64,000 bases of DNA from an uncultured Nitrososphaerota archaeon. GTDB lineage: Archaea; Korarchaeota; Korarchaeia; Korarchaeales; Korarchaeaceae. The stretch covers positions 99,771 to 163,770 of the forward strand of contig CAZQNA010000005.1 of NCBI GenBank assembly GCA_964594835.1, given 5' to 3'. A program made the position numbers and the translations under genes. The notes beneath the pieces were generated by a model. That model saw only the letters and a list, made by a program, of their open reading frames with translations. It had not been told where the DNA came from and did not search any database. This document shows positions 1-64,000 of this stretch, one piece after another (positions within the stretch are counted from its first letter, which is position 1; each line of letters opens with the position of its first letter).

Positions 1-21
1 ACCTCCGGTCCCTCTCCTGAC

Positions 22-900
22 TCAGCGGGAGAGCATCTCCCTGATGAAGTTGGGGAGCTGGGCGAGCCCCAGGTGAACACCCGGGTTGTAGAACCTCGTC
101 TTGCCCCGGAGACCCCTCTCCTCGTACCGGCGATCCAGGGTCTCCCTGTCGACCTCCAGCGGGGAGTCGGACCCCTCCAAGAACCCCCACATTCCGCTCT
201 GGTAGGTGGGCGCGAAGGACAGGTAGGGCCTCACGTGCTTGAACACGGACCTGAACACGCCGTGGAGCTCCCTCGTTATCTGCGGATAGAGGAAGGGGGT
301 CTCCGCCTGGGCCACGGCTATGCCGCCATCGGCCAGGACGGCCTTGACCCGCAGATAGAAGTCCCGGGTGAACAGCTTCCTGGCCTCGCCAACGGGGTCG
401 GTGCTGTCCACTATCACTACGTCGAACCTCTCGCCGGTGCTCTCCATGAACTCGTATCCATCGGCGATCACTAGCTCGTGCCTCGGGTCGGCGAAGGAGG
501 AGGCCAGCTCGGGGAAGAACCTCTTGGACACCTCCACGACCCTCTCGTCCAGCTCGGCCTGGACGACACTCCTGACGGTGGGGTGCTTGAGGACCTCTCT
601 CGCCGCCCCCCCGTCCCCACCTCCGACGATCAGGACCCTCTCCGGATGGGGGTGAGTCATCATGGCCGGATGGACGAGCATCTCGTGGTAGATGAACTCG
701 TCCCGCTCCGTGAGCTGTATCAGCCCGTCGAGGACCAGTATCCTCCCGTACTCATACGTCTCCATGACGTCTATCCTCTGGTACCTGCTCGTCTCCGACC
801 ACAGGAACGCCTTCACGCGGAACGAGAGCCTGAGATTCTCGGTGTGGTGGTCTGTGAACCACACGTTAGCCTTCTCTCTCTCAGCCGTGGGTGTGGCCAA
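22..900 (-). CDS. speE: spermidine synthase (polyamine aminopropyltransferase)
   Basis: 292 aa; SpeE motifs VLIVGGGDGGAAREVLKH, DVVIVDSTDP; TTG start. Confidence 0.9.
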   Translation of the reverse strand: MATPTAEREKANVWFTDHHTENLRLSFRVKAFLWSETSRYQRIDVMETYEYGRILVLDGLIQLTERDEFIYHEMLVHPAMMTHPHPERVLIVGGGDGGAAREVLKHPTVRSVVQAELDERVVEVSKRFFPELASSFADPRHELVIADGYEFMESTGERFDVVIVDSTDPVGEARKLFTRDFYLRVKAVLADGGIAVAQAETPFLYPQITRELHGVFRSVFKHVRPYLSFAPTYQSGMWGFLEGSDSPLEVDRETLDRRYEERGLRGKTRFYNPGVHLGLAQLPNFIREMLSR

Positions 901-1342
901 CCTCCTCCCCCCCGACGGGGAAGACAGACGCCCTGATCGCCTCGACCCCTCGGACGGAGTGCAGGGTCTTAACGAGTTCTCTGGCCTTGGAGACGGGCCC
1001 GGCCAGGATCGTCACCTCGAGGCACCTGCCGACGCTCAGGTGAACGTGCGAGGTCGACCTGATTATGTCTATGAACCTGTGCTGGATCTCGGTTATGCTC
1101 TCCGACGCCTCGTCGTGGCGGTACATCAGGGTGATCGACCCGACCACCTGGTAGTCCTCTCCACCCTCTAGGAGCCACGCCCGGTCGCCGATGTACTGGG
1201 CTATGGCCTCGCTGATGGCCTTGGACCTGCTGGGCACGTCCAACTCCTCCACGATCCTGTCCAGCTCCTTGAGCAGTCCGCTCGGGATGGATACCCCGAT
1301 CCGCGTTATCTCGGTCAGACCAGACCCTCCCATCGTGCGCAC
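881..1342 (-). CDS. nikR: nickel-responsive regulator NikR-like (RHH + metal-binding ACT-like domain)
   Basis: N-terminal ribbon-helix-helix (RIGVSIPSGLLKELD), C-terminal HVHLS..CLEV motif; GTG at 1342 or ATG at 1333; TATA-like AATAATTATT at 1349-1360. Confidence 0.7.
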   Translation of the reverse strand: MRTMGGSGLTEITRIGVSIPSGLLKELDRIVEELDVPSRSKAISEAIAQYIGDRAWLLEGGEDYQVVGSITLMYRHDEASESITEIQHRFIDIIRSTSHVHLSVGRCLEVTILAGPVSKARELVKTLHSVRGVEAIRASVFPVGGEEVGHTHG

Positions 1343-1375
1343 CCGCGGGAATAATTATTGAGGTTCCGGGCCCCT

Positions 1376-2788
1376 TCAGGGTCCGCCCCTCTCGGCCGCC
1401 GGCAGGATCGCCTCCTTTGGGGCCCTCTCAAACGGCTCCAGGTATGGCCGGAGGACCTTCGGGACCTCTACCGAGCCGTCAGGGCGCTGGTAGTTCTCGA
1501 TTATGGCCGTTATCGCCCTGGTCGTGGCTATCGCCGTGCTGTTGAGGGTGTGGACGTATCCTCGGCTTCCGTCCCCCCTTATGTACCTTATCCCTAGCCT
1601 GAAGGCCTGCCAGTCCAGGCAGTTGCTGCAGCTGACCATCTCCCGATACCTCCCCTGGGCTGGCATCCAGGCCTCCAGGTCGAACTTCCTAGCCGCCTGG
1701 GGGCCCAGCTCCTGGGCGCATATGTCTACCACGCGGTACGGGATCTCCAGTGCCCGCCAGAGTTCTTCTGCATTCTGGATGAGCCTCTCGTGCCAGTCCC
1801 AGCTCTCATCCGGCATGCAGAAGACGACCTGCTCGACCTTGTGGAACTGGTGAACCCTGAACACGCCCTTGGTGTCCCTCCCGTGGGCGCCGGCCTCCCT
1901 CCTGAAGCAGGGGCTGACGCCGGCATAGAGCAGCGGGAGGTTGGAGTCCTGAATCTCCTCTCTGGCGTGCATGGAGACCAGCGGGTGCTCGGAGGTGGAT
2001 ATGAGGAAGAGGTCCTCCCCGTCGATCTTGTAGATGGCGTCCATGAAGTCCTCCAGCGGGGTCACGCCCCTGTAGACCTCGCCCTTGAGCATGTAGGGTG
2101 GGATCACGAGCCTGAACCCCTTCCTGGTCAGGCGGTCCATCGCGAACATCATCAGGGCGAGATCCAGCCAGACCAGGTCCTCGAGCATGTAGAAGAACCG
2201 AGAGCCGGCCACCTTGCCGGCCCGCCTGGTGTCCACGAGACCCAGAACAAGCTCAGACTCGTCCGCGTGGCCCCGGGGCCTCCAGTCCACCACCTCGTGG
2301 TCGACCCTGAACCCCCACCTCTCCGTCTGCCGCCTGAACTCCTCTAGGTGACCCTCCCAGACCCTAGGCTTACCCCAGAACCTGATTGGGACTGCCTCCT
2401 CACCTTCTGGACAGGATGGGACGTCAGGATGAATTGGGACCGCTGGAAGGGTCCACAGGGCAGATGTCCGCTCCTCGGAAAGCGTGGAGAACTCCGACTC
2501 CAGCCTCTTTACCTGATCCGACACCTTCTTGGCTTCCTCTATGAGAGACCTCCTCTCCTCTCCGGAGGCCCGAGCTATCCTCCCGGTCAGCTCGTTGCGA
2601 TACCTCCGGAGCTCGTCGAGCCTGAACTTGGTCTCCCTCCACCTCTCGTCCAGGGCGCGCGCCCGATCCACGATGGACTCGTCCATCCCCCTCTTCCTGA
2701 GTTCTGCCTTCAGAGCCTCCGGATCGCCTCTCAAGATCTCCAGCGCGCTCCACAACTCGGGTCGTCGCCCCCTCCGCGTGAGCGCCAT
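1376..2788 (-). CDS. serS: seryl-tRNA synthetase
   Basis: 470 aa, N-terminal coiled coil plus class II aaRS core typical of SerRS. Confidence 0.93.
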   Translation of the reverse strand: MALTRRGRRPELWSALEILRGDPEALKAELRKRGMDESIVDRARALDERWRETKFRLDELRRYRNELTGRIARASGEERRSLIEEAKKVSDQVKRLESEFSTLSEERTSALWTLPAVPIHPDVPSCPEGEEAVPIRFWGKPRVWEGHLEEFRRQTERWGFRVDHEVVDWRPRGHADESELVLGLVDTRRAGKVAGSRFFYMLEDLVWLDLALMMFAMDRLTRKGFRLVIPPYMLKGEVYRGVTPLEDFMDAIYKIDGEDLFLISTSEHPLVSMHAREEIQDSNLPLLYAGVSPCFRREAGAHGRDTKGVFRVHQFHKVEQVVFCMPDESWDWHERLIQNAEELWRALEIPYRVVDICAQELGPQAARKFDLEAWMPAQGRYREMVSCSNCLDWQAFRLGIRYIRGDGSRGYVHTLNSTAIATTRAITAIIENYQRPDGSVEVPKVLRPYLEPFERAPKEAILPAAERGGP

Positions 2789-2856
2789 TAAAGGTTTGGC
2801 GGCGCCTCGGTCCGCCCATCAATCCTCACTCCTCAGGTGAAGGAATTGACCTCATC

Positions 2857-2876
2857 GGCGCCGGAGAATCCGGCGC
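2857..2876. other. perfect 8-bp stem / 3-nt loop inverted repeat (GCGCCGGA gaa TCCGGCGC) between convergent-operon genes
   Basis: seen directly in sequence. Confidence 0.5.
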
Positions 2877-2885
2877 GAGGGGGAT

Positions 2886-3410
2886 TTAAACCTCCAGCTC
2901 CACCCTCTCCGCCAGGCCAGCGGATGAGAGCACGGCCGCCGCGAAGGCGCCTATCGCCCCCGAGCCGTCTCCCCCCAGCTCCCACAGCTCGACTCCGTGC
3001 GACTCCGCGACCCGGCGAACCTCCTCCAGAGAGACCGGCTCCCTGGTAATCCTCTCCGCCAGGGCGACCAGCCGGTCCGCGGGGGGAGAGTCCAGGACCA
3101 GGGCCAGACCGGGGCCGCTTCCCGGGCCGCTCATCTCTGCCACTAACTCACCCAGCTCCTCCAGGAGATCCCAGGGATCGCCCCGGGCCTCCAGCGCCCA
3201 GGCCACGTTCTCCTCCCCCCTGCCGACCAGAGACGGGGGGGCCAGCCTGACCGCGTAGACTGCTATGCCGCCGGCCCCGGCGCTGATGAGCCTGGAGACG
3301 GCCTCTCGACAAACTTCGCCCGTCCCAACCCCATCTGGGCCCTCCACTCCGTCGAGCCCTATGTAGGCCGTCGGGACCCCGCCGACGGCCGCGCGACCCA
3401 CCCCTCTCAA
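2886..3410 (-). CDS. hypothetical protein
   Basis: 174 aa ORF in operon orientation upstream of serS; no confident family assignment. Confidence 0.4.
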   Translation of the reverse strand: MRGVGRAAVGGVPTAYIGLDGVEGPDGVGTGEVCREAVSRLISAGAGGIAVYAVRLAPPSLVGRGEENVAWALEARGDPWDLLEELGELVAEMSGPGSGPGLALVLDSPPADRLVALAERITREPVSLEEVRRVAESHGVELWELGGDGSGAIGAFAAAVLSSAGLAERVELEV

Positions 3411-3847
3411 CCGCCCCCGCCCTCCAGCTCCCTGATGAGCAGGGAGAGCACCAGCTCATCCACCCCCTCGGCCCACCTCCTCTTCGCCACGATCTCGTTC
3501 CTGAAGAGCACTATCGAGGCGACGACCACCCCGGGGCCGACGTAGACCTTCGGCTTGCTGCTGACCAGCTCTACGAAGCCCCTCCTACGCAGCCTCTCCA
3601 CGAAGGCGCTCACCCTCGGGTGCCCGGGAAAGACGAATGCCATCTCTCCGTCGAAGGCTATGGTCTTCCTGCCCACGACCACGGTTCCCTTCCTTCCCCT
3701 GAGCCTGTTCGAAGCCCTCCTGATGGACCTCTGTATCATCCCCGCCTCCGCGACCGTCAGGGAGATCCTTGAACTTTTCCTCCTGAGGGTCCTGACGAGC
3801 CTTCGCAGCTTGGTTTCTTCTTCCGCGTCTCGGTCCGGTGCGTCCAA
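3407..3847 (-). CDS. hypothetical basic protein (start uncertain; TTG at 3847 or internal ATG)
   Basis: 146 aa ORF, 4-nt overlap with the downstream gene; TATA-like TTTTTATCTA ~50 nt upstream. Confidence 0.4.
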   Translation of the reverse strand: MDAPDRDAEEETKLRRLVRTLRRKSSRISLTVAEAGMIQRSIRRASNRLRGRKGTVVVGRKTIAFDGEMAFVFPGHPRVSAFVERLRRRGFVELVSSKPKVYVGPGVVVASIVLFRNEIVAKRRWAEGVDELVLSLLIRELEGGGG

Positions 3848-3956
3848 GAGGGATCCCCTCGAACCAGCGGGTTTTCGCGCCCGTTTTTGCGCCTCATAGA
3901 TAAAAAGATGAGACGTGAGCGCCCTCTAGTGGACACAAAGGGAGGCGTCGCGCCCC

Positions 3957-5576
3957 CTAGACCGACCGGAGCCCGCTCCTCTTCCTGCCCCCTCCCGTCC
4001 TCCTCTTCCTTGGTCTGCGGGACCTCTGCCCCCCAATCCCCCGTCTGCTCTTCCTCGGCCCTCCCCTGGACTTCAGGAGGTAGGCGGCTCCCCCGACCGC
4101 GGCCAGGGAGGCGCCGACCCCCGCTGCCAGCCTCCAGCTCACCGCCCCCTCGGGGCCCTCCTCGAGGCCACCGGGCTGCGAGGCCTCCACGGTGTACTGA
4201 CTCCCGTTGACGTCCACGAGGTAGATCCCCGCCTCCCACGTCGGGAAGGACAGGGTGACGTTTCTCGTCCCGCCCCCTGGAACCCTCACGACCTCGGTGG
4301 TCCTCATAGTCTCGTTCACGGTCAGCTGGACGGCGCAGGTCGCGTCGAGGTCTCCGGGGTTGGTCAAGGTGGCCGTCAGATTCACCAGGTCGCCTGGGGC
4401 GACTGTCCCGTTGGGGATGGTCACCCCTTGGAGCAGGCACTCGCCTGGTGAGAGGACCCTCACCTCGAGCGGGCCGAGGTTCCCGACCTTCACCTTGTGC
4501 ACGCCGGGCTCGTTGAGCGTGACCTCGAACTGAATGTCCTTGGACGACATCGGATCGACCACCAGGCTCCTGCTGGCAGCAGCCTCACCGTCCACCGTCA
4601 GGGTGAGTCTTATGTCCCTCTCCATCTCTCCCTCGTTGTAGACCGTCACGTAGACCTTCAGCTTCTCTCCAGGCTTCAGCTCGGACGCGCTGGCCCTAAG
4701 GTTCCTGACCTTCAGGTCTCCGGGCTCGAGGACGTGAATCTGAGCTGAGAAGACCCCTCCCACGTCTATCCAGTGGTCTCCCGGCTGGGTGAGCTCCACC
4801 TCCCAGCTCAGGTCCTTGCTCTGACCCGCCGCCAGGACGCCCGTCTTCGTCTGAAGGTGGGACCCGTCCAGCTGGGCCTCGATCTCATACGTCCCCTCCC
4901 CGGTCCCCACGTTGTTCACCCTGACGCCGAACCTCACGGTCTCTCCCGGGGCCACCTGGTAGCTGCTCACCCAGAAGTTGGAGTACGTGATCCTGGGCCT
5001 GGCGACCACCTCTATCCGGGCGTGAGGCGGCCCGCAGTTGGGGAGGTCCCAGGGGCCCTTGCCCGTCAGGTTCGAAGTCTCCCTCCATATCCTGAAGAGG
5101 TTCTCCACCGGGTCGGCCGATGGATCCTGCGGGGGCGGCACGTACAGGACCCACAGGCTGTAGTTTCCGGGGGACCTTGGGGCGTTCATCGTGGCTCTCA
5201 GGCGGTAGATCGACCCGCTAGAGCTGGGAATCCCCTCGTATATCTTCACGTACGCCCTCCGGTCCGGTGGCCAGTCCTTCGACCACGACCCAATCACGAG
5301 GAGCGCCATCGGCGCCCGGGAGGAGGTCTTCTTGAGCCACATCTCAACGTATATCTCGAACTGCCCGCCCACCTCGACCCTCGTGACCCTCTGACTCCCC
5401 GTGAGGGTGGTGTTCAGGTCCACGTAGCGAACCTTGACGTAGCTGGATATCGGACAGAAGAGGGTGCAGGCGCCCGTGGGCAGACTGGCCAGCCCCCCTC
5501 CGGCGGCGCCGACCTCTCCGGTTATCGCGAGCGTGAGGATCAGCAGGAACAGCAAGGCCTGGTTGAGCCCCCTCAA
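3957..5576 (-). CDS. secreted cell-surface protein with repeated CARDB-like domains, C-terminal TM anchor and Arg-rich tail
   Basis: Signal peptide MRGLNQALLFLLILTLAITG; repeated NxxG/YxxVxN beta-sandwich motifs; C-terminal AAVGGAAYLL then a K/R-rich tail. Confidence 0.7.
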   Translation of the reverse strand: MRGLNQALLFLLILTLAITGEVGAAGGGLASLPTGACTLFCPISSYVKVRYVDLNTTLTGSQRVTRVEVGGQFEIYVEMWLKKTSSRAPMALLVIGSWSKDWPPDRRAYVKIYEGIPSSSGSIYRLRATMNAPRSPGNYSLWVLYVPPPQDPSADPVENLFRIWRETSNLTGKGPWDLPNCGPPHARIEVVARPRITYSNFWVSSYQVAPGETVRFGVRVNNVGTGEGTYEIEAQLDGSHLQTKTGVLAAGQSKDLSWEVELTQPGDHWIDVGGVFSAQIHVLEPGDLKVRNLRASASELKPGEKLKVYVTVYNEGEMERDIRLTLTVDGEAAASRSLVVDPMSSKDIQFEVTLNEPGVHKVKVGNLGPLEVRVLSPGECLLQGVTIPNGTVAPGDLVNLTATLTNPGDLDATCAVQLTVNETMRTTEVVRVPGGGTRNVTLSFPTWEAGIYLVDVNGSQYTVEASQPGGLEEGPEGAVSWRLAAGVGASLAAVGGAAYLLKSRGGPRKSRRGIGGQRSRRPRKRRTGGGRKRSGLRSV

Positions 5577-5747
5577 GCCACCCTCCTCCCCAACACCTTT
5601 GGGGGTATAGATAGGTATTTCGACGCCTGCGGGCTCGACCGATCCCGCGGCTCGCCTGTCGATTAGCGCGCGTGGGCTCGGCCGGTCGACTCTGCGTCAA
5701 CTTTACTACTTTGGCCGGAGGGGCCAACAAGGCGGGTGCGGCTGGAC

Positions 5748-6242
5748 ATGTGCGAGGGGGTGAAGCTCGAGGTAGTGGACCTGTCCCCTCCCGAGGGGGC
5801 CAATGTGATAGTGGCCCAGTCTCACTTCATCAAGACTGTCGAGGACGTCTACGAGGCCCTCGTTGAGTCGTGCCCCTCGATAAAGTTTGGAGTGGCGTTC
5901 TGCGAGTCTTCCGGGAAGAGGCTGATAAGGCACGTCGGGAACGACCCGGAGCTCGAGAGGGAGGCCATAGAGCGGGCCAAGAGGCTGGCCGCCGGTCACA
6001 CCCTCGTGATCCTGATTCGGGACGCCTGGCCCATCAACGTCCTGAACAGGCTCAAGTCCGTCAGCGAGATAGTGACCGTCTTCGCCGCGACCGCCAATCC
6101 ACTGCAGGCCATCGTGGCGGAGACGGACCAGGGAAGGGGCCTGCTCGGGGTCATAGACGGCCAGACCCCCGTCGGCGTGGAGGGAGACGAGGACATCCGG
6201 GAGAGGAAGGAACTCCTGAGGAGGTTCGGCTACAAGCTTTGA
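5748..6242 (+). CDS. adenosine-specific kinase family protein (DUF355-like)
   Basis: Approx. 165 aa; [23 protein letters not shown]-type N-terminus; ORF opens with GTG at 5736, ATG at 5748 preferred. Confidence 0.55.
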
Positions 6243-6414
6243 GGGACCACGCGACCGTTTCAAAACGTTGTCAAAAGTCCCTGGACGGTCCTAGTCGAAA
6301 TCCATAAAGCCTTGGGCCCCCCGTTTGCGCGGGCCACCCTCCAAGGGGTCCCGGCCCCCAGCGGGTCGGGCCCCCTCAGACTAACCTTTTTTCCGTGGGC
6401 GACGGGTCCGGCCT

Positions 6415-7410
6415 GTGCTGACCGGAAAGCTGCCGCCTGAGAGGCTGAGCGCATTCTTGAGGAAGATATACAGGCCCAGGGGGGATGTCCTCCTCGGGCC
6501 CGGAGTCGGGGAGGACTACGCCGCCCTGCTCGCTGACGGCGTCGCCGTGGTAGTCCACTCCGATCCCATAACCGGAGCCGGAGAGAACGCCGGCTGGCTG
6601 GCCGTCCATGTGGCCTGCAACGACGTCGCGACGTCGGGCGCCGATCCGAGGTGGCTCCTGGTGACCCTCCTGGCCAGCGGCGGCTCGACCTTCGAGAGGC
6701 TGGAGAAGCTAGCCGATCAGATCAGGTCGGCGGCGGACGAGGTGGGCGCCAGCGTGGTCGGAGGCCACACGGAGGTGACCCCCTGGCTCCAGAGGGACAT
6801 CGTGGTCACGACCGCAATAGGCTACACCAGGCCAGATCGGCTGATAAGGAGTTCGGGCGCCAGGCCGGGCGACCTCGCCATAGTCACGAAGGCCGCGGCC
6901 CTGGAGGGCACGGCTATACTCGCCACGGACCTGAGGGAGAGGCTGATCGACAGTGTCGACGAGGGGACCCTCAGGAGGGCCTCAGAATTCATAAGGGAGA
7001 TAAGCGTCGTGAGAGACGCCAGAATAGCCGCCGACCTCGGCGCCCACGCCCTTCACGATCCCACCGAGGGGGGAGTGGCCGCGGGTATCCAGGAGGTCGC
7101 GATGGCCTCGGGGGTCGGCGTGATCGTCCGGGAGGAGGACATCCCAGTCAGGCGCGAGACCCTAGAGATATGCGGGGCCCTCGGCGTCGATCCCATGCGG
7201 CTGGTGAGTTCCGGGTCCCTCCTCATAGCGGCCCCCAGGGAATCTGCCAGCGACATCGTAAGAGAGCTGAGGGCGGAGGGCGTCGAGGCAGCCGTGGTCG
7301 GCGAGTTCGTGGAAGACCCGTCCGTCCGGGTGATGATCCGGAGGGACGGATCCAGGCTTGACCTGAACGAGCCCGTGTCGGAGGAGCTGTGGAGGGTAGT
7401 CCCCGGCTGA
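6415..7410 (+). CDS. AIR synthase-related protein (PurM/HypE/ThiL superfamily)
   Basis: GPGVGEDYAAL, VVGGHTEV, DPTEGG motifs; GTG start 20-29 nt after T-rich box CCTTTTTTCC. Confidence 0.8.
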   Translation: MLTGKLPPERLSAFLRKIYRPRGDVLLGPGVGEDYAALLADGVAVVVHSDPITGAGENAGWLAVHVACNDVATSGADPRWLLVTLLASGGSTFERLEKLADQIRSAADEVGASVVGGHTEVTPWLQRDIVVTTAIGYTRPDRLIRSSGARPGDLAIVTKAAALEGTAILATDLRERLIDSVDEGTLRRASEFIREISVVRDARIAADLGAHALHDPTEGGVAAGIQEVAMASGVGVIVREEDIPVRRETLEICGALGVDPMRLVSSGSLLIAAPRESASDIVRELRAEGVEAAVVGEFVEDPSVRVMIRRDGSRLDLNEPVSEELWRVVPG

Positions 7411-7427
7411 GCGGCGGGGCGGGCCGC

Positions 7428-8303
7428 TCAGCCGTACCTCGATATCCTCCCGACGAAGATCTCCTGCCTCACGGCGTCCACGAAGACGTCGACGCCCATC
7501 ACCGTCGGGAGCCTCCTCACCACATCCCTCTCCGTGACTATGCCGACGTTGGCCTCCCCCTCCCTGACCAGCAGGCTCCCGACTCCGAGCGACCTCATCA
7601 GCCTGAGCGCCTCGCTCACGTCGGTCTTTGAGTCGATCCACGCCACGGCCCTCCTCCAGGTGGGGTCAAGTGGGGTCCCGGATATCTCCTCGCCCCCTCC
7701 GCTCTGAAGGACTTCCCAGGTCTTCCAAGACCCAAGGACTGAGATCACGTCCTTCAGAGTGATGATTCCAACTATCTCGCCGGAGTCGTCGGAGAAGGGG
7801 ACTCTCCTGATGTTGAACTCGATCATCTTGGCCACGGCGTCGAAGAGCGAGTCCCTCCGGCTGGCCGCTATGAGCGGGGAGCTAGCTATCTCCCCCACCC
7901 GAACGTAAGTCGCGTGCCCTGAGAGGGCGTCCACGATGTGCCTCTCGGATACTATCCCCACGACCCTGCCCCTGGCCCCCACCACGGGAATGGCCCCGAA
8001 GTCGTGGTCCAAGAACCTCCGAACCAGCCTGGCGAATCCCTCCTGAAGTTCGACGGTCACGACTTCCCTGGTCATGACGTCCCCGGCGGTCCCCTCCCTG
8101 AGCCGGATGAGCCCCCTGTCTCCGGCCCTGACGAGGTGGCGGAGGATGTCCTTTGCCGAGACAATCCCGACGAGCTTCTCTCCGTCCTGAACCAGGGCGT
8201 GACGCACGGCCCTGTTCCGCATCCCCCTGAGCACGCCGAAGAGGGGCGCTTCGGGCTCCACGACTACCGGGGGAGGGTACCTCCCTATCAGACCTATCAG
8301 CAC
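7428..8303 (-). CDS. CBS-domain protein (four CBS repeats)
   Basis: Four CBS repeats; the ORF-track N-terminus looks like non-coding readthrough; GTG at 8303 preceded by GAGGT proposed as start. Confidence 0.7.
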   Translation of the reverse strand: MLIGLIGRYPPPVVVEPEAPLFGVLRGMRNRAVRHALVQDGEKLVGIVSAKDILRHLVRAGDRGLIRLREGTAGDVMTREVVTVELQEGFARLVRRFLDHDFGAIPVVGARGRVVGIVSERHIVDALSGHATYVRVGEIASSPLIAASRRDSLFDAVAKMIEFNIRRVPFSDDSGEIVGIITLKDVISVLGSWKTWEVLQSGGGEEISGTPLDPTWRRAVAWIDSKTDVSEALRLMRSLGVGSLLVREGEANVGIVTERDVVRRLPTVMGVDVFVDAVRQEIFVGRISRYG

Positions 8304-8397
8304 GCCCAAGCCGAGACCTCCCTGGCGGAAAAATGCGCTCGGCTGGGCCGCCAGTGGGACATTAAAAATAGCCGTGGGTGGTCGGGGGAGTAGGCAG

Positions 8398-8820
8398 ATG
8401 ATGGTCAGCGTCAGGACCACGAGCATATCGGCCGAGCGCCTCTGGGACGTTGAGGCTCCGCTCCCTGCGCCCGTTCAGATCCAGCTCAACGTCACGGTCC
8501 ACAAGCTTGAGCCCTCCGGCAAGGGGAAGGCCAAGGGGTCCTTCGTCGTCTCGGCCACGTACAACCCGGCGGTCGCCCAGATAACCATAAGGGGGATCGT
8601 ACTCGTCCAGGGCAGCGAGAAGGAGGTGAAGGAGGCCGTCGACAGGTCGGGCTCCGGCAAGCCCCCGGACGCCGTGGTCCAGGCGGTCTTCTCGTCCGCG
8701 ATGGCGGACGCCGTCGTCGCCAGCCGCTCGATAGGAGTGCCCCCGCCCCTGCCCGCGCCCATGATCTCCAGGCAGCAGAGAACGCAGCAGGGCTCGGGCT
8801 CCATGGAGTACGCGATCTGA
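8398..8820 (+). CDS. hypothetical small protein with Q-rich C-terminus
   Basis: ATG at 8398 preceded by GGGGGA and TTAAAAATA box ~30 nt upstream; protein-like composition. Confidence 0.4.
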   Translation: MMVSVRTTSISAERLWDVEAPLPAPVQIQLNVTVHKLEPSGKGKAKGSFVVSATYNPAVAQITIRGIVLVQGSEKEVKEAVDRSGSGKPPDAVVQAVFSSAMADAVVASRSIGVPPPLPAPMISRQQRTQQGSGSMEYAI

Positions 8821-8899
8821 CGGGTCATAGGCCGCCTGCCAGTCCCCTCGAGCTCGTCGGGTCGGGATTAAATCGTAGGATCTCAGGGCCCGCGAGAGG

Positions 8900-9454
8900 A
8901 TGCTCCTGAGTGATAGGTCCATAAGGGCCCTGTTGAAGTCCGGCGAGCTCGTCATAGACCCCCTGTGTTCGGACACGGTGAGAGAGAACGGGGTTGACCT
9001 CAGGATAGGTGGACAGGTCGCGTTCCCCGTTGAGAGGGGAGGGACGATCGACCTCGCGGGGGCGGAGCCGGAGGAACAGTTCGTCAGGGTCGACATCCCC
9101 AGAGAGGGCCTCCTGATTCCCGGGAACTCCAGCGTCCTACTGGTCACGGAGGAGAGGGTCAGGCTGCCGTCGAATCTGGCCGGCCTCTGCGGGCTCAGGA
9201 GCACCCTGGCGAGGTGGGGATTTCTCTCGGCTCCGACCCTCATCGACGCCGGGTTCGAGGGGCAGCTGACTATCGAGGTCTTCTGGACGAGGCCCTCTCC
9301 GGTCAGGATCTACCGCGGACTGCGGTTCCTTCACGTGGTCTTCTTCAGGCTGGACGAGAACTCCACCAGGCCCTACTCCGGCTTCTACCAGGGCCAGAGC
9401 GGGGTCAGCCTCCCGAAGAGCCTGGGTGATGAGGTTGAGGATCTCGAGGGTTGA
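8900..9454 (+). CDS. dcd: dCTP deaminase
   Basis: MLLSDRSI N-terminus, YQGQ C-terminal motif; TATA GATTAAAT ~30 nt upstream. Confidence 0.9.
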   Translation: MLLSDRSIRALLKSGELVIDPLCSDTVRENGVDLRIGGQVAFPVERGGTIDLAGAEPEEQFVRVDIPREGLLIPGNSSVLLVTEERVRLPSNLAGLCGLRSTLARWGFLSAPTLIDAGFEGQLTIEVFWTRPSPVRIYRGLRFLHVVFFRLDENSTRPYSGFYQGQSGVSLPKSLGDEVEDLEG

Positions 9455-10340
9455 GGCGGCCGGAGGTGACTGGCTCCTCTACGTGGGGGCCAGGGTGTCC
9501 AGGAGCTCCAAGCCCCTCGAGGACATGATCAGGGAGGCCACGCCGAGGAGGATGGAGAGTCTGTTCAGAAAGCTCCTCGGTTGGGGGCACCTCTCGGTCT
9601 TCGAGCACAGTCTGATCCGGGTCTGGGTGGAGGGAAGCCGCGACGAGGTCAAGTCGAGGCTCTTCCACTGGAAGTTCGTCGAGTACTCGGAGGACGAGGG
9701 GGTGCTGTCCCTGAACCCCAGGGTCGCCATAGAGATGCTCGAGCGGGGCGGGCCCGAGCTGAGGGAGCTTGCCAGAAGTGTCCTCTCCCCATTCCCCGTG
9801 CTGTCCAGGTGCCTGGGACTGGGGTCTGGCGGGGGGCCATCTGGAGGGTCCAGCCCGACGCGTCCGACGAGCGCCCAAGAGGAGGGAATCTGGGTCCACA
9901 TGCTGTCTTCCTCCCCCTGGCCCGATCCGAGGCACGGCTTCCACGCCTTCCTCGTGGAGGGGATATCCAGGGTGTGCAGCCACCAGCTGGTGAGGCACAG
10001 GGCCCTCAGCTTCACTCAGCAGAGTCAGAGGGTGTCTCAGGTGGTGGGCTACTACCTCCCGGGCCACCTGGACGAGGATCTCAAGGCCAGCATGGGGAGG
10101 GAGATAGAGAGGGCCCTCAGAATATACTATGGCCTCTTGGATGCCGGAGTCGAGATGGAGGACGCCAGGTACCTCCTCCCGCAGGCGTGCACCACCAGGA
10201 TCCTAGTCAGCGGGAGGGACTCCGCGTGGCTCCACTTCATAAGGCTGAGGGCCGCGAAGGAGGCCCAGAGGGAGATCAGGCTCGTGGCTCAGATGGTTAG
10301 GCGCCTGTCCGGTCTGGAGCCGACCTACCCCCGGGGTTGA
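9429..10340 (+). CDS. thyX: FAD-dependent thymidylate synthase ThyX (with Gly/Ser-rich insertion)
   Basis: ThyX motif HQLVRHRALSFTQQSQR; overlaps the dcd 3' end. Confidence 0.88.
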   Translation: MRLRISRVEAAGGDWLLYVGARVSRSSKPLEDMIREATPRRMESLFRKLLGWGHLSVFEHSLIRVWVEGSRDEVKSRLFHWKFVEYSEDEGVLSLNPRVAIEMLERGGPELRELARSVLSPFPVLSRCLGLGSGGGPSGGSSPTRPTSAQEEGIWVHMLSSSPWPDPRHGFHAFLVEGISRVCSHQLVRHRALSFTQQSQRVSQVVGYYLPGHLDEDLKASMGREIERALRIYYGLLDAGVEMEDARYLLPQACTTRILVSGRDSAWLHFIRLRAAKEAQREIRLVAQMVRRLSGLEPTYPRG

Positions 10341-10360
10341 CCGCCGCGCTACCTCGGGGG

Positions 10361-11401
10361 TCAGGAGGGCGGGGCGAAGAAGAGGGCCCCGCCACCTGGT
10401 TCTCGCTCCCCCTCAGCGCCGATGTCCACGTGCTTCCAGTCGGAGATAGCCCTGACCTCCCTCCCCCTCCTCCTCAGCAGGTATCCGTAGGCGGAGAGGG
10501 CGGCCGTCGCGCCCATCCCCGCCGATATGACGGCCTGCTTGTAGGGGATGTCAGCGACGTCGCCGGCCGCGAAGACCCCGTCCAAGGAGGTCCTGCAGAG
10601 CTTGTCCACGATTATCTCGCCATTCTCATTGAGGTCCACCAGCCCCCTGACGATCCCAGTCTCGGGCACGTACCCCATCTCCACGAAGACCCCGTCGACC
10701 TGAAGCTCCCTCCTCCCCTCCGGGGTCTCCACCACGACCCCGCTCACCCTCCCCTCTCCCCTGATCTCCACTATCCTCGACCTGGCCAGGACGTTGACGT
10801 TGGGCCTGGATGCGACGGATCTGAAGACCTCCTCCTCCCCTCCCGGGCTCTCTCCCGGAAACACCCAGTGAAGCTCGCTGACCAGGTCCGAGAGCATGCC
10901 AGCGGCCTCTACCCCGTGCGGTCCGACGCCCGCCAGGACCACCCTCTTGCCCCTGAAGAGAGGCGCGTCGCACGTCGCGCAGTAGCTCACCCCCTTCCCC
11001 TTGAACTCCTGCTCGCCCGGCACCCCAAGCTCTCTAGGCTTCTTACCGAAGGCTAGAACGATCGCGTCGGCCCTTAACTCTCCCCCCGTAACGGTCCTGA
11101 CCGTGAATGAGTCCCCCTCCTTTGAGACGCCGGTAACCTCGTCGTACCGGAACTCCGCGCCGTAGAGCTTTGCCTGCTCCTCGACCTTCTTGGAGAGGCC
11201 GAATCCGTCGATGGAGGTGAAGCCTGGGTAGTTCTGTATCTCGGTCGCCAGAAGAAGCTGTCCCCCAACGTCCATCGTGACGACGAGCACTCTCAGATCC
11301 TGCCTTGCCAGGTAGAGTGCCGCGGTCAGACCGGCTATCCCGCCGCCGACAACGATCACGTCATACCTCTCGCCCTGATCCGACCTCTCCGCCATCTTCA
11401 C
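10361..11401 (-). CDS. trxB: thioredoxin-disulfide reductase-like flavoprotein
   Basis: FAD GGGIAG, redox CATCDAPLF, NAD(P) GVGPHGVEAA motifs. Confidence 0.88.
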   Translation of the reverse strand: MKMAERSDQGERYDVIVVGGGIAGLTAALYLARQDLRVLVVTMDVGGQLLLATEIQNYPGFTSIDGFGLSKKVEEQAKLYGAEFRYDEVTGVSKEGDSFTVRTVTGGELRADAIVLAFGKKPRELGVPGEQEFKGKGVSYCATCDAPLFRGKRVVLAGVGPHGVEAAGMLSDLVSELHWVFPGESPGGEEEVFRSVASRPNVNVLARSRIVEIRGEGRVSGVVVETPEGRRELQVDGVFVEMGYVPETGIVRGLVDLNENGEIIVDKLCRTSLDGVFAAGDVADIPYKQAVISAGMGATAALSAYGYLLRRRGREVRAISDWKHVDIGAEGEREPGGGALFFAPPS

Positions 11402-11426
11402 GGTTCTCCCAGCGCGGCTGCCGACG

Positions 11427-11440
11427 GGGTTAATTAACCC
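11427..11440. promoter_or_regulatory. palindromic TATA-like element GGGTTAATTAACCC ~30 nt upstream of trxB start (also potential hairpin after the GNAT gene)
   Basis: seen in sequence; position relative to the leaderless start. Confidence 0.5.
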
Positions 11441-11456
11441 TCACGGGGCAGGAGGC

Positions 11457-12347
11457 TCACCTGCGCCTTATCTCCTTCCTCACCCACGGGCGCCTCTCCA
11501 TCTCCTCGAATCCCGCGGCCGAGAAGGAGGGCATGAACTTCTCCCAGAGCTGGGCCCTCACCCTCCCGAAGCCCGCCTCGGAGGCTATCCTGAGGCTCAC
11601 CTCGACGGCGTCGAACACCTGACCCACGCCGACCCTTGGCTCTCCCCAGAGCATCGCGGACGCCTTTGGCCCGTCCCTAGACGGGATCGCGTAGAGGAGC
11701 AGCGCGAAGTTCCAGGACCCCACCCTCACCCTGAACGCCTTGGGCGACGGGAGACCCAGCCCTACCTCCGCCTGGCCCCAGAGGAGTTCCCAGCTCAGCC
11801 TCCCGGGCCGGACGTGGCCAGCCAGAAGGCAGAGGTTGCTCGGAAAGTCACCCGGCCCCAGCGACACCATTCCCGCCAGTCCGGGGGTGGGCCTGCTGTC
11901 CGCCTCGGCCACAACCTGCCTGGCCACCCTTGAGAACCCCGTGGCCGAGAAGAATCGCTCGCTGCCGGGTATCGGGATCGTGTCGATGACCCTGAAGCCC
12001 CACCCCCTCGCTATCTCGAGGCACCTGTCCAGGAGCGCCTTCCCAACCCCCCTCCCCCTGTACTTCGGGTGAGTCCAGAGGCTGAGGAGGAAGGCGTGCT
12101 CCCCCACGAGGCTCGGCCCCCTGTCGGGGGCTATCTCCGCCTCTCCCACGATCTTGTCCTCCTCAACGGCCACTACCGAGATTCCCCCCGTCCTCCTCAG
12201 GGACTTCAGGTACCAGGCGAGGGCCTCCTCGTCCCCCCACCACCCGAACCTCCTGACCCTCTCCAGGCGGTCGTCCACGCACTCTCCGTACGTGTAGACC
12301 GCGACGATCTCGCCGACGTCGCCCTCATCCGCCTCTCGCAGTATCAT
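11457..12347 (-). CDS. GNAT family N-acetyltransferase, two-domain
   Basis: Acetyl-CoA motif RGRGVGKALL in the N-terminal half. Confidence 0.7.
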   Translation of the reverse strand: MILREADEGDVGEIVAVYTYGECVDDRLERVRRFGWWGDEEALAWYLKSLRRTGGISVVAVEEDKIVGEAEIAPDRGPSLVGEHAFLLSLWTHPKYRGRGVGKALLDRCLEIARGWGFRVIDTIPIPGSERFFSATGFSRVARQVVAEADSRPTPGLAGMVSLGPGDFPSNLCLLAGHVRPGRLSWELLWGQAEVGLGLPSPKAFRVRVGSWNFALLLYAIPSRDGPKASAMLWGEPRVGVGQVFDAVEVSLRIASEAGFGRVRAQLWEKFMPSFSAAGFEEMERRPWVRKEIRRR

Positions 12348-12398
12348 GACGGACAGCCTCTAACCGAGCCCCGCGGGCCAATCAAAAAAGTGCCGTCC

Positions 12399-13861
12399 TC
12401 ACTTCTGCCTCCGCGGGGGAGGACCGACAGGCCGGAGTCTCACGTAGGTAGAGTTGAAGGTGCTTCCCTCACCTATCGCCTGCTTCTCCCTGCTCATTAG
12501 GTCGTTGACGAATCTCCCTGCGAGCCTGCCGGATCTCCTGACCCAGGCCACACCGGGGGAGAGGGACGCATCCACCCTCACGCGGCCCACTGCCCTCCCC
12601 CCGGCCGAGGACTCAATCACGGCCAGATCCCCATCCCTCAGCCCCCAATCGGGTCGCGTCCTCGGGGCTCAAGTGGACGGCATCCTCGGCTGGCTCGTAC
12701 TCGTCCTGGGTTCCGGTCGCGGACGGGATTGAGCTGGAGATCAGCCTCAGCGGGAATCCCCCTGGGGGTTCCTCCCGGCAATCGACGGGAAGTGGAGACA
12801 TGCCCAGTCGTTCTGCGGCCGAACTCCAGAACTCAACCTTCCCGGAGGTGGTCTGATAACGATCCTTTGGCGGATAGACCAGCCTCACGATCCCCTCCTC
12901 CTTCAGAGAGTCCAGCCCACCCGGCAGCATCAGGCTCGACCCCAAGGCCCTTCTGAGAGCCTCCTAGGGACTTTCGCGGACCCACGGGGCTTCGATTCCC
13001 AACTCCTCAGCTATCCTGGCGGCGACCCACCAGTTCGGCCTGCTCTCCCCCGCGGGCCCTACGGCGGGCTCGCTCAGGCCTACGTAGGGGTGCCACCAGC
13101 TCGCCACCACGTCGAGGTGCTCGAACATGCTGGTTACGGGGAGCACGATGTCTGCGAGCCCCGCGGTCTCCGTCCAGAACACTCCGTGGATCACGACGAA
13201 CAGGTCGTCCCTCAGGAGCCCCCTCCTGAAGAGGTCCGACCTGGGCGCCGTCCTCGCCGGGTTGGAGCCGTACACGTAGAGGAACTTGAACCGGCCCGAC
13301 GCCAGGAGAGGCCCCACGTCGAGCAGGTTCACGGTGCCCGAGGGCCTGCCCAGCCCCTCCCTCTAGGTAGGCCGTGTCGAAGTCCCTCGTGGAGTTGCAG
13401 AAGAAGAACCCCCTGTGGACGCCCACCAGGGCGGGTATCAGGGACACGGCCCTGACGGCCTCGGCCCCGCACCTGGTCTTCTGCATACCCACCCCGATGT
13501 AGGTCACGCTCGGCCTCCTCTCGAGGTAGTCCGCCGCCATCTCCATCTGAACGCGGGCGGGAACCCCCGTGATGGACTCCACCCTCTCCGGCGGGTACCG
13601 TGAGATCAGGTCGGCGTACCTCTCGAAACCCGAGGTGAACCTCTCGATGAACTCCCAGTCCGGCCCCAGCTCGTTCACGATGACCCAGGATATCCCGAGG
13701 GCGAGGGGGACGTCGGTCCTCGGCCGGGGCCTGACGTGCCTCCCCAGCAATGCGGTCGGCGTCCTCCTCGGGTCCACGACCCTGTCCCCCTCCACCCTCG
13801 CCAAGAGGCCACATCCGTCGGGGCAGTCTCTCTGACAGATCACTCTCCGCCAGTCTTCCAT
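12399..13861 (-). pseudogene. degraded molybdopterin oxidoreductase (formate dehydrogenase/DMSO reductase family) pseudogene, at least 4 frame fragments
   Basis: N-terminal Fe-S motif ICQRDCPDGCG (13007..13861); mid fragment FLYVYGSNPA...TETAGLADIVLPVTSMFEH (12964..13332); C-terminal molybdopterin-dinucleotide-binding fragment TSGKVEFWS...YPLRLISS (12613..12945); tail in a 4th frame (12399..12620); remnant ~490 aa versus ~650-700 expected. Confidence 0.7.
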
Positions 13862-13916
13862 TCAGCCGGCCCAGGAGCGAACCTCTTAATAATGTAAGGA
13901 GGCTCGAAGGCCCGCT

Positions 13917-14789
13917 GTGACCGAAGGCCCGTCGAGGCTCGACCCCAGGGCGGCGCTGGCCGTGGCCGTCCCAGCGGTCTCCTCGGCCAGCGTCCTCATT
14001 AAGCTGAGCGAGGCCCCTGCCCTGGCGATAGCTGCGAACAGGCTGCTGATCGCGGCGGCGGTCATGCTGGTGGCCTCAGCCCCCTCGCTGGGTCCCTCCC
14101 TGGGCGACATGAGGAGGCTGGCCTTCCCTCTGCTGGCCTCGGGGGCGGCTCTCGCGGTACACTTCGCAGCCTGGGTGACCTCCCTCAAGTATACGTCTGT
14201 AGCCGTGAGCATAGTCCTCGTGGACTCCGCGCCGATGTTCGCCGCCGTCCTTGGGTGGAGCCTCCTGGGAGACAGGTTGACGGCTCGGGAGGCTGTCGGG
14301 ATCGGGTTGGGGATCCTGGGCGCCGCCGCCATAGTTGGGGAGGCCAGAAGGCTCACGCAGAGGGACCTGATCGGCGCGGCCATGGCGCTGGCCGGCGCCG
14401 TCGCCCTGGCCGTGTACCTGGTGGCCGGCAGGTCCGTCAGGAGGAGCCTGGGCACCCTCCCATACGCCGCCTCCGTCTACGCCGTCTCCGGGCTCGCACT
14501 CGGGGGTGCCGCGGCGCTCGCCGGGCAGCCGCTGGCGGGGTACCCGGCGAGGGAGTACGCCATATTCCTCGCCCTGGCCCTGGGCCCCTCGTGCGTCGGA
14601 CACACGCTCTACAACTACGCCCTGAGGTACGTCAAGGCCCACGTGGTCTCCCTGGCGATACTCATGGAGCCAGTGGGGGCCACCCTCATGGCCTGGGCGG
14701 TGCTGGGCGAGGTTCCCTCTCTCAGGGTGGTCGCGGGCGGGGCCCTCCTGCTGACCGGGGTTGCGATGGCCACCGCGGAGTCGAGTTGA
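13917..14789 (+). CDS. EamA/DMT family transporter
   Basis: Approx. 10 TM segments, duplicated EamA domains. Confidence 0.85.
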   Translation: MTEGPSRLDPRAALAVAVPAVSSASVLIKLSEAPALAIAANRLLIAAAVMLVASAPSLGPSLGDMRRLAFPLLASGAALAVHFAAWVTSLKYTSVAVSIVLVDSAPMFAAVLGWSLLGDRLTAREAVGIGLGILGAAAIVGEARRLTQRDLIGAAMALAGAVALAVYLVAGRSVRRSLGTLPYAASVYAVSGLALGGAAALAGQPLAGYPAREYAIFLALALGPSCVGHTLYNYALRYVKAHVVSLAILMEPVGATLMAWAVLGEVPSLRVVAGGALLLTGVAMATAESS

Positions 14790-14802
14790 CCTCGGCGGTG
14801 CC

Positions 14803-15213
14803 TCACTTGCCCAGCGCCTTCCTGACGGCCTCGACGTAGTTCTCGATGCTCCCCCACTGCTTGAGGAAGGAGTCCATTATGTCGTAGCCGTACCTCCTCT
14901 TGAACTCCTCCCTACCCTCCTCGGTCATGTCGGCCGGCGTCCAGGGCGGGAAGTCCTCGTATACGAGCTCAACCTCTCCCTCGCCGCCGACCACGGCCTC
15001 AACGGCCCTCTTGATCAGGGAGGAGAGCATCTGGGCGAGCGGACAGCCGGGGGCCGTGAGGGTGTACCTGACCCTGACGACGGTCGATCCGTCCCGCTCC
15101 TCGACCGAGACCTCCCTTATCAGGCCCAGATCCACGATGTTTATCGGTATCTCGGGGTCGTAGACACCCCTGAGGGCGGTTAAGACCTTGAGCCTCATCT
15201 CCTCGGCGCTCAA
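14803..15213 (-). CDS. MIP18/DUF59 family Fe-S cluster assembly protein (SufT-like)
   Basis: PEIPINIVDLGLI and TAPGCP motifs. Confidence 0.8.
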   Translation of the reverse strand: MSAEEMRLKVLTALRGVYDPEIPINIVDLGLIREVSVEERDGSTVVRVRYTLTAPGCPLAQMLSSLIKRAVEAVVGGEGEVELVYEDFPPWTPADMTEEGREEFKRRYGYDIMDSFLKQWGSIENYVEAVRKALGK

Positions 15214-15261
15214 GAGATCACCCGAGCCCGGTTGGCACCACCCGCTAATTAACGCGACCGC

Positions 15262-16644
15262 TCACTCCACCGTCGACAGCAGTAGCCTCCCCCTGGCGGT
15301 TATCGAGTACATCACCCTCGACCTCCCGCTCTTGGACACTGTCTGGACCCTCGCTATGGCCCCCATCTCCTCCAGCGCCTTCAGGTGCTGGTAGACTGCT
15401 GGCAGGGAGATCTCCACGCCGGCATCCCTGAGCCTCCTCCAGATCTCGTACCCGTGAAGCCTACCCGACGTGAGCATCCTCAGTATGGCGGTCTTGGTCC
15501 TGCCGAGCGGCCGCCCCGGCCCCTCCCCCCTCACGTAGGCGTCGGCCAGGTGGAGCCTCTCCAGCTCCCTCACGGCTGCGGTCGGGTCCTTGAGGCCAGA
15601 GCCCGTCACCACCAGGACGACGGTGTCTGAGGGCGACAGCTCCCCCTCCACCCTGAGCCTCTCGGCGGCGGCGAGGGTGGAGGCGGCCGCGGGCTCGGCG
15701 AATATCCCCTCCGCCCGCGCCAGCTTCCTGGATGCCTCCAGCATCTCCTCGTCCCCCACGGTGATCAGGTCGCCCCCGCTCTCTCTAACCGCCCTCTTGG
15801 CCTGGCTCAGCCGATCCGGCTCAGGAAAGTGCAGGTCTAGGGCCACGGCGCTCTCCTCGGTGGGTCTCACTCCGTAGAGGCGCACTCCCTCCCTCTTGGT
15901 GAGTCCCAGCTCCCTCGCCTCCCCTATGCCCTTCCAGACGGCCGTCATCAGGGAGCCGCTCCCGACCGGCAGTATCATGGCGTCTGGCTCGGACCACCCC
16001 AGCGACTCCAAGACCTCAAGGGACAGGGTCTTCTCACCCTCAACCAGGAGGGGATCCGAGTTCATGGCGGAGTAGTAGCGGGCGGGCGTTTCGAGGCGAC
16101 CGTTGGGTGGGGAGACCGCCGCCCCGTAGGCGATCATCTGGTAGAGCTTCGCAGGATCGGTCGGCCCATCCACCCTGATGGCGCAGCCTATCCCGGCCCT
16201 GGCCGCGTAGGCGGCGAGGGAGGCGCCGAGGTTCCCCTTCACCTTCCCGCTCACCCCATCGTATCCCTCCTGGACGACCCTCGTGACGAGGACAGTGGAG
16301 CCCCTGTCTATGAAGCACCCCGTGGGGTTCTTCGTCTCGTCCTTCACCAGCAGCCCCTCCAGGCCCACCTCCCCTCCAAGCCTCCGACAGGCGTGGAGCC
16401 TCGTTCCCCCCTCCCCGAGCGTAATCGGGTCTCTGGACACAGGGAGCAGCTCTCTGTACCTCCACACTCCCGCGACCCTGCTGGCCAGGATCTCCGGGGT
16501 CAGCTCTCCACTCATCTCGTGGAGATCGGGAACCAGAATCAGGGGCTCACCGCACCTCGGACAGGCGGGCTGGACCCTCTCCACCTCCCTCTCCGCCCCG
16601 CACCTGGGGCAGCGGGCCACCCATCTCATCTCAGTTCGATACAT
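15262..16644 (-). CDS. threonine synthase-like (degenerate PLP site) protein fused to N-terminal Zn-ribbon and C-terminal PadR-type winged HTH
   Basis: CPRCG...CPRCG ribbon; collinear with ThrC (RYRELLPVS, EKTLSLEV, VVTGSGLKD); NPTGSFKDRG is NPTGCFIDRG here (codon ATA checked at 16309-16311); STGNT is KGNLG and GNAGN is GSGSL; C-terminal GYEIWRRL...LPAVYQHLKALEEMG is PadR-like. Confidence 0.8.
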   Translation of the reverse strand: MYRTEMRWVARCPRCGAEREVERVQPACPRCGEPLILVPDLHEMSGELTPEILASRVAGVWRYRELLPVSRDPITLGEGGTRLHACRRLGGEVGLEGLLVKDETKNPTGCFIDRGSTVLVTRVVQEGYDGVSGKVKGNLGASLAAYAARAGIGCAIRVDGPTDPAKLYQMIAYGAAVSPPNGRLETPARYYSAMNSDPLLVEGEKTLSLEVLESLGWSEPDAMILPVGSGSLMTAVWKGIGEARELGLTKREGVRLYGVRPTEESAVALDLHFPEPDRLSQAKRAVRESGGDLITVGDEEMLEASRKLARAEGIFAEPAAASTLAAAERLRVEGELSPSDTVVLVVTGSGLKDPTAAVRELERLHLADAYVRGEGPGRPLGRTKTAILRMLTSGRLHGYEIWRRLRDAGVEISLPAVYQHLKALEEMGAIARVQTVSKSGRSRVMYSITARGRLLLSTVE

Positions 16645-16687
16645 AAGCTTACGGACTCAAATATAAGAATGCCGACTTATACATCAT

Positions 16688-17197
16688 GTGGTGTTTGGTG
16701 TGACCGGGCCGAGGAGCACGTCCGTCTGGGCAGCCTTCGCCGGGGTGGGGGCCGCGCTCGTGGCTGCCTCGACGCTGGTCGTTCAGATCCCAGTCCCGGC
16801 GACTCAGGGGTACATAAACCTCGGGGACACGATGGTGATAGCGATGGCCCTGGCCTTGGGCCCGACCATCGGCGCCTTCTGCGGCGGGGTGGGCTCGGCC
16901 CTCGCCGACCTGATATCCGGATTCGCCCACTACGCCCCCTACACACTGCTCATCAAGGGTGTCGAGGGGGCCCTCGCGGGCCTGGTCTCTGGGAGGGGCA
17001 GATGGATGGAGATTGCGGGGGCGGGGGTGGCCGTGGGCGAGATGGTCCTGGGCTACTTCACGGTCGAGGCGCTGCTCTTCGGCCCAGGGGCGGCTGTCTC
17101 AGAGCTGCCGGGCAACATAGTCCAGGCTGCCGCAGGTCTCCTCGTGGGGGTTCCGCTGTCGAGGGTAGTCAGGAGGGCCCTTGAGAGGGTGGGTTAG
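16688..17197 (+). CDS. ECF transporter S component (ThiW/HmpT/PdxU-like)
   Basis: 169 aa, 5-6 TM, glycine-rich helices; GTG start 22 nt after CAAATATAAG box; divergent from the ThrC-like regulator. Confidence 0.65.
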   Translation: MVFGVTGPRSTSVWAAFAGVGAALVAASTLVVQIPVPATQGYINLGDTMVIAMALALGPTIGAFCGGVGSALADLISGFAHYAPYTLLIKGVEGALAGLVSGRGRWMEIAGAGVAVGEMVLGYFTVEALLFGPGAAVSELPGNIVQAAAGLLVGVPLSRVVRRALERVG

Positions 17198-18345
17198 CTC
17201 ACCTCTCTGAGGGCCTCCTTCACCGCCCCCACGACGTACCGAACGTCCTCGTCCCCCATGCCCGGGTGAATCGGAAGAAGGACGATCCTCCTGACGAGGT
17301 CCTCCGCATTCGGGCACTCCAGCTTCCGGAAGCCTTGCCCCCTCCTGATGAACCATAGGGGATCGAACTCCCTCCTCCCGAGCCTGCCCATCACGGGCTG
17401 CTCGTACACCGGCATCGGATAGCTGGGCCTGGCGTCGACCCCCCTGGCCTGAAGGGCCTCCACGAGTCTGTCCCTCCTCTGAACGTCGACCTTCACGGCG
17501 AACAGGTGCCACGCGTGCCTGGCCCAGGGGCGCTCGACTGGCATCTCAATGCCCTCTAATCCCCCCAGCTCGTCCATGTAGAGCCTGGCTATCTCCCTCC
17601 TCCTCTCGTTCATCCGGTCTAGCTTCTTGAGCTGAACTATCCCGATCGCGGCCTGCAGGTCCGTCATCCTGTAGTTCATCCCGAGCGAGACGTGCAGGTA
17701 CTTCGACTCCTGGCCGTGGTCCCTCAGGAGCCTGCACCTCTCGGCCAGGCCGTCGTCGCTCGTCGTCACCATCCCTCCCTCGGCCGTGGTCATGTTCTTC
17801 GTGGGGTAGAAGCTGAAGGCCGCGGCGTCTCCCAGCGAACCGATCCTTCTCCCGCGGTACTCGGCCCCGTGGGCCTGGGCTGCATCCTCCAGCACGAGCA
17901 GGTCCCGTTCACGGGCCAACTTGATGATCGGATCCATGTCGGTCGGGTGCCCGAAGAGGTGGACTGGCACTATGGCCCTCGTCGCGTCTGAGAGGCCCTC
18001 CTCGACCCTGGAGGGGTCTAGGTTGAAGGTCTCTGGGTCCACATCGACGAAGACGGGCGTGGCTCCCGTCATGAGTATGGTTGAGGCCGTGGCGAAGAAG
18101 GTAAGCGGGGTCGTTATGACCTCGTCTCCGGGTCCGACGCCCATGGCCTGGAGGGCCACCAGCAGTGCCACGGTCCCGTTGGAGACCGCCACGCCGTGCT
18201 TGGCCCCGACGTAGGCGGTGAACCCCCTCTCCAGCTCTCTGACCCTCTCTCCCTGGGCGAGCATTCCGCTCTCTATGACCCGCTCGACCTCCCGGATCTC
18301 CTCCTCGCCGAGGGCGGGCCTCGATATGGGGATCCTCCTGGTCAT
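17194..18345 (-). CDS. DegT/DnrJ/EryC1/StrS family PLP-dependent aminotransferase
   Basis: Conserved block begins MTRRIPISRPALGEEE; the 168 aa upstream in the ORF track is low-complexity non-coding-looking; ATG at 18345 has CTTAATTATTG ~25 nt upstream. Confidence 0.85.
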   Translation of the reverse strand: MTRRIPISRPALGEEEIREVERVIESGMLAQGERVRELERGFTAYVGAKHGVAVSNGTVALLVALQAMGVGPGDEVITTPLTFFATASTILMTGATPVFVDVDPETFNLDPSRVEEGLSDATRAIVPVHLFGHPTDMDPIIKLARERDLLVLEDAAQAHGAEYRGRRIGSLGDAAAFSFYPTKNMTTAEGGMVTTSDDGLAERCRLLRDHGQESKYLHVSLGMNYRMTDLQAAIGIVQLKKLDRMNERRREIARLYMDELGGLEGIEMPVERPWARHAWHLFAVKVDVQRRDRLVEALQARGVDARPSYPMPVYEQPVMGRLGRREFDPLWFIRRGQGFRKLECPNAEDLVRRIVLLPIHPGMGDEDVRYVVGAVKEALREVS

Positions 18346-18427
18346 CGCCGAGTGGGTGGCGGGGCAATAATTAAGGGCCTGACAGTCTGGAACGGGTGGA
18401 TCTGTCGACGAGAGAGGGACAGGGTAG

Positions 18428-20188
18428 ATGTTCGAGCCCCACGGGGAGATCAGGAGGCAGGTCTTCTGGAGGAGGGTCGCCGGTCTAACCAGGCGGTACG
18501 GCAAGCTTGAGCTCTCGTCGGTGGCGATAGGGGTCATGGCGGGCCTCTCCGCCGTGGCCCTGGATAAGTCCATAGAGGCGTTCCGACAGCTCCTGGAACT
18601 CATTGAGGGTCGGTGGTCCACTGGCTTCCTCGACCTCGGGTTAATCCTGGCCCCGGCGGTTGGCGGACTGATCTCAGGGGTGATCGCCTGGAGGATAGCC
18701 CCGGACGTGAGGGGGCACGGGATCCCCAACGTCCTGGAGGCCTTCCTGTTCAGGGGGGGCAGGATACCCCTAAGGGTCCCGATAGCGAGGATACTCGCCT
18801 CTGGAGCCCTGATAGGGCTCGGAGGCAGCGCGGGCAGGGAGGGGCCCATAGGTCAGGTCGGGGCCGGACTGGGCTCCTTCGCCGGCCATGTGCTGAAGGT
18901 CCCGGCCAGGCCGAGGAAGCTCCTCCTCATAGCTGGACTCTCGGCTGGGATATCCGCGGCCTTCGACGCGCCCCTCGGGGGGGTGCTGTTCGGACTCGAG
19001 ATCCTCCTGGGAGCGGTCTACTCGGTCGAGCTCATTCCCGCATTCATCGCCTCGATATCCGCGGTCTCCGTGTCCTGGACCCTCAGGAGGGCCATGCCCG
19101 TCATCCTGATCCCCGCGCACATACCCTTCCCCCACCCGGTCGAGGTGGTCGCCCTCCTCGCCGTGGGCGCCCTGGCGGCGGCCGTGGCCAGGGCCTGGGT
19201 GGACACCCTCTACGCCGTCGAGGGGAGGTTCGAGGGATGGGCCGTCCCGCCTTGGGTGAAGCCCGCCGTCGGCGGGCTGCTAAACGGCCTACTGGCCTTC
19301 TGGAGCCTCGGTTGGGGAATAATGGGGCCGGGCTTCGACGGACTCAACAGGGTACTGGCTGGGGAGGGGTCCCTCCAACTCCTCCTAGTCCTGACGGCGA
19401 TCAAGATACTCTCGACCTCCTTCTCGGTGGGATCGGGAGGGTCGGGGGGGATATTCACCCCGACCCTGTTCATCGGGGCCACCTCCGGCGCGCTGGTGGG
19501 GAAGATCCTCAACGCCGTCGCCCCCACGGTGTTCCGCACCCCTGAGATGTTCGCCCTGGCGGGGATGGCGGCCACATTCGCCGCCGCCGTGAGGGCCCCC
19601 CTCACGGCGGTGGTGATAATAACCGAGCTGGGGAGGAACTACAGGCTGATTCCATCCCTACTGGCGTCCTGCTCGACGGCATACTTCCTCTCGCTCATAC
19701 TGATGGAGAGCACCATCTACACGAGGCGGATTGAGGAGAGCGGGAAGAAGGTCCCCGTGGTAGGCTTGGAGGTGCTCGACAGGCTCAAGGTATCCGACGC
19801 GATGGTCAGGGAGGTGGTGACGGTGGGTCCTGACCTCTCGCTCAAGGAGCTCCACGAAGTCATGCTCAGGACCCACCACATGGGGTTCCCGGTCGTCGAC
19901 CGCCAGGGCAGGCTCGTGGGGATGATCGCCTTCGCCGACCTGAGGAGGGTTCACCCGAGCCACTGGGACCGGGTCAGGGTCCGAGACGTGATGAACAGGC
20001 GTCCCGTAACGGCTTCTCCAGAGGAATCGGTTCACGACGCCCTGCTCAAGATGCTGAGGTGCGACGTGGGCAGGCTCCCAGTCGTCGAGGGGGGCAGGCT
20101 CGTCGGGATACTCACCAGGACCGACGTGGTGAAGGCGTACGAGAGGGCGGTCCTGATGAAGGACCTGGAGGAGGCCGCCAGGATGTAG
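18428..20188 (+). CDS. ClC family voltage-gated chloride channel with C-terminal CBS pair
   Basis: GSGIP-like GISGVI, GREGP, GxFxP motifs; two C-terminal CBS domains. Confidence 0.9.
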   Translation: MFEPHGEIRRQVFWRRVAGLTRRYGKLELSSVAIGVMAGLSAVALDKSIEAFRQLLELIEGRWSTGFLDLGLILAPAVGGLISGVIAWRIAPDVRGHGIPNVLEAFLFRGGRIPLRVPIARILASGALIGLGGSAGREGPIGQVGAGLGSFAGHVLKVPARPRKLLLIAGLSAGISAAFDAPLGGVLFGLEILLGAVYSVELIPAFIASISAVSVSWTLRRAMPVILIPAHIPFPHPVEVVALLAVGALAAAVARAWVDTLYAVEGRFEGWAVPPWVKPAVGGLLNGLLAFWSLGWGIMGPGFDGLNRVLAGEGSLQLLLVLTAIKILSTSFSVGSGGSGGIFTPTLFIGATSGALVGKILNAVAPTVFRTPEMFALAGMAATFAAAVRAPLTAVVIITELGRNYRLIPSLLASCSTAYFLSLILMESTIYTRRIEESGKKVPVVGLEVLDRLKVSDAMVREVVTVGPDLSLKELHEVMLRTHHMGFPVVDRQGRLVGMIAFADLRRVHPSHWDRVRVRDVMNRRPVTASPEESVHDALLKMLRCDVGRLPVVEGGRLVGILTRTDVVKAYERAVLMKDLEEAARM

Positions 20189-20206
20189 CGGAGGGCAGGG
20201 GTCCAG

Positions 20207-21379
20207 TTGAGGGTGCGCCTGCTCTCTGTTACCCTCCCGGGGCTGGAGGATCTCATGGGAGAGGAGATACAGGAGATCACTGGAGAGGAGGTCAAGGGAG
20301 AGCTGCTAGGCAAGGTTTCTCTCTCGTGCGACCAAGAGGCCGCAGTAGAGCTGATCTACCTGGTCAGGTCCTCGAACAGGATACTCCTGCTCGTGGGCGA
20401 AGGCATGGTTGATCCGGGAGACCTAAGCTCAGTTGGAAAGGTGGCCAGGGAGGTGGACTGGTCAAGCTACTTCAGTCCGAGCCTCACCTTCGCCGTCAGG
20501 GCGGAGCGAACCGGAGTCCACTCCTACAGGAGTCCCCAGATAGCAGCCGAGGTTGGGGCGGCCGTCGTGGACCACTTCCTCTCCGAGCGCGGCGTAAGGA
20601 TCAGGGCGAACCTGAGGGACCCGGACGTGACCGTCAGGGCCTACGTCTCGGGAGAAAGGATGCTCCTTGGAGTGGACCTCGTGGGCGAGAGCCTCCACAG
20701 GAGGGGGTACAGGGTGTACCAGCACCCGGCCTCCCTCAGCCCCGTCGTCGCGTACTCGCTGGTGAGACTCACGGGGTGGCTCTCAGAGGTCGAGAGGGAC
20801 CCCTCGTCCCCCCTCGTGGACCCCATGTGCGGGGGAGGGACCATCCCCATCGAGGCGGCCCTGGCGGCCAAGAGGATACCGCCGGGGAGGTGGAGGAGGC
20901 GACGGGGCTGGCCCTTCACCCTCCTCGCGCCCTTCAAGGGGATCGACGTAGAAGACCTCCTGGATCGGATCGACGAGAGGGCGAGGCCCGACCTCAGGGT
21001 GCATGTTATCGCCTCTGACGTGAGCCCAAAGCACGTTGCGGGTGCCGCGAGGAACGCCCTGTCCGCGGGAGTGCAGGACTCGATATCCTTCTCCGTCTTC
21101 AACGCCCGGGAGCTGCCGGAGAGGGTGAGGAGGATCGGCGCCCTGGCCACGAACCCGCCCTACGAGCTGAGGACGGGCAGGAGGAGGGACCTAGAGGAGG
21201 CCTTCGCCGGGGTGGCCAGGGCGCTCTCAGGGGCCCTGGAGCTCAGGGCCTCCGCCATACTGGGGGGACCGGCGCTGCCCAAGTTTGAGAGGGCCATGGG
21301 GACCCTCCGCCTGGTCGAGAGGAGGAAGGTCAGGTACGGAGGGGTGCCGGTCGCAATACTGGTCTACTCCAGGCCCTGA
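20207..21379 (+). CDS. THUMP-domain RNA (guanine-N2)-methyltransferase (Trm14/TrmN-like)
   Basis: N-terminal THUMP; DPMCGGGTIPIEAA SAM motif, NPPYE catalytic motif; TTG start. Confidence 0.8.
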   Translation: MRVRLLSVTLPGLEDLMGEEIQEITGEEVKGELLGKVSLSCDQEAAVELIYLVRSSNRILLLVGEGMVDPGDLSSVGKVAREVDWSSYFSPSLTFAVRAERTGVHSYRSPQIAAEVGAAVVDHFLSERGVRIRANLRDPDVTVRAYVSGERMLLGVDLVGESLHRRGYRVYQHPASLSPVVAYSLVRLTGWLSEVERDPSSPLVDPMCGGGTIPIEAALAAKRIPPGRWRRRRGWPFTLLAPFKGIDVEDLLDRIDERARPDLRVHVIASDVSPKHVAGAARNALSAGVQDSISFSVFNARELPERVRRIGALATNPPYELRTGRRRDLEEAFAGVARALSGALELRASAILGGPALPKFERAMGTLRLVERRKVRYGGVPVAILVYSRP

Positions 21380-21384
21380 ACTCG

Positions 21385-21741
21385 TCACTTGCCCGGCGGA
21401 ACTGCGTGGGCCGGTATCAGGCATATGAACACCAGGTCCTCCTCCCCGTCGTTTCGGAAGGTGTGTTTAACCCCTCCTGGAATGAACAGGAACGTTCCCG
21501 GCTGGAGATCGTGCTCCTCCCCGTCTAGCGTCGCCCTCCCCCTCCCCGAGAGTATGAACACCTCGTGCTCCCACTCGTGAGAGTGAGGTGGAGCCTCGCC
21601 CCCGGGGACCATTCGGAACACCCTCATGGCGAAGTTCGGGGCCCCGTCGCCGGGGGTTATGAGCCACCTCCTGTAGAGTCCCCTGGCGGACGTGACCTCC
21701 TCCTCCGGCACCTTTCGCCAGTCTCCGACCTTTGGTCTCAC
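21385..21741 (-). CDS. cupin domain protein
   Basis: PHSHEWEHEVFIL...GGVKHTF cupin motifs; paralog of 35003..35368. Confidence 0.8.
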   Translation of the reverse strand: MRPKVGDWRKVPEEEVTSARGLYRRWLITPGDGAPNFAMRVFRMVPGGEAPPHSHEWEHEVFILSGRGRATLDGEEHDLQPGTFLFIPGGVKHTFRNDGEEDLVFICLIPAHAVPPGK

Positions 21742-21744
21742 GGA

Positions 21745-22197
21745 TCACGCCCCCACGTAATCCAGCTCGAATTCGATTTCGACGCACCCCCTCAGAGTCC
21801 GGGTGAGGTGGCAGTACCTCTCGGCCAGGTCGGCCAGCCTCTCGGCCTTCTCTCTGGGAGGTCCTGCCACCCTCATGGTCACCCAGATCCGCGTTATCCT
21901 GAACCCTCCCCCCACCAGCTCGGTCCTCGTCTTCACCCTCACCGCCAGCTCCCTCAGCGGGAGCTCCATCTTCTTGGCGAACCAGATAGCGGTCGTGAGG
22001 ATGCACCCGCTCATGCTGGCGGCGAAGAGATCGTCCGGGGACGGGGCCTCGTCCAGCCCGCCGAAGTCCTTTGCCATGTCTATCTCGAACCTGTCTCCCC
22101 GGGGGAGGGTGACTACGCCTCCCATCCGGCCGTTCCAGACGGCCTCAGCCTCGTACTCCATTGGACCCTCAGGCTTCTTTATCGACAGGGCTACCAC
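21745..22197 (-). CDS. OsmC/Ohr family peroxiredoxin-like protein
   Basis: Two conserved Cys in SMSGCILTT and YCHLTRTL. Confidence 0.82.
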   Translation of the reverse strand: MVALSIKKPEGPMEYEAEAVWNGRMGGVVTLPRGDRFEIDMAKDFGGLDEAPSPDDLFAASMSGCILTTAIWFAKKMELPLRELAVRVKTRTELVGGGFRITRIWVTMRVAGPPREKAERLADLAERYCHLTRTLRGCVEIEFELDYVGA

Positions 22198-22259
22198 CCA
22201 CCGGCTCCCCCTCTCCAGAAACTTAAAGAGTGTGCATGCCCTTTAGGGCGATCGCATCC

Positions 22260-22739
22260 ATGTCGTCCATGGAGATCCTCGTGGTTCTGGATGCTGACTG
22301 CTCCTCCTCGGAGGAGGTAATACGTCTGCTGGGGAAGATGCTGGAGGAGAGAGGTTACGTCAAGAGCACGTTCGTCGGGGCAACCCTGGAGAGGGAGAAG
22401 AGCGTTCCCACCGGACTCGAACTAGCCGGGGGAGTCAACGCGGCACTCCCTCACGCCGGGGTTGAGCACGTCAACCGGCCGGCCCTGGCCGTGGCCAGGC
22501 TGAGGAGGTCCGTGACCTTCCGCAGGATGGACGATCCGGAGTCCGAGGTCTCCGTCAGGCTCGTGTTCATGCCGGCCATCAAGGAACCGAGCTCCTACAT
22601 CAAGACCCTGATGAGGCTAGTCGACGTCTTCAAGGACCCGGAGGTGATGTCGGCCCTGATGAGGGCCCGCACCGAACAGGAAGTCGTTGAGATCCTGAGG
22701 GAGAGGCTCTCGGCCCCTGAGGGCTCGGGGGAGCCTTAG
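22260..22739 (+). CDS. PTS EIIA component, PTS_EIIA_2 (galactitol/ascorbate/mannitol type)
   Basis: ALPHAG active-site His motif; ORF opens with GTG at 22230 but TATA AACTTAAAGAG at 22219-22229 favours ATG 22260. Confidence 0.8.
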   Translation: MSSMEILVVLDADCSSSEEVIRLLGKMLEERGYVKSTFVGATLEREKSVPTGLELAGGVNAALPHAGVEHVNRPALAVARLRRSVTFRRMDDPESEVSVRLVFMPAIKEPSSYIKTLMRLVDVFKDPEVMSALMRARTEQEVVEILRERLSAPEGSGEP

Positions 22740-22786
22740 AAAGGTTATTAAGTATGATAGTCTGTTGGTGGGAGCTGGGGGAGCCC

Positions 22787-23113
22787 ATGACCGCGAAGCC
22801 CCGTGACGTCAAGATCCTGGTCGCCTGCGGGACCGCTATTGCGACCGCCACGGTCGTGGCGGGCAAGATCAAGCAGGCCTTCGAGAAGCTGAAGATCCCG
22901 GTCACGATAGTGCAGTGCAAGGCGTCGGAGGTCCAGGGCAAGATAGAGGTCTTCGACCCGGACGTCATAGTCGCCAACACACCGATCTCTGAGAAGGCGG
23001 CCAGGGGCAAGCCCGTGATCAACGGGGTACCCTTCCTCACCGGGATAGGGGAGAAGGAGGCTCTGAAGAAGATATTCGAGGCCGTGGGGATAGCCCCTCC
23101 GGCCGACCTGTGA
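22787..23113 (+). CDS. PTS EIIB component, galactitol (GatB) type
   Basis: KILVACGTAIATATV phospho-Cys motif; collinear with GatB; own TATA GGTTATTAAGTATG upstream. Confidence 0.85.
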   Translation: MTAKPRDVKILVACGTAIATATVVAGKIKQAFEKLKIPVTIVQCKASEVQGKIEVFDPDVIVANTPISEKAARGKPVINGVPFLTGIGEKEALKKIFEAVGIAPPADL

Positions 23114-23115
23114 AA

Positions 23116-23121
23116 TTTTTT
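23116..23121 (+). terminator. T6 run after the EIIB stop (archaeal-type terminator signal)
   Basis: tgaaattttttacg immediately after the stop codon. Confidence 0.4.
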
Positions 23122-23286
23122 ACGAAATTAGAGCGACCCTTGAGGCCAGCCCGCTTCTTTTCGGCTTCAGAGCGGACAGTTGGCTCAGGAGGCTCCTTTT
23201 CTCTGGAGTAACAATCGCTAACTTTATTAGTAAGAGTCGAAGTCGTGGTAGTCAGCCGTCGAGCGCAGACGGCTGGTGAGTGGAAG

Positions 23287-24555
23287 ATGGACATCGTTGG
23301 AGCAGTCCAGTGGTTTCTGGGGCTGGGTGCCACGGTAGCCATACCAATAATCCTGTTCATAGTGGGCTTGGCCTTCAAGATACCCGCAAGTAAGGCGTTC
23401 AGGGCGGCGCTGACGATCGCCTGCGGCTTCGTGGGCATAAACCTGGTGATAGGCCTGCTGTGGGGGACCATGAGCGACGTGGCCCAGGCGATGGTGCAGA
23501 GGACCGGGATCGAGCTGACCGTCATCGACGTGGGCTGGCCGGCCGCGGCCGCTATCGCCTGGGGCACGATCGTGGGCGCCCTCACGATCCCGATAGACTT
23601 CATCATCAACATCATCATGCTGGCCCTTGGCCTCACGAAGACCATGGACATCGACTTCTGGAACTACTGGCACTTCGCGTTCACAGGGTCCCTGGTCACT
23701 ATGGCAACCGATAGCGTTCCCCTCGGGCTGATCGCATCCGCAATCAACGCGATAATAGTGTTCAAGCTCGGAGACTGGACGGCAGAGGGAGTGCAGGAGA
23801 TGCTCGGGATCCCGGGCATATCGCTGCCACACGGCTTCTCCGCTGCGTACGTCCCCATAGGCATCCCGATCAAGAAGGCGATCGACGCCATACCACCCCT
23901 GCGGGATGTCAGGGCTGATCCAGAGGCCATCCGGGAGAGGCTGGGCGTCCTGGGGGAGCCGATGGTCATAGGCTTCATAATAGGCATCCTCCTGGCCATC
24001 GCGGCCGGGCAGGACATCGCGGGCATCCTGAACACGGGCGTGACCCTGGCCGGCGTCATGTACCTCATGCCAAAGGTTGTAGCCATACTGATGGAGGGGC
24101 TGGTCCCGATATCGGAGGCTGGCAAGAAGATCCTGGAGGAGAAGTACGGCGGGAGAGAGATGTACATCGGTCTGGACTCTGCGATCGCCATCGGTCACCC
24201 GACCGCCATAGCCGCGGCCCTGATACTGGTCCCGATAACGATAGGCCTCGCGTTCGTGCTGCCGGGCAACAAGTTCCTGCCCCTCGCCGACCTGGCCGTC
24301 CTGCCCTTCATGGTCTGCATGCTCGTGCCGATCGTGAAGGGCAACGTGGTCCACACGGTCATCATAGGGGCGATCGTGCTCATCCCGGCCATGTACATAG
24401 GCACCTTCCTGGCGCCGTACGTCACGCAGGCCGCCATAACCGCGGGCTTCGAGGCCCCTGAGGGGGCTACCCTGATCTCCAGCATCTGCGATGGTACCAA
24501 CCCGCTGACCTTCGTCCTCTTCCTGCCGTTCTACCTCCTGTTCGGGAAGAAGTGA
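23287..24555 (+). CDS. PTS EIIC component, galactitol/ascorbate family (GatC-like permease)
   Basis: Collinear with E. coli GatC: VIDVGWP, KLGDW, LPHG, GEPMVIGF, VMYLMPKV; ~10 TM. Confidence 0.9.
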   Translation: MDIVGAVQWFLGLGATVAIPIILFIVGLAFKIPASKAFRAALTIACGFVGINLVIGLLWGTMSDVAQAMVQRTGIELTVIDVGWPAAAAIAWGTIVGALTIPIDFIINIIMLALGLTKTMDIDFWNYWHFAFTGSLVTMATDSVPLGLIASAINAIIVFKLGDWTAEGVQEMLGIPGISLPHGFSAAYVPIGIPIKKAIDAIPPLRDVRADPEAIRERLGVLGEPMVIGFIIGILLAIAAGQDIAGILNTGVTLAGVMYLMPKVVAILMEGLVPISEAGKKILEEKYGGREMYIGLDSAIAIGHPTAIAAALILVPITIGLAFVLPGNKFLPLADLAVLPFMVCMLVPIVKGNVVHTVIIGAIVLIPAMYIGTFLAPYVTQAAITAGFEAPEGATLISSICDGTNPLTFVLFLPFYLLFGKK

Positions 24556-24639
24556 GAGCGGGCCACCCCAGCCCTCTTCCCCTCTTTTTATTGCGGGCCG
24601 GCTTTCTCCCAGGGTCTGGTCGGAAGGAGGGACTCCACG

Positions 24640-25128
24640 TTGGACGAGTCGAATGGAGGCAGGGCCGTCCTCCTCTCTTACAAGAGGGAGATCGCGGTAA
24701 CCTTGGTAGTTCTGGTGCTGGCTGTCATGTGGCTCCACTCGGCCTTCAGCGTTCACTCAAACCTTAGGCTCGTGTACGCCCAGCCCTACGTCAGCGGAAA
24801 CTTCACCGGCCTCGCGCTGAACTTCACGCTGAAGAACGACGGATTCTACCCGCTCTTCGTCTCCGCGGGAATGAGCCTGAGAGACCCGGAGACGGGGGAG
24901 GTGATCGAGAACTTCTCCGCTTCACTGGGACTGGTCAAGGGTCGCAGCGACGGCTACAGGGTTCTGCTGCTCCCGCTGCCGCCCCAAACGATCGAGCAAC
25001 TCCCTCCGAGGCTCGAGGTCGACATGGTTGGCTACTACGAGGCCAAGCTGTTCTGGCTGCCGGGCATTCGCGTGCCTCTCCACAAGGAACTCGTCGCTCC
25101 CGTGCTGAACGAGACGTGGAAGGGGTGA
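24640..25128 (+). CDS. hypothetical membrane-anchored protein (1 TM)
   Basis: TTG start after T-rich CTCTTTTTATTG; single N-terminal TM. Confidence 0.45.
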   Translation: MDESNGGRAVLLSYKREIAVTLVVLVLAVMWLHSAFSVHSNLRLVYAQPYVSGNFTGLALNFTLKNDGFYPLFVSAGMSLRDPETGEVIENFSASLGLVKGRSDGYRVLLLPLPPQTIEQLPPRLEVDMVGYYEAKLFWLPGIRVPLHKELVAPVLNETWKG

Positions 25129-25175
25129 CAGAACATCTTCCAGATAGAAACGCCAAAAAGACTCGGGGGAGGAGC

Positions 25176-26318
25176 TTAAGCCAGCTCCTCCGGGTTCTCC
25201 AAGAGTTCAACCACCCGCCTCAGGAACCTGGCGGCGGGTACGCCGTCCACGACCCTGTGGTCGAAGACCAGGCAGAGGGCCATAAGGGGCCTGACCTCGA
25301 TCTCCCCCTCGGCTGCGACCGGAGTCTTGGTGATCGCGCCCACGCCGAGTATGGCGGACTGCGGCGGATTGATGATCGGCGTGAAGATCTCCACCCCCTC
25401 GGAGCCCAGGTTCGAGACCGTGAAGGTGCTCCCGGAGACGTCCCTGGGGCTTAGCCCCTCCTCGCTCCGAGCCTTGCTCGCCAGCTCCTCTATCTCCCTG
25501 GTTATCTGCATCAGGTCCTTCTTGTCGGCGTCTCGGACGACGGGCACCACGAGCCCGTCGGGGATGCTCACCGCGACGCCCACGTTGATCTCGTCGTAAA
25601 CGACTATCTTGTCCCCTACAACGCTCGAGTTGAGTTCCCTATGCTCCTCGAGGGCCTTGGCTACCGCCTTCACCACGAGGGCCGTTATTGAGAACTTCCT
25701 CCCCTCGGCAGCTTCGCGCCTCCTGAGCTCCAGGGCCCTGGACATGTCCGCCCTCATGACTATCGTGACGCTCGGTATCTCCCTGTGGCTCTCCGTCAGC
25801 CTCCTGGCTATCGTTCCCCTCTTTCCAGTCAGCTCGATCTCCCTCAGGACTCTAGGCCCCTCCTCGCCAAGCTCGGCCCTGGGGCCGGCGGATTCCACGT
25901 ACCTGAGGACGTCCTCCCTGGTTATCCTCCCGCCGGGGCCCGTGCCCCGCACCTCCCTGAGGTCGACGCCGTACTCCCTGGCCAGTCGCCTGGCGGCCGG
26001 GCTGGCCCTAACCTCGACCGTCCCGCTGGGGGCCTCCCGCCTGTACTCCTCCTCCGCCGAGATCTGCTCCCCGGGGGCCGCGACGACCGCCAAGACTGTC
26101 AGCACGGGAACCTCCTCGCCCTCCTGAACGAGGATCTTGGCGAGCACTCCGTCGGCCGGCGACTCGATCGGGAAGGTGGTCTTCTCCCCCTCTGCGGTGG
26201 CTATCTCCTCGCCCTTCTTGACCGGCTCGCCCTCCCTCTTCAGCCACTTGATCAGCTTGCCCGTCTTCATTCCGGGGTCGAGGCGGGGCATCACGACCTT
26301 CCACGGCATCGCTATCAT
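25176..26318 (-). CDS. dihydrolipoamide acyltransferase (E2 component of a 2-oxoacid dehydrogenase complex)
   Basis: Lipoyl domain with EGEKTT lysine, subunit-binding domain, catalytic DHRVVDG. Confidence 0.9.
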   Translation of the reverse strand: MIAMPWKVVMPRLDPGMKTGKLIKWLKREGEPVKKGEEIATAEGEKTTFPIESPADGVLAKILVQEGEEVPVLTVLAVVAAPGEQISAEEEYRREAPSGTVEVRASPAARRLAREYGVDLREVRGTGPGGRITREDVLRYVESAGPRAELGEEGPRVLREIELTGKRGTIARRLTESHREIPSVTIVMRADMSRALELRRREAAEGRKFSITALVVKAVAKALEEHRELNSSVVGDKIVVYDEINVGVAVSIPDGLVVPVVRDADKKDLMQITREIEELASKARSEEGLSPRDVSGSTFTVSNLGSEGVEIFTPIINPPQSAILGVGAITKTPVAAEGEIEVRPLMALCLVFDHRVVDGVPAARFLRRVVELLENPEELA

Positions 26319-26327
26319 CCCGACTGG

Positions 26328-27335
26328 CTACACTATGCCCTCCACCGCCTCGACTATGTCCTTTGCCCAGCGCATGTACCGCTTCTCGAGCGAGGGGGAG
26401 AACGGGATGGGCATGTCGGGCGACGCCACCCTCACGATCGGGGCGTCCAGGTAGTCGAAGGCCCCCTCGACGATGGTGGCCGCCAGCTCGGCGGTGACGC
26501 CGCCGGTCTTGCAGTCGTCCGCCGCCACGACGGCCCTCCCCGTCTTCTTCACGGATTCCACTATCGTCTTCCTGTCCAGGGGGTTGAGGGTCCTTGGATC
26601 GATCACCTCCGCGCTTATCCCCTTCTTCTCGAGCTCCTCGGCGGCCTTCAGGGCCTCGTGAACCATCCTGGACACCGCCACGATGGTGACGTCGCTTCCC
26701 TCCCTCTTCACGTCCGCCACGCCCAGGGGGACCTCGTAGGGCTCCTCCGGCACGGGGCCCTTCACCCCGTAGTAGAGAACTGCGCACTCGATGAACAGCA
26801 CGGGGTTGTCGTCCCTTATCGAGCTGATGATGAGCCCCTTCGCGTCGTAGGGTGTCGAGGGGGTCACCACCTTCAGCCCGGGGACGTTCATGTACCAGGC
26901 CGGGAAGAAGTTTGAGTGCTGGGCCGCGTGCGCCCTCCCCAGGCTGTACTGGGTCCTCACCACCATCGGCACCTTGAGCTTGCCGCCCGATGAGAACCTC
27001 ATCTTGGCCGCCTGGATGACCAGCTGCTCGGTCGCTATCGGCAGGAAGTCCATGTACATGATCTCGGCCACGGGCCTCAGCCCCATTATCGCCGCCCCTA
27101 TGGCCGCCCCCACGATGGCGATCTCGGATATGGGGGTGTCCCTCACCCTCTCCGGGCCGAACTCCTCCAGGAGCCCCTTGGTTACCTTGAACGCCCCGCC
27201 GTACGCTCCTATGTCCTCGCCCAGGAGGACGACGCTCTCGTCCCTCTGCATCTCCTGCCTGAGTCCCTCCCTTATGGCCTCCGCGTAGGTGAGAACTCGC
27301 TCCTCGCCGCCGCTCAAGCGTAGATCACCTCCCAC
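26328..27335 (-). CDS. 2-oxoacid (pyruvate) dehydrogenase E1 beta subunit
   Basis: Transketolase-like pyrimidine and C-terminal domains. Confidence 0.9.
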   Translation of the reverse strand: MGGDLRLSGGEERVLTYAEAIREGLRQEMQRDESVVLLGEDIGAYGGAFKVTKGLLEEFGPERVRDTPISEIAIVGAAIGAAIMGLRPVAEIMYMDFLPIATEQLVIQAAKMRFSSGGKLKVPMVVRTQYSLGRAHAAQHSNFFPAWYMNVPGLKVVTPSTPYDAKGLIISSIRDDNPVLFIECAVLYYGVKGPVPEEPYEVPLGVADVKREGSDVTIVAVSRMVHEALKAAEELEKKGISAEVIDPRTLNPLDRKTIVESVKKTGRAVVAADDCKTGGVTAELAATIVEGAFDYLDAPIVRVASPDMPIPFSPSLEKRYMRWAKDIVEAVEGIV

Positions 27336-28342
27336 AGCCTCTCAAATTCCAGGACCTCGCTCTCATCGGCGAACCTAACGGCCTCCTCGATCTCCCTGGC
27401 CACCTCCTCCCTGATTCCCCTTAGAACCTCCTCAGTGGCGATCCCTGCCTCCACGAGCTTCCTCTCGAACCTCGGCAGGGGGTCCCTCTTCTCCCACTCC
27501 TCGACCTCCTCCTTCGGCCTGTAGGTCGCCTTGTCGTACACCCCGTGCCCCTTGAGCCTGTACGTGATGAACTCGATCAGGGTAGGGCCGTCCCCCCGAA
27601 GCGCCCTGTCCGCGGCCTCTTTCGTGGCCTTGTAGACGCTCAGAACGTCGTTCCCGTCGACCACCACGCCCGGCATCCCGTAAGAGACGGCCCTCAGGGC
27701 GATTCTCCCGCACGTCACGGACCTGCTCGCCGGCATTGACATCCCCCACTGGTTGTTCTCGCAGGCGAAGATCACCGGGAGCTTCCAGAAGGACGCGAGG
27801 TTCAGCCCCTCGTGGAACGCGCCGGTGTTCGCGGCCCCGTCGCTGAAGAACCCGACGACCACCTTCCCCTCTCCCCTGTACTTGATGGCCAGCGCCGCCC
27901 CGGCCGCTATGGGGATGCCGCTGCCGACTATGGCGGAGGCCCAGAGCCCACCCCTCTCGGGGTCTATGGCGACGTGCATGGAACCGCCGAGCCCCCTGAC
28001 GACGCCGGTCTTCTTCCCGAACAGCTCCGCCATCACCTCCCTGGCCGGAATCCCGATCGCGAGGGCGTGGCCGTGTCCCCTGTGGTGGCTCACTACGTAC
28101 CCGAAGCCCTCTATGGCCCGGGCCACGCCCACCGCGATCGCCTCCTCTCCAGTGTAGAGGTGAGCCGTCCCCTGAATCCTCGCCTCGTAGAGATAGAGCT
28201 GCTCAACTCGTCCCTCAAAGAAACGAAGCTCCACTAGTTTTCTGTACATCTCAAGGAGGTCTTCCCTCGTCAATCCGAGGGAGAGGGCCTCTTGGACGGA
28301 GACCCCCCTGACCTCCTCCACCTCCACCTCCAGCTTCCCCAA
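27314..28342 (-). CDS. 2-oxoacid (pyruvate) dehydrogenase E1 alpha subunit (TPP-binding)
   Basis: TPP motif GDGAANTGAFHEGLNLA; 22-nt overlap with E1 beta. Confidence 0.9.
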   Translation of the reverse strand: MGKLEVEVEEVRGVSVQEALSLGLTREDLLEMYRKLVELRFFEGRVEQLYLYEARIQGTAHLYTGEEAIAVGVARAIEGFGYVVSHHRGHGHALAIGIPAREVMAELFGKKTGVVRGLGGSMHVAIDPERGGLWASAIVGSGIPIAAGAALAIKYRGEGKVVVGFFSDGAANTGAFHEGLNLASFWKLPVIFACENNQWGMSMPASRSVTCGRIALRAVSYGMPGVVVDGNDVLSVYKATKEAADRALRGDGPTLIEFITYRLKGHGVYDKATYRPKEEVEEWEKRDPLPRFERKLVEAGIATEEVLRGIREEVAREIEEAVRFADESEVLEFERLWEVIYA

Positions 28343-28375
28343 TGTCGAAGCACCGCTGAAAGGGATAGGACAATC

Positions 28376-29059
28376 TTATAGTTTTTGATGATGGTGGTGA
28401 CCCGCCTCCGCGCACCTTCTCAGCTCTCTCGCCGAGTTCGCGGGATCTCCCCGGCCGAAGATGGCCGAGCCGGCTATTATGACGCTCGCACCCGCCTCGA
28501 TGACTCTCTCAATGGTGCCGCAGTTTATCCCCCCGTCAACGGCTATCGGGATGTCCAGGCCCCTCTCCCTCAGCACCTCTCTCAGCCGCGAGATCTTTCC
28601 CAGCGTGCCCTCTAGGAACCTCTGCCCACCGAACCCCGGCTCGACCGTCATCACAAGGACGATGTCCACCTCGCCAAGCACCTCCTCAAGCGAGGTCAGC
28701 GGCGTCCCCGGGTTTATTGCCAGGCCGACCTCGACCCCCGAGGACCTCAGCGAGCCACAGAGGGAGAAAGGCCTCTTGGATGCCTCCACGTGGAAGTAGA
28801 TCACGTCGGAGCCCGCCTCCGCGAACCTCTCCGCGTACCTCTCCGGGGCATCTATCATGAGGTGGGCCTCGATTGGAAGGTCCGTGGCCCTCCTCAGGGC
28901 CCTGACCACGGGGAGCCCGAACGAGAGATTCGGAACGAAGTGACCGTCCATCACATCAACGTGGATCGAGTCGACGCCCCCTTCCCTGGCGCGGACAACC
29001 TCCTCACCGAGCCTGGAGAGGTCTGCCGAGAGTATGGAGGCCGAGAGGCGGATCGTCAT
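28376..29059 (-). CDS. rpe: ribulose-phosphate 3-epimerase
   Basis: RPE TIM-barrel motifs HVDVMDGHFVPN, VMTVEPGFGGQ; C-terminal HHHH tail. Confidence 0.9.
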   Translation of the reverse strand: MTIRLSASILSADLSRLGEEVVRAREGGVDSIHVDVMDGHFVPNLSFGLPVVRALRRATDLPIEAHLMIDAPERYAERFAEAGSDVIYFHVEASKRPFSLCGSLRSSGVEVGLAINPGTPLTSLEEVLGEVDIVLVMTVEPGFGGQRFLEGTLGKISRLREVLRERGLDIPIAVDGGINCGTIERVIEAGASVIIAGSAIFGRGDPANSARELRRCAEAGHHHHQKL

Positions 29060-29081
29060 CCGCCCATCTAGGCTTTAGACA

Positions 29082-29092
29082 AGTATTTAAGG
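29082..29092. promoter_or_regulatory. shared divergent TATA-like box AGTATTTAAGG between rpe (-) and HPr (+)
   Basis: 23-33 nt from the rpe ATG (29059) and 27-37 nt from the HPr ATG (29119). Confidence 0.5.
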
Positions 29093-29118
29093 ATCCTATC
29101 CCTTTGGAGCGGCTTCGG

Positions 29119-29403
29119 ATGAGTTCAATGGCCCACGCGGAGGCGAGGGTTCAGCTGAGGAACAGAGTGGGACTCCACGCCCGACCAGCGTCTCTCTTCG
29201 TGCAGACGGCAAGGAGATTCAGCTCCAAGATTGTCGTTAGAAAGGATGATAAGGAAGCCGACGCCAAAAGCATCCTCGGAGTGCTCTCCCTGGGCGCCGA
29301 GTGCGGCCACTGGATAACGATCGTGGCCGAGGGAGACGACGCCGAGGAGGCCGTCCAGACGCTGGCGTCCCTCGTCGAGAGCCGATTTGGGGAGGCTGAG
29401 TGA
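29119..29403 (+). CDS. ptsH: phosphocarrier protein HPr
   Basis: Active His in GLHARPAS; GAECGHWITIV; ORF opens with TTG at 29104. Confidence 0.85.
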   Translation: MSSMAHAEARVQLRNRVGLHARPASLFVQTARRFSSKIVVRKDDKEADAKSILGVLSLGAECGHWITIVAEGDDAEEAVQTLASLVESRFGEAE

Positions 29404-31150
29404 CTTGCGGGCCGGCCCCCGGGAGTTCAGGGGCATACCCGCCTCACCGGGAGTCGCTGTCGGGAGGGCTTACCTGTACGTTCGGGGCTACGTAGAGGTC
29501 GAGAAGAGGAAGCTTAGCGAGGACGAGGTCGAAGGAGAGATACTGAGATTTGAGAGCGCCGTCACGCTCTCTAAGGGATACCTGAAGAGGCTGTATGAGA
29601 GGGTAAAGGCGGAGGTGGGCGAGGAGGAGGCGAAGATCTACGAGGCGCACCTGATGATCCTGGAAGACGAGGCCTCCTTCCTGAAGCCCGTGGAGGTCAT
29701 GATAAGGGAGCAGATGGTCAACGCCGAGTACGCCGTCGAGACCGTGCTCGAGAGGGTCGCCAAGCTCTTCGAGGAGATGGAGAGCCAGTACATGAGGGAG
29801 AGGGCGGCCGACGTGAGGGACGTGAAGAGGCTTGTCCTGACGGCCCTCAAGGGGAAGATAAACGAGATCTCGGCGCCTCCGGAGGAGTCGGTCATAGTGG
29901 CCCACGAGCTGCTGCCGAGCGACGTCGCCACCCTCGACAAGTCCAAGGTCCTGGGCTTTGCCACGGACACGGGAGGCCCCACATCCCACGTCGCGATAGT
30001 TGCGAGGACCCTCGGCATACCGGCGGTGGTGGGGCTCAAGGACCTCTCGGTCCACGTGAGGACCGGAGATCAGGTCGTGGTGGACGGGGACCAGGGGCTC
30101 GTGATAGTCAGGCCAGACAGGGAGACCCTCAAGACCTACAGGATCAGGATGTCCGAGCAGATCCGAGAGAAGATGGCCCTCATGAAGTACGCGACCCTGC
30201 CAGCCGAGACGAGGGACGGCTTCAGGATAGGCGTGTTCGCCAACGTCGGGGGAGTGGAGGACCTGGAGCAAGCCCTCACGATGGGGGCCGAGGGTATAGG
30301 CCTGCTGAGGACGGAGTTCATGTACGTCAACTCCCCGAGGTTCCCCACGGAGGATGAGCTCTACTCGAGCCTCAGGAGGTTCGTGGAGAGGATGGGGGAG
30401 AGGCCGGTGATAGTCAGGACCCTCGACATGGGCGCCGACAAGCCGCTCCCCTACTTTTCCATGCCCCCTGAGCCCAACCCCATGCTCGGCTGGAGGGGGG
30501 TGAGGGTCACCCTAGACAGGCCGGAGATCCTCATGACTCAGGTGAAGGCCGCCCTGAGGGCGGCTGTCCACGGGAACCTGTGGATAATGTTCCCGATGAT
30601 CTCCACTGTCGAGGAGGTCAGGAGGGCGAGGGAGCTGATTCACGACGCCGCCTCCCAGCTGAGGAAGGAGGGGAAGGAGCACAGGGATGAGGTGAAGGTG
30701 GGGGTGATGATTGAGACCCCCTCCGCCGTGTTCCTGGCCAGAGACCTGGCCAGGGAGGTTGACTTCTTCAGTATAGGGACCAACGACCTCACCCAGTACG
30801 TCATGGCGGCCGACAGGACGAACGAGCTCGTGGCCGACCTCTACAACCACCTCCAGCCCTCCGTGATCAGGGCCGTCAGCCGGGTTGTGCAGGCCGCGAG
30901 GGAGGTGGAGATCCACGTGGGAATGTGCGGGGAGATGGGCGGGGACGAGCTTGCCATCCCCCTGCTAGTCGGAATGGGACTGGACGAGATCAGCATGGCC
31001 CCGGCCTCAATCCCCAGGGCCAAAAGGTTGGTGAGATCGATAACTAGGGAGTCGGCCGAGACCCTCTTGGAGGAGGTCCTGAGGGCGAGCACGCTCGGCG
31101 AGGTTAGGGAGATCCTGGAGTCGTACGCGAGGTCAATCTCATACGACTAG
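29387..31150 (+). CDS. ptsI: phosphoenolpyruvate-protein phosphotransferase (PTS Enzyme I)
   Basis: GIPASPGVAVG N-terminus, phospho-His GGPTSHVAIVAR, PEP-utilizing C-terminal domain; start may be TTG at 29405. Confidence 0.9.
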   Translation: MGRLSDLRAGPREFRGIPASPGVAVGRAYLYVRGYVEVEKRKLSEDEVEGEILRFESAVTLSKGYLKRLYERVKAEVGEEEAKIYEAHLMILEDEASFLKPVEVMIREQMVNAEYAVETVLERVAKLFEEMESQYMRERAADVRDVKRLVLTALKGKINEISAPPEESVIVAHELLPSDVATLDKSKVLGFATDTGGPTSHVAIVARTLGIPAVVGLKDLSVHVRTGDQVVVDGDQGLVIVRPDRETLKTYRIRMSEQIREKMALMKYATLPAETRDGFRIGVFANVGGVEDLEQALTMGAEGIGLLRTEFMYVNSPRFPTEDELYSSLRRFVERMGERPVIVRTLDMGADKPLPYFSMPPEPNPMLGWRGVRVTLDRPEILMTQVKAALRAAVHGNLWIMFPMISTVEEVRRARELIHDAASQLRKEGKEHRDEVKVGVMIETPSAVFLARDLAREVDFFSIGTNDLTQYVMAADRTNELVADLYNHLQPSVIRAVSRVVQAAREVEIHVGMCGEMGGDELAIPLLVGMGLDEISMAPASIPRAKRLVRSITRESAETLLEEVLRASTLGEVREILESYARSISYD

Positions 31151-31224
31151 CCCCCGGGCTATGCCAGCCCCTCTCTCACTGAGCTTTATTTAGGAGAGCC
31201 GTCGGTCCCTTGCCCTGATCCCCG

Positions 31225-32433
31225 ATGGCCAGGGTAGTCGTCGAGAGATCGGCCCGCGTCCCCATGGACGACCAGCCAATCGAGATCGTCGAGAGGAAGG
31301 GGATAGGACACCCGGACACGATGTCGGATGCGATAATGGAGAGGGTCTCGCTGGAGCTCAATCGAGAGTACCTCCGGAGGTTCGGCGGGATCCTGCACTA
31401 CAACGCGGACAAGTCCCTCCTTGCGGCGGGCGTCACGGAGCCCGCCTTCGGCGGCGGAAGGGTCGTGAAGCCCATGCTCATAGTGTTCGGGGACAGGGCC
31501 ACCAACGTCTTCGCTGGCGAGGAGATACCGATAGAGGAGATCGTGGTCAGGGCCGCCAAGAGCTGGATAAGGGAGAACTTGAGGTTCGTCGATCCGGAGG
31601 AGCACGTGAAGTATCAGGTTGAGCTCAAGCCCGGGAGCGCCGAGCTCACCGACATCTTCCGGAGGGGGGAGTCGAACCTGGGGGCCAATGACACCTCGGC
31701 CGCGGTGGGATACGCGCCCCTATCCAAGACTGAGAGGGCGGTCTTGGAGATAGAGAAGTTCCTTAACTCCCCGGAGTTCAAGAAGAGCCACCCTGAGACG
31801 GGCGAGGACATCAAGGTGATGGGCTACAGGGTTGAGGACAGGCTGGACATCACGGTGGCCCTCGCCTTCGTGGACAGGTTCGTCTCGAGCGAGTCTGAGT
31901 ACTTCCGGATGAAGGAGGAGGTGTTGGAGGAGCTCAGGGCATTCGTGAACGAGAGGTGGGACTTCCGGGAGATAAACATAGCGATTAACACCCTCGACCA
32001 GCCGGGGAGGGGGGTGGACGGGGTCTACCTGACCGTCCTGGGGACCAGCGCCGAGGGCGGCGACTCCGGCCAGGTTGGCAGGGGGAACGGCGTCAACGGG
32101 GTCATCCCGCTGATGAGGCCCAGGAGCAGCGAGGCCGCGGCTGGCAAGAACCCCGTCAGCCACGTGGGGAAGATCTACAACGTCCTCACTCACCACATCG
32201 CCCGCAGAATACACCAGGAGGTCTCGGGCGTCAGGGAGGCGTACGTGTGGCTCCTCAGCAAGATAGGATACCCGATAAGCGACCCCGAGCTGGCGGCGGC
32301 GGAGGTGACCGTGGAGCCGGGGCTCTCCCTCGACGACGTCAGGCCGTCGATTGAGGAGGTCATGAGGAGGGAGCTGGAGGACATCTCCAGCTTCGTGGAC
32401 AGGCTGATAGAGGGCGAGATCCCCACCTACTGA
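31225..32433 (+). CDS. mat: archaeal-type S-adenosylmethionine synthetase
   Basis: GIGHPDTMSDAIMERVS archaeal MAT signature. Confidence 0.9.
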   Translation: MARVVVERSARVPMDDQPIEIVERKGIGHPDTMSDAIMERVSLELNREYLRRFGGILHYNADKSLLAAGVTEPAFGGGRVVKPMLIVFGDRATNVFAGEEIPIEEIVVRAAKSWIRENLRFVDPEEHVKYQVELKPGSAELTDIFRRGESNLGANDTSAAVGYAPLSKTERAVLEIEKFLNSPEFKKSHPETGEDIKVMGYRVEDRLDITVALAFVDRFVSSESEYFRMKEEVLEELRAFVNERWDFREINIAINTLDQPGRGVDGVYLTVLGTSAEGGDSGQVGRGNGVNGVIPLMRPRSSEAAAGKNPVSHVGKIYNVLTHHIARRIHQEVSGVREAYVWLLSKIGYPISDPELAAAEVTVEPGLSLDDVRPSIEEVMRRELEDISSFVDRLIEGEIPTY

Positions 32434-32438
32434 GGGGA

Positions 32439-33485
32439 TCAGGCCCTCGCCTCCACCCTCACCTCGTCGGGGTCGACGGCCCCGTTTCCGTTCTTGTCCC
32501 TCCAGTACACGATGGTGACGTTTGCCGAGAGGGCCGCCTGGAAGTTCGAGGTCGCCCACATCAGGCCGGCCCTCGTTCCGTACCTCGTTACCCCGCCGAT
32601 GAACAGGGAGATGTCCCCCCCCTCCATCACCGGCACCACGGCGGCGTAGTCCTTGTACCCGTACTCCGACCTCAGGGTGACTCCCACGTACTTCAGGCCC
32701 ACGTAGTAATCTCCAGCCCTGACGAACTCAGCGACGGACAGCGGCCAGTCAGGGTTCACCAGCGGGCCGCCCAGAATCACCTCCATACCCCCCGACCTGT
32801 CCGCGGAGTGTCTCTGGAAGTAGGCCGCGATCAGGTCTGAGCTCATGTCGGCGTCGACCTCGCTCCTCGCGACGAGCCGGAAGGCCTCGATGCTGGGATA
32901 GGGAGTCTCCTCGAGCTTGGCCGTGACGCTGCCCGACTGCGTGGGCTCCGAGTCTGGGTCGTCGGAGTCGCTGTACGAGACCGTGACCTCTATGATGTCA
33001 CCGGGCTTGAGGACCGGGTCGGCCGGATCGCCCGTCTCGAGCGGGTAAACGAGCTCGACGATGGTCCCGGAGGGGCCCTCCTTCCCCGCGGCCGCCAGGA
33101 CGTTGAAGCTGTCAAGGTCGCCTGGAGGGACCCCATCCATGACCTTCCTGTCCTCGATGTGAAGCTGGCCCGAGGACACCCAGGCAACGATCAGGTTTGC
33201 CCACCCTCCCTCTCCCGCCTTCCTCCAGGATATGGCCACGTACCCCTTTCCGGGGCTGGACAGGCCAATGTAGAGCCTCTGACCGTCGTGCATCCAGTGG
33301 ACGGTCACCCCGCCAGCTGAGAAGGAGGTAGGATACTCTTCAGGCCCGATGGCACCCATTAGGGTCAGGTACTTCGGGTAAGGCACGCACGGGACCAGGA
33401 CGTAGCCCTGGGCGGTCGTCAGAGAGGGTGCAGAGATCGGAGTCAGGATCAGCGCCAGAGAGATCATTGCGGCAGATCTGAGCAT
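32439..33485 (-). CDS. secreted protein, DOMON-like N-terminal domain (putative)
   Basis: Signal peptide; beta-rich repeats; weak DOMON resemblance. Confidence 0.5.
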   Translation of the reverse strand: MLRSAAMISLALILTPISAPSLTTAQGYVLVPCVPYPKYLTLMGAIGPEEYPTSFSAGGVTVHWMHDGQRLYIGLSSPGKGYVAISWRKAGEGGWANLIVAWVSSGQLHIEDRKVMDGVPPGDLDSFNVLAAAGKEGPSGTIVELVYPLETGDPADPVLKPGDIIEVTVSYSDSDDPDSEPTQSGSVTAKLEETPYPSIEAFRLVARSEVDADMSSDLIAAYFQRHSADRSGGMEVILGGPLVNPDWPLSVAEFVRAGDYYVGLKYVGVTLRSEYGYKDYAAVVPVMEGGDISLFIGGVTRYGTRAGLMWATSNFQAALSANVTIVYWRDKNGNGAVDPDEVRVEARA

Positions 33486-33594
33486 ACCCCTGAGCCTTCA
33501 CCCGAGCTTAATTCACTTTGCATCGTCGCTGAACGAGGTCGGGTTCTCACTTCGTGCCACATGTTTATTTCCCCGGGCTCCTCCTGCAGGGCAG

Positions 33595-34575
33595 ATGCCT
33601 CGCAAGGTTGAGGTGAAGGTCCCGGAGGACGCCGGGGGTGGGCTCTCGAAGTTCCTCGGGATCATCCTGCTCCTGGCCATCGTCGCGATATCGGCCCACA
33701 GGGTCGTGTTCAGGGTTGACCTGGGATACGCCGGGGTCGTCGTGGACCCCATCACCGGCTACATCTCGTCGGATCCCGTGATAGGCCCGAGGATCGGCTT
33801 CAAGGCTCCATGGAGGATCGTGAAGGACGTCTACGTTGCCACCGACGCCGTCCACATGTGGACGGAGTACCAGCAGGCGCTCGTCGGGAAGGGGGAGCTG
33901 ATCGGCGACTACCCCGCCATAGAGACGCTGACGAAGGACGGCCTGCAGGCGTGGATAGACCTGACGGTCAGGTGGCGCATAAGGCCGGAGTACGCGCCCG
34001 CGATAGTGAGGTCCTACCCCAACCTGGACTACGAGGACAAGTTCCTGATTCCGGAGATCAGGAAGGTGGCGAGGGACGTGGTGGCGCAGTACGAGGCCGC
34101 CATGATATCGGAGGTCCGCCAGAGGATCGGGCTGGAGATAATGGAGCGCCTGCAGAGGAACCTGGACGCGGACGAGAAGGTCGGAGGGGCCTTCGTGATA
34201 GACGAGGTCTACGTGAGGAACATAAGGCTGCCCGACGAGTTCATGAACGCGATTCAGGAGAAGCTGGCGGCCCAGCAGAGGATGATAGCCGCCCAGTACG
34301 AGAGGAACAGGACCCTCATCCTGGCCAACGCGTCGGCTCAGGCTAAGATAATGGAGGCCCAGGGGGAGGCGCAGGCGAGGGTGATTCAGGCCAAGGCTCT
34401 GTCCGACGCCATAGAGCTGATAGCCCAGGCCGGTGGTAATCGAGAGGCCGTGGCCCAGCTCTACGTCCTACTCCAGAACCTGGCGCAGCTCCAGGCCAAC
34501 GGCACCAGGTTCATCGTGGTCCTGTCGCCCGAGGGGGCCCAGCTGCCGATCCTCTACCCGGTGGGTGAGGGCTGA
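33595..34575 (+). CDS. SPFH/band-7 (stomatin/prohibitin-like) membrane protein
   Basis: N-terminal TM, SPFH core, C-terminal coiled coil. Confidence 0.85.
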   Translation: MPRKVEVKVPEDAGGGLSKFLGIILLLAIVAISAHRVVFRVDLGYAGVVVDPITGYISSDPVIGPRIGFKAPWRIVKDVYVATDAVHMWTEYQQALVGKGELIGDYPAIETLTKDGLQAWIDLTVRWRIRPEYAPAIVRSYPNLDYEDKFLIPEIRKVARDVVAQYEAAMISEVRQRIGLEIMERLQRNLDADEKVGGAFVIDEVYVRNIRLPDEFMNAIQEKLAAQQRMIAAQYERNRTLILANASAQAKIMEAQGEAQARVIQAKALSDAIELIAQAGGNREAVAQLYVLLQNLAQLQANGTRFIVVLSPEGAQLPILYPVGEG

Positions 34576-34991
34576 TGAGGGCGAACCTGAGGGCCGTCCA
34601 CGTTCTCAGGCTTGATCCGGGGGAGGAGGTCGTCTCCACACTCACCGACAGGCTCGGGGACCTGGGCGTGAAGGGCGCGGCGGTGCTCGGGATAGGCGGG
34701 GTGAGGGAGGCGAGGGTCGGAGTCTACGATCCCTCGGCGGGGGTCTACAGGGAGAGGTCCGTCAAGGGGTTCCACGAGGTGGTCTCCCTGCTGGGCAACG
34801 TCTCCGTCAGGGAGGGCGGGAGTCTCTTCACGCACCTCCACATCTCGCTGGCCGGAGAGTCAGGGATCCTGGCCGGGCACCTCCTGGAGGCGGTGGTGGA
34901 GCCGACACTAGAGGTCTTCGTCTTCGAGCTGGACTCGCAGATCATGAGGACTCTCAAGACCCCCTACGGCTTCGTGGCCCTGGACGTGTGA
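34575..34991 (+). CDS. PPC (DUF296) domain protein
   Basis: LRLDPGEE...GIGGV...HLHISL...GHLLEAVV pattern; ATGA overlap with the SPFH stop. Confidence 0.72.
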   Translation: MRANLRAVHVLRLDPGEEVVSTLTDRLGDLGVKGAAVLGIGGVREARVGVYDPSAGVYRERSVKGFHEVVSLLGNVSVREGGSLFTHLHISLAGESGILAGHLLEAVVEPTLEVFVFELDSQIMRTLKTPYGFVALDV

Positions 34992-35002
34992 TATCCGTCC
35001 GC

Positions 35003-35368
35003 CTACCTGTCCGGGGGGACTCCCTTGAGGGGGATCAGGCACAGGAACTCCAGGTCCCCCTCCCCCGTGTTCTCGTAGTAGTGCTCCACGTTGGGGGGTA
35101 TGTAGAGGAAGGTCCCCTCGCCCACCCGGTACTCCTCCCCGCCGATCCTGACCATCCCGCTGCCCCTGAGGACGAAGATCTCGTGCTCCCAGTCGTGGGA
35201 GTGGGTCGGGATCGAACCTCCAGGACCAACCCTGAATACCCTCATGGCGAAGTTCGGGGCCCCGTCCCTCCTGGAGATCAGCCACCTGATGGTCGTGTTG
35301 ACGGCCACGTCGACGGGCTCCTCAGGGACGTCCAGGTAGCTGCCCACCTTCGGCCTCAAGGCGGTCAC
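35003..35368 (-). CDS. cupin domain protein (paralog of 21385..21741)
   Basis: NFAMRVFRVGPGGSIPTHSHDWEHEIFVL; high identity to the first cupin. Confidence 0.8.
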   Translation of the reverse strand: MTALRPKVGSYLDVPEEPVDVAVNTTIRWLISRRDGAPNFAMRVFRVGPGGSIPTHSHDWEHEIFVLRGSGMVRIGGEEYRVGEGTFLYIPPNVEHYYENTGEGDLEFLCLIPLKGVPPDR

Positions 35369-35386
35369 CGGGGTCCGGCGCGCCGA

Positions 35387-36304
35387 CTATGACTTAACCT
35401 CTCCCCCGCGCCTGGGCACCCTCACCTTAGCGACCTCTCCCAGGAACGACTTGAGGTGCCTGACGAGATCTTGGAGCCTCTTGCTCGCCTCCGAGGCCCT
35501 CTTCTTCATGAGCTCGCAGTCCCTGTCCCCGAACTTCAGGGGGAAGGTGGCCTGGAGCCTTATGGGCGTGATGGAGATCGCCCTCTCCACCATGAGCGCG
35601 TACAGGTCGGTCCCCCTCTCCCTCTCCCCCACGCTCAGGGGGTTCGAGCCGATCCAGTAGTAGGGCTTGCCCCGGGGGTCGAGCCTCTCCAAGATGTAGT
35701 TCTCGAACTTCGTCCACCCCAGCCTGGTCAGCCTCACCGGGGTGTCGTCTGAGATTCGGAACGGGAAGTTCACGTTCAGTAGATCCACCCCCTCCGGGAG
35801 GCCGTTCTCGAGGACCCACGCCGCGATCTCGGCGGCGACCCTGCCGTGGGTGGAGAACGCCTCGGGGGTGGTGGGCCTGTGGGCCTCGGGTATCTCGGCG
35901 GAGAAGGCCACGGCGGGGATCCCGTTGAGGACGCCCTGGATGGCCCCGGCTATCGTCCCGCTGGTGAACAGGTTGTCCACGGTTATGTTGTCCCCCATGT
36001 TTATCCCGCTGAGGACAAGGTCGGGGCGGTCGGCCATGATCTCCCCCAGGGCTATCATCACGCAGTCGCCGGGCGTCCCGCTGACCAGGTAGGCCTTCCC
36101 GTATCTCCCCCTCCCCAGCTTGGCGTAGATCTCCCTGACCCTGAGGGGCTTGTGCAGGGTCACCCCCTTCCCGGCGGCGCTCATCTCCCTCTCTGGAACG
36201 ACGCAGGTGACCTCTCCGACCTCCCTGTCCAGCAGCGCCCGCCACATCGCCCGTAGGGCCGGGGAGTTGACGCCGTCGTCGTTGGTGACGAGAATGGAGG
36301 GCAT
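35387..36304 (-). CDS. surE: 5'/3'-nucleotidase SurE
   Basis: ILVTNDDGVNSPAL N-terminal signature. Confidence 0.88.
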   Translation of the reverse strand: MPSILVTNDDGVNSPALRAMWRALLDREVGEVTCVVPEREMSAAGKGVTLHKPLRVREIYAKLGRGRYGKAYLVSGTPGDCVMIALGEIMADRPDLVLSGINMGDNITVDNLFTSGTIAGAIQGVLNGIPAVAFSAEIPEAHRPTTPEAFSTHGRVAAEIAAWVLENGLPEGVDLLNVNFPFRISDDTPVRLTRLGWTKFENYILERLDPRGKPYYWIGSNPLSVGERERGTDLYALMVERAISITPIRLQATFPLKFGDRDCELMKKRASEASKRLQDLVRHLKSFLGEVAKVRVPRRGGEVKS

Positions 36305-36308
36305 CCTC

Positions 36309-37025
36309 TCACTCCCCGCCCAGCGCCGACATGACCACGTCGACGGCGAACTTCTCCTCCGGCTGGACCCCCACCAGCCTGCCCTTCGCCACCCACTCCC
36401 CGTCCTCGAGGACGTAAACGACCGTGTCTGGGACGGCGCTCACCCCCAGCGAGTCCGCCAGGTCCGGGTTCTCCCAGGCCTCCACGGTCTCGGACTCTAT
36501 GGTCTTCGGGACCGCTATGGCGAACTTGTTGGCCAGGAGCACCTGGTGGGGGCAGTAGGGACAGGTCGGCGTCACGTAGACCTGGAGCCTGACTCGCTTA
36601 CCGAGCTCTGCGAGCTTCCTGAGCGCCCCCACAGTGCCCTGAGAGAGCCCGCTCTCGCCCTTGGAGGTGAGTATTATGGTCTCTAGGAAGGCCCACGCCT
36701 CGTAGCCCGAGGGGGCGCCCGTGTACCTGATCGCCACCCTGTCGGGTCCTATCAGGACGGTGGGCGTCCTCCTGGGGTCGACCCCGAGTTCCTCCGCCTC
36801 TTCCCTACCGTTGTTCACGTCGACTATCCTGGGAACCACCTTCTCGCTCAGCTCGGCTATCTCCCTTATGAGCTGGGCCGTCCACTGGGAGTACTCGGCG
36901 TTGTGACTCCCCACCACCGTGACGACCTCTACCGGGTCCCCCATCTCGGCCTCGAGCCTGGCCTTGAGTTCGGAAGCCGTCTTTTCGTCAATTATTCTAT
37001 CGTGAACGTGCTCGTGCTGTCCCAA
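36309..37025 (-). CDS. protein-disulfide oxidoreductase (two thioredoxin-fold units, PDO/glutaredoxin-like)
   Basis: CPYCP active site in the second Trx unit. Confidence 0.8.
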   Translation of the reverse strand: MGQHEHVHDRIIDEKTASELKARLEAEMGDPVEVVTVVGSHNAEYSQWTAQLIREIAELSEKVVPRIVDVNNGREEAEELGVDPRRTPTVLIGPDRVAIRYTGAPSGYEAWAFLETIILTSKGESGLSQGTVGALRKLAELGKRVRLQVYVTPTCPYCPHQVLLANKFAIAVPKTIESETVEAWENPDLADSLGVSAVPDTVVYVLEDGEWVAKGRLVGVQPEEKFAVDVVMSALGGE

Positions 37026-37242
37026 TAGATCACCTCGCGGTCCCTCGCCGACACGAGGGTATTTAAGTTATTCTCAGCCCTGCAGGGGCCTCGGGGGGCC
37101 CTCAGCACCATCCGAACGGTTCAGATCCCAGTTCAGCCTGATCCGGGTGGGTTGGGGGGCCCGTCGGGGGAGGAGATTAGTCCCCGCTCTACTGTGTCAA
37201 CGTTTTTTACGTCCCGGGGGCGGGTCGCGGGGGTGTCCCCGA

Positions 37243-37824
37243 ATGCTCGAAATCAGGTGGCACGGCCGGGGGGGCCAGGGCGTCTGGAGCGCCTCTGCGG
37301 TCCTGGCCTCTGCGGCCATAGGCACGGGGAAGTACGCGCAGTCCTTCCCACAGTTCGGACCGGAGAGGACCGGCGCGCCCGTCTTGGCCTTCAACAGAAT
37401 CGACGAAAGGCCCATAGTCGTCCACTCCATGATCTACGAGCCAGACGTTGTTGTCGTCATAGACAGGACCCTCCTCTCAGACAGGGACGCGATCTTGGGT
37501 GGCCTCAGGCCCGGGGGGCACCTCATCGCGGACACAGACGAGTCCCCTGAGGCCCTGAGGTCCAGGCTCAACGTTCCCGACAGCATCCACGTGTGGACCA
37601 TGGATGCCGTGTCCCTCGCCCTCGACGAGATAGGCAGGGCCGTGACCAACACCCCGATGCTCGGGGCCGTGATCAAGGCCACGGGGGTCGTACCTCTGGA
37701 GGCGGTCGAGGGGTCGATCCGGGAGAGGTGGAAGGGAGAGATAGGGGAGAAGAACGTCAAGGCTGTGAGGAGGGCGTTCAGCGAGGTGGCCCACTCCCCG
37801 GCTAAGGCGGAGGTGACCGCTTGA
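37243..37824 (+). CDS. porG: pyruvate:ferredoxin oxidoreductase gamma subunit
   Basis: RWHGRGGQG N-terminus; ORF-track 5' extension rejected; TATA ACGTTTTTTACG upstream. Confidence 0.88.
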   Translation: MLEIRWHGRGGQGVWSASAVLASAAIGTGKYAQSFPQFGPERTGAPVLAFNRIDERPIVVHSMIYEPDVVVVIDRTLLSDRDAILGGLRPGGHLIADTDESPEALRSRLNVPDSIHVWTMDAVSLALDEIGRAVTNTPMLGAVIKATGVVPLEAVEGSIRERWKGEIGEKNVKAVRRAFSEVAHSPAKAEVTA

Positions 37825-38096
37825 TGTCTGCTCTGAAGGGTTGGAGGGAGATTCCCATAGGAGGGGTTCCGTTCGAGCCGGCGGCCAAGTACAAGACCGG
37901 CGACTGGAGGGTCTTCAAGCCCGTCATCGACAACGAGAAGTGCATCAAGTGCGGCCTGTGCTGGGTGTTCTGCCCGGACAGCTCCATAGTCTGGGACGGA
38001 GACGGCTTCCCCACGGTTGACTACGAGCACTGCAAGGGCTGCGGGATCTGCGCGCACGAGTGCCCGACCAAGGCCATCGAGATGGTTAGGGGATGA
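37821..38096 (+). CDS. porD: pyruvate:ferredoxin oxidoreductase delta subunit (2x[4Fe-4S])
   Basis: CIKCGLCWVFCP and CKGCGICAHECP; ATGA overlap with porG. Confidence 0.9.
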   Translation: MMSALKGWREIPIGGVPFEPAAKYKTGDWRVFKPVIDNEKCIKCGLCWVFCPDSSIVWDGDGFPTVDYEHCKGCGICAHECPTKAIEMVRG

Positions 38097-39352
38097 TCGT
38101 CGGGGTGAGCGAGATGGCCAAGTCCATCCAGCAGAGGATGATGTCCCTCAATGGGGATGAGGCGGTTGCCTGGGCGGCTAGGCAGAGCAACGTCGACGTC
38201 GTGGCCGCCTTCCCGATAACCCCCCAGACGATAATCATGGAGAGGATAGCCGAGTTCATCCACGACGGTCTGATGGACTCCGAGATAATCAGGGTCGAGA
38301 GCGAGCACAGCGCCCTGAGCGCCTCCTGGGGCGCCTCGGTCGCCGGGGCGAGGGCATTCACGGCCACGGCCGCCAACGGCCTGGCCCTCATGTGGGAGAT
38401 CCTCTACATCGTCGCGTCCAGCAGGGCCCCGGTGGTGATGGCAGTCGTCAACAGGGCACTGAGCGCCCCCATCAACATCCACTGTGACCACAGCGACTCT
38501 ATGGGAGCCAGGGACTCTGGCTGGATCCAGATCTACAGTGAGGACGCCCAGGAGGCTTACGACAACACGATCCAGGCCTTCAGGATAGCGGAGCACGAGG
38601 ACGTCCAGCTCCCGGTCATGGTAATGCTGGACGGCTTCCTGATCTCCCACACTATGCAGAACGTCCAGATCCTGCCTGAAGACGTGGTGTCGGACTTTGT
38701 GGGTTACAGGAAGCCCTCAAAGATAAGGCTGCCCGAGTTCTACGGCGAGAAGGACATCCCGTTCATGCTGAACCCCAGGTACCCGATCTCAATAGGCCCG
38801 CTGGACCTCTACGACTACTACTTCGAGCACAAGATGCAGCAGATCGAGGCCATGGGCAGGGCCCCGGAGGTGATCAAGCAGATTCACAGGGAGTTCGCCG
38901 AGATCAGCGGGAGGTCCTACGGCGACGGCCTGCTCGATCCCTACAGGGCAGACGACGCGGACGTCCTCATAATCGGGATCGGGAGCACGATGGGCACCAT
39001 GAAGGCGGTCGTCGACGAGCTGAGGGAGGAGGGCAAGAGGGTCGGCTCCGTCAGGGTCAGGACCTTCAGGCCCTTCCCGGCCGACGAGATCAGGAGGTTC
39101 GCCTCGGGGGTCTCCTCCGTCGGGGTGCTGGACAGGAGCGCGAGCTTCGGCGCAGAGGGCGGCCCGCTGTTCCTGGAGGTGAGGTCGGCCCTCTACGCTC
39201 TCAGGGACAGGCCTCCGGTCCTGGGATACATCTACGGGCTTGGAGGAAGGGACATGCCGCCCAAGCTGCTGAAGAAGATCGCTGAGGAGGTCCTGAGCGC
39301 CAGAGAGGAGCCTGAGAGGCCCAGGATAACCTTCCCGGGGGTGAGGGAGTAG
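38093..39352 (+). CDS. porA: pyruvate:ferredoxin oxidoreductase alpha subunit
   Basis: POR alpha architecture; ATGA overlap with porD (alternative ATG 38114). Confidence 0.9.
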   Translation: MIVGVSEMAKSIQQRMMSLNGDEAVAWAARQSNVDVVAAFPITPQTIIMERIAEFIHDGLMDSEIIRVESEHSALSASWGASVAGARAFTATAANGLALMWEILYIVASSRAPVVMAVVNRALSAPINIHCDHSDSMGARDSGWIQIYSEDAQEAYDNTIQAFRIAEHEDVQLPVMVMLDGFLISHTMQNVQILPEDVVSDFVGYRKPSKIRLPEFYGEKDIPFMLNPRYPISIGPLDLYDYYFEHKMQQIEAMGRAPEVIKQIHREFAEISGRSYGDGLLDPYRADDADVLIIGIGSTMGTMKAVVDELREEGKRVGSVRVRTFRPFPADEIRRFASGVSSVGVLDRSASFGAEGGPLFLEVRSALYALRDRPPVLGYIYGLGGRDMPPKLLKKIAEEVLSAREEPERPRITFPGVRE

Positions 39353-39355
39353 GGG

Positions 39356-40366
39356 GTGGTTGATGTGGCCGAGACGAAGTGGGTTCCGAACCTCAGGCAG
39401 ATCGCGAAGGAGATGCACGAGAGGGGCTTCACGGGAATAACCCCCGGTCACAGGCTATGCGCTGGCTGCGTCGCTGGAACCATAGTCAGGCAGGTCATGA
39501 TGGCGGCCAGGAAGCCGGTCGTGGTGCTGAACGCCACCGGGTGCCTGGAGGTGGCCACCACGATATTCCCGTACACCGCCTGGCAGGTCCCCTGGGCGCA
39601 CAACGCCTTCGAGAACGCGGCAGCCGTGGCATCTGGGGTTGAGAGGGCCCAGAAGAAGCTCCTCAGGGACCGGAGGTTCGAGGGAGATCCGGACATCGAG
39701 CTGGACTACGACATTGTCGTCTTCGGCGGGGACGGAGGCACCTACGACATAGGCCTCCAGGCGCTCTCCGGAGCGCTGGAGAGGGGCCACAAGTTCATGT
39801 ACGTGCTCTACGACAACGAGGCCTACATGAACACGGGCATTCAGAGGTCCGGGAGCACTCCCTACGGCGCCTGGACCACCACGACGCCCGCCGGCAGGGT
39901 GATCCCGGGCAAGCCCGTGGGGAAGAAGCCCCTCGTCGACATAATCGCGGCCCACAGGATACCCTACGTCGCGACGGTCTCACCCTACTACTGGAACGAC
40001 GCGCTGGTCAAGTTCAGGAGGGGGTTCGAGACCGACGGCCCGGTGTTCATCAGGGCGTTCTCCACCTGCAACAGGGGGTGGTACAACGCCCCGGAGGAGT
40101 CCATAGCCATCTCCAGGCTGGCCGTGGAGACGTGCGTCTTCCCGCTCTACGAGGTGATAGACGGCGTGGAGTGGAGGATCTCGCCGCCGAGCCTGGCCAT
40201 AGCCAAGAACCCAGACCGGAAGAAGCCCGTCGAGGAGTACCTGAAGACCCAGCGCAGGTTCAGGCACATGTTCGAGCCCGAGAACAGGTGGATGATCAAG
40301 CGCTTCCAGGAGATGGTCGACTACGAGTGGGAACTCCTCCTCGAGCGCGCGGGTCTGAAGGGCTGA
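39356..40366 (+). CDS. porB: pyruvate:ferredoxin oxidoreductase beta subunit (TPP-binding)
   Basis: CAGC, GDGG.YDIG TPP motifs. Confidence 0.9.
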   Translation: MVDVAETKWVPNLRQIAKEMHERGFTGITPGHRLCAGCVAGTIVRQVMMAARKPVVVLNATGCLEVATTIFPYTAWQVPWAHNAFENAAAVASGVERAQKKLLRDRRFEGDPDIELDYDIVVFGGDGGTYDIGLQALSGALERGHKFMYVLYDNEAYMNTGIQRSGSTPYGAWTTTTPAGRVIPGKPVGKKPLVDIIAAHRIPYVATVSPYYWNDALVKFRRGFETDGPVFIRAFSTCNRGWYNAPEESIAISRLAVETCVFPLYEVIDGVEWRISPPSLAIAKNPDRKKPVEEYLKTQRRFRHMFEPENRWMIKRFQEMVDYEWELLLERAGLKG

Positions 40367-40454
40367 GGGCCCTCGGCCCCCATCCCTCCCATTTTTCTCC
40401 CCCCGGGCCGGGAAATCTTTTTGGGATGGTGGAGGACCCCCGGAGGGATTTGAA

Positions 40455-40733
40455 GTGGCCGAGAGGAGGGTTCACATCAGGATCAGCGGGATAGTTCAGG
40501 GGGTCGGTTTCAGGGCGTTCGTCTGGAGGAACGCGCGGTCCCTCGGCCTGAGGGGCTACGTGAAGAACCTACCCGACGGAACGGTGGAGGTGGTGGCCGA
40601 GGGCGAGGAAGAGGCGCTCAGGAAGCTCGTTGAATTGTGCTGGAGGGGCCCGGCGTTCGCCAGGGTTGACTCGGTGGAGGAGCGCTGGGAGGACCCGAGG
40701 GGAGAGTACACGGACTTCTCCATAGCCTGGTGA
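40455..40733 (+). CDS. acyP: acylphosphatase
   Basis: VQGVGFRAF and GYVKNLPDGTVEV motifs; GTG start. Confidence 0.85.
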   Translation: MAERRVHIRISGIVQGVGFRAFVWRNARSLGLRGYVKNLPDGTVEVVAEGEEEALRKLVELCWRGPAFARVDSVEERWEDPRGEYTDFSIAW

Positions 40734-40750
40734 GATCTCCTCTCAGGCCG

Positions 40751-41008
40751 TCACTCCTCCTCCCAGAAGTCCTCCTCCGCCAGACCCCAGTCCTCCTCCT
40801 CTTCCTCCTCCGTCTCCCAGAGGTCCTCGTCTTCCAGCCAGCTCTCCTCTTCGAAGCCCTCCTCTATGAGGTCGACCTCCTCAACGACTCCCTCGGAGAT
40901 GATCACGTGCAGGAGGGCCTTGCAGGATGGACAGGTGACCTCCCCCTCGTAGTCCATCTCCTCAATCTTGAAGTGGGCCCCGCAGGAGGGGCAGACTATC
41001 TCGGGCAT
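40751..41008 (-). CDS. zinc-ribbon protein with extreme acidic, Trp-punctuated C-terminal tail
   Basis: CPSCG...CPSCK; tail of ~40 residues almost all E/D with W at regular intervals. Confidence 0.55.
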   Translation of the reverse strand: MPEIVCPSCGAHFKIEEMDYEGEVTCPSCKALLHVIISEGVVEEVDLIEEGFEEESWLEDEDLWETEEEEEEDWGLAEEDFWEEE

Positions 41009-41049
41009 GGCTCACGCCGCGGCGGGCCCCGGCCGTCCGATTCATAAAC

Positions 41050-41736
41050 TTATCGCGCCTCCCCGCCCTCCCTCCGCGAGGGGCACGCGTCTGCCACCGG
41101 GCACCTATCGCAGAGCGGGCGCGCCCTGCAAACCCTCCTGCCGAAGTCTATGAGGGCGAAGTGGGCCCGCATCCTCTCCCCCGGAGGGAAGACCTCCTCG
41201 AGCGCGCGCCTGATCTCGGAGTATCCCGCCCCCTCCCGGACCAGCCCGAGCCTCCTGGCGACCCTCCCCACGTGAACGTCCACCGGCAGGACGGGGTGCC
41301 CCAGGGCCATTAGGATGACGTCGGCCACCTTGTCTCCGATCCCGGGCAGGGACGTCAGCTCACTCCTGGCCTCCTCAAGGTCGCGATCCGCCAGGGAGGC
41401 GATCCCCGGCCCCCTCAGCTCCCACTCGGCCAGGGCCCTGACCGCCCGGGCCTTGGACCTGTACATCCCGGAGACCCGTATGGCGTCCTCAATCTCCTCC
41501 AGCGGGGCCTCGGCTATGTCCCGGGCCCCGCCGGGGAACCTCTCCATCAGCCTCTTCGCGGCCTCCCTCTCGAGCTTGGCCGTGGTCCTCGGCGAGACCG
41601 CTATGGTGACCGCGACCCAGAAGGGGGATAGCCCCTCCCTCCTCCACCAGGGCTCCCTCCCCGAGAAGAGCCTCACGATCTTCCGCAGGGCCTCGGCCGC
41701 CCTCGACCTCCACCCCGGCTCCCCGCGACGCGTCAC
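41050..41736 (-). CDS. nth: endonuclease III (HhH-GPD DNA glycosylase with [4Fe-4S])
   Basis: HhH LPGIGDKVADVI, Cx6Cx2Cx5C cluster; the ORF-track N-terminal 111 aa rejected; GTG at 41736 proposed. Confidence 0.78.
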   Translation of the reverse strand: MTRRGEPGWRSRAAEALRKIVRLFSGREPWWRREGLSPFWVAVTIAVSPRTTAKLEREAAKRLMERFPGGARDIAEAPLEEIEDAIRVSGMYRSKARAVRALAEWELRGPGIASLADRDLEEARSELTSLPGIGDKVADVILMALGHPVLPVDVHVGRVARRLGLVREGAGYSEIRRALEEVFPPGERMRAHFALIDFGRRVCRARPLCDRCPVADACPSRREGGEAR

Positions 41737-41788
41737 CTCCCGGCGGAGAGGGGGTAAGGAATTAACGCTTTCCGCGCCCGCCGCCGCG

Positions 41789-42520
41789 GTGCCCGGGCCG
41801 GGAGGCAGGGAGATCGTCATCGCGGCGACGGGGGACGTCCACTCCCCGCGGTACCTCTCCCAGTTCGTGGAGGCGGTGGAGAGGTTCCAGGGGCGCGCCG
41901 ACCTGGTCCTCCTGGCCGGAGACATGGTCCTCCGGGGGGACGTGGGCGAGTTCGCCAGGGTGCTGGAACTCGTCGAGGGGCTCGGGTCCCCGATAGTGGC
42001 CGTGTTCGGGAACGAGGAGTTCGACGACTCCAAGGGGCCCCTGCTCGAGAGGTACGGGAACAGGGTCACGTGGCTGGACGATCAGGCGATCGAGCTGAGC
42101 GTCGCCGGGACGAGGCTGTGGATCGTCGGGAGCAGGGGCTCTCTGAGAAGGCCGACCTCCTGGCAGAGGAGAAACGTGCCCGGAATCGAGGAGATCTACA
42201 GGAGGAGGGTGGAGCTGATTGACGAGCTCCTGGCCAGGGCTGGAGACAGGCCCTCCATACTCCTGACCCACTACTCACCGACCTTCAAGACGCTGGTCGG
42301 TGAGGACAGGAGGATATGGCCCATGCTTGGCAACCCGTCTCTTGAGAGGGTCATTCGGAGGAGGAGGCCGTCCCTCGTGATACACGGTCACGCCCACCAC
42401 GGGGCGAGGAGAGCCCAGGTCGACGGGATACCCGTGTACAACGTCTCTCTGCCCGTGTGGGGCGAGATCGTCAGGATCGGGCTGATCCCCGGGCCGAGGG
42501 GGCTCGAGCAATTTCTCTAG
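41789..42520 (+). CDS. metallophosphoesterase (calcineurin-like)
   Basis: GDVHSPRY, LLAGDMV, GNEE motifs; GTG at 41789 ~25 nt after GGAATTAACGCTTT box; the ORF-track 5' part is antisense to nth. Confidence 0.72.
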   Translation: MPGPGGREIVIAATGDVHSPRYLSQFVEAVERFQGRADLVLLAGDMVLRGDVGEFARVLELVEGLGSPIVAVFGNEEFDDSKGPLLERYGNRVTWLDDQAIELSVAGTRLWIVGSRGSLRRPTSWQRRNVPGIEEIYRRRVELIDELLARAGDRPSILLTHYSPTFKTLVGEDRRIWPMLGNPSLERVIRRRRPSLVIHGHAHHGARRAQVDGIPVYNVSLPVWGEIVRIGLIPGPRGLEQFL

Positions 42521-42891
42521 CCGGGGGGCCATCTCCTGAGGGCCGACGATACCACCCTCCTCGCGAGCTCGCACCACGACCTGAACTCCCCGGGATCGAC
42601 CGTGTCGGCCGCGGGGCAGAAGTCGTCGAGGAGACACTCGCCGGTGTCCGCGTCTATCACGACGGGGTACGCCCTGCAGCCCGTCGGGCGACTCTCGTAC
42701 ACCCGACACCTCCCCCGCTCGTCCAGAAACACGCACCTGCCCCCGACGTTCCTCAGCCTGAGGGCGCCTCCCCTGAACTCGGCGAACTCCTCCACGTCGT
42801 ACCCCAGGCTCGCCAGCCTGATCACGTCGTCCTCAGTGAGCGGCATCTCCGTCTCCAGGCAGCAGAGGTGGCATCCCGGGAGGCAGCGCAC
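42517..42891 (-). CDS. YkgJ/UPF0153 family cysteine-cluster protein
   Basis: CxxCxxCC motif CLPGCHLCC plus downstream Cys pairs. Confidence 0.68.
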   Translation of the reverse strand: MRCLPGCHLCCLETEMPLTEDDVIRLASLGYDVEEFAEFRGGALRLRNVGGRCVFLDERGRCRVYESRPTGCRAYPVVIDADTGECLLDDFCPAADTVDPGEFRSWCELARRVVSSALRRWPPG

Positions 42892-42950
42892 CTCCTCGGG
42901 GGCCCGACCTGAATTTATAACGCCGCCCGCCCCTCTAACCAGGTCAACCC

Positions 42951-43580
42951 ATGCCCGACAGGGACGGGAGGCACAGGTTCCTGGCGTTCAACTTCGGATA
43001 CAGCTCGACGCTCCTGCTCGCCATACTCTCCATACTCGGGGAGAGCCTGGGATCCTCCGACGAGGAGCTCACAGAGTACGTGCTCGACCACCTGTCGGTG
43101 GTCTCGGCCTCCTTCAGGGCCTTCGGAATGGACCTGCTGGGGGGTTGGGAGGCGGACTTCGTCGACGAGTTCAGGAAGAGGCTGGTGGCCGGGGAGGGTG
43201 ACTGGATGGAGGGCCGCCTCGAGGCGCTGGATCGGACCATTCGAACCACCAGGTGGGTCCTGTACCTCGAGATGGACCCGGAGGAGAGGGCCCTCTTCAC
43301 GCTGGGGTCCAGCGTGGCCAAGGCCTCCCTAGCGTTCATGGCCGGGCTGACCGATGAGGCGGACGAGATGCTCCGAGACACCGCCGAGGAGCTCGTGGAG
43401 TCCGCCCGCAGGGTGAACCTCCCGGAGGAGGCCCTCAGGGACGTCGAGCGGCTGGCCCACATGCTGACCGTGGCCCCCTCCGAGGGGGGAGAGGACCCCG
43501 GAGACCTCACTGGGGCGGCCGCCAGGGTGTTCGGGGAGATCTTCGCCTGGCTGAGCAGGGCTCAGCCGGAGTGCGGGTGA
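42951..43580 (+). CDS. hypothetical acidic helical protein
   Basis: ATG 30 nt after TGAATTTATAACG TATA box. Confidence 0.45.
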   Translation: MPDRDGRHRFLAFNFGYSSTLLLAILSILGESLGSSDEELTEYVLDHLSVVSASFRAFGMDLLGGWEADFVDEFRKRLVAGEGDWMEGRLEALDRTIRTTRWVLYLEMDPEERALFTLGSSVAKASLAFMAGLTDEADEMLRDTAEELVESARRVNLPEEALRDVERLAHMLTVAPSEGGEDPGDLTGAAARVFGEIFAWLSRAQPECG

Positions 43581-43620
43581 TCTGCCGGGGGGTGTAGGCC
43601 TGAGCCTGGCCATCCTGTCT

Positions 43621-43977
43621 TTGTTCGAGGCCGTCAGGACTCTGGAGCTCGCGGGGGACAAGATCGACAGGAATGCCCTCCGCAGGGCTATAGAGGCCGC
43701 CTCTGAGGTCTACTGGTCCGGCGTCCCGCCTGAGGTCAGGGAGGGCATGAGGGCGAGCTTCGAGGTGCTGGCGAGGGCCATAACCTCGCGGGAGATAACC
43801 ATGGAGGAAGAGGAGGTGGCCATATTCGCGGCGAGAGAGCTTCTTGAGGCTGAGAGGGCCTTTGGAATAAGCAGGCCGGCGGTGATCAGGGCGATAGAGC
43901 GGGAGCTCAGGTCGTCTGGGCTGGACGGGCTGGCCGACCTCACCCTCGTCCTCCTCTCGGCCAAGCTCAGGACGTGA
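43621..43977 (+). CDS. hypothetical helical protein
   Basis: In an operon between two hypothetical genes. Confidence 0.4.
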   Translation: MFEAVRTLELAGDKIDRNALRRAIEAASEVYWSGVPPEVREGMRASFEVLARAITSREITMEEEEVAIFAARELLEAERAFGISRPAVIRAIERELRSSGLDGLADLTLVLLSAKLRT

Positions 43978-45089
43978 CCCGCAACTTTTTTCTCTCATCC
44001 CGGAACCGGCTGGGAGGGCCGGATATAGAGGTCCAAGTCAGGGGGAGGTCAGTAGACCTAAGGTCGCTGGCGGATCAGCACGGGGTTGACATGGACTCCC
44101 CGATCAGGGATCGCTCAATCGAGCCGCCGGGGTTCAGGGTATACAGGCTGCGACTCCACGCTGACGGGGGGGTGGAGGTCTACCTCCTAGACAGCGCCGA
44201 GGCCCGCGAGATCGCCGCGTGGCCTCACGTTGTCCTGGGAGAACTCGACAGGAGGTGCCTGTCCGTCGCTCGCGGGGGGGTCGAGCTCATCTCAAGGGTC
44301 GGGGTCCTCGAGGGCCAGCCGCTCATCCTCCACGTCTTGAGGGCTGGCCCCGGCTATCGGGTGGCTGACGCGTTTAGGGGGGCGGGCCTGACCCTCCGCG
44401 AGGCTTACGTCCGTCCGGAGTACGTCGTCACGTCTGAGAGGGACCACACCGGTCAGTCCGTCAGGGAGGTGAGGGTCACGTTCTCGGAGTTCTCCGAGGT
44501 CCCCGAGGGCGCGGAGGTGACCCTGATCAAGCCTGACACGGAGGCCACAGGCAGGACGGGGATCGTCTCTCTGGAGAGGGCCATGGAGGAGATTGAGGGG
44601 AGGTCCTCCCGCGTCAAGAACCTCGTACTCTACGGCTTCATAACAGAGGTCGGCCTGCGGAGGATTGCGGAGTTCGCCCTCTCCAGGGGGGTGGAGAGGA
44701 TCGTGGCGGTCGCCCTCGTCGACCTCGCCGCCCTGGCCTCCAACGACTACGACATGGTCCTCTACGGGCCGGACCTGCACGCGTGGGGGACGAGGCGGGA
44801 GCCGACGCTGCTGGGCGGAGTCGTGGGTCGCGAGACCTTCGCCGACATGGTGGGGATGTACGTTCCCGGGCTCGATCAGCCCGGAGACTTCTCGGAGAGG
44901 CAGTCGGCGCTCTTTGACGGGGTGAGCTGGGCGCCTGGGAATGTCAGGGGTCACCTGAGGTCCGCCGAGGAAGCCATAAGGACCCTCCTCACCTTCCCGG
45001 GGCTCGAGGACTGGCAGAGGGAGATCGCCGAGGAGGAACTCGCCAGGATCAGGGAGGTCGAGGTCAGGCTCTCGGGGCAAACCGTTTAA
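43974..45089 (+). CDS. hypothetical protein with phosphoribosyltransferase-like PRPP-binding motif
   Basis: VTLIKPDTEATGRTG resembles the type I PRTase motif; GTGA overlap with the upstream gene; start uncertain (alternative ATG 44091). Confidence 0.42.
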   Translation: MTRNFFLSSRNRLGGPDIEVQVRGRSVDLRSLADQHGVDMDSPIRDRSIEPPGFRVYRLRLHADGGVEVYLLDSAEAREIAAWPHVVLGELDRRCLSVARGGVELISRVGVLEGQPLILHVLRAGPGYRVADAFRGAGLTLREAYVRPEYVVTSERDHTGQSVREVRVTFSEFSEVPEGAEVTLIKPDTEATGRTGIVSLERAMEEIEGRSSRVKNLVLYGFITEVGLRRIAEFALSRGVERIVAVALVDLAALASNDYDMVLYGPDLHAWGTRREPTLLGGVVGRETFADMVGMYVPGLDQPGDFSERQSALFDGVSWAPGNVRGHLRSAEEAIRTLLTFPGLEDWQREIAEEELARIREVEVRLSGQTV

Positions 45090-45135
45090 TTGCCGGTGGG
45101 TCAAGCGCTGAGGGTCTGAGCTGATACTGTCCGAC

Positions 45136-45687
45136 TTGGAGATAAGAGAGGCCATGAGGTCAGGAGACATAAGGATAGAGCCCTTCGATCCGGACAGCGT
45201 CGGCCCCTGCTCCGTGGACCTCAGGCTGGACAGCCTGTTCAAGGTCTTCAGGGGAGACGGGGAGGTGGACCCCGCCAGGCTGGAGACCGTGGACAGGGGT
45301 GCCGAGCTGGTCGACACGGGCGGCGGGCCGTTCACGCTTCAACCAGGTCAGTTCGTCCTGGCGAGGACTGTGGAGAGAATAGCGCTCTCGAAGGGCCTCG
45401 CCGCCTTCCTAGAGGGGAGGAGCAGCGTGGCGAGGATGGGGGTCATAGTGCACGCTGCGGGCCTGGTGAACCCTGGGACCGGCCTGATCAAGCCCGTTCC
45501 GGTGGTCCTGGAGATATTCAACGAGAACGTCGTCCCCGTGAGGCTCTACCCGGGGATGAGGATTGTCCAGATAATCTTCATCAGGCTCGGCAGGCCGGCA
45601 TCCGCCGGGTACGACGAGAGGCCCTCGTCCAGGTTCGTCAACCAGGAGGAGCCGAGCCTCCTCTCTGGAAGGGGTGATCCGAACTGA
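45136..45687 (+). CDS. dCTP deaminase/dUTPase family protein (second paralog)
   Basis: RSSVARMG and IIFIRL motifs; in-frame upstream codons CTG-ATA-CTG-TCC-GAC give the canonical Dcd N-terminus (M)ILSDLEI; TATA GTTTAATT 30 nt upstream of 45121. Confidence 0.72.
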   Translation: MEIREAMRSGDIRIEPFDPDSVGPCSVDLRLDSLFKVFRGDGEVDPARLETVDRGAELVDTGGGPFTLQPGQFVLARTVERIALSKGLAAFLEGRSSVARMGVIVHAAGLVNPGTGLIKPVPVVLEIFNENVVPVRLYPGMRIVQIIFIRLGRPASAGYDERPSSRFVNQEEPSLLSGRGDPN

Positions 45688-45740
45688 GGAAGCTGGAGCT
45701 GACCCTGCTGGCCTGCCTGTCCGCGATCGACCTGGCTACG

Positions 45741-46736
45741 GTGTTCGGGTACAGGCTTGGGTGGATCCACGTCAGCCCGCTGGCCCTGTTCGTCGCGTCC
45801 CTGGTGATCCTGGGGTGGCTCATCGCCAGGTCCTCCGAGGCCGCCGTCGTGTCGCTGGGGAAGTTCTCCGCCGCCGCGGGTGCTCCCCCCTACCTGACGG
45901 GAGTCCTCAGCTCCCTGGCGTCCAGCCTCCCTGAGATCGCGCTGACCCTCACGGCGATCATGTCGGGCGATCCGGAGGTCGTCGAGGTGGCCGTCCTCAC
46001 GGTCATGATGAGCGTCGGGACCGCCACGGTGATAGTCTCCGCGACGGCCGCCGCGGCGTCCATAAAGTCCGGGAGGGGGATGGTGGAGGTTCCAAAGGAG
46101 GCCATGAGCGACGAGCTGAACGCCATAGCCTTCACCCTCACCGCGTACCTGGCCCTCTCAATAGTCTCCATGGCCAGGCTCTTCTCCGGGCACTCCGACC
46201 ACCTTCCGAGGAGCGTGGGCCCGATCCTCCTGACGGCCTACCTGTCCTACGTGGTCATGCTGGCCTCCAGGTCGGGTGGGCGGCGGGAGGGGACCGGAGG
46301 CTCGGCCAGGCACCTGGCGGCCGCGCTGGCCGCGATGCTCCCCGTCTTCCTTTCGGCCGAGGTACTCGTCTACCTCGTCGAGGAGCTGACATCTCTGGGA
46401 GGGCTCGACGTGATCCACGCAGCGGCGGCCCTGGCGCTGGTGGGCACGGTCCCCGAGAACGGCGTCGCGATAATCTCCGCCGCCAAGGGAGACGTCGAGA
46501 TAGGCCTAGGCAACGCCCTCAGCGGGGTGACCATACTCGCGCTGCTGGCGGTCGGCCTGGTGGCTACCGTGAGGCCCATACCCCTGGACGACTACGTAGT
46601 GGCCCAGATGGGCGTGACCACAGCCTCCGCCCTGATGCTCAAGTTCTCTGTCAGGGACGACGGCAAGATAGACCTCGGTGAGGCCATACTCATGGTCGCC
46701 CTGCAGGTCCTGGCCTTTGACCTGCTCCTGACCTGA
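45741..46736 (+). CDS. CaCA family cation/Ca2+ exchanger (YrbG-like)
   Basis: Two alpha-repeat motifs SSLPEIALT and GTVPENG; ~10 TM; GTG start. Confidence 0.72.
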   Translation: MFGYRLGWIHVSPLALFVASLVILGWLIARSSEAAVVSLGKFSAAAGAPPYLTGVLSSLASSLPEIALTLTAIMSGDPEVVEVAVLTVMMSVGTATVIVSATAAAASIKSGRGMVEVPKEAMSDELNAIAFTLTAYLALSIVSMARLFSGHSDHLPRSVGPILLTAYLSYVVMLASRSGGRREGTGGSARHLAAALAAMLPVFLSAEVLVYLVEELTSLGGLDVIHAAAALALVGTVPENGVAIISAAKGDVEIGLGNALSGVTILALLAVGLVATVRPIPLDDYVVAQMGVTTASALMLKFSVRDDGKIDLGEAILMVALQVLAFDLLLT

Positions 46737-46752
46737 AGGAAGACCCGAACTC

Positions 46753-47445
46753 CTACCCGCGCCGCCCGAGCCCCAGCCTTAGCCTTACGACGGTGCTCAG
46801 GAAGCGGTATATGTCCCTGGCGGCCCTGATCTTGGACCTCTCCCCGGCGTATATCGTGCTGACGGGGACCTCGGCAAACCTCATCCCGGCCTCGGCCAGC
46901 CTCACCAGGGACTCCGTCTCCCCCTCGTACCCCGCCCCCTTCACCCGCAGCAGGACCTCGGCGGCCGCCCTCCCGTAGGCCCTGAACCCGCACTGCGAGT
47001 CCCTCACCCTGACCCCGAAGAGGGCCCTCAGGAGGCCCGTCGTGATCAGGTTCGAGAGCCTCCTGACTGCGGGCATCCCCTCCCGCGACCTGAACCCGAG
47101 GGCCACGTCCGCCCCCGATAGGGCCGCCAGGAGGTGGGGGATCTCCTCGGGGGGGTGCTGCCCGTCTGCGTCGAGGGTGACCACGACTTCGGCGCCCGCC
47201 CGGAGGGCCTCCTCGACGCCGTCCCGCAGCGCGGCCCACTTGCCCATGTTGACCGGGTGGACCAGGACCGAGGCCCCCGCCCCCCTGGCCTCTTGGGCCG
47301 TCCGGTCGGAGCTCCCGTCGTCTACCACTATCACGAGGTCGACGAAATTCCTCGCCCTCGCGACGACGTCCCCGATCCTCCCCTCCTCGTTGTACGCCGG
47401 GATGACGGCCACGACCTTCCGGCGGACCTCCCGTTCGACGGACAA
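46753..47445 (-). CDS. family 2 glycosyltransferase (dolichyl-phosphate sugar synthase-like)
   Basis: VVAVIPAYNEE, VVDDGSSD, LDADGQH motifs; TTG at 47445 proposed; ORF-track 5' extension rejected. Confidence 0.78.
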   Translation of the reverse strand: MSVEREVRRKVVAVIPAYNEEGRIGDVVARARNFVDLVIVVDDGSSDRTAQEARGAGASVLVHPVNMGKWAALRDGVEEALRAGAEVVVTLDADGQHPPEEIPHLLAALSGADVALGFRSREGMPAVRRLSNLITTGLLRALFGVRVRDSQCGFRAYGRAAAEVLLRVKGAGYEGETESLVRLAEAGMRFAEVPVSTIYAGERSKIRAARDIYRFLSTVVRLRLGLGRRG

Positions 47446-47471
47446 GGGCCCCGGGCGCAGGGACCTCACCC

Positions 47472-47482
47472 GAAATATAATG
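47472..47482. promoter_or_regulatory. bidirectional TATA element GAAATATAATG shared by the divergent GT2 (-) and HAD (+) genes
   Basis: 26-33 nt upstream of both proposed start codons (47445 and 47504). Confidence 0.55.
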
Positions 47483-47503
47483 TATGGGCGGGCCCGTCGC
47501 TGG

Positions 47504-48310
47504 ATGCCCACGCTCGCCGAGAGGTACGACGGATACCTGGTCGACCTCGACGGAGTCCTCTGGGCCGGGTCCAAGGTGTTCCCGGAGGCTGTCGGGGCGG
47601 TCAACAGGCTCCACTCGATGGGGAAGGCCGTGGTGTTCCTCACCAACAACTCCACCAGGAGCAGGTCGCAGTACGTCCAGAGGCTCAGGTCCGTCGGCGT
47701 CGGGTGGGCGGAGGAGGGAGACGTGGTCAACAGTGGATACGCCACCTCCAGGTACCTCGTCGAGAGGTACGGGAGGCTGAGCGTCTTTCCGGTCGGGGAC
47801 ACCGGGCTGTGCGTGGAGCTGGTTCTTCAGGGCCACTCCCTGGTCTCCCAGGCCGACTGCTGGACCGCTGAGGTTGACGCGGTCGTCGTGGGCATGGACC
47901 CCTCGCTGACCTACTCCAAGCTGGGGGCCGCGGCCGAGGCGATAAGGAGGGGAGCCCTGTTCGTCGCCACAAACCCGGACAAGACCTTCCCCACCGAGAG
48001 GGGGCTGATGCCAGGGGCCGGAACCATGCTCGCGGCCCTGGAGGCCGCGTCCGGGAGGGAGCCCGAGATAAACGTGGGGAAGCCCCACAGGCCCATCTTC
48101 GAGGTCGCCCTTCAGGCCCTGGGCGTGGAGCCGGAGAGGGTGCTGGTGATCGGAGACAGGCTCGACACAGACGTCGCGGGGGCCAGGGCCGTGGGGCTCG
48201 ACTCAGCGCTGGTGCTCACCGGCGTCGCTGGCGAGGGAGACCTGAAGGGCGCCCGTGAGAGGCCGAATCACGTCCTGAGAACCCTAGGCGACCTGTTCTC
48301 TCTACCCTGA
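47504..48310 (+). CDS. HAD-IIA family hydrolase (NagD-like phosphatase)
   Basis: LVDLDGVL motif I, FLTNNS motif II, GDRLDTD motif IV. Confidence 0.85.
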   Translation: MPTLAERYDGYLVDLDGVLWAGSKVFPEAVGAVNRLHSMGKAVVFLTNNSTRSRSQYVQRLRSVGVGWAEEGDVVNSGYATSRYLVERYGRLSVFPVGDTGLCVELVLQGHSLVSQADCWTAEVDAVVVGMDPSLTYSKLGAAAEAIRRGALFVATNPDKTFPTERGLMPGAGTMLAALEAASGREPEINVGKPHRPIFEVALQALGVEPERVLVIGDRLDTDVAGARAVGLDSALVLTGVAGEGDLKGARERPNHVLRTLGDLFSLP

Positions 48311-48321
48311 CGTCGGTCTCC

Positions 48322-49317
48322 TCAGGGGGCGTGGAAGGTCCCGACGACGGAGGCCTCGGAGGGCTGCACCGAGCCGTCGGAGTTCAAGTCCTCCCACAGG
48401 AGGACGATGCCGGTGTCCGGGCCCAGGCTGCCCACGTTCTCGCTCAGCCAGACCAGGGCGGCCCAGGTCCCGTACCTCGTGCATCCCATCGCCCCCGCCA
48501 CGTACCTCATCCTCTCTCGATAGGTGAAGACGACCGCGTAGTCCCTCTTTGCCCAGTCAGAGCCCGAGACTGAGTAGGTCTGGTCCAGAGGCCTGACCTC
48601 CATCATTATCGTCCCGCCGGCCTTCGAGAAGTAGACCCCCATGTGCGACGCTGCCGCCTTGGCGGGGTTTATCACGGCCTGCCCCGCGTGCGCGAAGGGA
48701 CCACCGACGACCACGTACGAGGCCTTCTCTGGGAGGGATCTCACCACTGCCCCTCCCATCGACGCCGAGAACTGCTCCGCGCGCTGCTCGTCGACGTCGG
48801 ACCCCACGAGGAGGTAGGGGTACCTCCCCGTCCCCCCGAGGACTCCCCCCAGCATGGAGCAGAGGGTCTCACCCCCGGGGCTGCCCTGCTGGGCCAGGAC
48901 CACCTTGGAGGAGGAGTCCAGGACGAACCACGTCGGGGTCGCCCTCAGCTGGAAGGCCCCCACCAGCTCGCTGGTCCCGTCGGCGTACTTCCAGCCCTCC
49001 GCCCCCACGGAGAGGAACAGCTCGTAGTCGGCGTTGGGGTCTCCGCTGACGCCCACGGCAACTACGACGTAGTTCAGGGGGGTCCTGCAGGCCTTGAGGG
49101 CCTGGGCCATCCTGGGAAGGTCGGTCCTGCAGTGGGGGCAGTTGTGCTGGAAGAAGACGAGGACGACGGCGTCCCACCCCAGGTCCTCCGATGATATGTG
49201 GGTCCCGTCCCTGGTCGTGAGCGAGAAGTCGACCTTCTGACCCACGCTAGGCAGGGCCGACAGGGCGGCGGCCTGGATGAGCACCAGCGCCACGAGCGCC
49301 GCGGCCGAGGATCGCAT
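48322..49317 (-). CDS. secreted thioredoxin-like (TlpA/ResA-type) protein with a C-terminal domain of unknown function
   Basis: Signal peptide MRSSAAALVALVLIQAAALSALPS; CPHC active site; ORF-track 141-aa N-terminal extension rejected. Confidence 0.68.
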   Translation of the reverse strand: MRSSAAALVALVLIQAAALSALPSVGQKVDFSLTTRDGTHISSEDLGWDAVVLVFFQHNCPHCRTDLPRMAQALKACRTPLNYVVVAVGVSGDPNADYELFLSVGAEGWKYADGTSELVGAFQLRATPTWFVLDSSSKVVLAQQGSPGGETLCSMLGGVLGGTGRYPYLLVGSDVDEQRAEQFSASMGGAVVRSLPEKASYVVVGGPFAHAGQAVINPAKAAASHMGVYFSKAGGTIMMEVRPLDQTYSVSGSDWAKRDYAVVFTYRERMRYVAGAMGCTRYGTWAALVWLSENVGSLGPDTGIVLLWEDLNSDGSVQPSEASVVGTFHAP

Positions 49318-49425
49318 CGGGTCTGGCGGCTCCCCCCTGTATTTAACGTGTCGCGGTCTCCGGTCGAATCGGATCCCGGAGGAGGTGCGCGCCCCGACTT
49401 GGACCCGAGCGGGCGGAGCGTAGTC

Positions 49426-50220
49426 GTGAGGCCGGTCTTCGCCAGGTCGGCCCTCACCCGCAGCAGGATAGAGGGGATAGACTACGCCGTCAATCCGTAC
49501 TACGGCTGCCTGCACGGGTGCAGGTACTGCTACGCCGCGTGGATCACCAGGAGGAGGTTCCCCGATCACGTCTGGGGGCTCCACGTGCACCCGAAGGTCA
49601 ACGTCCACCGACTCCTGGACAGGGAGCTCTCCTCGGCCAGGCCGGGGCTGGTCGAGGTGGGCACGTCCACGGACCCCTACCAGCCCGTCGAGGCGAGGTT
49701 CGAGCTGACCAGGAGGTGTCTCGAGGTCCTCCTGCGTCACCCCGGGTTTGATGTCTCCCTGTTGACGAAGTCCCCACTCATCCTGAGGGACATCGATCTC
49801 CTGAAGCGCCTGGACGCGGAGGTGGGCTTCTCCCTGAGCGGCTTCGGTGGGGCGATTGGGGTCCTGGAGCCCCGAGCCCCGCCCACCGAGGCCAGGCTGG
49901 CCGCGCTCCGGAGGGCGTCCTCCGAGGGGCTGAGGACCTTCGCCTTCCTGGCGCCAGTCCTTCCGGGAATAACCGACAGGCAGATCTCAATCCTCCTCAG
50001 GGCGATCGCCGACGCGAGGCCGCTGAGGGTTTTGGTTGATGCCCTGAGGTTCAGGCCCGGGGTTTCCAGCTCCCTAAGGGTTGCCTTGGCCGGACGGGCC
50101 GACCTCGCCGAGGAGCTGAAGGCCTACGCGGCCGACCAGGCTGGCTGGCTCCGCAGGTTCAGGGAGAGGGCCGAAGAGGCGGCGGAGGGGTTGGGCCTAT
50201 CCCTGGAGTTCCTCTTCTGA
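49426..50220 (+). CDS. radical SAM protein, SplB/DNA-repair-photolyase-like (COG1533)
   Basis: NPYYGCLHGCRYCYA cluster; GTG start proposed. Confidence 0.72.
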   Translation: MRPVFARSALTRSRIEGIDYAVNPYYGCLHGCRYCYAAWITRRRFPDHVWGLHVHPKVNVHRLLDRELSSARPGLVEVGTSTDPYQPVEARFELTRRCLEVLLRHPGFDVSLLTKSPLILRDIDLLKRLDAEVGFSLSGFGGAIGVLEPRAPPTEARLAALRRASSEGLRTFAFLAPVLPGITDRQISILLRAIADARPLRVLVDALRFRPGVSSSLRVALAGRADLAEELKAYAADQAGWLRRFRERAEEAAEGLGLSLEFLF

Positions 50221-50233
50221 TCCGAGGAGCCTC

Positions 50234-50467
50234 TCAGGCCTGAGAGGCGTGCATGAGATAGCTCCTGACCAGTCTAAGCCCAGGGAGCACGGTTCTGCCC
50301 GTCACGAGCGCCGGCGTGACCGCCGTGCCGATCGACTGGACGAGGTAGGGGGCCACCCTGGGATCGTCGGCGTAGACGACCTTCACGTCGAGTCCCAGAG
50401 ACCTTATCAGCCTCAGGGCCTCCTGGCTCTCTGGCTGCTCCCTCCTAACCAGCAGGATTATGGTCAC
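50234..50467 (-). CDS. small glutaredoxin/NrdH-fold protein lacking CxxC (putative)
   Basis: 77 aa; fold-like pattern but REQPES where CxxC is expected. Confidence 0.35.
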   Translation of the reverse strand: MTIILLVRREQPESQEALRLIRSLGLDVKVVYADDPRVAPYLVQSIGTAVTPALVTGRTVLPGLRLVRSYLMHASQA

Positions 50468-50556
50468 GGATCGATCGGGCCTCGGGAGAGAGATAAGGTG
50501 GACGGGGTGGGCTTCAGGTCCGATACCTTCATTTTCTGCCGCCCGGCCGGCCGCGC

Positions 50557-51717
50557 GTGCAGGTGGAGAGGAGGGTCGTGATATTCTCGGGCCCCGCGGG
50601 GAGCGGGACCTACGAGAGGATGCTCGAGGCTGCGCGGCTGGCCGAGGAGTGGGGCTACGAGGTCAGGGTCGAGAGGCTGTTCGACAGGATGGCCAGGGTG
50701 GCGAAGGAGAGGTACGGCCTCGAGATAACTGAGGAGAACGTTTTGAACCTCTTGAGGGAGAGGCTGATCTCCATAAGGAGGGAGGCCGTCGAGGAGATCC
50801 GCCAGGAGATCGAGAGGGATCCTGGATTCTACATGGTGAGGTCCCCCGCGACCTTCTTCTGGGGAGGGACTCTGATAACTGGCCTCGACCTAGACGACGT
50901 CATGAGGCTCAGGCCGGACGCCTTCGTCGTGGTCGTCGACGACATCATGCCTGTCAGGGAGAGGCTCGAGGCCGACCCAGAGTGGAGGACTCAGAGGTTT
51001 TCCCTGAGGGACCTAGCCTCCTGGAGGGAGCAGGAGACCATGCTCGTTGAGGAACTGGCCAGGTGGACCAAGGCAGAGTTCTACGTGATCGCAAGGGCTC
51101 ACCCGCCCCGGGTCTTCGCGGACATAGTGGTCCACCCCGAGAAGCCCAAGGCCTACATCAGCTTCCCCATGACCCACGTGCCGCCCGACGTCTACCGGGA
51201 GTTCGAGGCCAGGAAGGAGAGGTTCGTGGACGAGCTGGACGAGCTTGGGGTGGTGGTGTTCGACCCGGCCACCATGGCCGAGGGCGTGATCCTGTCCAAG
51301 CTGGAGGAGTACGAGAACAGGGCCAGGTCTGAGGGCAGGGAGCCCGATCCAGACGAGGAGATAGAGATAGCTGTCAGCTACGGTCGAGAGGAGGCCGTGT
51401 ACAGGTACACATATCAGGAGCTGGCCTCGGTGGACCCGCTGATCGAGGGTCAGATCGTGAAGAGGGACTTCGCCATGATAGAGTCGGCGAACATGGTGAT
51501 AGTCTACAACCCGCTGGGAATCCCCTCCCCGGGCGTGGCCTGCGAGATGATGTACGCCCACAAGGTTCTGGGGAGGGACGTCTACCTCATATGGGGGAGG
51601 GAGGGGAGGCCGAGCCCGTTCTACACGGCCTTCTGCAACAAGAGGTTCTCCACGCCGGACGAGTTCCTGGACTACGCGAGGACCCACGTCAGGCCCAGGT
51701 GGGGCGGCATGGGCTGA
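50557..51717 (+). CDS. two-domain protein: degenerate P-loop-like N-terminal domain + nucleoside 2-deoxyribosyltransferase-like C-terminal domain
   Basis: N-terminal VVIFSGPAGSGTYERM (Walker A-like, K/T replaced by T/Y); C-terminal KAYISFPMTH...ESANMVIVYNP...PGVACEMMYAHKVLGRDVYLIW resembles the NDT/DNPH1 Rossmann pattern. Confidence 0.5.
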   Translation: MQVERRVVIFSGPAGSGTYERMLEAARLAEEWGYEVRVERLFDRMARVAKERYGLEITEENVLNLLRERLISIRREAVEEIRQEIERDPGFYMVRSPATFFWGGTLITGLDLDDVMRLRPDAFVVVVDDIMPVRERLEADPEWRTQRFSLRDLASWREQETMLVEELARWTKAEFYVIARAHPPRVFADIVVHPEKPKAYISFPMTHVPPDVYREFEARKERFVDELDELGVVVFDPATMAEGVILSKLEEYENRARSEGREPDPDEEIEIAVSYGREEAVYRYTYQELASVDPLIEGQIVKRDFAMIESANMVIVYNPLGIPSPGVACEMMYAHKVLGRDVYLIWGREGRPSPFYTAFCNKRFSTPDEFLDYARTHVRPRWGGMG

Positions 51718-51729
51718 GGCCCGGGGCGC

Positions 51730-52509
51730 TCACCCCTCCACCGACACCACCTTGTAGTCCACGTAGGAGGACCTCAGATAGGCGGCCCTCACCGCCCGAG
51801 ACAGGAGCTTTGCCAGGAACAGCGGGCCGGCGAACAGGCCGAGCAGGGCTATGTCCGAGTACCCGGCCGCGTCGACAAGCCAGTTCCACCCGGCGTGGAG
51901 GACGACCGCCCCGCCGTACCACCTGAGCAGCCTCGTGCCCCCCTCCCCGGAGAACTTCAGCCTGCCCAACCCCAGGCCCATGACGCTGGAGTCTGCCGCG
52001 TGGCCGACGGTCGACATGAGGCCCCTCCCGGTGGCCACGATGGCCCACCCCTCGATTCCCATCTCGCTGAGCCCACCCAGGCCCGCGAAGAGGTTCTCAA
52101 CCCAGGCGAACCCCATGGCGCTCGTGGCGGCGTAGAACATCACGTCGAGCTCGTCGTCCACCTCCGCGCTCATCCAGAGCGCGTAGAGGCCCAGGGGTTT
52201 CACGAGCTCTTCGATCATCGGGGCTACCAGGACGCCGTCCACGAGGGGGCTGCCGGTCTCGAGGGCTATCTCTGCCAGGATGGCCGGTATCACGCTGATC
52301 GCGCCGATCAGGAAGGCGGCACCTATGGTCCTGAGGGGCTCGGGCTCCCTGTAGTCCCAGCTCCTGACGTACGCCACCCAGGCCAGGGTCGGCAGCAGCG
52401 AGCCGAGGCAGACGGCCGACGCCTCATCCAGGATACCCGCGTATCCCAGTACGACCGTCGCCAGGAACGCGGCCAGGGTGACTAGGGTCCACCTGGGTAT
52501 CCGCGACAC
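51730..52509 (-). CDS. PrsW family intramembrane metalloprotease
   Basis: MIEELVKP (EExxK) and VLHAGWNW (HxxxN) motifs, multiple TM. Confidence 0.7.
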   Translation of the reverse strand: MSRIPRWTLVTLAAFLATVVLGYAGILDEASAVCLGSLLPTLAWVAYVRSWDYREPEPLRTIGAAFLIGAISVIPAILAEIALETGSPLVDGVLVAPMIEELVKPLGLYALWMSAEVDDELDVMFYAATSAMGFAWVENLFAGLGGLSEMGIEGWAIVATGRGLMSTVGHAADSSVMGLGLGRLKFSGEGGTRLLRWYGGAVVLHAGWNWLVDAAGYSDIALLGLFAGPLFLAKLLSRAVRAAYLRSSYVDYKVVSVEG

Positions 52510-52548
52510 CTCGGGTCCGCCGCCGACTCCGGTTAATTAAGCGGAGCG

Positions 52549-52851
52549 GTGGGATGGTGGATGCCCGACGTGTGGGTCACTGTGGAGAGGGTCGAGGGGA
52601 GGTGCCCCGTTCACTCGGAGGGAGACAGGTTCGTCGTGAGGGGAGGCTTCTCGGTGGACTCGCAGGGTGGGGCGATCTGCCTTCACGCCCTGCTGGGGAT
52701 GGCCGCAATTCTCTGGGCCCTTGGGCACGGCCACGACCCCCAGGAGCTCTCCCTGGGTGACCCTCCCACCCTGTCCTGTCCGGACCCAGGCCCGCCCCTC
52801 TCCTGCGGCGGGAGGGTGCTGTTCAGGCTGGAGGTTGGGGGCGGGGGGTAA
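52549..52851 (+). CDS. TIGR04076-like small cysteine-containing protein
   Basis: GRCPVHSEGDRFVV and GGAICLHALLGM motifs; TTAATTAA box at 52534-52541 in the divergent promoter with PrsW. Confidence 0.5.
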   Translation: MGWWMPDVWVTVERVEGRCPVHSEGDRFVVRGGFSVDSQGGAICLHALLGMAAILWALGHGHDPQELSLGDPPTLSCPDPGPPLSCGGRVLFRLEVGGGG

Positions 52852-52907
52852 ACTTTGTCGCCGCGTCCCGGGGATAGCCGGCGGCGCTCCCCGCTCTCGG
52901 GGATCCG

Positions 52908-54020
52908 ATGAGCGGGAGGAGTCGGGCGGCCGTCGTGCTGGCGGCCCTGGCCGCGGTTCCCCTCTGGGCGGCGGCCTCCAGCCCCTCGTACTCCCTCGGC
53001 GTCACGGTCTCACCCAGCGAGGTGGAGGTAGGGGGCTCCATCACCACCTCGGTGAGCATCACGGTCGACGGGCTGGAGTCGGGCACGGTGTACGCCACCA
53101 TGTGGACCAGGGACCCCGGAGGGCGGGAGAGGTACTACGATCAGTCCCCCCAGTGGACCCACGCCGACGTCCCTGTGAGCTACAGGAACTCGTGGACGCT
53201 CAGGGCAGACAGGCCCGGCACGTGGACTTCCTGCGTCAGGCTCGTGTTCGACGGGGACGCCCCCGACGGGAGCGGGTATCAGACGATAACGAGGTGCGCC
53301 TCCACCGAGGTTTCTGACGGAGACGCGGGCGGCAGCGGGAGCGACTCCGACCAGGGCGGTGGCGGCGGCAGCGGGGCCAGCGGAAGGACTGCCACGAGGC
53401 TGACCGCGGCGGCGAGCCCCAACCCGGTCGAGCCGGGTGAGCAGTTCACAGTGACGGGAGGCCTGTTCGAGGCCGACCAGGCCGACTGGTGGAATCACCC
53501 CATAGGCGGGGCCAGCGTGAGGGTCTCCTTCGGGGGCAGGACCGAGGTGGCGACGACCTCCGCGGACGGCGGGTGGGGAGTCTCGTTCACCGCACCCTCG
53601 GAGGAGGGAACCTACACCGTGACCGTGAGCTTCTCGGGCGACTCCTCTCACTCTCCCAGCTCGGAGAGGGTCACGGTCAGGGTCAGGAGATCCCCCTCCA
53701 GGAGGTCGTGCTCCCTGGAGCTGAGGTTTCCGGCCAGGGTCCACGTCGGGGACACCATCGAGTTGACCGTCGTGTTGAGGGACTCAGCCACGGGCCAAGA
53801 GATCAGGGGCAGGCCTGTTACCCTCTACCTGGACGCAAACGACGTTCGAGTCGAGTCGGGGTCCACCTTCACGCTCCAGGCCGTGAGGGCGGGGACCATA
53901 GACGTTGGAGCGAGGTTCGCGGGAGACGACTTGTACGAGGAGGCCTACGCGCCCGGCGGCCTGATAGAGGTTTGGACCAGGCCTGAGATCACGATAGTCA
54001 GGGTCGGGGCGGGAGGCTGA
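52908..54020 (+). CDS. secreted cell-surface protein (Ig-like/CARDB-like repeats)
   Basis: Signal peptide; Gly/Ser/Asp linker; C-terminal EVWTRPEITIVRVGAGG. Confidence 0.62.
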   Translation: MSGRSRAAVVLAALAAVPLWAAASSPSYSLGVTVSPSEVEVGGSITTSVSITVDGLESGTVYATMWTRDPGGRERYYDQSPQWTHADVPVSYRNSWTLRADRPGTWTSCVRLVFDGDAPDGSGYQTITRCASTEVSDGDAGGSGSDSDQGGGGGSGASGRTATRLTAAASPNPVEPGEQFTVTGGLFEADQADWWNHPIGGASVRVSFGGRTEVATTSADGGWGVSFTAPSEEGTYTVTVSFSGDSSHSPSSERVTVRVRRSPSRRSCSLELRFPARVHVGDTIELTVVLRDSATGQEIRGRPVTLYLDANDVRVESGSTFTLQAVRAGTIDVGARFAGDDLYEEAYAPGGLIEVWTRPEITIVRVGAGG

Positions 54021-54025
54021 TTCGC

Positions 54026-54688
54026 TTGTCTTCTCGTCTGAGGGGAGTCGTGGCCGCCTCCCTGATAGCGCTGTCCTTCGTGGCTGTCCAGGCCCTGGCC
54101 CAGTCCAGGGTCTACCGCGGCGAGGTGCTCTCGGTCGTCGGGGTCGTCAGGGACGAGCTGGGAAACCCTGTGGCCGGAGCGACGGTCCAGCTTCTGAACG
54201 GCGGGGACGTACTGGCTTCGACGAGTACGGGGCCCGACGGGAGCTTCACCCTCTCGTGGAGGGTCCCCTCCGACTTCCCGCTCGGACCCAAGACGCTGAC
54301 CGTGGCGGTCCCGGAGCAGCCCGACCTGTACGTCGAGTCGTCTTCAACCTCGGTGTCTGTAGAGGTGTGGGCGCTGGTGACGATCGAGGCGGAGGGCCCG
54401 GGGAGGGTTCACAGAGGAGAGAGCGTGAGGGTCCAGGGGAGGGTAGAGGGCGTGACCTCTGGGACTGTCGAACTCAGGAGGGGATCCAGCGTTCTGGCGA
54501 CCGGGTCAGTGAGCGGCGGTCGCTTCTCGCTCTCCTTCACGGTTCCGAGCGGGTGGGAGAGGGGACCCATAAGCCTGACCGTTACACCCGCGGGAGGGGG
54601 AGACTACACGGAGGTGAGGGGGACGTCCCTCAGGATGGAGCTCTGGGTCCGTCCGACGATCGAGATAGTCTCCGTCGAGGGCGGCTGA
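54026..54688 (+). CDS. secreted protein with carboxypeptidase-regulatory-like domain
   Basis: Signal peptide; GVVRDELGNPVAGATVQLLNG...GPDGSFTL; C-terminal ELWVRPTIEIVSVEGG. Confidence 0.62.
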   Translation: MSSRLRGVVAASLIALSFVAVQALAQSRVYRGEVLSVVGVVRDELGNPVAGATVQLLNGGDVLASTSTGPDGSFTLSWRVPSDFPLGPKTLTVAVPEQPDLYVESSSTSVSVEVWALVTIEAEGPGRVHRGESVRVQGRVEGVTSGTVELRRGSSVLATGSVSGGRFSLSFTVPSGWERGPISLTVTPAGGGDYTEVRGTSLRMELWVRPTIEIVSVEGG

Positions 54689-54689
54689 G

Positions 54690-55898
54690 ATGACGCGAAG
54701 CAGGGCGGCCCTGGCCGCGGCCCTCTCAGTCTTTGCCCTCGCACCCTCTCTGGCGGCCGCGGCCCCCCAGGTGGTTCGGGGTCAGGTGGTGAGGATCACG
54801 GTCAGGGTGACCGACGAGCTGGGCTCTCCCCTCAGCGGAGTCCGGGTGCACCTCCTCGACGAGACTGAGGGGGCGCACCTGGGGTCCGACGACACGGACC
54901 CGAGCGGCCTCGCGACGCTGCCATGGGACACGTCCGGCGCCAGGCCCGGCAGCCACGAGCTCGTCTTGCGGGTCGAGGAGGGGGATTACGTGGAGTCTGC
55001 CGTCGCGAGCCTCATGGTCGAGGTGCTCAAACCGGCGAGGCTCGCGCTCAGCGTGTCAGGACCGGCGGCCGTGCGCCCCGGCGAAAGAATCCAGCTCAGG
55101 GTCACGGTGTCCAACTCGGGGCAGGCCACGGTGCGAGACGCGGTCGTGAGGGTCGGACGCGAGGCCAGGTCTCTGGGAGACCTATCCGCGGGAGAATTCT
55201 CCGAGGCGGCCTTCTCCCTGACCGCCCCGGGGGAGCCTGGCGTCTACGAACTCTCGGTCGAGGCCTCCGGTCGAGAGTGGGGGACCGGGCGGATGATCTC
55301 CGAGACCTCCACATTCAGCTTCCGGGTGAGGACGGAGGGCGTGGGACTCGAGATCAGGGCCCCCCTCTCGGTCACGGTCGGGAGGCCGTTCACGTTCTCG
55401 CTCTCCGTCAGCAACGTGGGGGAGGATCCGGTCAACCTGTCCATCAGGGTTCACCTGAGCGGGGCCGCGCCCGCGCAGATAGAGGACTCGGTACTCCTGG
55501 GGTCGGGAGAGACCGAGGCGCTCGGCTACAGGGCCGCGGCCACCAGGGTCGGGGAAGTCCGTATCTTGGCCGTGGCGGAGGGAGGGGGGCTCAGGGCGGT
55601 TGACGAGGCGACCATACTCGCGATCCGAGAGCAGCACCCTCGCCCGTCAGCCACTCCACCCCCGAACCTCACACCGACGGTCCCCTCAAGCGAGGAGCCC
55701 CGTGAGGGTCCAGTCCCCAGCTGGGGGAACTCGACGCCGCGTCCATCGGTCGGACTCAGGGTGAACCTCTCCCTCGGGGACGACGCCGCCTGCGCCTCGC
55801 CCGCGGCCAGGGCAGGTCCCGCCTCGGCGGCCGGCTCCGGCATAGTGATGGCCGTCCTTGCGGTGATACGCGGGCTGTGGAGGGTGGAGGAGAGGTGA
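54690..55898 (+). CDS. cell-surface protein with carboxypeptidase-regulatory-like and CARDB-like domains, C-terminal TM anchor
   Basis: Signal peptide; VRVTDELGSPLSGVRVHLLD; S/P-rich stalk; C-terminal TM GIVMAVLAVIRGLW. Confidence 0.62.
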   Translation: MTRSRAALAAALSVFALAPSLAAAAPQVVRGQVVRITVRVTDELGSPLSGVRVHLLDETEGAHLGSDDTDPSGLATLPWDTSGARPGSHELVLRVEEGDYVESAVASLMVEVLKPARLALSVSGPAAVRPGERIQLRVTVSNSGQATVRDAVVRVGREARSLGDLSAGEFSEAAFSLTAPGEPGVYELSVEASGREWGTGRMISETSTFSFRVRTEGVGLEIRAPLSVTVGRPFTFSLSVSNVGEDPVNLSIRVHLSGAAPAQIEDSVLLGSGETEALGYRAAATRVGEVRILAVAEGGGLRAVDEATILAIREQHPRPSATPPPNLTPTVPSSEEPREGPVPSWGNSTPRPSVGLRVNLSLGDDAACASPAARAGPASAAGSGIVMAVLAVIRGLWRVEER

Positions 55899-55906
55899 GG
55901 CCGGTC

Positions 55907-57301
55907 CTAGCCGACGGACACGGCGGCCCCCTCCACCTCGACGGCCGCGCCGAGGAGGTCCCTGATAAGGACCTCCTCAATGCCCTCGACGGCCGCCTCG
56001 TCGTACAGCACCAGGTATCCGCCGTCCCCCCTGGGCGCGACATCCCTCACCACGTAGTGGACCAGGCCGGAGTGGGCCAGGAAGTTCCTCACGTGCTCCC
56101 TAGTGTATCTCGCCGAGAGAGCTTCCTCTAGGAGCCTGGCCGCCCTTGAGTCGTGCCGGGCCGCCATAAGCCGCTCTAGCCAGGCTCCGAGTTCTTCCCT
56201 CAATCTCTCCGGGTCCCGCTCGGACCTGAGGAAGTCCAACGTCCCTCCGGCCAGGAACCACAGCCTGAAGAGAGGGGCTCCCGCCGGGAGTTCGCCGACC
56301 CTGCACTCGGCGGCCCTCCTCTCCAGTAGGAAGCTGGAGAGCGTGGACCCGGAGCTTGAACCGCTGCCCGGATCCTCCACGGTGCCCGAGACCTCTGAGA
56401 GGAGCAGGTGATACTGGAGGGCCATCCCACTCCGCCTGTAGGCGCGGAGCAGGCCGGCTATGAGCTCAGAGGGGAGCTCCCCGGGCCTCGTCCAGGGACC
56501 CACCCCGAGCGCCTCGGCCGCCCTCAGGGCGAACTCCCTCAGGAGAATCGGGACGGCGTCGATAGCCGAGGTGTGAGAGGCGGATCTCGCGACCTCCTCG
56601 CCGACTCGGCTGAGCAGCCTGCTTAGATGAAGGTGAACGACGATCGGGGTCCCCAACGACACTCCAAGAGATAGCAGGGCCGCTTCCCTGACGAGCTCGG
56701 CGACTGAGCACGGCTCGAGTGATCTAGAAGTCTCGAAGAGTTCCACCCAGAGGGACTCCCTGTGCGGCTCCACGACAACCCTTGAGAGGGACTCGGCGAC
56801 TCGGGCGACCTCCAGCACCCTCTCGGGAGGGAGGTCGGCGACCCCGGACCTGTTCGAAAGTCTTCGGCCCCTCCTGGCCACCAAGGTCAACCTTCTACCT
56901 GAAGCCAGCGAGTGGGCCAAGGCCCCCAGCAGGGCGGACGACGTCAGGGAATCAAGCTCCCCCCAGGGGAGCAGGAATATTACGGTATCGGCCTCCACGG
57001 AAGATAGAATCGATACGCAGGCGGAGAAGGCCGCCTCCCCCGAGCCGCAGGGATGATTCCCCAGGGAAGACCCATCGAGGTTGGCGAAGACCAGCCTGAT
57101 CGGTAGGTTCGATCCCCCGAGGCCCCCAGCGCGGATCCGCGTGGGGATCTCCCCGGGGGCCAGCAGGATCAGGTTGGCGGACTTGCCCCCGCGGACTAGC
57201 TCTCTCACCCCAGAGAGAGCCCACTCCACCGCCTCATTGAGAGACTCGGCGTCCACCGGCGCTCCAGAGGCGCACATGGGAAGAAGAATCGCAAGCGGCA
57301 A
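55907..57301 (-). CDS. hypothetical protein (464 aa)
   Basis: Protein-like composition; translationally coupled to the upstream gene (TGA at 57303-05, TTG at 57301). Confidence 0.5.
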   Translation of the reverse strand: MPLAILLPMCASGAPVDAESLNEAVEWALSGVRELVRGGKSANLILLAPGEIPTRIRAGGLGGSNLPIRLVFANLDGSSLGNHPCGSGEAAFSACVSILSSVEADTVIFLLPWGELDSLTSSALLGALAHSLASGRRLTLVARRGRRLSNRSGVADLPPERVLEVARVAESLSRVVVEPHRESLWVELFETSRSLEPCSVAELVREAALLSLGVSLGTPIVVHLHLSRLLSRVGEEVARSASHTSAIDAVPILLREFALRAAEALGVGPWTRPGELPSELIAGLLRAYRRSGMALQYHLLLSEVSGTVEDPGSGSSSGSTLSSFLLERRAAECRVGELPAGAPLFRLWFLAGGTLDFLRSERDPERLREELGAWLERLMAARHDSRAARLLEEALSARYTREHVRNFLAHSGLVHYVVRDVAPRGDGGYLVLYDEAAVEGIEEVLIRDLLGAAVEVEGAAVSVG

Positions 57302-57302
57302 G

Positions 57303-58046
57303 TCAGGTCTCCTCCCACCTAACTATCGGCTCGCCGCTGCAGTCGGCCCCCTCGAGGGCCGAGATGCCCCTCAGAACCGATCTTCCGACATGTGTGGCCC
57401 TCACCCTACCGGTCGGCTCGATGTCAAGTAGACCGGCCCTCACTAGGGTGGCCGCCAGGTCCCGGTCTCCTAGAGATCCACCCCCCTTCAGCAGGTCTGC
57501 AATTTTGCTCGAGAGTGAAGCAGGTACCGGGAGAACGGGAATGCGATGAATCTGGAAGTCAGACCTGCTTGGCCAGAAAATCTCCTCTAAGACCTCCCTG
57601 CTCAGCTCTCCGTACCCTAAGAGAAGATCCCTCCACCTCTCTATCCTCCTCTCGGAGACCTTCATTGAGACGGAGTAGACGCCCTCTAGTGGACCTAGCT
57701 GAGCCGCCAAAGACAGCACGGCGGCAAGCTCCGGTGAGGAGCACGACACTAGGGCCGTAACTGAGTCTGGCCTCACTTCACTAAGGGAGAGGCAGAGTGG
57801 TTCCAGCCACTCATCGACGGAGCCTTCTAGGCTAACCCTTTCGACTCTAACCCACCTGTACTTGAGTTTGAAGGCCTCTTTGAGCCTAGATACGGTCAAG
57901 TCTGAGTTGTTTACGGAGGCAAGCATGACCATCTCTGGTTGAAAGCTGGTACCGCTGAGGTAAGTGTACAACCTCGTGATAAGCCATGGTTCGTCGCACG
58001 CCGGCGCTAATATCACGCTGATGGCTCGCCTAGCCCTGAAGGGCAT
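57303..58046 (-). CDS. hypothetical protein, Rossmann-like N-terminus + possible C-terminal HTH (regulator/sensor-like)
   Basis: 247 aa; lower GC (~52%); first gene downstream of the AT-rich 58047..58425 region. Confidence 0.5.
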   Translation of the reverse strand: MPFRARRAISVILAPACDEPWLITRLYTYLSGTSFQPEMVMLASVNNSDLTVSRLKEAFKLKYRWVRVERVSLEGSVDEWLEPLCLSLSEVRPDSVTALVSCSSPELAAVLSLAAQLGPLEGVYSVSMKVSERRIERWRDLLLGYGELSREVLEEIFWPSRSDFQIHRIPVLPVPASLSSKIADLLKGGGSLGDRDLAATLVRAGLLDIEPTGRVRATHVGRSVLRGISALEGADCSGEPIVRWEET

Positions 58047-58118
58047 CTAAGGGGTCTGTCAAATGGGAGTCTTAATGCTGATGGGGCAAAATTTCCAAAT
58101 GAGGGCAAAAAAAGTAAA

Positions 58119-58135
58119 TTTCGTCTGTGACGAAA
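58119..58135. promoter_or_regulatory. 17-bp perfect palindrome TTTCGTC-tgt-GACGAAA (operator-like) in the AT-rich divergent intergenic region
   Basis: seen directly in sequence; ~75-90 nt upstream of the 58046 start. Confidence 0.5.
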
Positions 58136-58425
58136 GTATCCTAGCTCTTCTACCCCCGCCCCACCCAGCGAGGGTGTTCCGGGCCGGAGCTCGCATACTT
58201 ATTACCGAAACCCTTCGAGGATAACTATCCGGGGGCATCCGGTGGCACAGGGATGGGACCTCCAGGACCCTCCATATCGCTCACCAATTCATCGGACATC
58301 TGGTGAAGGAGAAGAAGGTCATTGGATACCTCAGGCGACCTTCAAAACCGTAAGTAGAAGCCTACGTAGCTTTGGACAATCAGAGCTCACTTGTCCTCTC
58401 CTGAAATTTCGGGTGAATTTGTCAG

Positions 58426-59964
58426 ATGGTTTCTCTGGCTGATACAGACTGGCTTCATAGGGAATTTAGATCTACCGTCGAGGTAGCTTCCTTCGAGCTG
58501 GGACTGTCACCTATTAGGCCTATCCCCGAAATTATAGAATTAGAGGATTTTCCGGTTGGTAAGGGGTACAGGGCCGGCGCCCTGAACCGAGGTAGGTCTT
58601 TGATTCTTAGTTCGCGACTTGATGAGAAAAAATTGTCGGTTGTTCTGAAAAGAGAGGCATTTAATCTATTTATTCCAGGAAATCTAGATGATCTAGGTCT
58701 GATTTATGACCTCTCCTGGGCCTACTCCGGTGCCGAGGTGAGTTGGTGGAGAGAGTGTACGGAAGTGGTCTGGGACCCCAGATTCCCACTCTACAATGCT
58801 CCAGAAACACTCTCCCCACTACCTAGGAGGGCCCTCCTTAATGTGCTCAGACGAATACTTCAACTGGTTAGGAATCTCAACAATGTTGGTAGACACCTCT
58901 CACGTGAAGAATATCTCTCCATATTTAGCGAGATGGTGGGACTCTTAGAACCCATTAAGTTGTCAAAGGTTCAGAGAAAGGTCATCCAAGAACTTGCAAG
59001 GAGCCCGTATCTGAATCAAAAGGAGTTGGCTAGAAGGATTGGGTTCACCAGGTCGGCTGTCTCAAAATCTCTGTCTAAACTCGCATCGCTAGGCATCCTT
59101 AGCGGACCAGAAAATGTCATACTCGAAAGAATAGGCCTGGCAGGCCTCCTGGCCGTGATACCCGATCTTCCTGGTATGGAAAGAGCGTTTGCCAGATTTC
59201 CCTTCACTTACAGGATACTGAGGCCGATCTCACGCGGCCTCCCTTCATTTGTCATGTTAATCTTCCCCAGCGAGGGCCTCACCCACCTCAGGAGGGCGCT
59301 AGATGGAGAGAAGGTACGACTTGCAAGGATGGTCAGACTGACATTCTCCTACAAGGGCGCGCCCTTCAATCCAGATGCGGATGTGGGGAGGGCAGTAAAG
59401 CTTCTGAGCGAAGGAGTTGAGTTCAAGATTCGAGGAAAAAGAGAGCCAGAGATTCCAAAACTTAGCAGGTACGACCTGATGATCGTGAATCAGGTCCTGC
59501 GAAGGGGCAGGGTCAGCGTATCGACCGTCAGGGCGATGGGAATTCCCTCGGCCGAGTCACGACTCCGGAGGCTTAGAGAGCTGGGGATAATAAGGAGACT
59601 CTATGCGATCGGAGGATTCAGACTGGGGAGGCCCATCTCTGCCCTGATAAAGTCCGAACAGAGGGACTTTCCCAAGATCTCAGCTGCCTTGGGGGCGATA
59701 TCCACCTCACTCTCTTACTACGTCGAGGGGGATATCAATGGGACTTGGGGCATTCTTCTGACCTCTGAGAGGGATGTCCTAAAGGTGATGCAGTCGCTCA
59801 AGATAGTTTTTGGATCAGAGCTGGCCGGCGCAATCCCCCTGCTCGACTTTTCTCCCTCGTACTGGAGCATCCCCGTGGAACTCTGGGACGAGGGGCGCAA
59901 TCGCTTCAGGTATGAGCAGGCGCTCGAGCAGCTCCTTTCCTCACTCTCACCTAGCGACTCTTGA
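58426..59964 (+). CDS. tandem Lrp/AsnC-type regulator (two HTH+RAM units fused) with ~180-aa N-terminal extra domain
   Basis: Two HTH_AsnC-like segments (KVQRKVIQELARSPYLNQKELARRIGFTRSAVSKSLSKLASLGIL; RYDLMIVNQVLRRGRVSVSTVRAMGIPSAESRLRRLRELGII), each followed by a RAM-like block; ~45% GC. Confidence 0.6.
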   Translation: MVSLADTDWLHREFRSTVEVASFELGLSPIRPIPEIIELEDFPVGKGYRAGALNRGRSLILSSRLDEKKLSVVLKREAFNLFIPGNLDDLGLIYDLSWAYSGAEVSWWRECTEVVWDPRFPLYNAPETLSPLPRRALLNVLRRILQLVRNLNNVGRHLSREEYLSIFSEMVGLLEPIKLSKVQRKVIQELARSPYLNQKELARRIGFTRSAVSKSLSKLASLGILSGPENVILERIGLAGLLAVIPDLPGMERAFARFPFTYRILRPISRGLPSFVMLIFPSEGLTHLRRALDGEKVRLARMVRLTFSYKGAPFNPDADVGRAVKLLSEGVEFKIRGKREPEIPKLSRYDLMIVNQVLRRGRVSVSTVRAMGIPSAESRLRRLRELGIIRRLYAIGGFRLGRPISALIKSEQRDFPKISAALGAISTSLSYYVEGDINGTWGILLTSERDVLKVMQSLKIVFGSELAGAIPLLDFSPSYWSIPVELWDEGRNRFRYEQALEQLLSSLSPSDS

Positions 59965-61302
59965 GACGCTCGCCGACCACCCGGCGACCAGCGCCCTGAT
60001 CAGATCCACCGAGGTGTTGACCTCGTAGACCAGGACCTGCCTGCGTCCAGCCCCCTTCCTCCCCACGTTCCTCTGGAGAAGCCATCCCGGGGGGCACTCC
60101 CCCCCAAGCAGGGAGTAGAGCTTGCCCTGCGATATGGAGGGTATGAGCCTGGCGAGCTCCGTGGCGGCGAGCCCCCTGTGGTCCTCCCTGGACCCCACGC
60201 TCCTCTTAACCCACCTCAGATCTTCTTCCGGGATCCTCCAGGGGAGCAGGAGACCCAGGACCTCTATTCCTCGCTCCGGATCCAACCCCATCGAGTCCAC
60301 GGCGTGCTTCAGCGCCAGGACGTCTATCACCGAGAAGCAGTCGTCTCCGACCAGCTTGATCGGTTCCTCTATGCCGAGGGGGAGGCCAAGCCTGTAGGCG
60401 AGGCTCTTGGCCCTGATCAGGGCCCTCATCTGCTCGGAGGTGAGGAGCGCCCCCAGCCTCTTCAGGAGAGATCTGTAGTGGTCGTCTATCCTCAGGGCCT
60501 CGGCCACCCTGGAGTAGGAGGCCATCAGGGGCCTCTCCCTGATCAGGAGACCCGACCTCCACAGGTCGGGGGAGAGGTGGACCAGGGCCCTGAGGAGCCC
60601 GTCTCCCCTCATCGTGGCGGCAGGGTTCGTGAAGGCTACCTCCTGGGCCAGGGCCACGTCTATCGCGACCTCGATGTATGCCCTCATCCTCCTCCTGGCC
60701 CCGCGCCTCCTCCCGCCGAGCTGAAACGTCAGGCCGGTTGGCGTGAGGAAGTAGAAGTCCCCTGGCCTGATCCCCCAGTCCCTCCTCGAGCGGGACTCCG
60801 CGAACCTCCTGCTGATCTCCCCCCGCACGAGGGGAGAGGACAGGCCGTAGAGAGTCTCGGCCGGCAGGTCCTCTACAGAGTCCCCCTCTATCACCTGAAC
60901 GAGGGAGTAGGGTCGCGAGAGCATCCCCCTCCCCCTGAGGGCGCCGTCCAGGGCGGGCTCGACCGCCCTCGCGACCTCCCTCCAGAGCCTCACCACGTCG
61001 GCCGCCTCGGCCCTGGGCCGGACGAGCAGCCGAACCCTGGCGGAGGTGAAGCCTATGGAGTACCGCCTGACCTCGAGGACGGGTGGGCAGTAGGGCCTCA
61101 ATCCGCTCACTTGCTCGACGGCCCGCAGGCGACTCTTCCCAGACCTGTACCCCAGGCACACGTCCTCCCTGGCCACTCTGGAGATCCTCTCAGATATCCG
61201 GCGGAGGAATCGCGGGCCCTCGCATCCCGCCTCCTCCGACCAGTCCACCGCGACCCTGGTCAGCGAGAGGAGCGCCCTCTGAATCAAGCGGAGGCCCCCC
61301 AA
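59947..61302 (-). CDS. hypothetical Arg-rich protein (451 aa)
   Basis: Protein-like composition versus the Pro/Gly-rich antisense ORF 60178..61533. Confidence 0.5.
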   Translation of the reverse strand: MGGLRLIQRALLSLTRVAVDWSEEAGCEGPRFLRRISERISRVAREDVCLGYRSGKSRLRAVEQVSGLRPYCPPVLEVRRYSIGFTSARVRLLVRPRAEAADVVRLWREVARAVEPALDGALRGRGMLSRPYSLVQVIEGDSVEDLPAETLYGLSSPLVRGEISRRFAESRSRRDWGIRPGDFYFLTPTGLTFQLGGRRRGARRRMRAYIEVAIDVALAQEVAFTNPAATMRGDGLLRALVHLSPDLWRSGLLIRERPLMASYSRVAEALRIDDHYRSLLKRLGALLTSEQMRALIRAKSLAYRLGLPLGIEEPIKLVGDDCFSVIDVLALKHAVDSMGLDPERGIEVLGLLLPWRIPEEDLRWVKRSVGSREDHRGLAATELARLIPSISQGKLYSLLGGECPPGWLLQRNVGRKGAGRRQVLVYEVNTSVDLIRALVAGWSASVSRVAR

Positions 61303-61418
61303 ACAGGGGGACCGGGCGAGCGGCCGCGTTGGCGGCCCGGGGGCCTGTCAACCCGCCACCCGTCCGCCCGGCCCCGGGCTCCGGCTGCGGCCGGGAAAAT
61401 AAAACTCCCTCGCCCACC

Positions 61419-62279
61419 TCACCTGAACTCCTCGAGGAACCCCCTCACGTCAACCCTCAGTTCTCGCTCGGCGAGGGGATCTCCCCTGAGCTGGGGCATC
61501 TCGTCAAGGATAGTCGGCTCCTCCGACCTGTAGAAGATCCCTATTGGTACCCTCTCTCCTCCCGTGACCTCCTCCTCCCTGGCCCTCTCGAACGCGCCCT
61601 CCCAGTCGCTCGGATCGTGTCCGACGTCCTCGAGCTTGTAGACCCTCTCCCTGTAGTACGGGTAGGTGTTGTAGAACGTGACGCACGGCTGGAGCACGTC
61701 TATGAAGGCGAAGCCCCTGTGCCTCACCCCCTCCTTGAAGAGGTAGGTGAGGTGCTCCGCGTCCCCCGCGAACCCCCTGGCTACGAAGGTGGCCCCCAGC
61801 GATAGGGCAAAGGTCAGCGGGTTGAGCGGGTTCTCTGGGACGCCGAAGGGCGTGGACCTGGTCTTCATCCCCCTGGGCGTGGTGGGCGTGAACTGACCGG
61901 TGGTAAGGCCGAACACCTTGTTGTTGTGGACGACGTAGAGGATGTCCACGTTCCTCCTTATCGCGTGCGGGAGGTGCCCCACACCGATGGCGTATGCGTC
62001 TCCATCGCCGGCGAAGCCCATGACCTCCAGCTCATGGTTGGCCAGCTTTATTCCGGTCGCCAGCGGGAGGACCCGGCCGTGTATCGTGTGGAAGCTGTTC
62101 ACAGCGACGTAGTCCCCCATCTTGCCGTGGCACCCTATGCCCGTCACCACGACCACTCTCTCGGGCTCGAGCTCCAGCTCGACGATTGTCCGCTTGAGCG
62201 CCATAAGTATGGCGAAGTTCCCGCACCCGGGGCACCAGGTGTTCCCCTTGGCGGTCCCGAGCTCGGCGACGGTCACCAT
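61419..62279 (-). CDS. 2-oxoacid:ferredoxin oxidoreductase beta subunit (TPP-binding)
   Basis: CPGCG, GIGC, GDGD TPP motifs; ATGA overlap with alpha; the ORF-track 184-aa 5' extension rejected. Confidence 0.88.
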   Translation of the reverse strand: MVTVAELGTAKGNTWCPGCGNFAILMALKRTIVELELEPERVVVVTGIGCHGKMGDYVAVNSFHTIHGRVLPLATGIKLANHELEVMGFAGDGDAYAIGVGHLPHAIRRNVDILYVVHNNKVFGLTTGQFTPTTPRGMKTRSTPFGVPENPLNPLTFALSLGATFVARGFAGDAEHLTYLFKEGVRHRGFAFIDVLQPCVTFYNTYPYYRERVYKLEDVGHDPSDWEGAFERAREEEVTGGERVPIGIFYRSEEPTILDEMPQLRGDPLAERELRVDVRGFLEEFR

Positions 62280-63994
62280 CAGATCACCCCCCTGACCCCC
62301 TCCACCACGTCCTCGGGCGTGAACGGCCTCCCATCGTACCTGAGGACCAGGTGGTCCACCTCCACGCCGGTCTCCATCCTCAGGAGCTTTGCCAGCTGAC
62401 CAGTCGCGTTCTGCTCGACGGAGATTATCTTCTTCGCCCCCTTCAGGCCATCCAGGACGTCCTCGGACGGGAAGGGCCACAGGTAGACCACCCTGAGCGC
62501 CCTGACCCCGACGCCCTCCTCCGATAGGGCCTCGGCAGCCTCCAGAACGGCCCCCCTGGTGGAGCCCCAGTGGAGCAGGACGACCTCCGCCGAGGGATCG
62601 CCCCAGACCTCGACGCTCCTCCCCCTGAGCGCCTCCGAGATGGCCCTGAGCTTCTTCAGCCTCTTCTCCTGCATCCTCCTGGCGTTCTCGGGGTCCTCGC
62701 TGGCCCAGCCCAGCTCGTTGTGCTCCGAGCTGTTCTGCTTCACGACGGCCCCCCTGGTGCCGGGGATGGCCCTGGGAGACATCCCGTCCTCGGTGATGAG
62801 GTACCTCCTGTACTCCCCGGGGCCCGTCCACTCCCCCCGGATGAGTTTTCCCCTGTCTATGCTCACCGCCTGGGTGTCGAAGGGCTCCACGTCCATGAAG
62901 CTCTCGGTGATGTGCTTGTCCAGCAGGATTATGGTCGGTACCTGGAACCTCTCCGCCAGGTTGAAGGCCTCGGCTGTGAGGTAGAAGGTCTCCTCTATGT
63001 CGCCGGGGGCGCAGACCACCCTGGGGAACTCACCCTGGGAGGCGTGTACTGTGAACAGCAGGTCCGCCTGGGAGGTGTACGTGGGCAGGCCGGTGCTGGG
63101 ACCCGGCCTCTGGGCTATGACCACCACTATGGGGGTCTCCGTGCCGCCTGCCTGGCCGAGGGCCTCGACCATCAGGGAGAACCCGCCCCCCGAGGTGCCC
63201 GTCATCGATCTCACTCCCGCGTAGGCGGCCCCGACGATCATGTTGATGGCCGCGATCTCGCTCTCCGCCTGAATCACGCCTATACCGGCGTCGCGCTGAA
63301 TCCTCGCCAGGTAGTGGAGTATGGGGGAAGCCGGCGTCATGGGGTAGGCGGCGTAGAACTTCATGCCCGCGGCCACCGCGCCGAGTGCGCACGCCTCGGA
63401 CCCCGTCATCACGAGCCTCCCCCGGTCCCCCCGGACCCTCAGCCGCACCCCGTGAGGCTCGAAGTTCTCCCTGGCGTACTCGTAGCCCACCCTGGCGGCC
63501 CTCTCATTCACCTCGTACACCTTCGGCTTGAACTGGCTCTTCAGCACCCCCAGGAGCGCCTCTAGCTCGTATCCGACCAGGTGGACGAGGGCCCCCAGGG
63601 CGGCCGAGTTCCTGACTATCATGGGGCCCCCTGCCTCCCTCGCCATGGTGGTGAGGGGCATGGGCAGGGCCCTGGCTGGGGCCGCGTCCCCCGGCCTGAC
63701 CGAGTCCGAGTCGTAGAGCAGGACTGAGCCCTCGACCAGCTCGCCGGAGTGCCTGCTCACGGTGTCCTCGTTGAGGGCGATCAGGACGTCGACCCCCCTG
63801 CGGGGGGCCCGGACGGGCCTCTCCGATACCCTGACCAGGTGGTAGTTGTGTCCCCCCCTTATCAGCGACTGGTAGTCGAAGACGGAGAAGACGTGGAGGC
63901 CGCCGCGGACGAACATCTTGTCCATGAGGAGGCCCGCCTGTCGAATACCGTCCCCGGCCTCTCCGCCGATCATCACGGTCAGATCTGGGCCCAT
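62279..63994 (-). CDS. 2-oxoacid:ferredoxin oxidoreductase alpha subunit (fused gamma-alpha type)
   Basis: N-terminal MIGGEAGDGI then alpha domain; complete in window (ATG at 63994). Confidence 0.88.
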   Translation of the reverse strand: MGPDLTVMIGGEAGDGIRQAGLLMDKMFVRGGLHVFSVFDYQSLIRGGHNYHLVRVSERPVRAPRRGVDVLIALNEDTVSRHSGELVEGSVLLYDSDSVRPGDAAPARALPMPLTTMAREAGGPMIVRNSAALGALVHLVGYELEALLGVLKSQFKPKVYEVNERAARVGYEYARENFEPHGVRLRVRGDRGRLVMTGSEACALGAVAAGMKFYAAYPMTPASPILHYLARIQRDAGIGVIQAESEIAAINMIVGAAYAGVRSMTGTSGGGFSLMVEALGQAGGTETPIVVVIAQRPGPSTGLPTYTSQADLLFTVHASQGEFPRVVCAPGDIEETFYLTAEAFNLAERFQVPTIILLDKHITESFMDVEPFDTQAVSIDRGKLIRGEWTGPGEYRRYLITEDGMSPRAIPGTRGAVVKQNSSEHNELGWASEDPENARRMQEKRLKKLRAISEALRGRSVEVWGDPSAEVVLLHWGSTRGAVLEAAEALSEEGVGVRALRVVYLWPFPSEDVLDGLKGAKKIISVEQNATGQLAKLLRMETGVEVDHLVLRYDGRPFTPEDVVEGVRGVI

Positions 63995-64000
63995 GAGCGC

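Follow-up and report, generated by a model that had tools for sequence, protein, structure and literature searches.

A lysine-less threonine synthase-like protein fused to a PadR winged helix as a probable vitamin B6-responsive repressor of Archaea

What might a protein built like threonine synthase (ThrC) do in a cell when the lysine of its active site has been replaced and its C-terminus is a DNA-binding domain? The question is raised by a gene in a 64,000-nucleotide stretch of korarchaeal DNA, hereafter the window, where it lies back to back with the gene of an ECF-transporter S component (ECF-S). A sequence-only reading had described its product as a 460-residue protein collinear with ThrC, carrying an N-terminal zinc ribbon and a C-terminal PadR-type winged helix-turn-helix (wHTH), and the open reading frame and the profile matches, that of the ribbon being weak, agree with this description. 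The gene and its parts are located as follows.

15262..16644, (-) strand: gene of the ThrC-like protein, most likely a pseudoenzyme, with a PadR wHTH; 460 aa on the longest open reading frame
16552..16611, (-) strand: N-terminal CxxC...CxxC zinc ribbon, residues 12-31, assigned from its cysteines and a weak Pfam Zn_ribbon match
15601..16425, (-) strand: ThrC-like domain of the fold-type II PLP enzymes, spanning residues 74-348, matched by PALP, without the catalytic lysine
16309..16311, (-) strand: codon ATA, read directly; it encodes Ile112, which takes the place of the Schiff-base lysine
15277..15486, (-) strand: C-terminal PadR-type wHTH, residues 387-456, matched by PF03551 above its gathering score

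Pfam assigned residues 74-348 to PALP (1.5e-53) and residues 387-456 to PadR (PF03551; 1.2e-11, with 44.9 bits where the cutoff is 27); its zinc-ribbon match at residues 11-35 was weak. The best PDB sequence match of the ThrC-like domain was ThrC 2d1f (4.9e-45). The AlphaFold2 model of the fusion protein (pLDDT 88.1, pTM 0.74) combines the ThrC fold with an H-H-H-E-E-H wHTH of PadR-like topology (helices 381-391, 398-407 and 414-426, strands 430-438 and 441-448, helix 450-459), and when the model was used in Foldseek, ThrC structures ranked first with a TM of about 0.78. The recognition helix of the wHTH carries a motif, xxYQHLxxLE, that is near-invariant between clades. A family alignment of 36 sequences shows all four ribbon cysteines (C12, C15, C28 and C31) to be invariant, and the presence of the ribbon is thus upheld. 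It is not a new acquisition, however: unfused lysine-containing relatives, whose matches begin at residue 11, have it as well, and the ribbon of the fusion is therefore inherited. The database entry with 100% identity to the fusion protein is 455 aa long in the NCBI call; since, moreover, a conserved non-coding box overlaps the ATG at 16644, Met6 (16629) is probably the real start, giving those 455 aa.

PLP chemistry in fold-type II enzymes depends on the Schiff-base lysine. In the fusion protein the segment NPTGCFIDRG aligns with NPTGSFKDRG of solved ThrC structures (2d1f, 6cgq, 1uim), placing Ile112 opposite K61 of Thermus thermophilus ThrC and the equivalent lysine of 2d1f and 6cgq; the alignments and the direct reading of the codon both sustain the lysine-to-isoleucine change first noticed in the sequence. 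The replacement is a property of the family. Among 121 close family members the column holds isoleucine (64), leucine (25), valine (18), methionine (12), serine (1) and asparagine (1), and no lysine. When representatives of 50%-identity clusters were compared, lysine was absent from 69 of 71 wHTH-fused proteins and kept in 55 of 59 unfused relatives, so that its absence correlates almost perfectly with the presence of the wHTH. The residues tolerated there in fused proteins are I, L, V, M, T, R, S, N and A, and the replacement follows clade, hydrophobic on the one hand and arginine on the other; a few fused proteins (P0181, P0187, P0290 and P0292) retain the lysine.

The substrate site has changed too. 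Residues T88 and R160 of T. thermophilus ThrC, which we take to bind the phosphate of O-phosphohomoserine, correspond in the alignment to L139 and L200 of the fusion protein; the R160 equivalent is leucine or phenylalanine in the fused family, and the family consensus reads GNLGA and DPFFLEGEKT. Invariant or nearly so in the pocket are N106, P107, F111, D113, R114, G115, G137, N138, G228, G230, T347, G348, G350 and K352. These roughly 14 positions, among them the asparagine for O3', the N1 threonine and the glycine-rich phosphate loop, are kept across phyla at about 40% overall identity. The scores of the threonine synthase models all fell below cutoff: 137.7 against 167.1 for TIGR00260, 218.8 against 303 for NF006050, and 241.6 against 421 for NF004170, though this last alignment runs end to end and includes the wHTH. 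The loss of catalysis that had been thought likely is thus supported by Ile112, by the lost substrate-phosphate residues, by the family-wide absence of the lysine and by the sub-cutoff scores; judged from its sequence, the window protein is most likely not a threonine synthase but a pseudoenzyme. One strand of the earlier argument has to be given up. The changes from STGNT to KGNLG and from GNAGN to GSGSL had been read as degeneration of two phosphate-loop motifs, and we rejected them as signs of decay: GNL[AG] and P.[GA]SGS[QL]L are subfamily signatures, found also in unfused zinc-ribbon relatives that keep the lysine. The asparagine of the first loop (N87 = N138) is kept and the second loop is still glycine-rich. 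The ThrC zinc-ribbon subfamily NF006050/PRK08197 shares with the fusion the fold, the N-terminal ribbon and the GNL[AG] and GSGS[QL]L motifs, the two being collinear over residues 11-352 with 33-37% identity. From ThrC the fusion differs by the isoleucine for lysine, the hydrophobic equivalents of T88 and R160, an extra PadR domain of 80 aa and neighbours belonging to vitamin B6 metabolism.

The fused family is large and uncharacterised and occurs in many archaeal phyla. The genome contig scan returned mostly ordinary bacterial zinc-ribbon ThrC and only about 25 fusion loci, and the phyletic census is therefore a sample and not a count. Full-text literature searches found no publication on the ThrC-PadR fusion family and no paper on an archaeal B6 regulator, in agreement with the earlier statement that the architecture was not a characterised regulator; it is already catalogued, but as an enzyme. 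NCBI, JGI and UniRef label family members threonine synthase, some of them, such as P0063, exceed generic thrC cutoffs, and the NCBIfam equivalog model NF004170, named 'threonine synthase', covers the whole architecture. That model was evidently built on lysine-less fused proteins, those of the Arg-type clade of Thermococcales and Odinarchaeota. In the Thermococcales, members of this sister clade, the gene sits after fttA and no B6 context was seen; the B6 assignment developed below is therefore not extended to the Arg-type clade.

The neighbour transcribed away from the fusion gene is the following.

16688..17197, (+) strand: predicted target, S component of an ECF transporter, PdxU/PdxU2 (HmpT) family; 169 aa, PF07155 at 3.8e-33

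An alternative GTG start at 16700 would give 165 aa; on the longest open reading frames the gap between the two genes is 43 bp, and frames and profile agree with the divergent S component originally claimed. In the PDB search its product matched a single entry, 4HZU chain S (HmpT/PdxU2; 2.6e-13), which favours the PdxU-like identity suggested for it, and RibU, ThiT, BioY and FolT were not matched. HmpT/PdxU2 is a pyridoxamine transporter (PMC4860826), and PdxU and PdxU2 both belong to PF07155, a family in which the B6-uptake function is said to be hard to propagate via homology (PMC9997740). With HmpT of Lactobacillus brevis the window protein has in common the PF07155 domain, the pocket residues Y120, N140 and Q143, and an acidic residue at position 41 (E41 to D). 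It differs by H84K, Q87E and S136E (HmpT numbering), which are near-invariant in the archaeal ECF-S group, the first two being seen over 65 sequences and falling among the six conserved pocket residues of HmpT (E41, H84, Q87, Y120, N140 and Q143); the preferred vitamer, and perhaps even the substrate class, may therefore differ. No ECF module (A or T genes), pdx genes or canonical thrC were found within the 64-kb window, and an Rfam search of the window gave no matches. The DegT gene remarked on in the sequence-only reading does adjoin the ECF-S gene, with an actual length of 383 aa, but is convergent with it and therefore not co-transcribed with it; being conserved, besides, only among close korarchaeal relatives, it was rejected as a member of the regulatory unit.

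The pairing of fusion and ECF-S recurs in other genomes. The two genes adjoin in about 15 of 25 usable loci, in Korarchaeota, Thorarchaeota, Nitrososphaerota, Bathyarchaeia and Pelearchaeum, and the remaining neighbours of the pair vary between those phyla. Elsewhere the fusion gene is divergent from the PLP synthase genes pdxS-pdxT (L015, L106, L132, L142, L147 and L163), joined in L147 by ECF-S in a pdxS-pdxT-ECF-S operon. The partners are B6 genes and not thr genes; in about 40% of usable family loci an ECF-S or pdxST neighbour is absent. In thorarchaeal loci a GNAT gene lies between the operator-like repeat and ECF-S. At locus L014 the divergent partner is an amino-acid-permease-like gene, and two operator sites adjoin thiamine genes, ThiT in L140 and Thi4 in L159.

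The promoter region shared by the two genes contains two conserved elements.

16662..16681, no strand assigned: putative operator, the inverted repeat TATAAG-N8-CTTATA; it overlaps elements that resemble the TATA boxes of the two divergent genes
16639..16650, no strand assigned: third of the conserved boxes in the promoter, reading ATACATAAGCTT along the (+) strand; it overlaps the ATG that is annotated at 16644

The core ATAAG-N8-CTTAT has a single match in the 64 kb, where 0.15 would be expected; at least one match arose in 14 of 100 shuffles, and the korarchaeal repeat is therefore not significant alone. Across four korarchaeal genomes, that of the window and L209, L084 and L085, its arms are conserved and its spacer is variable. 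The box at 16639..16650 repeats the ACATAAG/ATATAAG half-site in direct orientation, at a distance of 20 bp from the first, and is conserved in the window, in L209 and L084, and in L085, where it lies outside any coding sequence. In the main group of loci the motif is TATAWAAG-N6-CYTWTATA, found once per locus, 30-60 bp upstream of the fusion gene, at 12 loci, among them some without an ECF-S neighbour; a regular-expression search found it neither in the window nor at the korarchaeal loci. For a main-group orthologue the operator-like site reads ATATATAAG-N6-CCTATATATAGG. Used as the sole DNA query, the repeat had at least 120 exact metagenome matches, 80 of which were fetched. A ThrC-like gene lay to its right in 69 of these 80, at a median distance of 10 nt, and the opposite side carried ECF-S or pdxST, ECF-S lying to the left in 63 of the 69. 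In Bathyarchaeia, where the two genes are on the same strand, a perfect 22-bp palindrome unlike the main motif stands directly before ECF-S. The korarchaeal site, with N8 and not N6, is putative and less certain than the main-group motif; since all arms are TATA-box-like, their conservation could partly reflect promoter architecture.

On these grounds we propose that the fusion protein is probably a dimeric, vitamin B6-responsive repressor, in which a dead ThrC-like sensor joined to a PadR wHTH controls genes of B6 uptake or synthesis. The assignment of function, the most likely one in our judgement, rests on genomic context; DNA binding, the identity of the ligand and the direction of control, taken to be repression in which B6 acts as co-repressor, are predicted, and a B6 vitamer is suggested as the effector by regulon and fold together. 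The ThrC-like domain has lost the Schiff-base lysine and the residues holding the phosphate of O-phosphohomoserine but keeps the positions for the PLP ring, O3', N1 and phosphate; in the model it would therefore be able to bind a B6 vitamer, in all likelihood PLP, in a reversible manner and without a covalent bond. Once it carries the ligand, the dimer would sit on the inverted repeat overlapping the TATA/BRE elements of the short intergenic region and block TBP/TFB at both divergent promoters, repressing the ECF S-component gene and the regulator's own gene. The S component would serve as a PdxU2/HmpT-like importer of B6 vitamers that works with an ECF module from another locus. The regulator and its operator would, in further archaeal lineages, control the PLP synthase operon pdxS-pdxT. 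Ligands of the PadR family usually release the protein from DNA, and the co-repressor logic could therefore be reversed. A ligand-sensing transcription factor made from a dead fold-type II scaffold, with B6 among the possible ligands, had been put forward from the sequence; linkage and lysine loss support it and narrow the class of ligand. The action on the divergent ECF-S gene stays a prediction, to which the linkage across phyla with differing other neighbours and the inverted repeat in the shared promoter lend weight.

The nearest analogy is bacterial. The regulons of PdxR include pdxST, pdxK, pdxU and often GNAT acetyltransferases (PMC5320631). Like the PdxR/MocR proteins, the fusion would be a transcription factor in which a PLP-enzyme fold does the sensing for a wHTH, act on a regulon with pdxST and a PdxU-type ECF-S, often with acetyltransferases, and be encoded by a divergent, probably autoregulated gene with repeat-type operators (PMC5320631), a resemblance of function only. 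PdxR/MocR regulators are bacterial, with an N-terminal GntR wHTH and a fold-type I aminotransferase-like domain that binds PLP covalently via lysine, whereas the non-homologous archaeal protein has a C-terminal PadR-type wHTH, a fold-type II sensor, an N-terminal zinc ribbon and no lysine. By analogy, the fusion is most likely a non-homologous archaeal counterpart of PdxR. Canonical PadR proteins and LmrR share with it the winged helix above the Pfam threshold, an expected dimer and, as predicted here, operators in which a spacer of fixed length separates inverted repeats; a canonical PadR has about 110-180 aa, an N-terminal wHTH and a short C-terminal dimerisation helix, whereas here the wHTH is C-terminal to an enzyme-like sensor of 370 aa. 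Among archaeal vitamin regulators, RbkR likewise is a fusion in which the DNA-binding part is joined to a domain borrowed from the enzymes of its vitamin; it controls genes of biosynthesis, uptake transporters and itself, with operators differing by lineage (PMC5397151). RbkR differs in being an active riboflavin kinase with an N-terminal MarR-like wHTH and another vitamin, whereas the sensor of the fusion derives from a PLP-using enzyme, not from an enzyme of the B6 pathway, and is catalytically dead. ThiR, a ThiN-like domain fused to an HTH, is a further archaeal vitamin regulator of the RbkR kind.

The same transcription factor and regulon could answer to an effector other than a free B6 vitamer, such as an amino acid, O-phosphohomoserine or an adduct of PLP with an amino acid, seated where the active site used to be, which would link B6 supply to amino-acid status. 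The descent of the sensor from an amino-acid-metabolising enzyme, the conservation of many ThrC active-site-shell residues beyond the PLP contacts, the permease-like partner in L014 and the precedent of MocR regulators such as GabR, which sense an amino acid via PLP (PMC5320631), all speak for it. We nevertheless consider it unlikely, as the residues holding the phosphate of O-phosphohomoserine are lost, transaldimination is improbable where no lysine can form an internal aldimine, and the targets that recur, a PdxU2-like transporter and pdxST, would most simply take their end product as signal. Rather less probable is that the ThrC-like domain has no ligand and merely dimerises the wHTH, regulation being constitutive or set by protein level. 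ThrC enzymes are dimers, which a palindromic operator requires, and the variety of residues tolerated in the lysine column could mean relaxed constraint there; a mere scaffold would not, however, need some 14 near-invariant pocket positions across phyla, and the replacement of the lysine is patterned by clade, hydrophobic or arginine, and not random.

The operator itself might be nothing but the two TATA boxes of divergent leaderless genes, and the neighbourhood synteny without regulatory meaning. Both arms are indeed TATA-like, the spacing of the TATAA cores differs by clade (8, 10, perhaps 12 bp), and the recognition helix barely varies whereas operator geometry does. Yet a pattern with 20 specified bases finds the gene pair almost exclusively, in those 69 of 80 fetched matches; the repeat accompanies the fusion where the partner is pdxST or where a divergent partner is missing (L010, L014, L015); the pairing recurs in phyla whose other neighbours all differ; and the Bathyarchaeia place their palindrome before ECF-S in a same-strand arrangement. 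We regard this reading as very improbable. Least credible of all is a genuine threonine synthase or a bifunctional, RbkR-like 'trigger enzyme' combining catalysis and regulation, for which the database names, the span of NF004170 over the whole architecture, the P0063-type members above generic thrC cutoffs, the few fused forms with lysine and the active enzyme-regulator RbkR (PMC5397151) could be cited, and which is contradicted for the window protein by isoleucine at the Schiff-base position, as well as by the loss of the substrate-phosphate residues, thrC scores that are all sub-cutoff and partners that are B6 and not thr genes.

Within the B6-responsive repressor that we prefer, the observations can be joined into one fuller account, which we offer tentatively, as possible rather than probable. 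The lysine-less fold-type II domain would sense free PLP reversibly and without covalent attachment, and would be a second, independent invention of PLP-responsive transcription control, ancient because it is common to Asgard, TACK and euryarchaeal lineages. Its half-sites would be the TATA boxes of the two divergent promoters, hence a direct competition with TBP. With the near-invariant lysine that replaces His84 of HmpT, the S component may form a Schiff base with pyridoxal or PLP and so capture it, and the Arg-type clade of Thermococcales and Odinarchaeota would hold a related sensor with another regulon.

The surveys of B6 regulation cited here name only bacterial PdxR-type regulators (PMC9997740, PMC5320631), and no transcription factor of B6 homeostasis is known to have been reported from Archaea. 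If the proposal is true, this protein would be the first vitamin B6 regulator proposed for Archaea, with an operator motif and a predicted regulon, and the linkage would give independent genomic support for B6 uptake by archaeal S components of PF07155. A widespread annotation error is also corrected: thousands of archaeal entries named 'threonine synthase' or 'PLP-dependent enzyme', those of cultured Pyrococcus and Thermococcus included, lack the lysine and carry a DNA-binding domain. The protein, of thermophile origin, would be a candidate scaffold for a PLP biosensor, and the family would offer a clean natural case of the passage from enzyme to pseudoenzyme sensor, in which the rare fused forms retaining the lysine may be intermediates.

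The fusion gene, its divergent neighbour and the elements around them are laid out in the window as follows.

15262-16644, minus strand: fusion gene, threonine synthase (ThrC)-like/PadR, 460-aa ORF
16639-16650: third box, conserved and non-coding, overlapping the ATG at 16644
16662-16681: putative operator equivalent, TATAAG-N8-CTTATA, arms conserved and spacer variable in four korarchaeal genomes
16688-17197, plus strand: ECF S-component gene (ECF-S; PF07155, 3.8e-33), divergent from the fusion gene
17194-18849, minus strand: DegT ORF, 551 aa, of which about 168 codons, lying over a CLC channel gene, are spurious

The sequence-only reading had described a 460-aa protein collinear with threonine synthase, carrying an N-terminal ribbon and a C-terminal PadR winged helix, and had proposed an HMM search as a check. 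The ORF is present, and Pfam returned a PLP-dependent fold-II (PALP) domain at residues 74-348 (1.5e-53), a PadR winged helix at residues 387-456 (1.2e-11, exceeding the gathering score) and weak zinc-ribbon matches at residues 11-35, so that the architecture stands. Among solved structures, threonine synthases match best (2d1f at 4.9e-45, followed by 6cgq, 1uim and 2zsj). The AlphaFold2 model, obtained from a family alignment of 36 sequences, is confident (pLDDT 88.1, pTM 0.74) and has a small beta ribbon at the N-terminus, followed by the ThrC fold, a linker of low confidence (350-375) and a winged helix-turn-helix (wHTH) ordered H-H-H-E-E-H; ThrC structures were its best Foldseek matches (TM about 0.78). 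The true start is probably Met6 (16629), since the NCBI call is of 455 aa, the orthologue at the related locus L085 begins equivalently and a conserved non-coding box lies over the 16644 ATG.

The divergent ECF S-component gene was found as claimed. A DegT/DnrJ/EryC1 aminotransferase gene does adjoin it. Its length is 383 aa according to three gene callers, and it is convergent with ECF-S, the two 3' ends overlapping by 4 bp. Close relatives have the whole neighbourhood in common with the window, which is little proof by itself; the locus of the match P0007 (47% identity) differs in all other neighbours and yet has a divergent ECF-S gene 50-56 bp away. ECF-S is adjacent and divergent, at 24-140 bp, in the window and in loci L084, L085, L086, L005, L006-L009, L011, L012 and L016; it lies directly 3' of the fusion gene on the same strand in L017, L018 and L023, and about ten usable loci, among the matches listed, have no adjacent ECF-S. 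The sole PDB match of ECF-S is 4HZU chain S (2.6e-13), Lactobacillus brevis HmpT/PdxU2, whose extracted substrate was pyridoxamine (PMC4860826), and PF07155/COG4720 covers PdxU and PdxU2 (PMC9997740). Of the HmpT pocket, ECF-S retains Y120, N140 and Q143 as well as an acidic residue at 41, while H84K, Q87E and S136E are near-invariant among 65 archaeal ECF-S sequences; we infer a B6-type substrate. At L015 (Nitrososphaerales) the fusion gene is divergent from pdxS (SOR_SNZ, 2.3e-95), followed by pdxT (SNO, 2.2e-48). An effector other than B6, against which this linkage to B6 synthesis speaks, is unlikely.

NPTGSFKDRG of ThrC aligns to NPTGCFIDRG in all three printed structure alignments, which places Ile112 at the Schiff-base Lys position (K61 in Thermus thermophilus numbering, counted from the alignment), and the codon is ATA (16311-16309, minus strand), as the first reading had it. 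The supposed degeneration of STGNT to KGNLG and of GNAGN to GSGSL was in error: unfused Zn-ribbon relatives that keep the Lys have the same motifs (STGNLA.S and P.[GA]SGS[QL]L). These are signatures of the NF006050/PRK08197-like Zn-ribbon subfamily, from which the ribbon of the fusion is also inherited. When the T. thermophilus ThrC alignment was mapped onto the family alignment, the pocket was seen to keep F111 (before the Lys position), D113-R114-G115, G137-N138 (with the Asn equivalent to N87), the Gly-rich loop G228-x-G230 (equivalent to G187-N191; family consensus GxGG[HLN]) and T347-G348-x-G350-L-K352 (equivalent to T317), and to have lost K61 (to I), T88 (to L139) and R160 (to L200; F or L family-wide). 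We take the roles of the ThrC residues, after the T. thermophilus structures, to be contacts with PLP O3', N1 and phosphate and with the phosphate of O-phosphohomoserine. The pattern reads as a cofactor site retained, with chemistry and substrate site removed. That the domain is a ligand-less scaffold is rather improbable; the retained pocket residues would not suit such a role.

An inverted repeat, ATATATAAG-N6-CCTATATAT, occurs with fixed geometry in promoters of Thor-, Bathy- and Nitrososphaerota-type and Pelearchaeum members, even at L010, L014, L015 and L001, where ECF-S is not adjacent. A relaxed regex matched once, at the promoter position, in each of 12 loci, and nowhere in bacterial control loci, which total 577 kb and are richer in GC. 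As the sole query of a metagenome collection, ATATATAANNNNNNNCCTATATATMGG gave at least 120 exact matches, of which 80 loci were fetched. A ThrC-like gene lies directly right of the motif, in one orientation, in 69 of the 80 (median motif-to-start distance 10 nt), with ECF-S on the left in 63 of these 69; the operator-like repeat is specific for this gene pair. The left partner is pdxS and/or pdxT at L106, L132, L142, L147 and L163, L147 having pdxS-pdxT-ECF-S as a single divergent operon. Thorarchaeal loci have a GNAT acetyltransferase gene inserted between operator and ECF-S, resembling the RimI/RimL-type genes that belong to bacterial PdxR/PdxW/PdxQ regulons (PMC5320631). Bathyarchaeia with same-strand pairs carry a near-perfect 22-bp palindrome, TAGTATAGTTATAACTATACTA, directly 5' of ECF-S. 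Between clades the recognition helix, xxYQHLxxLE, hardly varies. At L140 (576-602, plus strand) the motif separates an ECF-S gene from the gene of a ThiT thiamine transporter (Thia_YuaJ, 3e-47), and at L159 (1250-1276, plus strand) it stands beside genes for Thi4 thiazole synthase and a small HTH_3 protein; this may be thiamine-metabolism cross-talk or chance.

The window's own putative operator is the weakest link of the case, the repeat alone being within chance (a match in 14 of 100 shuffles) and its N8 spacing unlike the N6 of the main group. All operator arms are TATA-box-like and lie at the expected TATA-box sites of both promoters, which fits repression via TBP/TFB occlusion; part of the conservation could also be promoter architecture. 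Mere TATA boxes plus synteny would account for the arms and for the neighbourhood shared by close relatives, and are very improbable beside the fixed repeat at loci with other neighbours. We propose that the fusion protein is probably a B6-responsive repressor of ECF-S and of its own gene, which would block TBP and TFB at the shared promoter, family members in other lineages controlling pdxST.

From 5.8 billion proteins searched, 2508 matches were obtained. The best 120 of them are nearly all archaeal PALP+PadR fusions and, with the query, have no Lys in the Lys column (I64, L25, V18, M12, S1, N1); nor has any operator-linked ThrC-like ORF at the 80 fetched loci (I46, V9, L6, T2, M1). At the loci fetched from species-representative genomes, all PadR-fused proteins are without the Lys, and the unfused relatives, bacterial (Acidimicrobiales, Nitrospirota, others) or archaeal, all keep it. 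When 1.84 billion representatives were searched exhaustively with a profile, 77 of the 150 top clusters taken had the wHTH, the column being readable in 71 (L22, I20, V9, R7, M4, T4, A1, N1, S1, K2). K is present in 55 of the clusters that lack the wHTH, and the 4 that have no K appear truncated or atypical. Loss of the Lys thus defines the wHTH-fused family, on these alignments. Members, in a census that is a sample among the matches listed, come from Korarchaeota (71% identity to the window protein), Methanomethylicota, Bathyarchaeia, Nitrososphaerota, Thorarchaeota, Thermoprotei, Thermococci, Odinarchaeota and Methanomicrobia MAGs; by the korarchaeal match the window itself is probably of korarchaeal origin. 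That the protein is a true or bifunctional enzyme, as its annotation and the few fused proteins with the Lys would suggest, is scarcely credible with Lys and substrate site gone.

A sister clade has Arg in the Lys column (114/118) and includes cultured Pyrococcus, Thermococcus and Palaeococcus. In Thermococcales its gene has a conserved position, 5 bp downstream of fttA (aCPSF1) and after a proteasome subunit gene.

L212, 6001-7323: Arg-type fused gene, Pyrococcus horikoshii
L213, 6001-7335: Arg-type fused gene, Thermococcus onnurineus NA1

No B6 genes lie near it at these two loci, so a shared function is not to be assumed. The NCBIfam model NF004170 'threonine synthase', evidently modelled on the Thermococcales Arg-type clade, is passed by an Arg-clade-type protein (805 bits against a cutoff of 421), and some fused proteins exceed generic thrC cutoffs; the family is thereby systematically given an enzyme name.

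Several relatives deserve separate mention. Four wHTH-fused proteins keep the Lys (P0181, P0187, P0290 and P0292 (Palaeococcus pacificus); motifs NPTNSFKDR, NPTSSFKDR, NPTGSFKDRF) and may be either intermediates in evolution or proteins that are enzyme and regulator at once. Lys-keeping relatives of about 610-630 aa have some 200 extra C-terminal residues replacing the wHTH (P0210, P0217, P0218, P0236, P0244, P0245, P0260, P0271, P0273). In Nitrospirota (L028, L032, L041, L047, L056, L057, L069, L077) an unfused Zn-ribbon ThrC-like paralogue with HPTLSFKDRV lies directly 5' of a canonical thrC with NPTGSFKDRG, which suggests a different catalytic role for the NF006050-like Zn-ribbon 'threonine synthase' subfamily. 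The L001 contig encodes a second PALP protein 4 kb away from the fusion gene (11307-12746, minus strand, 479 aa, no PadR match), which may be a paralogue that is unfused or has diverged.

Elsewhere in the window, a molybdopterin oxidoreductase gene (12400-13900, minus strand) is spread over several overlapping frames (ORFs 13007-13861, 12964-13332, 12613-12945) and seems to be undergoing decay in this lineage, the orthologue being intact in L084 (649 aa) but shorter in L209 (244 aa) and L088 (114 aa). Phosphotransferase systems are uncommon in Archaea; one with EIIA, EIIB and EIIC (EIIC-GAT type; gene calls of L088, whose contig is identical) lies at about 22200-24800 and 29387-31150, accompanied by Enzyme I (PEP-utilising, 587 aa). 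The sole low-GC patch (58426-59964, plus strand; 0.52 against about 0.65) coincides with a 512-aa ORF that has an HTH_24 wHTH as its one Pfam match; the two ORFs just 5' of it (55907-58046) have no Pfam match, and the region could be foreign DNA. The L086 contig has intein-bearing genes near its fusion locus (1-2222 and 10696-12792), one for a TIP49/RuvB-like ATPase and one for a phage-type integrase; Intein_splicing and LAGLIDADG domains occur in both.

Bacterial PdxR, of the MocR family, is functionally alike, although the fusion has none of the MocR structural features; threonine synthase is its structural relative but differs in the catalytic ones. ThiR is an archaeal vitamin regulator made of an enzyme-like domain and a wHTH. 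In concept the fusion would join it and RbkR (PMC5397151), which is built on this plan too. A survey of PLP salvage in Bacteria and Archaea names PdxR-type regulators only (PMC9997740), and we found no description of the fusion family in the literature. The principle is already known; new are the family, its combination of domains, the proposed sensing without the Lys, and the archaeal setting.

Follow-up and report, generated by a model that had tools for sequence, protein, structure and literature searches.

The PTS is viewed as a bacterial invention that is missing from archaea with few exceptions, and in one of these, Thermofilum pendens, the EII is of the Gat type. Among bacteria, the galactitol PTS of Escherichia coli is built from three separate proteins (GatA, GatB and GatC), and the sgc operon of the same species encodes a Gat-family EIIABC set (SgcA, SgcB and SgcC) with an Rpe-like protein (SgcE) and a BtpA-like protein (SgcQ), has no assigned substrate and is not known to contain an E1/E2 complex or a cupin. 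The rarity of the PTS in archaea, to which the initial annotation of the present locus had pointed, agrees with the published view that Thermofilum pendens is one of the few archaeal exceptions (PMC2797409). Pickl et al. (2012), as listed in PMC7997004, are cited for a functional fructose PTS in Haloferax volcanii, another bacterial-type PTS in an archaeon; it belongs to the fructose family, unlike the Gat-type set described here. Database names place Enzyme I or EIIC in genome assemblies of Korarchaeota, Bathyarchaeota, Odinarchaeota and Thermoprotei, and our literature searches found nothing on a PTS in Korarchaeia, nor a paper on the structure of GatC.

Here we analyse a PTS locus of an uncultured hot-vent Korarchaeia archaeon, contained in a 64-kb stretch of DNA that we refer to as a whole as the window. 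EIIA, EIIB and EIIC occupy positions 22260-24555, with HPr and Enzyme I 4.5 kb downstream (Table 1). As in the E. coli galactitol PTS, the three EII components are separate proteins with the same Pfam families and phosphorylation-site motifs. The enterobacterial-type EIICs, which we took to represent the GatC type in our tree, are however only 30-34% identical to the EIIC of the window and branch apart from it, the window has no GatD-, GatY- or GatZ-type genes but a cupin, E1/E2 genes and Rpe as neighbours, and the host is archaeal, with likely promoter boxes of archaeal type. The linkage of a Gat-family EIIABC set to an Rpe homologue recalls the sgc operon in its gene content; a BtpA-family gene and PfkB kinases lie near the low-GC Korarchaeia loci, but unlike in the sgc operon there is no BtpA gene in the window. 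Judging from the sequences compared, we think it probable that the locus encodes a complete and functional PEP-dependent PTS of the Gat family (TC 4.A.5), acquired as a block from bacteria and with a substrate that, by the available tests, would not be galactitol.

Table 1. Genes and upstream elements of the locus, with positions in the window.
Feature	Position	Strand	Description
Small metal cupin, TM1459 type	21385..21741	-	118 aa; PF07883 (E 6e-22)
A/T box CAGAAACTTAAAGA, likely BRE/TATA element of EIIA	22216..22229	+	about 30 nt before ATG 22260; invariant in five loci
EIIA, PTS_EIIA_2 (mannitol/fructose/galactitol) class	22260..22739	+	159 aa; ATG; PF00359
Box GGTTATTAAGT, likely TATA element of EIIB	22743..22753	+	conserved
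EIIB, GatB-like	22787..23113	+	108 aa; ATG; PF02302
Likely promoter block TAACAATCGCTAACTTTATTAGTAAGAGTCGAAGT upstream of EIIC	23209..23243	+	identical in four loci
Hairpin in EIIC 5' leader	23252..23276	+	9-bp stem, 7-nt loop; 3' arm overlaps GGTGA ribosome-binding site
EIIC, Gat-family membrane permease	23287..24555	+	422 aa; ATG; PF03611
Box CTTTTTATT upstream of ORF-X	24584..24592	+	conserved; followed by conserved AAGGAGGGA run
ORF-X	24640..25128	+	162 aa; N-terminal transmembrane helix, then beta-sandwich
E2 dihydrolipoyl acyltransferase	25176..26318	-	lipoyl domain (Lys in EGEKT); catalytic DHRVVDG motif
E1 beta, pyruvate/acetoin-dehydrogenase-like complex	26328..27335	-	NF006667
E1 alpha, thiamine-diphosphate dependent, PDH-like	27314..28342	-	TIGR03182
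Ribulose-phosphate 3-epimerase (Rpe)	28376..29059	-	divergent from HPr; PF00834 (E 6e-73)
Box GTATTTAAGG upstream of HPr	29083..29092	+	conserved; about 27 nt before HPr ATG
HPr	29119..29403	+	94 aa; PF00381 (E 4e-31); TIGR01003
Enzyme I	29405..31150	+	581 aa; TTG start one base past HPr stop; TIGR01417

Components of the phosphorelay

All five PTS components were found at the locus with Pfam profiles. HPr and Enzyme I, which the initial annotation does not mention, lie 4.5 kb downstream of the EIIABC genes, so that the phosphorelay is complete; the cupin, the E1alpha, E1beta and E2 genes and Rpe, also absent from that annotation, are part of this conserved block too. The three consecutive plus-strand EII genes that had been proposed match their families far above the curated cut-offs: EIIA scores 107.7 bits against PF00359 (E 6.3e-31, cut-off 27), EIIB 43.2 bits against PF02302 of Lac/Cel/Gat type (E 6.6e-11, cut-off 23.6) and EIIC 282.8 bits against PF03611 EIIC-GAT (E 6e-84, cut-off 24.2), with profile positions 2-393 of 394 covered. 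Their starts rest on public gene calls and conservation, the ATG of EIIA agreeing with the 159-aa gene call in the related assembly L001 and the 422-aa EIIC recurring residue for residue among the gene calls of three public assemblies. Two details of the initial annotation needed correction: position 22198, given as the beginning of the set, is merely the base after a divergent OsmC gene and not a gene start, and of the motifs listed ALPHAG, VACGTAIATA, VIDVGWP, KLGDW and LPHG are present but FGEPM is absent, the sequence reading LGEPM.

The residues on which phosphate transfer depends were traced by alignment, as had been proposed. The phosphorylatable His of EIIA is His65 in the motif AALPHAG, where LPH aligns with IPH of 1XIZ-type EIIA proteins, and the phosphorylatable Cys of EIIB is Cys14 in ILVACGTAIATA, where ILVACG aligns with IIVACG of GatB 1TVM (E 2.5e-12) and VACG also with 5GQS. 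Residues 7-412 of EIIC match the solved GatC 9u82 (E 1.5e-94), and with this full-length alignment the protein groups with the PTS EIIC-GAT family and not with secondary carriers. HPr exceeds the cut-off of TIGR01003 (96.2 bits against 47.9) and carries both the phosphorylatable His (His15-equivalent, in GLHARPA) and the Ser46-equivalent (in KSILG), which align with those of its closest solved relative, 3LE1 (E 3e-28), presumably the HPr of Thermoanaerobacter tengcongensis. Enzyme I scores 616.6 bits against TIGR01417 (cut-off 341.7), matches the PEP-utilisers_N, mobile and C-terminal domains, contains GGPTSHVAIVAR as its His motif and CGEMGGD as its Cys motif, and is 100% identical to the public 581-aa protein P0121.

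That the genome is archaeal, as first supposed, is supported by the archaeal-type SAM synthetase adjoining Enzyme I (PF01941 was matched on the 90% identical gene of L001), by a four-subunit pyruvate:ferredoxin oxidoreductase cluster, the window encoding two pyruvate:ferredoxin oxidoreductase sets, and by near-identical public proteins that NCBI already names 'PTS galactitol transporter subunit IIC [Candidatus Korarchaeota archaeon]'. Scanning the window for Rfam families and tRNAs gave no matches.

Selective constraints and upstream elements

Synteny of the locus extends to six or more related genome assemblies, which come from different samples and include a lineage of 41% GC where synonymous sites are saturated. 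The dN/dS values are well below 1 for every gene of the locus, indicating purifying selection, and range between 0.10 and 0.14 in EIIA, 0.03 and 0.09 in EIIB, and 0.007 and 0.014 (at dS 0.6-0.8) in EIIC, the most constrained gene of the neighbourhood. A recent transfer of EIIC, considered on account of its 99% amino acid identity against 73-94% in the neighbouring genes, was rejected because nucleotide identity is 87-89%: with the lowest dN/dS and a dS of 0.6-0.8, the near identity of the protein is the result of selection rather than of recent transfer. With a GC3 of 0.84-0.86 the PTS genes do not differ from the host genes, and the acquisition is therefore old.

ORF-X, which had been suggested as a possible member of the unit, is a real conserved gene within Korarchaeia, with dN/dS of 0.07-0.28, a conserved CTTTTTATT box of its own and the same position in all Korarchaeia loci, but we found no link to the PTS beyond this position. 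It has no Pfam or NCBIfam match, and its relatives among 5.8 billion and 1.84 billion proteins were solely Korarchaeota clusters, plus two weak repeat matches in giant proteins. The AlphaFold2 model (pLDDT 85) retrieved generic Ig-like or beta-sandwich folds alone (TM 0.4-0.55). Homology to the small membrane ORF that follows EIIC in bacteria was rejected, given that the ORF-X profile misses all of those proteins (best E 0.18, to an unrelated protein).

A TATA-like box had been assigned to each EII gene, and examination of the related loci supports this assignment: the A/T-rich blocks GAAACTTAAAGA, GGTTATTAAGT and AACTTTATTAGTAAG, upstream of EIIA, EIIB and EIIC, respectively, are invariant in five Korarchaeia loci while the intergenic surroundings have diverged. 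Archaeal-style A/T boxes are also conserved before ORF-X and HPr, and a promoter role for these elements is likely on the grounds of their conservation. The core of the EIIC block, CTTTATTA at 23222-23229, is preserved both in L007 and in the lineage of 41% GC, as AAGCTTTATTAAGA...GACGAAGT, and a conserved Shine-Dalgarno-like GGGGGAG run follows the EIIB box. The spacing of about 27 nt between the GTATTTAAGG box and the HPr ATG suggests that the HPr transcript may be leaderless. In the EIIC leader, the window, L001, L005, L006, L007 and L037 share one and the same hairpin stem, with a different loop in L007 and L037, and the 60-nt stretch 23236-23295 containing it has a predicted folding energy of -19.9 kcal/mol (z -1.8); this hairpin is not conserved in the low-GC lineage.

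Bacterial relatives and the linked E1/E2 genes

Acquisition from bacteria, for which phylogeny had been named as the test, agrees with a tree in which the archaeal EIICs are nested inside the Firmicutes/Chloroflexota radiation, with support of 100% for Korarchaeia, 77% on adding the Bathyarchaeota-named clade and 90% on adding the metagenome locus L056, all within bacterial EIICs; the trees are neighbour-joining only with weak deep nodes (60-77%), most metagenome sequences carry no taxonomy, and the PTS sequences of Thermofilum pendens and haloarchaea lay outside the EIIC comparison. A clade in which the sole named members are Bathyarchaeota assemblies has a related Gat-type PTS that is likewise complete, and one such contig derives from the same sequencing run. 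In L032, a member of the sister clade, a lipoate-protein ligase gene lies directly after EIIC.

The closest named bacterial EIICs are those of Thermoanaerobacterales (57-60% identity). In two of these relatives, Thermoanaerobacter sp. A7A (L015) and a Thermoanaerobacteraceae assembly (L011), the genes stand on one strand in the order regulator, EIIA, EIIB, EIIC, cupin, E1alpha, E1beta and E2. These uncharacterised operons thus hold the same gene set as the window, with identities to it of 57-60% in EIIC, 51-54% in E1alpha and E1beta, and 34-39% in the cupin and E2. They differ in being single operons with a LevR-like sigma-54 activator that contains PRD and EIIA domains, whereas the archaeal version lacks a regulator of this kind, falls into divergent units that have separate A/T boxes, and adds Rpe, ORF-X and the adjacent HPr-Enzyme I pair. 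In the bacterial operons L011, L015, L055, L059 and L060 EIIC is immediately followed by a homologous cupin, and such a cupin adjoins the PTS in all Korarchaeia loci, the best solved relative of the window cupin being Thermotoga TM1459 (E 1e-20). Rpe (259.7 bits against TIGR01163, cut-off 212.6) holds the same position in all Korarchaeia loci that are long enough and also in L056.

The linkage of PTS, cupin and E1/E2 genes was also present in 15 or more metagenome loci with GC contents of 33-64%. Among loci with good flanks it was found in 7 of the 24 whose EIIC is at least 47% identical and in none of the 19 below this value; being missing in about 70% of the well-flanked bacterial relatives and in the Bathyarchaeota-type loci seen, it is not obligatory for the EIIC subfamily. 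We found no description of a PTS linked to E1/E2 genes in our literature searches. The repeated association of this subfamily with a cupin and E1alpha-E1beta-E2, in bacteria and Korarchaeia alike, suggests that the genes were transferred as a block and that the block is a substrate-specific catabolic module.

One PTS-imported sugar releases one pyruvate, and an ordinary pyruvate dehydrogenase travelling with the PTS could oxidise this PEP-derived pyruvate and say nothing of what is imported. Pyruvate dehydrogenase models are the best match for both E1alpha and E1beta, the closest solved relative of the window E1alpha is the human PDH E1 alpha (E 4e-64), and the E1alpha of L015 and both E1beta proteins stand above the curated cut-offs (376.6 bits against 321 in NF006667 for the window E1beta). 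The window E1alpha, on the other hand, falls below the PDH cut-off (352 bits against 393.85 in TIGR03182), two pyruvate:ferredoxin oxidoreductase sets are also encoded in the window, the linkage is confined to one EIIC subfamily, and in the bacterial loci the PTS operon itself includes the E1/E2 genes, placed behind EIIC and the cupin and under a sugar-type regulator (LevR-like or SorC-type), an unusual setting for a central enzyme. Taking both sides into account we find this explanation somewhat unlikely, with an appreciable chance of being right. The E2 scores 313 bits against TIGR01349, less than its cut-off of 445, its orthologue in L001 has the Pfam domains Biotin_lipoyl, E3_binding and 2-oxoacid_dh, and for E1beta identity is 92-95% between the high-GC Korarchaeia loci and 80% with the low-GC lineage. 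The 64-kb window yielded neither an E3 (dihydrolipoamide dehydrogenase) nor a gene for lipoylation, and the E1/E2 set therefore relies for its activity on genes located outside the window.

In a bolder scheme, thermophilic bacteria and Korarchaeia would share an undescribed catabolic pathway made up of the Gat-type EIIABC, the cupin and E1alpha/E1beta/E2, joined in some loci by Rpe or a DXR-like reductoisomerase. The PTS would import and phosphorylate a methyl-ketose or branched polyol, candidates being 1-deoxy-D-xylulose and, in loci with the DXR-like enzyme, 2-C-methyl-D-erythritol, and the acetoin-dehydrogenase-like complex would oxidatively cleave the phosphorylated alpha-hydroxy-methyl-ketone directly to acetyl-CoA and glyceraldehyde-3-phosphate, a DXP synthase reaction run backwards onto lipoamide. 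We regard this scheme as speculative and improbable.

Substrate and origin of the system

The public annotation implies a true galactitol PTS, with galactitol entering as galactitol-1-phosphate and following the tagatose-6-phosphate pathway. GatA, GatB and GatC are indeed the best NCBIfam or solved-structure matches of EIIA, EIIB and EIIC, the orthologue bears a galactitol name at NCBI, two PfkB kinases occur near the low-GC Korarchaeia loci, and a class II aldolase and a triose-phosphate isomerase follow EIIC in Thermoanaerobacterium relatives. All three specific models remain nevertheless under their curated cut-offs (EIIC 456.5 bits against 542.2 in TIGR00827, EIIA 65.6 against 139 in NF007236, EIIB 55.9 against 95 in NF007643), and no galactitol catabolic genes (GatD-like dehydrogenase or a stand-in for it, aldolase, kinase) were found in the window; the substrate is therefore unassigned, as the initial annotation had left it. 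With an EIIC subfamily separate from the enterobacterial type and a gene context unlike that of the gat operon, we consider galactitol decidedly improbable.

A phosphorelay without transport, sensing PEP and pyruvate in the manner of PtsP-NPr-PtsN, is conceivable insofar as bacteria often carry incomplete PTS sets with a regulatory role (PMC8100219), but it is very improbable for a locus with a full-length EIIC permease that is its most constrained gene (dN/dS about 0.01) and an EIIB with the Cys required for substrate phosphorylation. Bacterial contamination misbinned into an archaeal assembly, to which the bacteria as closest named relatives outside the group might point, is scarcely credible when archaeal genes (SAM synthetase, four-subunit pyruvate:ferredoxin oxidoreductase) flank the PTS genes on the same contig, independent assemblies of different samples show the same flanks, GC3 matches that of the neighbours, and the conserved upstream elements are archaeal-type A/T boxes, no sigma-70-like promoter having been found in 22000-25300.

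Returning to the complete Gat-family PTS of bacterial origin that we favour, the protein families involved would define the phosphate path as starting at PEP and passing through Enzyme I (His in GGPTSH), HPr (His in GLHARPA), His65 of EIIA and Cys14 of EIIB, and from there to a polyol or ketose crossing the membrane through EIIC. The source probably was thermophilic bacteria of Firmicutes/Chloroflexota type and the recipient an ancestor of the Korarchaeia group, with the PTS, the small metal cupin and the thiamine/lipoyl-dependent E1alpha-E1beta-E2 transferred in one block that would later have been rearranged, gained archaeal promoters and been maintained by strong selection. The cupin, Rpe and E1/E2 proteins most likely act on the phosphorylated product, or else on the pyruvate that the PTS sets free, and would turn it into an acyl-CoA, in all likelihood acetyl-CoA.

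A complete PTS long kept under very strong selection is thus found in Korarchaeia, a deep-branching and uncultured group in which carbohydrate use is poorly known. The locus is a clear example of a block of several bacterial genes that has been given what are likely archaeal promoters, and a PTS-coupled pathway, of which we found no description, is suggested by the recurring linkage of one EIIC subfamily to a pyruvate/acetoin-dehydrogenase-like complex. The locus is also a testable hint at the diet of vent archaea and could aid their cultivation.

A Gat-family phosphotransferase system with HPr and Enzyme I

Listing of the open reading frames (ORFs) and profile searches confirmed the initial annotation in its central claim, that three consecutive genes on the forward strand encode EIIA, EIIB and EIIC, and the start codons in the table were chosen on public gene calls and conservation. 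The match of EIIC covered nearly the full profile, and the solved GatC structure 9u82 aligned with EIIC residues 7-412 (E = 1.5e-94). The left boundary formerly placed at 22198 proved to be merely the point where the divergent OsmC gene ends, and all motifs quoted for the three proteins were found except "FGEPM", which reads LGEPM. Alignment placed the phosphorylatable cysteine of EIIB at the matching position in the solved GatB proteins 1TVM and 5GQS, and the phosphorylatable histidine of EIIA at that of EIIA proteins of the 1XIZ type.

Features of the window, with profile scores and conserved upstream A/T blocks
Feature	Position	Strand	Evidence or description	Upstream A/T block
dCTP-deaminase-like paralogue	8900-9454		adjoins ThyX thymidylate synthase	
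460-aa protein	15262-16644	-	pyridoxal-phosphate (PALP, threonine-synthase-like) domain and C-terminal PadR-type DNA-binding domain	
EIIA	ATG 22260	+	PF00359, 107.7 bits	GAAACTTAAAGA
EIIB	ATG 22787	+	PF02302, 43.2 bits	GGTTATTAAGT
EIIC leader hairpin	23252-23276		9-bp stem	
EIIC	ATG 23287, to 24555	+	PF03611 (EIIC-GAT), 282.8 bits	AACTTTATTAGTAAGAGTCGAAGT
ORF-X	24640-25128	+	ORF following EIIC	CTTTTTATT
E2, E1beta, E1alpha	25176-28342	-	pyruvate/acetoin-dehydrogenase-like subunits	
HPr	29119-29403	+	TIGR01003, 96.2 bits (cut-off 47.9)	GTATTTAAGG
Enzyme I	29405-31150	+	TIGR01417, 616.6 bits (cut-off 341.7)	
2-oxoacid:ferredoxin oxidoreductase set	37147-40366		gamma-delta-alpha-beta	
dCTP-deaminase-like paralogue	45136-45687			
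Longest ORF of its region	46592-48088		GC3 0.58	
ORFs without Pfam match	55907-58046		low GC3	
Low-G+C patch	57000-60000		52-54% G+C in a 65% G+C window	
512-aa protein	58426-59964		winged-helix domain	
2-oxoacid:ferredoxin oxidoreductase set	62279-63994		separate from the first; fused gamma-alpha	

About 4.5 kb downstream of EIIA-EIIB-EIIC lie genes for HPr and Enzyme I (EI), both scoring above the cut-offs of their models, the latter starting with a TTG codon one base past the HPr stop. HPr carries the histidine in GLHARPA and the serine in KSILG, its closest solved relative being entry 3LE1, which we take to be the HPr of Thermoanaerobacter tengcongensis, and EI carries GGPTSHVAIVAR and CGEMGGD. 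With these two proteins added to EIIA, EIIB and EIIC, the phosphotransferase system (PTS) is complete as predicted from its genes. Five genes separate EIIC from HPr, namely ORF-X on the forward strand and E2, E1beta, E1alpha and ribulose-phosphate 3-epimerase (Rpe) on the reverse strand, and a small cupin gene and an OsmC-like gene are located just upstream of EIIA.

Intergenic DNA aligned across five loci revealed invariant A/T blocks, 27-58 nt from the start codons, within otherwise diverged and G+C-rich sequence, the core of the block upstream of EIIC being retained even in the low-GC (41% G+C) Korarchaeia lineage. At this distance the blocks may be archaeal TATA boxes of transcripts whose leaders are short or absent, and they support the earlier suggestion that EIIA, EIIB and EIIC each have a TATA-like box of their own. 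A search for a sigma-70-like site in 22000-25300 found none. The hairpin in the 5' leader of EIIC, which overlaps the GGTGA ribosome-binding site, has a stem that is invariant in six loci and a variable loop; it occurs in high-GC lineages only, being absent from the low-GC lineage, and may control translation or stability.

ORF-X, suggested earlier as a possible part of the unit, keeps its place among the loci and evolves under purifying selection, and no tie to the PTS other than position was found. It was found in Korarchaeia only, its predicted structure (pLDDT 85) is a beta-sandwich anchored in the membrane, with generic fold matches only, and it may be a PTS accessory protein. Bacteria have a small membrane ORF at the equivalent position, to which ORF-X is unrelated.

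Archaeal residence, selective constraint and probable bacterial origin

Contamination is very unlikely, because the flanks are archaeal and the public matches bear archaeal or Korarchaeota names. The flanks include an archaeal-type SAM synthetase (PF01941, scored on the 90% identical gene of L001, a related high-GC locus) and a four-subunit pyruvate:ferredoxin oxidoreductase cluster. The 422-aa EIIC has an exact match in three public assemblies and the 581-aa EI in one; loci with a 99% identical EIIC and flanking genes 70-95% identical are labelled "Thermoproteota archaeon", from the vent assemblies INS_M12_B43 and Aegir_M25_B147, a locus labelled "Kor4" has an EIIC 82% identical, and NCBI uses the name "Candidatus Korarchaeota archaeon" for proteins in the corresponding 90% identity clusters. 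The twelve genes from the cupin and OsmC genes through EIIA, EIIB, EIIC, ORF-X, E2, E1beta, E1alpha, Rpe and HPr to EI are syntenic in all sufficiently long Korarchaeia loci, and the 41% G+C lineage keeps the gene set with EIIA inverted and with BtpA and two PfkB genes upstream.

Amino acid comparison of the window with three related high-GC loci (L001, L005 and L006) yielded 99% identity for EIIC, 90% for SAM synthetase, 85-88% for EI, 78-82% for EIIA and 73-76% for Rpe. Codon analysis indicated that the identity of EIIC is due to selection, recent exchange being ruled out by dS values of 0.60-0.79 with dN/dS of 0.007-0.014. In the same comparisons the neighbouring genes ranged between 0.03 and 0.25 in dN/dS (SAM synthetase 0.05-0.06, most of the rest 0.06-0.17), EIIC showing by far the strongest constraint in the neighbourhood; against the 41% G+C lineage EIIC is still 85% identical whereas EI is only 56% identical. 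In GC3 (0.84-0.86) the PTS genes do not differ from host genes; they are therefore old residents and evidently in use.

The window has a G+C content of 63-69%. The patch of low G+C may be an integrated foreign element, and the longest ORF at 46592-48088 is probably in the wrong frame because its GC3 falls well short of the approximately 0.85 of real genes in the window. The 460-aa protein, whose domains were read from the Pfam matches of its positional counterpart in L001, is an unusual enzyme-regulator fusion.

Beyond Korarchaeia, the nearest named EIICs are those of Thermoanaerobacterales and other thermophilic Firmicutes (57-60% identity), followed by Chloroflexota, and a cluster approximately 60% identical includes a "Candidatus Bathyarchaeota archaeon" protein. 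In a neighbour-joining tree (200 bootstraps, enterobacterial type as outgroup), the EIICs of Korarchaeia formed a clade (100%) that was joined by the Bathyarchaeota-containing clade (77%) and then by metagenome locus L056 (90%), all nested within bacterial EIICs, as expected under the bacterial acquisition that the initial annotation had proposed for phylogenetic study. In the EI tree, high-GC and low-GC Korarchaeia formed one clade (75%). Contigs L117-L119, of Bathyarchaeota type in that their EIIC shares a 90%-identity cluster with the NCBI protein so named, carry HPr, a methyltransferase, EIIA-EIIB-EIIC and EI, a complete Gat-type PTS, with no E1/E2 in view; L117 comes from run SRR21418557, also the source of the window's own contigs. 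We read these results as one old transfer from bacteria to the archaea of this tree region, as suggested by a simple tree method and largely unnamed sequences.

According to the literature, archaea lack the PTS apart from a few cases, among them Thermofilum pendens (PMC2797409) and Haloferax (cited in PMC7997004). Our literature search found no paper on a PTS of Korarchaeia or on a PTS-E1/E2 module, and the proteins of the system are already named in public assemblies. The system is a real and well-supported addition to the known archaeal cases.

Substrate and the linked enzyme block

EIIA, EIIB and EIIC each scored below the cut-off of the corresponding galactitol-specific NCBI model, and neither galactitol-1-phosphate dehydrogenase nor tagatose-bisphosphate aldolase was found nearby. 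Gene contexts of the relatives vary (for example, aldolase and triose-phosphate isomerase in Thermoanaerobacterium), and the warranted label is Gat family without a named substrate. Rpe, which the Korarchaeia loci include, may point to an intermediate at the pentulose-phosphate level.

In Thermoanaerobacter sp. A7A (L015) and a member of the Thermoanaerobacteraceae (L011), a LevR-like sigma-54 activator is followed on one strand by EIIA-EIIB-EIIC-cupin-E1alpha-E1beta-E2. E1/E2 genes lie beside the PTS, in two layouts, in at least 15 of 80 metagenome loci with related EIICs, and when the count is limited to loci that extend 5 kb or more to either side of EIIC, E1 is adjacent in 7 of the 24 with EIIC identity of 47% or more and in none of the 19 below 47%. 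A SorC-type regulator was identified in L038 and L067, SorC-like-looking ORFs upstream of E1alpha in L051, L090 and L111, and a DXR-like (DRL) oxidoreductase (PF21135, DXR-like type II family) in L051, L070 and L077. In L032, of the sister clade, a lipoate-protein ligase gene (LplA-B_cat, 1964-2731) directly follows a 62% identical EIIC and precedes HPr, which again connects this EIIC subfamily to lipoyl-dependent enzymes. L056, a metagenome contig of 44% G+C in which the PTS is accompanied, as in the Korarchaeia loci, by Rpe, HPr and EI, has its E2 split into a lipoyl-domain protein of 83 aa (6787-7038) and a catalytic protein of 277 aa (9076-9909).

E1alpha and E1beta are most similar to pyruvate dehydrogenase, and the cupin resembles the uncharacterised Mn cupin TM1459; dihydrolipoamide dehydrogenase (E3) and lipoylation genes were sought in the 64-kb window and none was found. 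Two separate 2-oxoacid:ferredoxin oxidoreductase sets are encoded besides the lipoyl-type E1/E2, so that 2-oxoacid oxidation may follow several routes in this organism. Because the linkage recurs and the genes of the bacterial block are all found, in rearranged order, in the Korarchaeia loci, the block probably moved as a unit and probably works with the PTS. Among the leads that the locus offers, this uncharacterised enzyme block linked to the PTS has the strongest claim to follow-up.

Follow-up and report, generated by a model that had tools for sequence, protein, structure and literature searches.

A conserved low-GC locus of uncultured Thermoproteota encoding a tandem Lrp/AsnC-type protein, a partner protein and a proline-rich micro-gene: a putative autoregulatory module

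Does an abrupt loss of GC in an archaeal chromosome betray recently acquired DNA, or can it be a lasting property of the genes that it covers? The question arises for one segment of a 64,000-nucleotide stretch of DNA from an uncultured Nitrososphaerota archaeon (the window, below), in which an earlier note had seen a drop in GC at 57303-59964 and had suggested that an island with a regulatory or defence-related cassette had been acquired horizontally. The drop is real. In sliding windows of 400 to 500 bp, GC values of 0.64-0.72 give way to 0.45-0.55 over roughly 57600-59800; the minimum is 0.466, for a mean of 0.648 (standard deviation 0.037), and no other dip in the 64 kb is comparable. It is also visible at the codon level, with a GC3 of 0.56 and 0.67 in the genes for the 512-aa and 247-aa proteins, compared to 0.72-0.93 in the other genes picked (n = 69, window). 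A GC of 0.51 and a GC3 of 0.56 thus stand next to 0.66 and 0.85 in the neighbours, the atypical composition expected of a genomic island.

The four open reading frames announced for the region were found at their positions, as was the intergenic region of 379 bp (58047-58425; GC 0.51). On the minus strand, the gene for a 464-aa protein (A464, 55907-57301) forms an operon with that for a 247-aa protein (B247, 57303-58046), the two being separated by 1 nt. The gene for the 512-aa regulator (C512, 58426-59964, plus strand) lies across the intergenic region, and converges with that for its 451-aa partner (D451, 59947-61302, minus strand), which it overlaps by 18 bp. The A464-B247-C512-D451 order is conserved, between Big-domain genes and 2-oxoacid:ferredoxin oxidoreductase genes, in at least six related lineages known from Thermoproteota metagenome-assembled genomes (MAGs), and the low-GC segment occupies the same syntenic position in every related locus recovered (L002 to L010 and L025; at least six lineages). 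The patchy presence of a genomic island is thus not observed. The low GC3 of the C512 gene is common to all its orthologs, and in distant paralogous loci the dip recurs, always at about 10 points below hosts of 53 to 66% GC. Since the related lineages share both the synteny and the dip, we argue against a recent island, and conclude that low GC is a long-standing trait of the C512 gene lineage and no mark of recent transfer. Homologs in a core-genome context with normal GC had been named beforehand as the observation that would speak against acquisition; the context was found in all relatives, but the normal GC was not, the dip being kept there too.

The C512 family counts 87 representatives at E < 1e-3 and 26 at E < 1e-30, most of them full-length. 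All members that could be placed come from Thermoproteota or 'Crenarchaeota' MAGs, with two to three paralogs per genome. The comparative data consist entirely of MAGs; one of them, GCA_027491555.1, carries two syntenic copies of the locus, which suggests a mixed bin.

What kind of protein is C512? The earlier note proposed a covalent tandem of two Lrp/AsnC-type units, and the analysis supports it. An N-terminal zincin-like domain (residues 1-172) is followed by a first unit made of a wHTH and a beta-alpha-beta-beta-alpha-beta RAM domain (residues ~175-330), a second unit (residues ~345-475) and a conserved C-terminal motif, SxWxIPxELWDE. Residues 180-225 match Pfam HTH_24 (E = 4e-10), two members of the family match an HTH_AsnC-type domain (E = 7e-6), and residues 345-418 of unit 2 match LrpC (2cfx, E = 4.6e-4). 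A profile of 28 sequences, compared with the PDB, retrieves Lrp/AsnC proteins at the top (E ~5e-7), and its alignment to PH0061 spans residues 6-126 of 151. Aligned to each other with hhalign, the two units behave as internal repeats (probability 96.3%, E = 1.6e-9). The AF2 model obtained from the 28-sequence alignment (pLDDT 92.8, pTM 0.89; five close homologs alone gave a useless model, pLDDT 48) has three helices and a wing in both units, as in the Lrp-type wHTH, and the RAM topology at 238-308 and 402-472. With this model, Foldseek returned NirDL as best match (E = 6e-8), then about 40 Lrp/FFRP structures, aligned over their full length (136 to 152 columns, for targets of ~150 residues). 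Lrp/AsnC proteins form homodimers or higher oligomers through contacts between their RAM domains; in C512 a single chain contains both units, as in the fused NirDL, its best match, and from sequence and model we infer that they form an intramolecular pseudo-dimer.

The N-terminal domain of ~180 aa had been called novel. A domain of about 172 aa is indeed present, but its fold is recognisable as zincin-like, a mixed beta-sheet being followed by the active-site helix and the second ligand-bearing helix. A PDB search with the sequence of the domain was negative. The HExxH motif and third ligand of active zincins are missing, and every member reads [RK]-E-A-[FLV]-x instead, in the alignment of 28 sequences as in that of 14; in both, no histidine stands at either motif position, and no histidine or cysteine is invariant anywhere in the domain. 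Conservation bears on other residues, namely E77 (nearly invariant in the 28-sequence alignment, invariant in the 14-sequence alignment of the N-terminal domain), D95 (invariant in both), W98, W108 and Y123. Devoid of HExxH, the domain is probably catalytically inactive.

D451 is a constant partner: of the 17 non-redundant loci with a readable flank, 15 have homologs of C512 and D451 side by side, even at 23 to 35% identity, and in three different orientations. In one locus (L012), DUF505 takes its position. D451 has a conserved basic patch, a RED..GL motif and possibly a C-terminal wHTH. It matches nothing in Pfam, NCBIfam, PADLOC or PHROG; only a weak PadR-like match (E = 0.58) was seen, a PDB sequence search was negative, and an exact-sequence look-up returned no record. 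A relationship of D451 to C512, DUF505 or A464 was tried with hhalign and rejected.

The two genes on the other side bring in the question of defence. A Rossmann/CARF-like N-terminus had been proposed for B247, and PADLOC places the protein in the CARF5 family (PDLC01906 CARF5--CARF, E = 1e-12). Its homologs in L011 and L026 match the same profile at E = 2e-17 and 4e-19, the latter over positions 3-243 of 246, and both also match Csx1 CARF profiles (E = 8e-7). The place of the usual glycine-rich CARF ligand loop is taken, as read from the alignment, by S-C-S-(S/T)-P-E-L. The helical, HTH-like C-terminal ~70 aa give B247 an architecture that resembles Csa3, and to that extent the likeness to Csa3 that had been perceived holds; membership of CARF3/Csa3 does not, as the best family is CARF5, no HTH model matches the C-terminus, and the window has neither cas genes nor arrays. 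A PDB search with the B247 sequence was negative. In A464, a Csx1-type HEPN domain probably forms the C-terminus: up to eight Csx1/Csm6/CARF-HEPN profiles match residues 368-447, with marginal scores (best E = 5.8e-4), PDLC01035 does so in all 5 orthologs, and R405-N-F-L-A-H410 is invariant. Matches to Pfam Csx1_HEPN (E = 0.21) and TIGR01897 (E = 0.22) are weak, PDB searches with A464 and with its HEPN region were negative, and no profile covers residues 1-360; an hhalign comparison with the B247 CARF family gave no sign that the N-terminus shares that domain. CARF and HEPN-like genes would fit a defence role, although there is no cas gene in the window, and the core formed by the micro-ORF described below, the C512 gene and the D451 gene is also found without CARF genes.

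This micro-ORF had escaped the first reading. It lies in the intergenic region, on the minus strand and divergent from C512 (58275 to 58225), and comprises 16 codons, for the peptide MEGPGGPIPVPPDAPG, and a stop. A Shine-Dalgarno-like GGTGA (58281-58285, minus strand) precedes its ATG by 5 nt, and each of the five aligned orthologs has GGTG(A/G) in this position. Start, stop and length are identical in all close orthologs, eight codon columns vary only synonymously, and residues other than proline are also under purifying selection. In about ten lineages a micro-ORF for 15 to 24 residues is divergent from the C512 gene; even for distant C512 homologs, homologous peptides such as MMENGPVVPAPLPSVPES and MDMMIGPIHPPAPPVK are encoded on the opposite strand, with the ATG 77-167 bp upstream of the C512 homolog. 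The background for comparable ORFs is 0.11 per kb. Most of these homologous micro-ORFs have GGAGG or GGTGA before the ATG, L011 being without. PP or PxP runs occur in every version (PPD, PPN, PPAPP, PPPLPP). The gene next to the micro-ORF is B247 in the clade of the window and in the L011 and L026 clades. A plus-strand reading of the conserved intergenic block (PGASGGTG...) shows the same synonymous pattern, but was discarded, having no conserved start and being interrupted by stops in L002. Likewise, a 14-nt perfect complementarity between the start region of the micro-ORF and the D451 mRNA (58267-58280 and 60129-60142) is restricted to the window and probably due to chance.

The same intergenic region had been credited with a palindromic operator. 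The 17-bp palindrome TTTCGTCtgtGACGAAA is present at 58119-58135, but we could not retain its role as operator, for it is neither significant nor conserved: the window holds 11 perfect 7+3+7 palindromes where 6.9 are expected, at least one palindrome with 7-bp arms appears in the shuffled intergenic region with a chance of about 0.12, and no orthologous intergenic region has the right arm. Together with an A7 run (T7 on the minus strand), it makes up a hairpin-plus-U-tract, terminator-like element on the minus strand, downstream of the micro-ORF (58103-58135), of which the T-tracts are conserved and the hairpin is not. The repeated boxes GGGCAAAA were correctly noticed, at 58084 and 58103 and nowhere else in the window; they are these T-tracts read from the other strand. 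No known RNA was found in the region with Rfam, at gathering threshold or at E <= 1.

Comparison of orthologs points to other elements. Upstream of B247, the sequence CATTAAGA (58070-58077, minus strand; -31 to -24 from the ATG) belongs to a block, G(T/A)CTTAA(T/C), conserved in the clade of the window, L011 and L026, and from its position it would act as a TATA box; such a distance implies a leaderless mRNA. Just upstream of it, the box CAAAATTTCCAAA (58087-58099) hardly changes between lineages in which C512 itself is down to 38 to 40% identity, and is a candidate operator or activator site. A second conserved box, GAAATTTCG (58403-58416, plus strand; AAATTTC box at 58403-58411), may serve as an autoregulatory operator. 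It is followed by a Shine-Dalgarno-like GGTGA, 9 nt ahead of the C512 ATG, and the clade of the window, L011 and L026 all have GAA(A)TTTC plus GGGAGG or GGGTGA. The pattern RAAATTTCS has just two occurrences in the window, and both fall in this intergenic region, a count tested post hoc. Judged by conservation, it is the AAATTTC boxes that are the conserved cis elements, not the palindrome, but they could simply be TATA-like promoter elements. A further conserved block, GAAGAAGGTCATTGG (58311-58325), lies between the micro-ORF and C512 and may be part of a promoter or operator.

Taken together, we favour, with a probability of about 0.55, a conserved, vertically inherited chromosomal module of a small clade of uncultured hydrothermal(-vent) Thermoproteota, with C512, D451 and the translated micro-gene as its core, and with autoregulation through the AAATTTC boxes; most likely, it is a putative ligand- or peptide-responsive autoregulatory module. 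C512 would be its DNA-binding component, two Lrp/AsnC-type units fused as a pseudo-dimer behind an inactive zincin-fold domain, D451 its constant partner, and the divergently transcribed micro-gene the source of a proline-rich peptide of 15 to 24 residues. In the window and its nearest relatives, the micro-gene is followed by the operon for the CARF5 sensor B247 and the Csx1-like HEPN protein A464. C512 is proposed to bind the AT-centred AAATTTC boxes of the 379-bp control region. One of them overlaps the 5' leader of its own gene, which suggests autorepression. From the position of the other, immediately ahead of the B247 TATA box, C512 might control the B247-A464 operon and perhaps also the micro-gene. 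Among archaeal Lrp-family factors, Pyrococcus LrpA is known to autoregulate by way of a site that overlaps the transcription start, and Methanocaldococcus Ptr2 to activate from a site upstream of BRE/TATA, and the positions of the boxes match how these factors work from such sites. A ligand held in the RAM pockets or in the groove of the dead zincin domain would modulate binding, D451 and the peptide being candidate co-factors. Several points weigh against this proposal: the best structural match of C512, NirDL, is an enzyme and not a transcription factor; the boxes, with their post hoc count, may be promoter elements; no domain could be assigned to D451; why the AT shift of the C512 gene persists is left unexplained; and the data are drawn from MAGs only, GCA_027491555.1 being possibly a mixed bin.

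A more specific scenario makes the proline-rich micro-peptide the ligand of the dead zincin domain, and C512 a transcription factor that senses, inside the cell, a peptide encoded by the adjacent gene. C512 is the one constant neighbour of the micro-ORF, always divergent and at the short distance given above, whereas the gene downstream of the micro-ORF differs among loci and is absent in L012; the peptide varies clade by clade together with C512; and a zincin fold is a peptide-binding scaffold, here with its zinc-binding histidines gone and its groove residues E77, D95, W98 and Y123 conserved. However, paralogs L017, L018, L029 and L030 keep the N-terminal motifs and have no detectable micro-ORF, and a peptide devoid of export signal leaves the logic of the sensed signal unclear, so that we hold this scenario to be rather unlikely. 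Its extension to a complete intracellular switch, in which the peptide of 15 to 24 residues, once bound to the dead zincin domain of the tandem-Lrp factor, and possibly with D451, sets the expression of the module (including here the CARF sensor and the HEPN RNase), is a little more doubtful still; the AT shift would then be part of the regulator gene's own control.

Alternatively, the micro-ORF may work through its translation rather than its product. Ribosomes would stall on its PP-rich codons when proline-tRNA or hypusinated aIF5A is limiting, and so set read-through of the T-tract into B247-A464 (elsewhere into a D451-like gene), in the manner of attenuation. PP or PxP runs in all versions, oligo-T tracts after the micro-ORF in all loci, a co-directional gene next in most of them, and the hairpin with T7 in the window are all in keeping with this, and the proline-codon leader ORFs of bacteria, such as mgtP and mgtL in Salmonella, provide a precedent. 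Against it, the spacing between stop codon and T-tract is not constant (about 5-15 nt at the lower end, about 110 nt at the upper), in L012 no gene follows the micro-ORF in its own direction, B247 appears to own a conserved TATA box at leaderless-mRNA distance, and purifying selection also acts on residues other than proline. We therefore consider a leader-peptide sensor improbable.

There is still less to recommend a recently acquired island, in which a defence or regulatory cassette would owe its low GC to the transfer of the genes for the 247-aa and 512-aa proteins and the region between them. The strong compositional anomaly, the presence of CARF and HEPN-like genes, typical of CRISPR-associated signalling, and the multi-copy nature of the C512 family speak for it. 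But the proteins of the four syntenic genes are 48 to 80% identical among the at least six lineages, all of which have the dip, and its recurrence by about 10 points in distant paralogous loci is not predicted by a single unameliorated transfer. Hallmarks of mobility are also lacking: no tRNA was found, and only short flanking repeats at chance level, none convincingly att-like; no integrase and no viral, plasmid or phage relative was found in IMG/VR, BFVD, PLSDB and phage sets. No cas gene occurs among the other 68 proteins of the window, nor cas10, type III genes or a CRISPR array in the 64 kb, and the distant loci are flanked by housekeeping genes. We regard the island as very unlikely.

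Lastly, C512 shares the tandem or heterodimeric Lrp-like fold of NirDL and AhbAB, but that it should be an enzyme or tetrapyrrole-binding protein of this siroheme decarboxylase type, and no DNA-binding regulator, is hardly credible. Identity is 11 to 14%, and any tandem Lrp fold would produce the structural match. Sequence profiles speak for the wHTHs of bona fide DNA-binding Lrp/FFRP and MarR proteins. Genes for heme or d1 biosynthesis are not adjacent, and no locus type shows a tetrapyrrole gene within the few kb that flank it on either side. Moreover, a zincin-like domain, a D451 partner, a micro-ORF and two to three paralogs per genome ill suit a housekeeping decarboxylase.

Among archaeal transcription factors, the Lrp/AsnC family is the main one, and its members are nearly always single wHTH+RAM chains that sense amino acids. 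The module favoured here is built differently, with a covalent pseudo-dimer, a dead protease-fold domain, an obligatory partner protein and a tightly linked micro-gene, and literature searches brought up no relevant work on this architecture or on the micro-ORF. Should the peptide or the partner turn out to be the signal, this would be a new mode of input for the family, and the micro-protein would be among the few in archaea with an assignable role. More generally, a strong local dip in GC need not betray recent transfer, but can be an old, lineage-stable trait of one gene, and conserved genes of 16 codons can escape automated annotation in 'intergenic' regions where it places no gene.

How does the locus compare with known systems? 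Lrp/AsnC (FFRP) proteins such as PH1519/FL11, PH0061, P. furiosus LrpA and B. subtilis LrpC assemble as homodimers or octamers where C512 would be a pseudo-dimer; C512 adds to them the 172-aa zincin-like domain and the conserved C-terminal WDE motif, at an identity of 11 to 22%. NirDL, whose enzymatic role is in the synthesis of heme d1 and in alternative heme synthesis, and AhbA-AhbB (PDB 4ch7, 4czc, 4czd) are 11 to 14% identical to C512, and NirDL is without the N-terminal zincin domain. The R-N-x-x-x-H motif of A464 aligns, with marginal scores, to the C-terminal end of the CARF and HEPN proteins Csx1 and Csm6, though no cas10, type III gene or CRISPR array lies in the 64 kb. Csa3 combines CARF and wHTH, and B247 likewise joins a CARF domain, at its N-terminus, to a helical, HTH-like C-terminal part, but its best family is CARF5, 'CARF only', and not CARF3/Csa3. 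ImmA/IrrE (PprI) proteins, like C512, associate a zincin-fold domain, an HTH and a small-molecule-type sensor domain. This likeness is architectural only (PprI 8slm is a faint Foldseek match, E = 0.08, probability 0.12): ImmA/IrrE keep HExxH and cleave a repressor, whereas the C512 family has the motif in no member, carries Lrp-type units and has no sequence similarity to them. As for the micro-gene, the receptor-peptide pairs of the RRNPP quorum-sensing type have a TPR receptor, of which there is none here, and neither a signal sequence nor a processing site is present in the peptide; compared to these pairs and to mgtP and mgtL, the micro-ORF is divergent from the regulator gene rather than in its operon, and its host is archaeal. 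It nevertheless resembles the stalling-type leaders mgtP and mgtL in its richness in proline, and the RRNPP pairs in being a very short conserved ORF tied to the gene of a transcription factor.

The low-GC segment is best supported as a vertically inherited regulatory module. Only four close homologs of the 512-aa regulator (C512, 58426-59964, plus strand) were found in the word-indexed database (61 to 70% identity), and all four, as well as other loci recovered in GTDB genomes and in JGI metagenomes, have the same gene order: a thioredoxin-like protein, a radical SAM protein, a PrsW protease and three Big-domain secreted proteins, then A464 (464 aa, 55907-57301, minus strand), B247 (247 aa, 57303-58046, minus strand), C512 and its 451-aa partner D451 (59947-61302, minus strand), followed by the beta and alpha subunits of a 2-oxoacid:ferredoxin oxidoreductase (OFOR). 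The host MAGs, assigned to Thermoproteota or 'Crenarchaeota', come from hydrothermal sites, and identity to the window proteins is 55-57% for A464, 48-49% for B247, 61-69% for C512 and 76-80% for D451; judged from sequence, the relatives sharing this synteny are well-diverged lineages. The three Big/CARDB-like repeat genes, consecutive in the window (52908-55898, plus strand) and encoding hydrophobic, signal-peptide-like N-termini, are conserved ahead of the module in every close relative. In the MAG assembly GCA_027491555.1 the entire syntenic region, thioredoxin-like gene through OFOR, is present twice in diverged form (L002 on contig JAOZGN010000006, L004 on JAOZGN010000013), most likely reflecting a mixed-strain or mixed-species bin and not a duplication. 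In L004, the 459-aa gene call (P0005, 9771-11380) begins too late, as an artefact of annotation: the complete N-terminus, MSELVDSDRLEE..., is open in frame upstream.

An exhaustive profile search gave 87 C512-family representatives at E<1e-3 (26 of them at E<1e-30), most of which are full length (480 to 550 aa). With a profile built from 28 sequences, Lrp/AsnC proteins came top among PDB sequences (E ~5e-7), the alignments spanning the HTH into the RAM domain, and hhalign pairs residues 172-335 with 338-500 as internal repeats (probability 96.3%, E 1.6e-9, 118 columns), in support of the tandem Lrp-type units claimed in the earlier note. The AF2 model of C512 has a pLDDT of 92.8 and a pTM of 0.89. 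We read the N-terminal domain as a predicted catalytically dead zincin domain. The HExxH motif is absent from the family, its helix reading [RK]-E-A-[FLV]-x, and E77 is invariant across a separate 14-sequence alignment of the N-domain and nearly so across the 28 sequences; D95 is invariant, and W98, W108 and Y123 are conserved. Neither a conserved His or Cys in the N-domain alignments nor a sequence-level match of this domain to any peptidase was found. At the other end of the protein, SxWxIPxELWDE is among the segments most conserved in the 28-sequence alignment.

The 379-bp region between B247 and C512 (58047-58425) contains a short gene of its own. Alignment of the orthologous regions revealed some 60 nt of conserved GC-rich sequence whose substitutions are three-periodic and which, read on the minus strand, gives a proline-rich micro-ORF, MEGPGGPIPVPPDAPG* (58275 to 58225, minus strand), divergent from C512. 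Its start, stop and length are identical in all close orthologs, eight of its codon columns show synonymous variation only, and GGTG(A/G) stands 5 nt upstream of its ATG: the micro-ORF is coding, and it is annotated in none of the sources. Related peptides (MMENGPVVPAPLPSVPES, MMRGGPVVPAPLPSVPGS, MGPIMPPNPPVQPPE, MDMMIGPIHPPAPPVK, MVRKMIGPIAPPAPPVI, MGIVVKKMPPPLPPRPPVIPDPPE) are encoded on the strand opposite distant C512 homologs, with the ATG 77 to 167 bp upstream of those homologs; GGAGG or GGTGA precedes most of them (L011 is an exception), and oligo-T tracts follow all of them. Micro-ORFs of 15 to 24 codons lie divergent from every type-1 and type-2 C512 homolog (in the window at 58225-58275, minus strand, and in L002-L016, L022-L023 and L025-L028), and none was found upstream of L017, L018, L029 and L030. 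The frequency of proline-rich ORFs of this size in these loci, counting both strands, is 0.11 per kb, which corresponds to a chance expectation of about 0.01 per 200-bp single-strand window. What follows the micro-ORF varies from locus to locus, being B247 in the window, a D-like gene elsewhere and no gene in L012; the constant partner of the micro-ORF is therefore C512. Through a perfect 14-nt inverted repeat (58267-58280 and 60129-60142), the D451 mRNA could pair with the start region of the micro-ORF (-5 to +9), but this repeat is conserved in no ortholog and is probably due to chance.

Six elements of this control region are common to the window clade and to the L011 and L026 clades, where C512 identity is 38-40%. 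These are TCTTAATG (58070-58077, minus strand, -31 to -24 from the B247 ATG), which by its position is a candidate archaeal TATA box for a leaderless B247 mRNA; CAAAATTTCCAAA (58087-58099); an A-run (58107-58113, T7 on the minus strand); the micro-ORF itself; GAAGAAGGTCATTGG (58311-58325); and GAAATTTCG (58403-58411), followed by the SD-like sequence GGTGA, which lies 9 nt from the C512 ATG. RAAATTTCS, a pattern picked post hoc, occurs twice in the 64 kb, both times in this region, for 0.14 expected. The palindrome proposed earlier as an operator, TTTCGTCtgtGACGAAA (58119-58135), is indeed present; however, such a palindrome arises in the shuffled region with a chance of about 0.12, 7+3+7 palindromes number 11 in the window for 6.9 expected, and the right arm is not conserved in the orthologous alignment. 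Likewise, the two GGGCAAAA boxes exist (58084 and 58103), but are minus-strand T-tracts read on the other strand. In the window only, the palindrome and the T7 together resemble an intrinsic terminator located downstream of the micro-ORF. In the type-2 C512 homologs L013, L015 and L023, a perfect 12-bp palindrome, CACTAATTAGTG, overlaps the GTG start codon and is a further AT-centred candidate autoregulatory site.

D451 is linked to C512 well beyond the syntenic relatives: by tblastn and clustering, of the 17 non-redundant loci with a readable flank, 15 have a D451 homolog beside the C512 homolog, and this adjacency holds down to 23-35% identity. The pair may be convergent, the arrangement found in the window, or divergent, with the D451 homolog in a shorter form (314 to 336 aa), or co-directional, with C512 duplicates sometimes in tandem; several genomes have two to three pairs each. 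D451 had no match in Pfam, NCBIfam, PADLOC, PHROGs or the PDB, its C-terminus giving a weak PadR-like wHTH hit (E 0.58). L012 is the one locus without a D451 homolog; a DUF505 plus HVO_A0261_N wHTH protein (7706-9505, minus strand, E 7e-104) is convergent there instead, and hhalign shows no relation between it and D451.

The CARF-like character ascribed earlier to B247 holds, since the protein matches the PADLOC profile CARF5--CARF (E 1e-12), as do its homologs of L011 (E 2e-17) and L026 (E 4e-19, spanning the whole 246-position profile), both of which also match Csx1 CARF profiles (E 8e-7). The CARF5 clade includes Cad1 deaminases (PMC12669630, PMC12825302). In B247 the last ~70 residues resemble a wHTH, a prediction that no model confirms. 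A464 shares an operon with B247 (1-nt gap) and ends in an invariant HVRNFLAHSG, at which up to eight Csx1/Csm6/CARF-HEPN profiles align weakly (best E 5.8e-4); its first 360 residues match no profile. B247 joins the core module in the window, L011 and L026 clades, and A464 is seen only at loci whose contigs reach far enough. PADLOC detected no cas genes among the 68 other window proteins. Two window proteins, including 22-900 (minus strand), match mad2 of the MADS system (best E 8.6e-22) and one further protein matches PDC-S10 (E 5.9e-9); these matches are unrelated to the regulator module.

The question arises as to how the low GC came about. The dip described in the earlier note is confirmed, and the window has no other like it: in 500-bp windows, GC averages 0.648 (sd 0.037) and is below 0.55 only at 57501-59750, with a minimum of 0.466. 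A codon-level anomaly underlies it, GC3 being 0.56 for C512 and 0.67 for B247, against 0.72 to 0.93 in all 69 other pickable genes. The next-lowest stretch (22751-23500, GC 0.57), the sole other region below 0.58, surrounds the junction of genes 22754-23113 and 23245-24555. C512 orthologs and their upstream regions are low in GC in all syntenic relatives (GC3 0.53 to 0.69, versus a neighbour average of 0.77 to 0.85). Because orthologs in diverged syntenic lineages keep the low GC, the recent, horizontally acquired island that the dip had suggested is not supported: gene order and dip are conserved in all relatives recovered, and we found neither a tRNA nor a convincing repeat at the flanks, nor any relative among viruses, plasmids or phages.

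Family-wide, GC3 is 0.09 to 0.29 below that of the neighbours in 15 of 22 members, the gene itself lying about 7 to 15 GC points under them, and the hosts of these 15 genes span 53% to 66% GC. Such an offset tracking host GC is not predicted by a single unameliorated transfer. The shift is small or absent in L017-L020, L026, L029 and L030, paralogs without a micro-ORF among them, which suggests that it tracks micro-ORF presence. L026 and L011 are sisters whose micro-peptides are almost the same, yet the shift is confined to L011; selection alone would not predict this loss in L026. Neither account explains the persistent AT shift.

Within a vertically inherited module, the DNA-binding component would be C512, in which a tandem-Lrp pseudo-dimer is joined to an accessory dead-zincin domain, and it would act on the AAATTTC boxes conserved in the shared control region. 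What the analysis shows is the architecture of the protein, the linkage of the genes and that the micro-ORF is coding; DNA binding by C512, like its targets and ligand, we infer. D451, the micro-peptide or both may serve as its co-factors, and the CARF/HEPN pair B247/A464 would be a likely target or associate in this lineage. As rivals to this reading we weighed a recent island, a receptor system for the peptide, a leader peptide that senses proline and an enzyme resembling NirDL. The module's potential importance hinges on the peptide-sensing reading. In the families, structures and literature searched, we found no description of a dead zincin and two Lrp units in one chain, of an obligatory D451 partner or of a linked proline-rich micro-gene; the component folds of the module are themselves already known.
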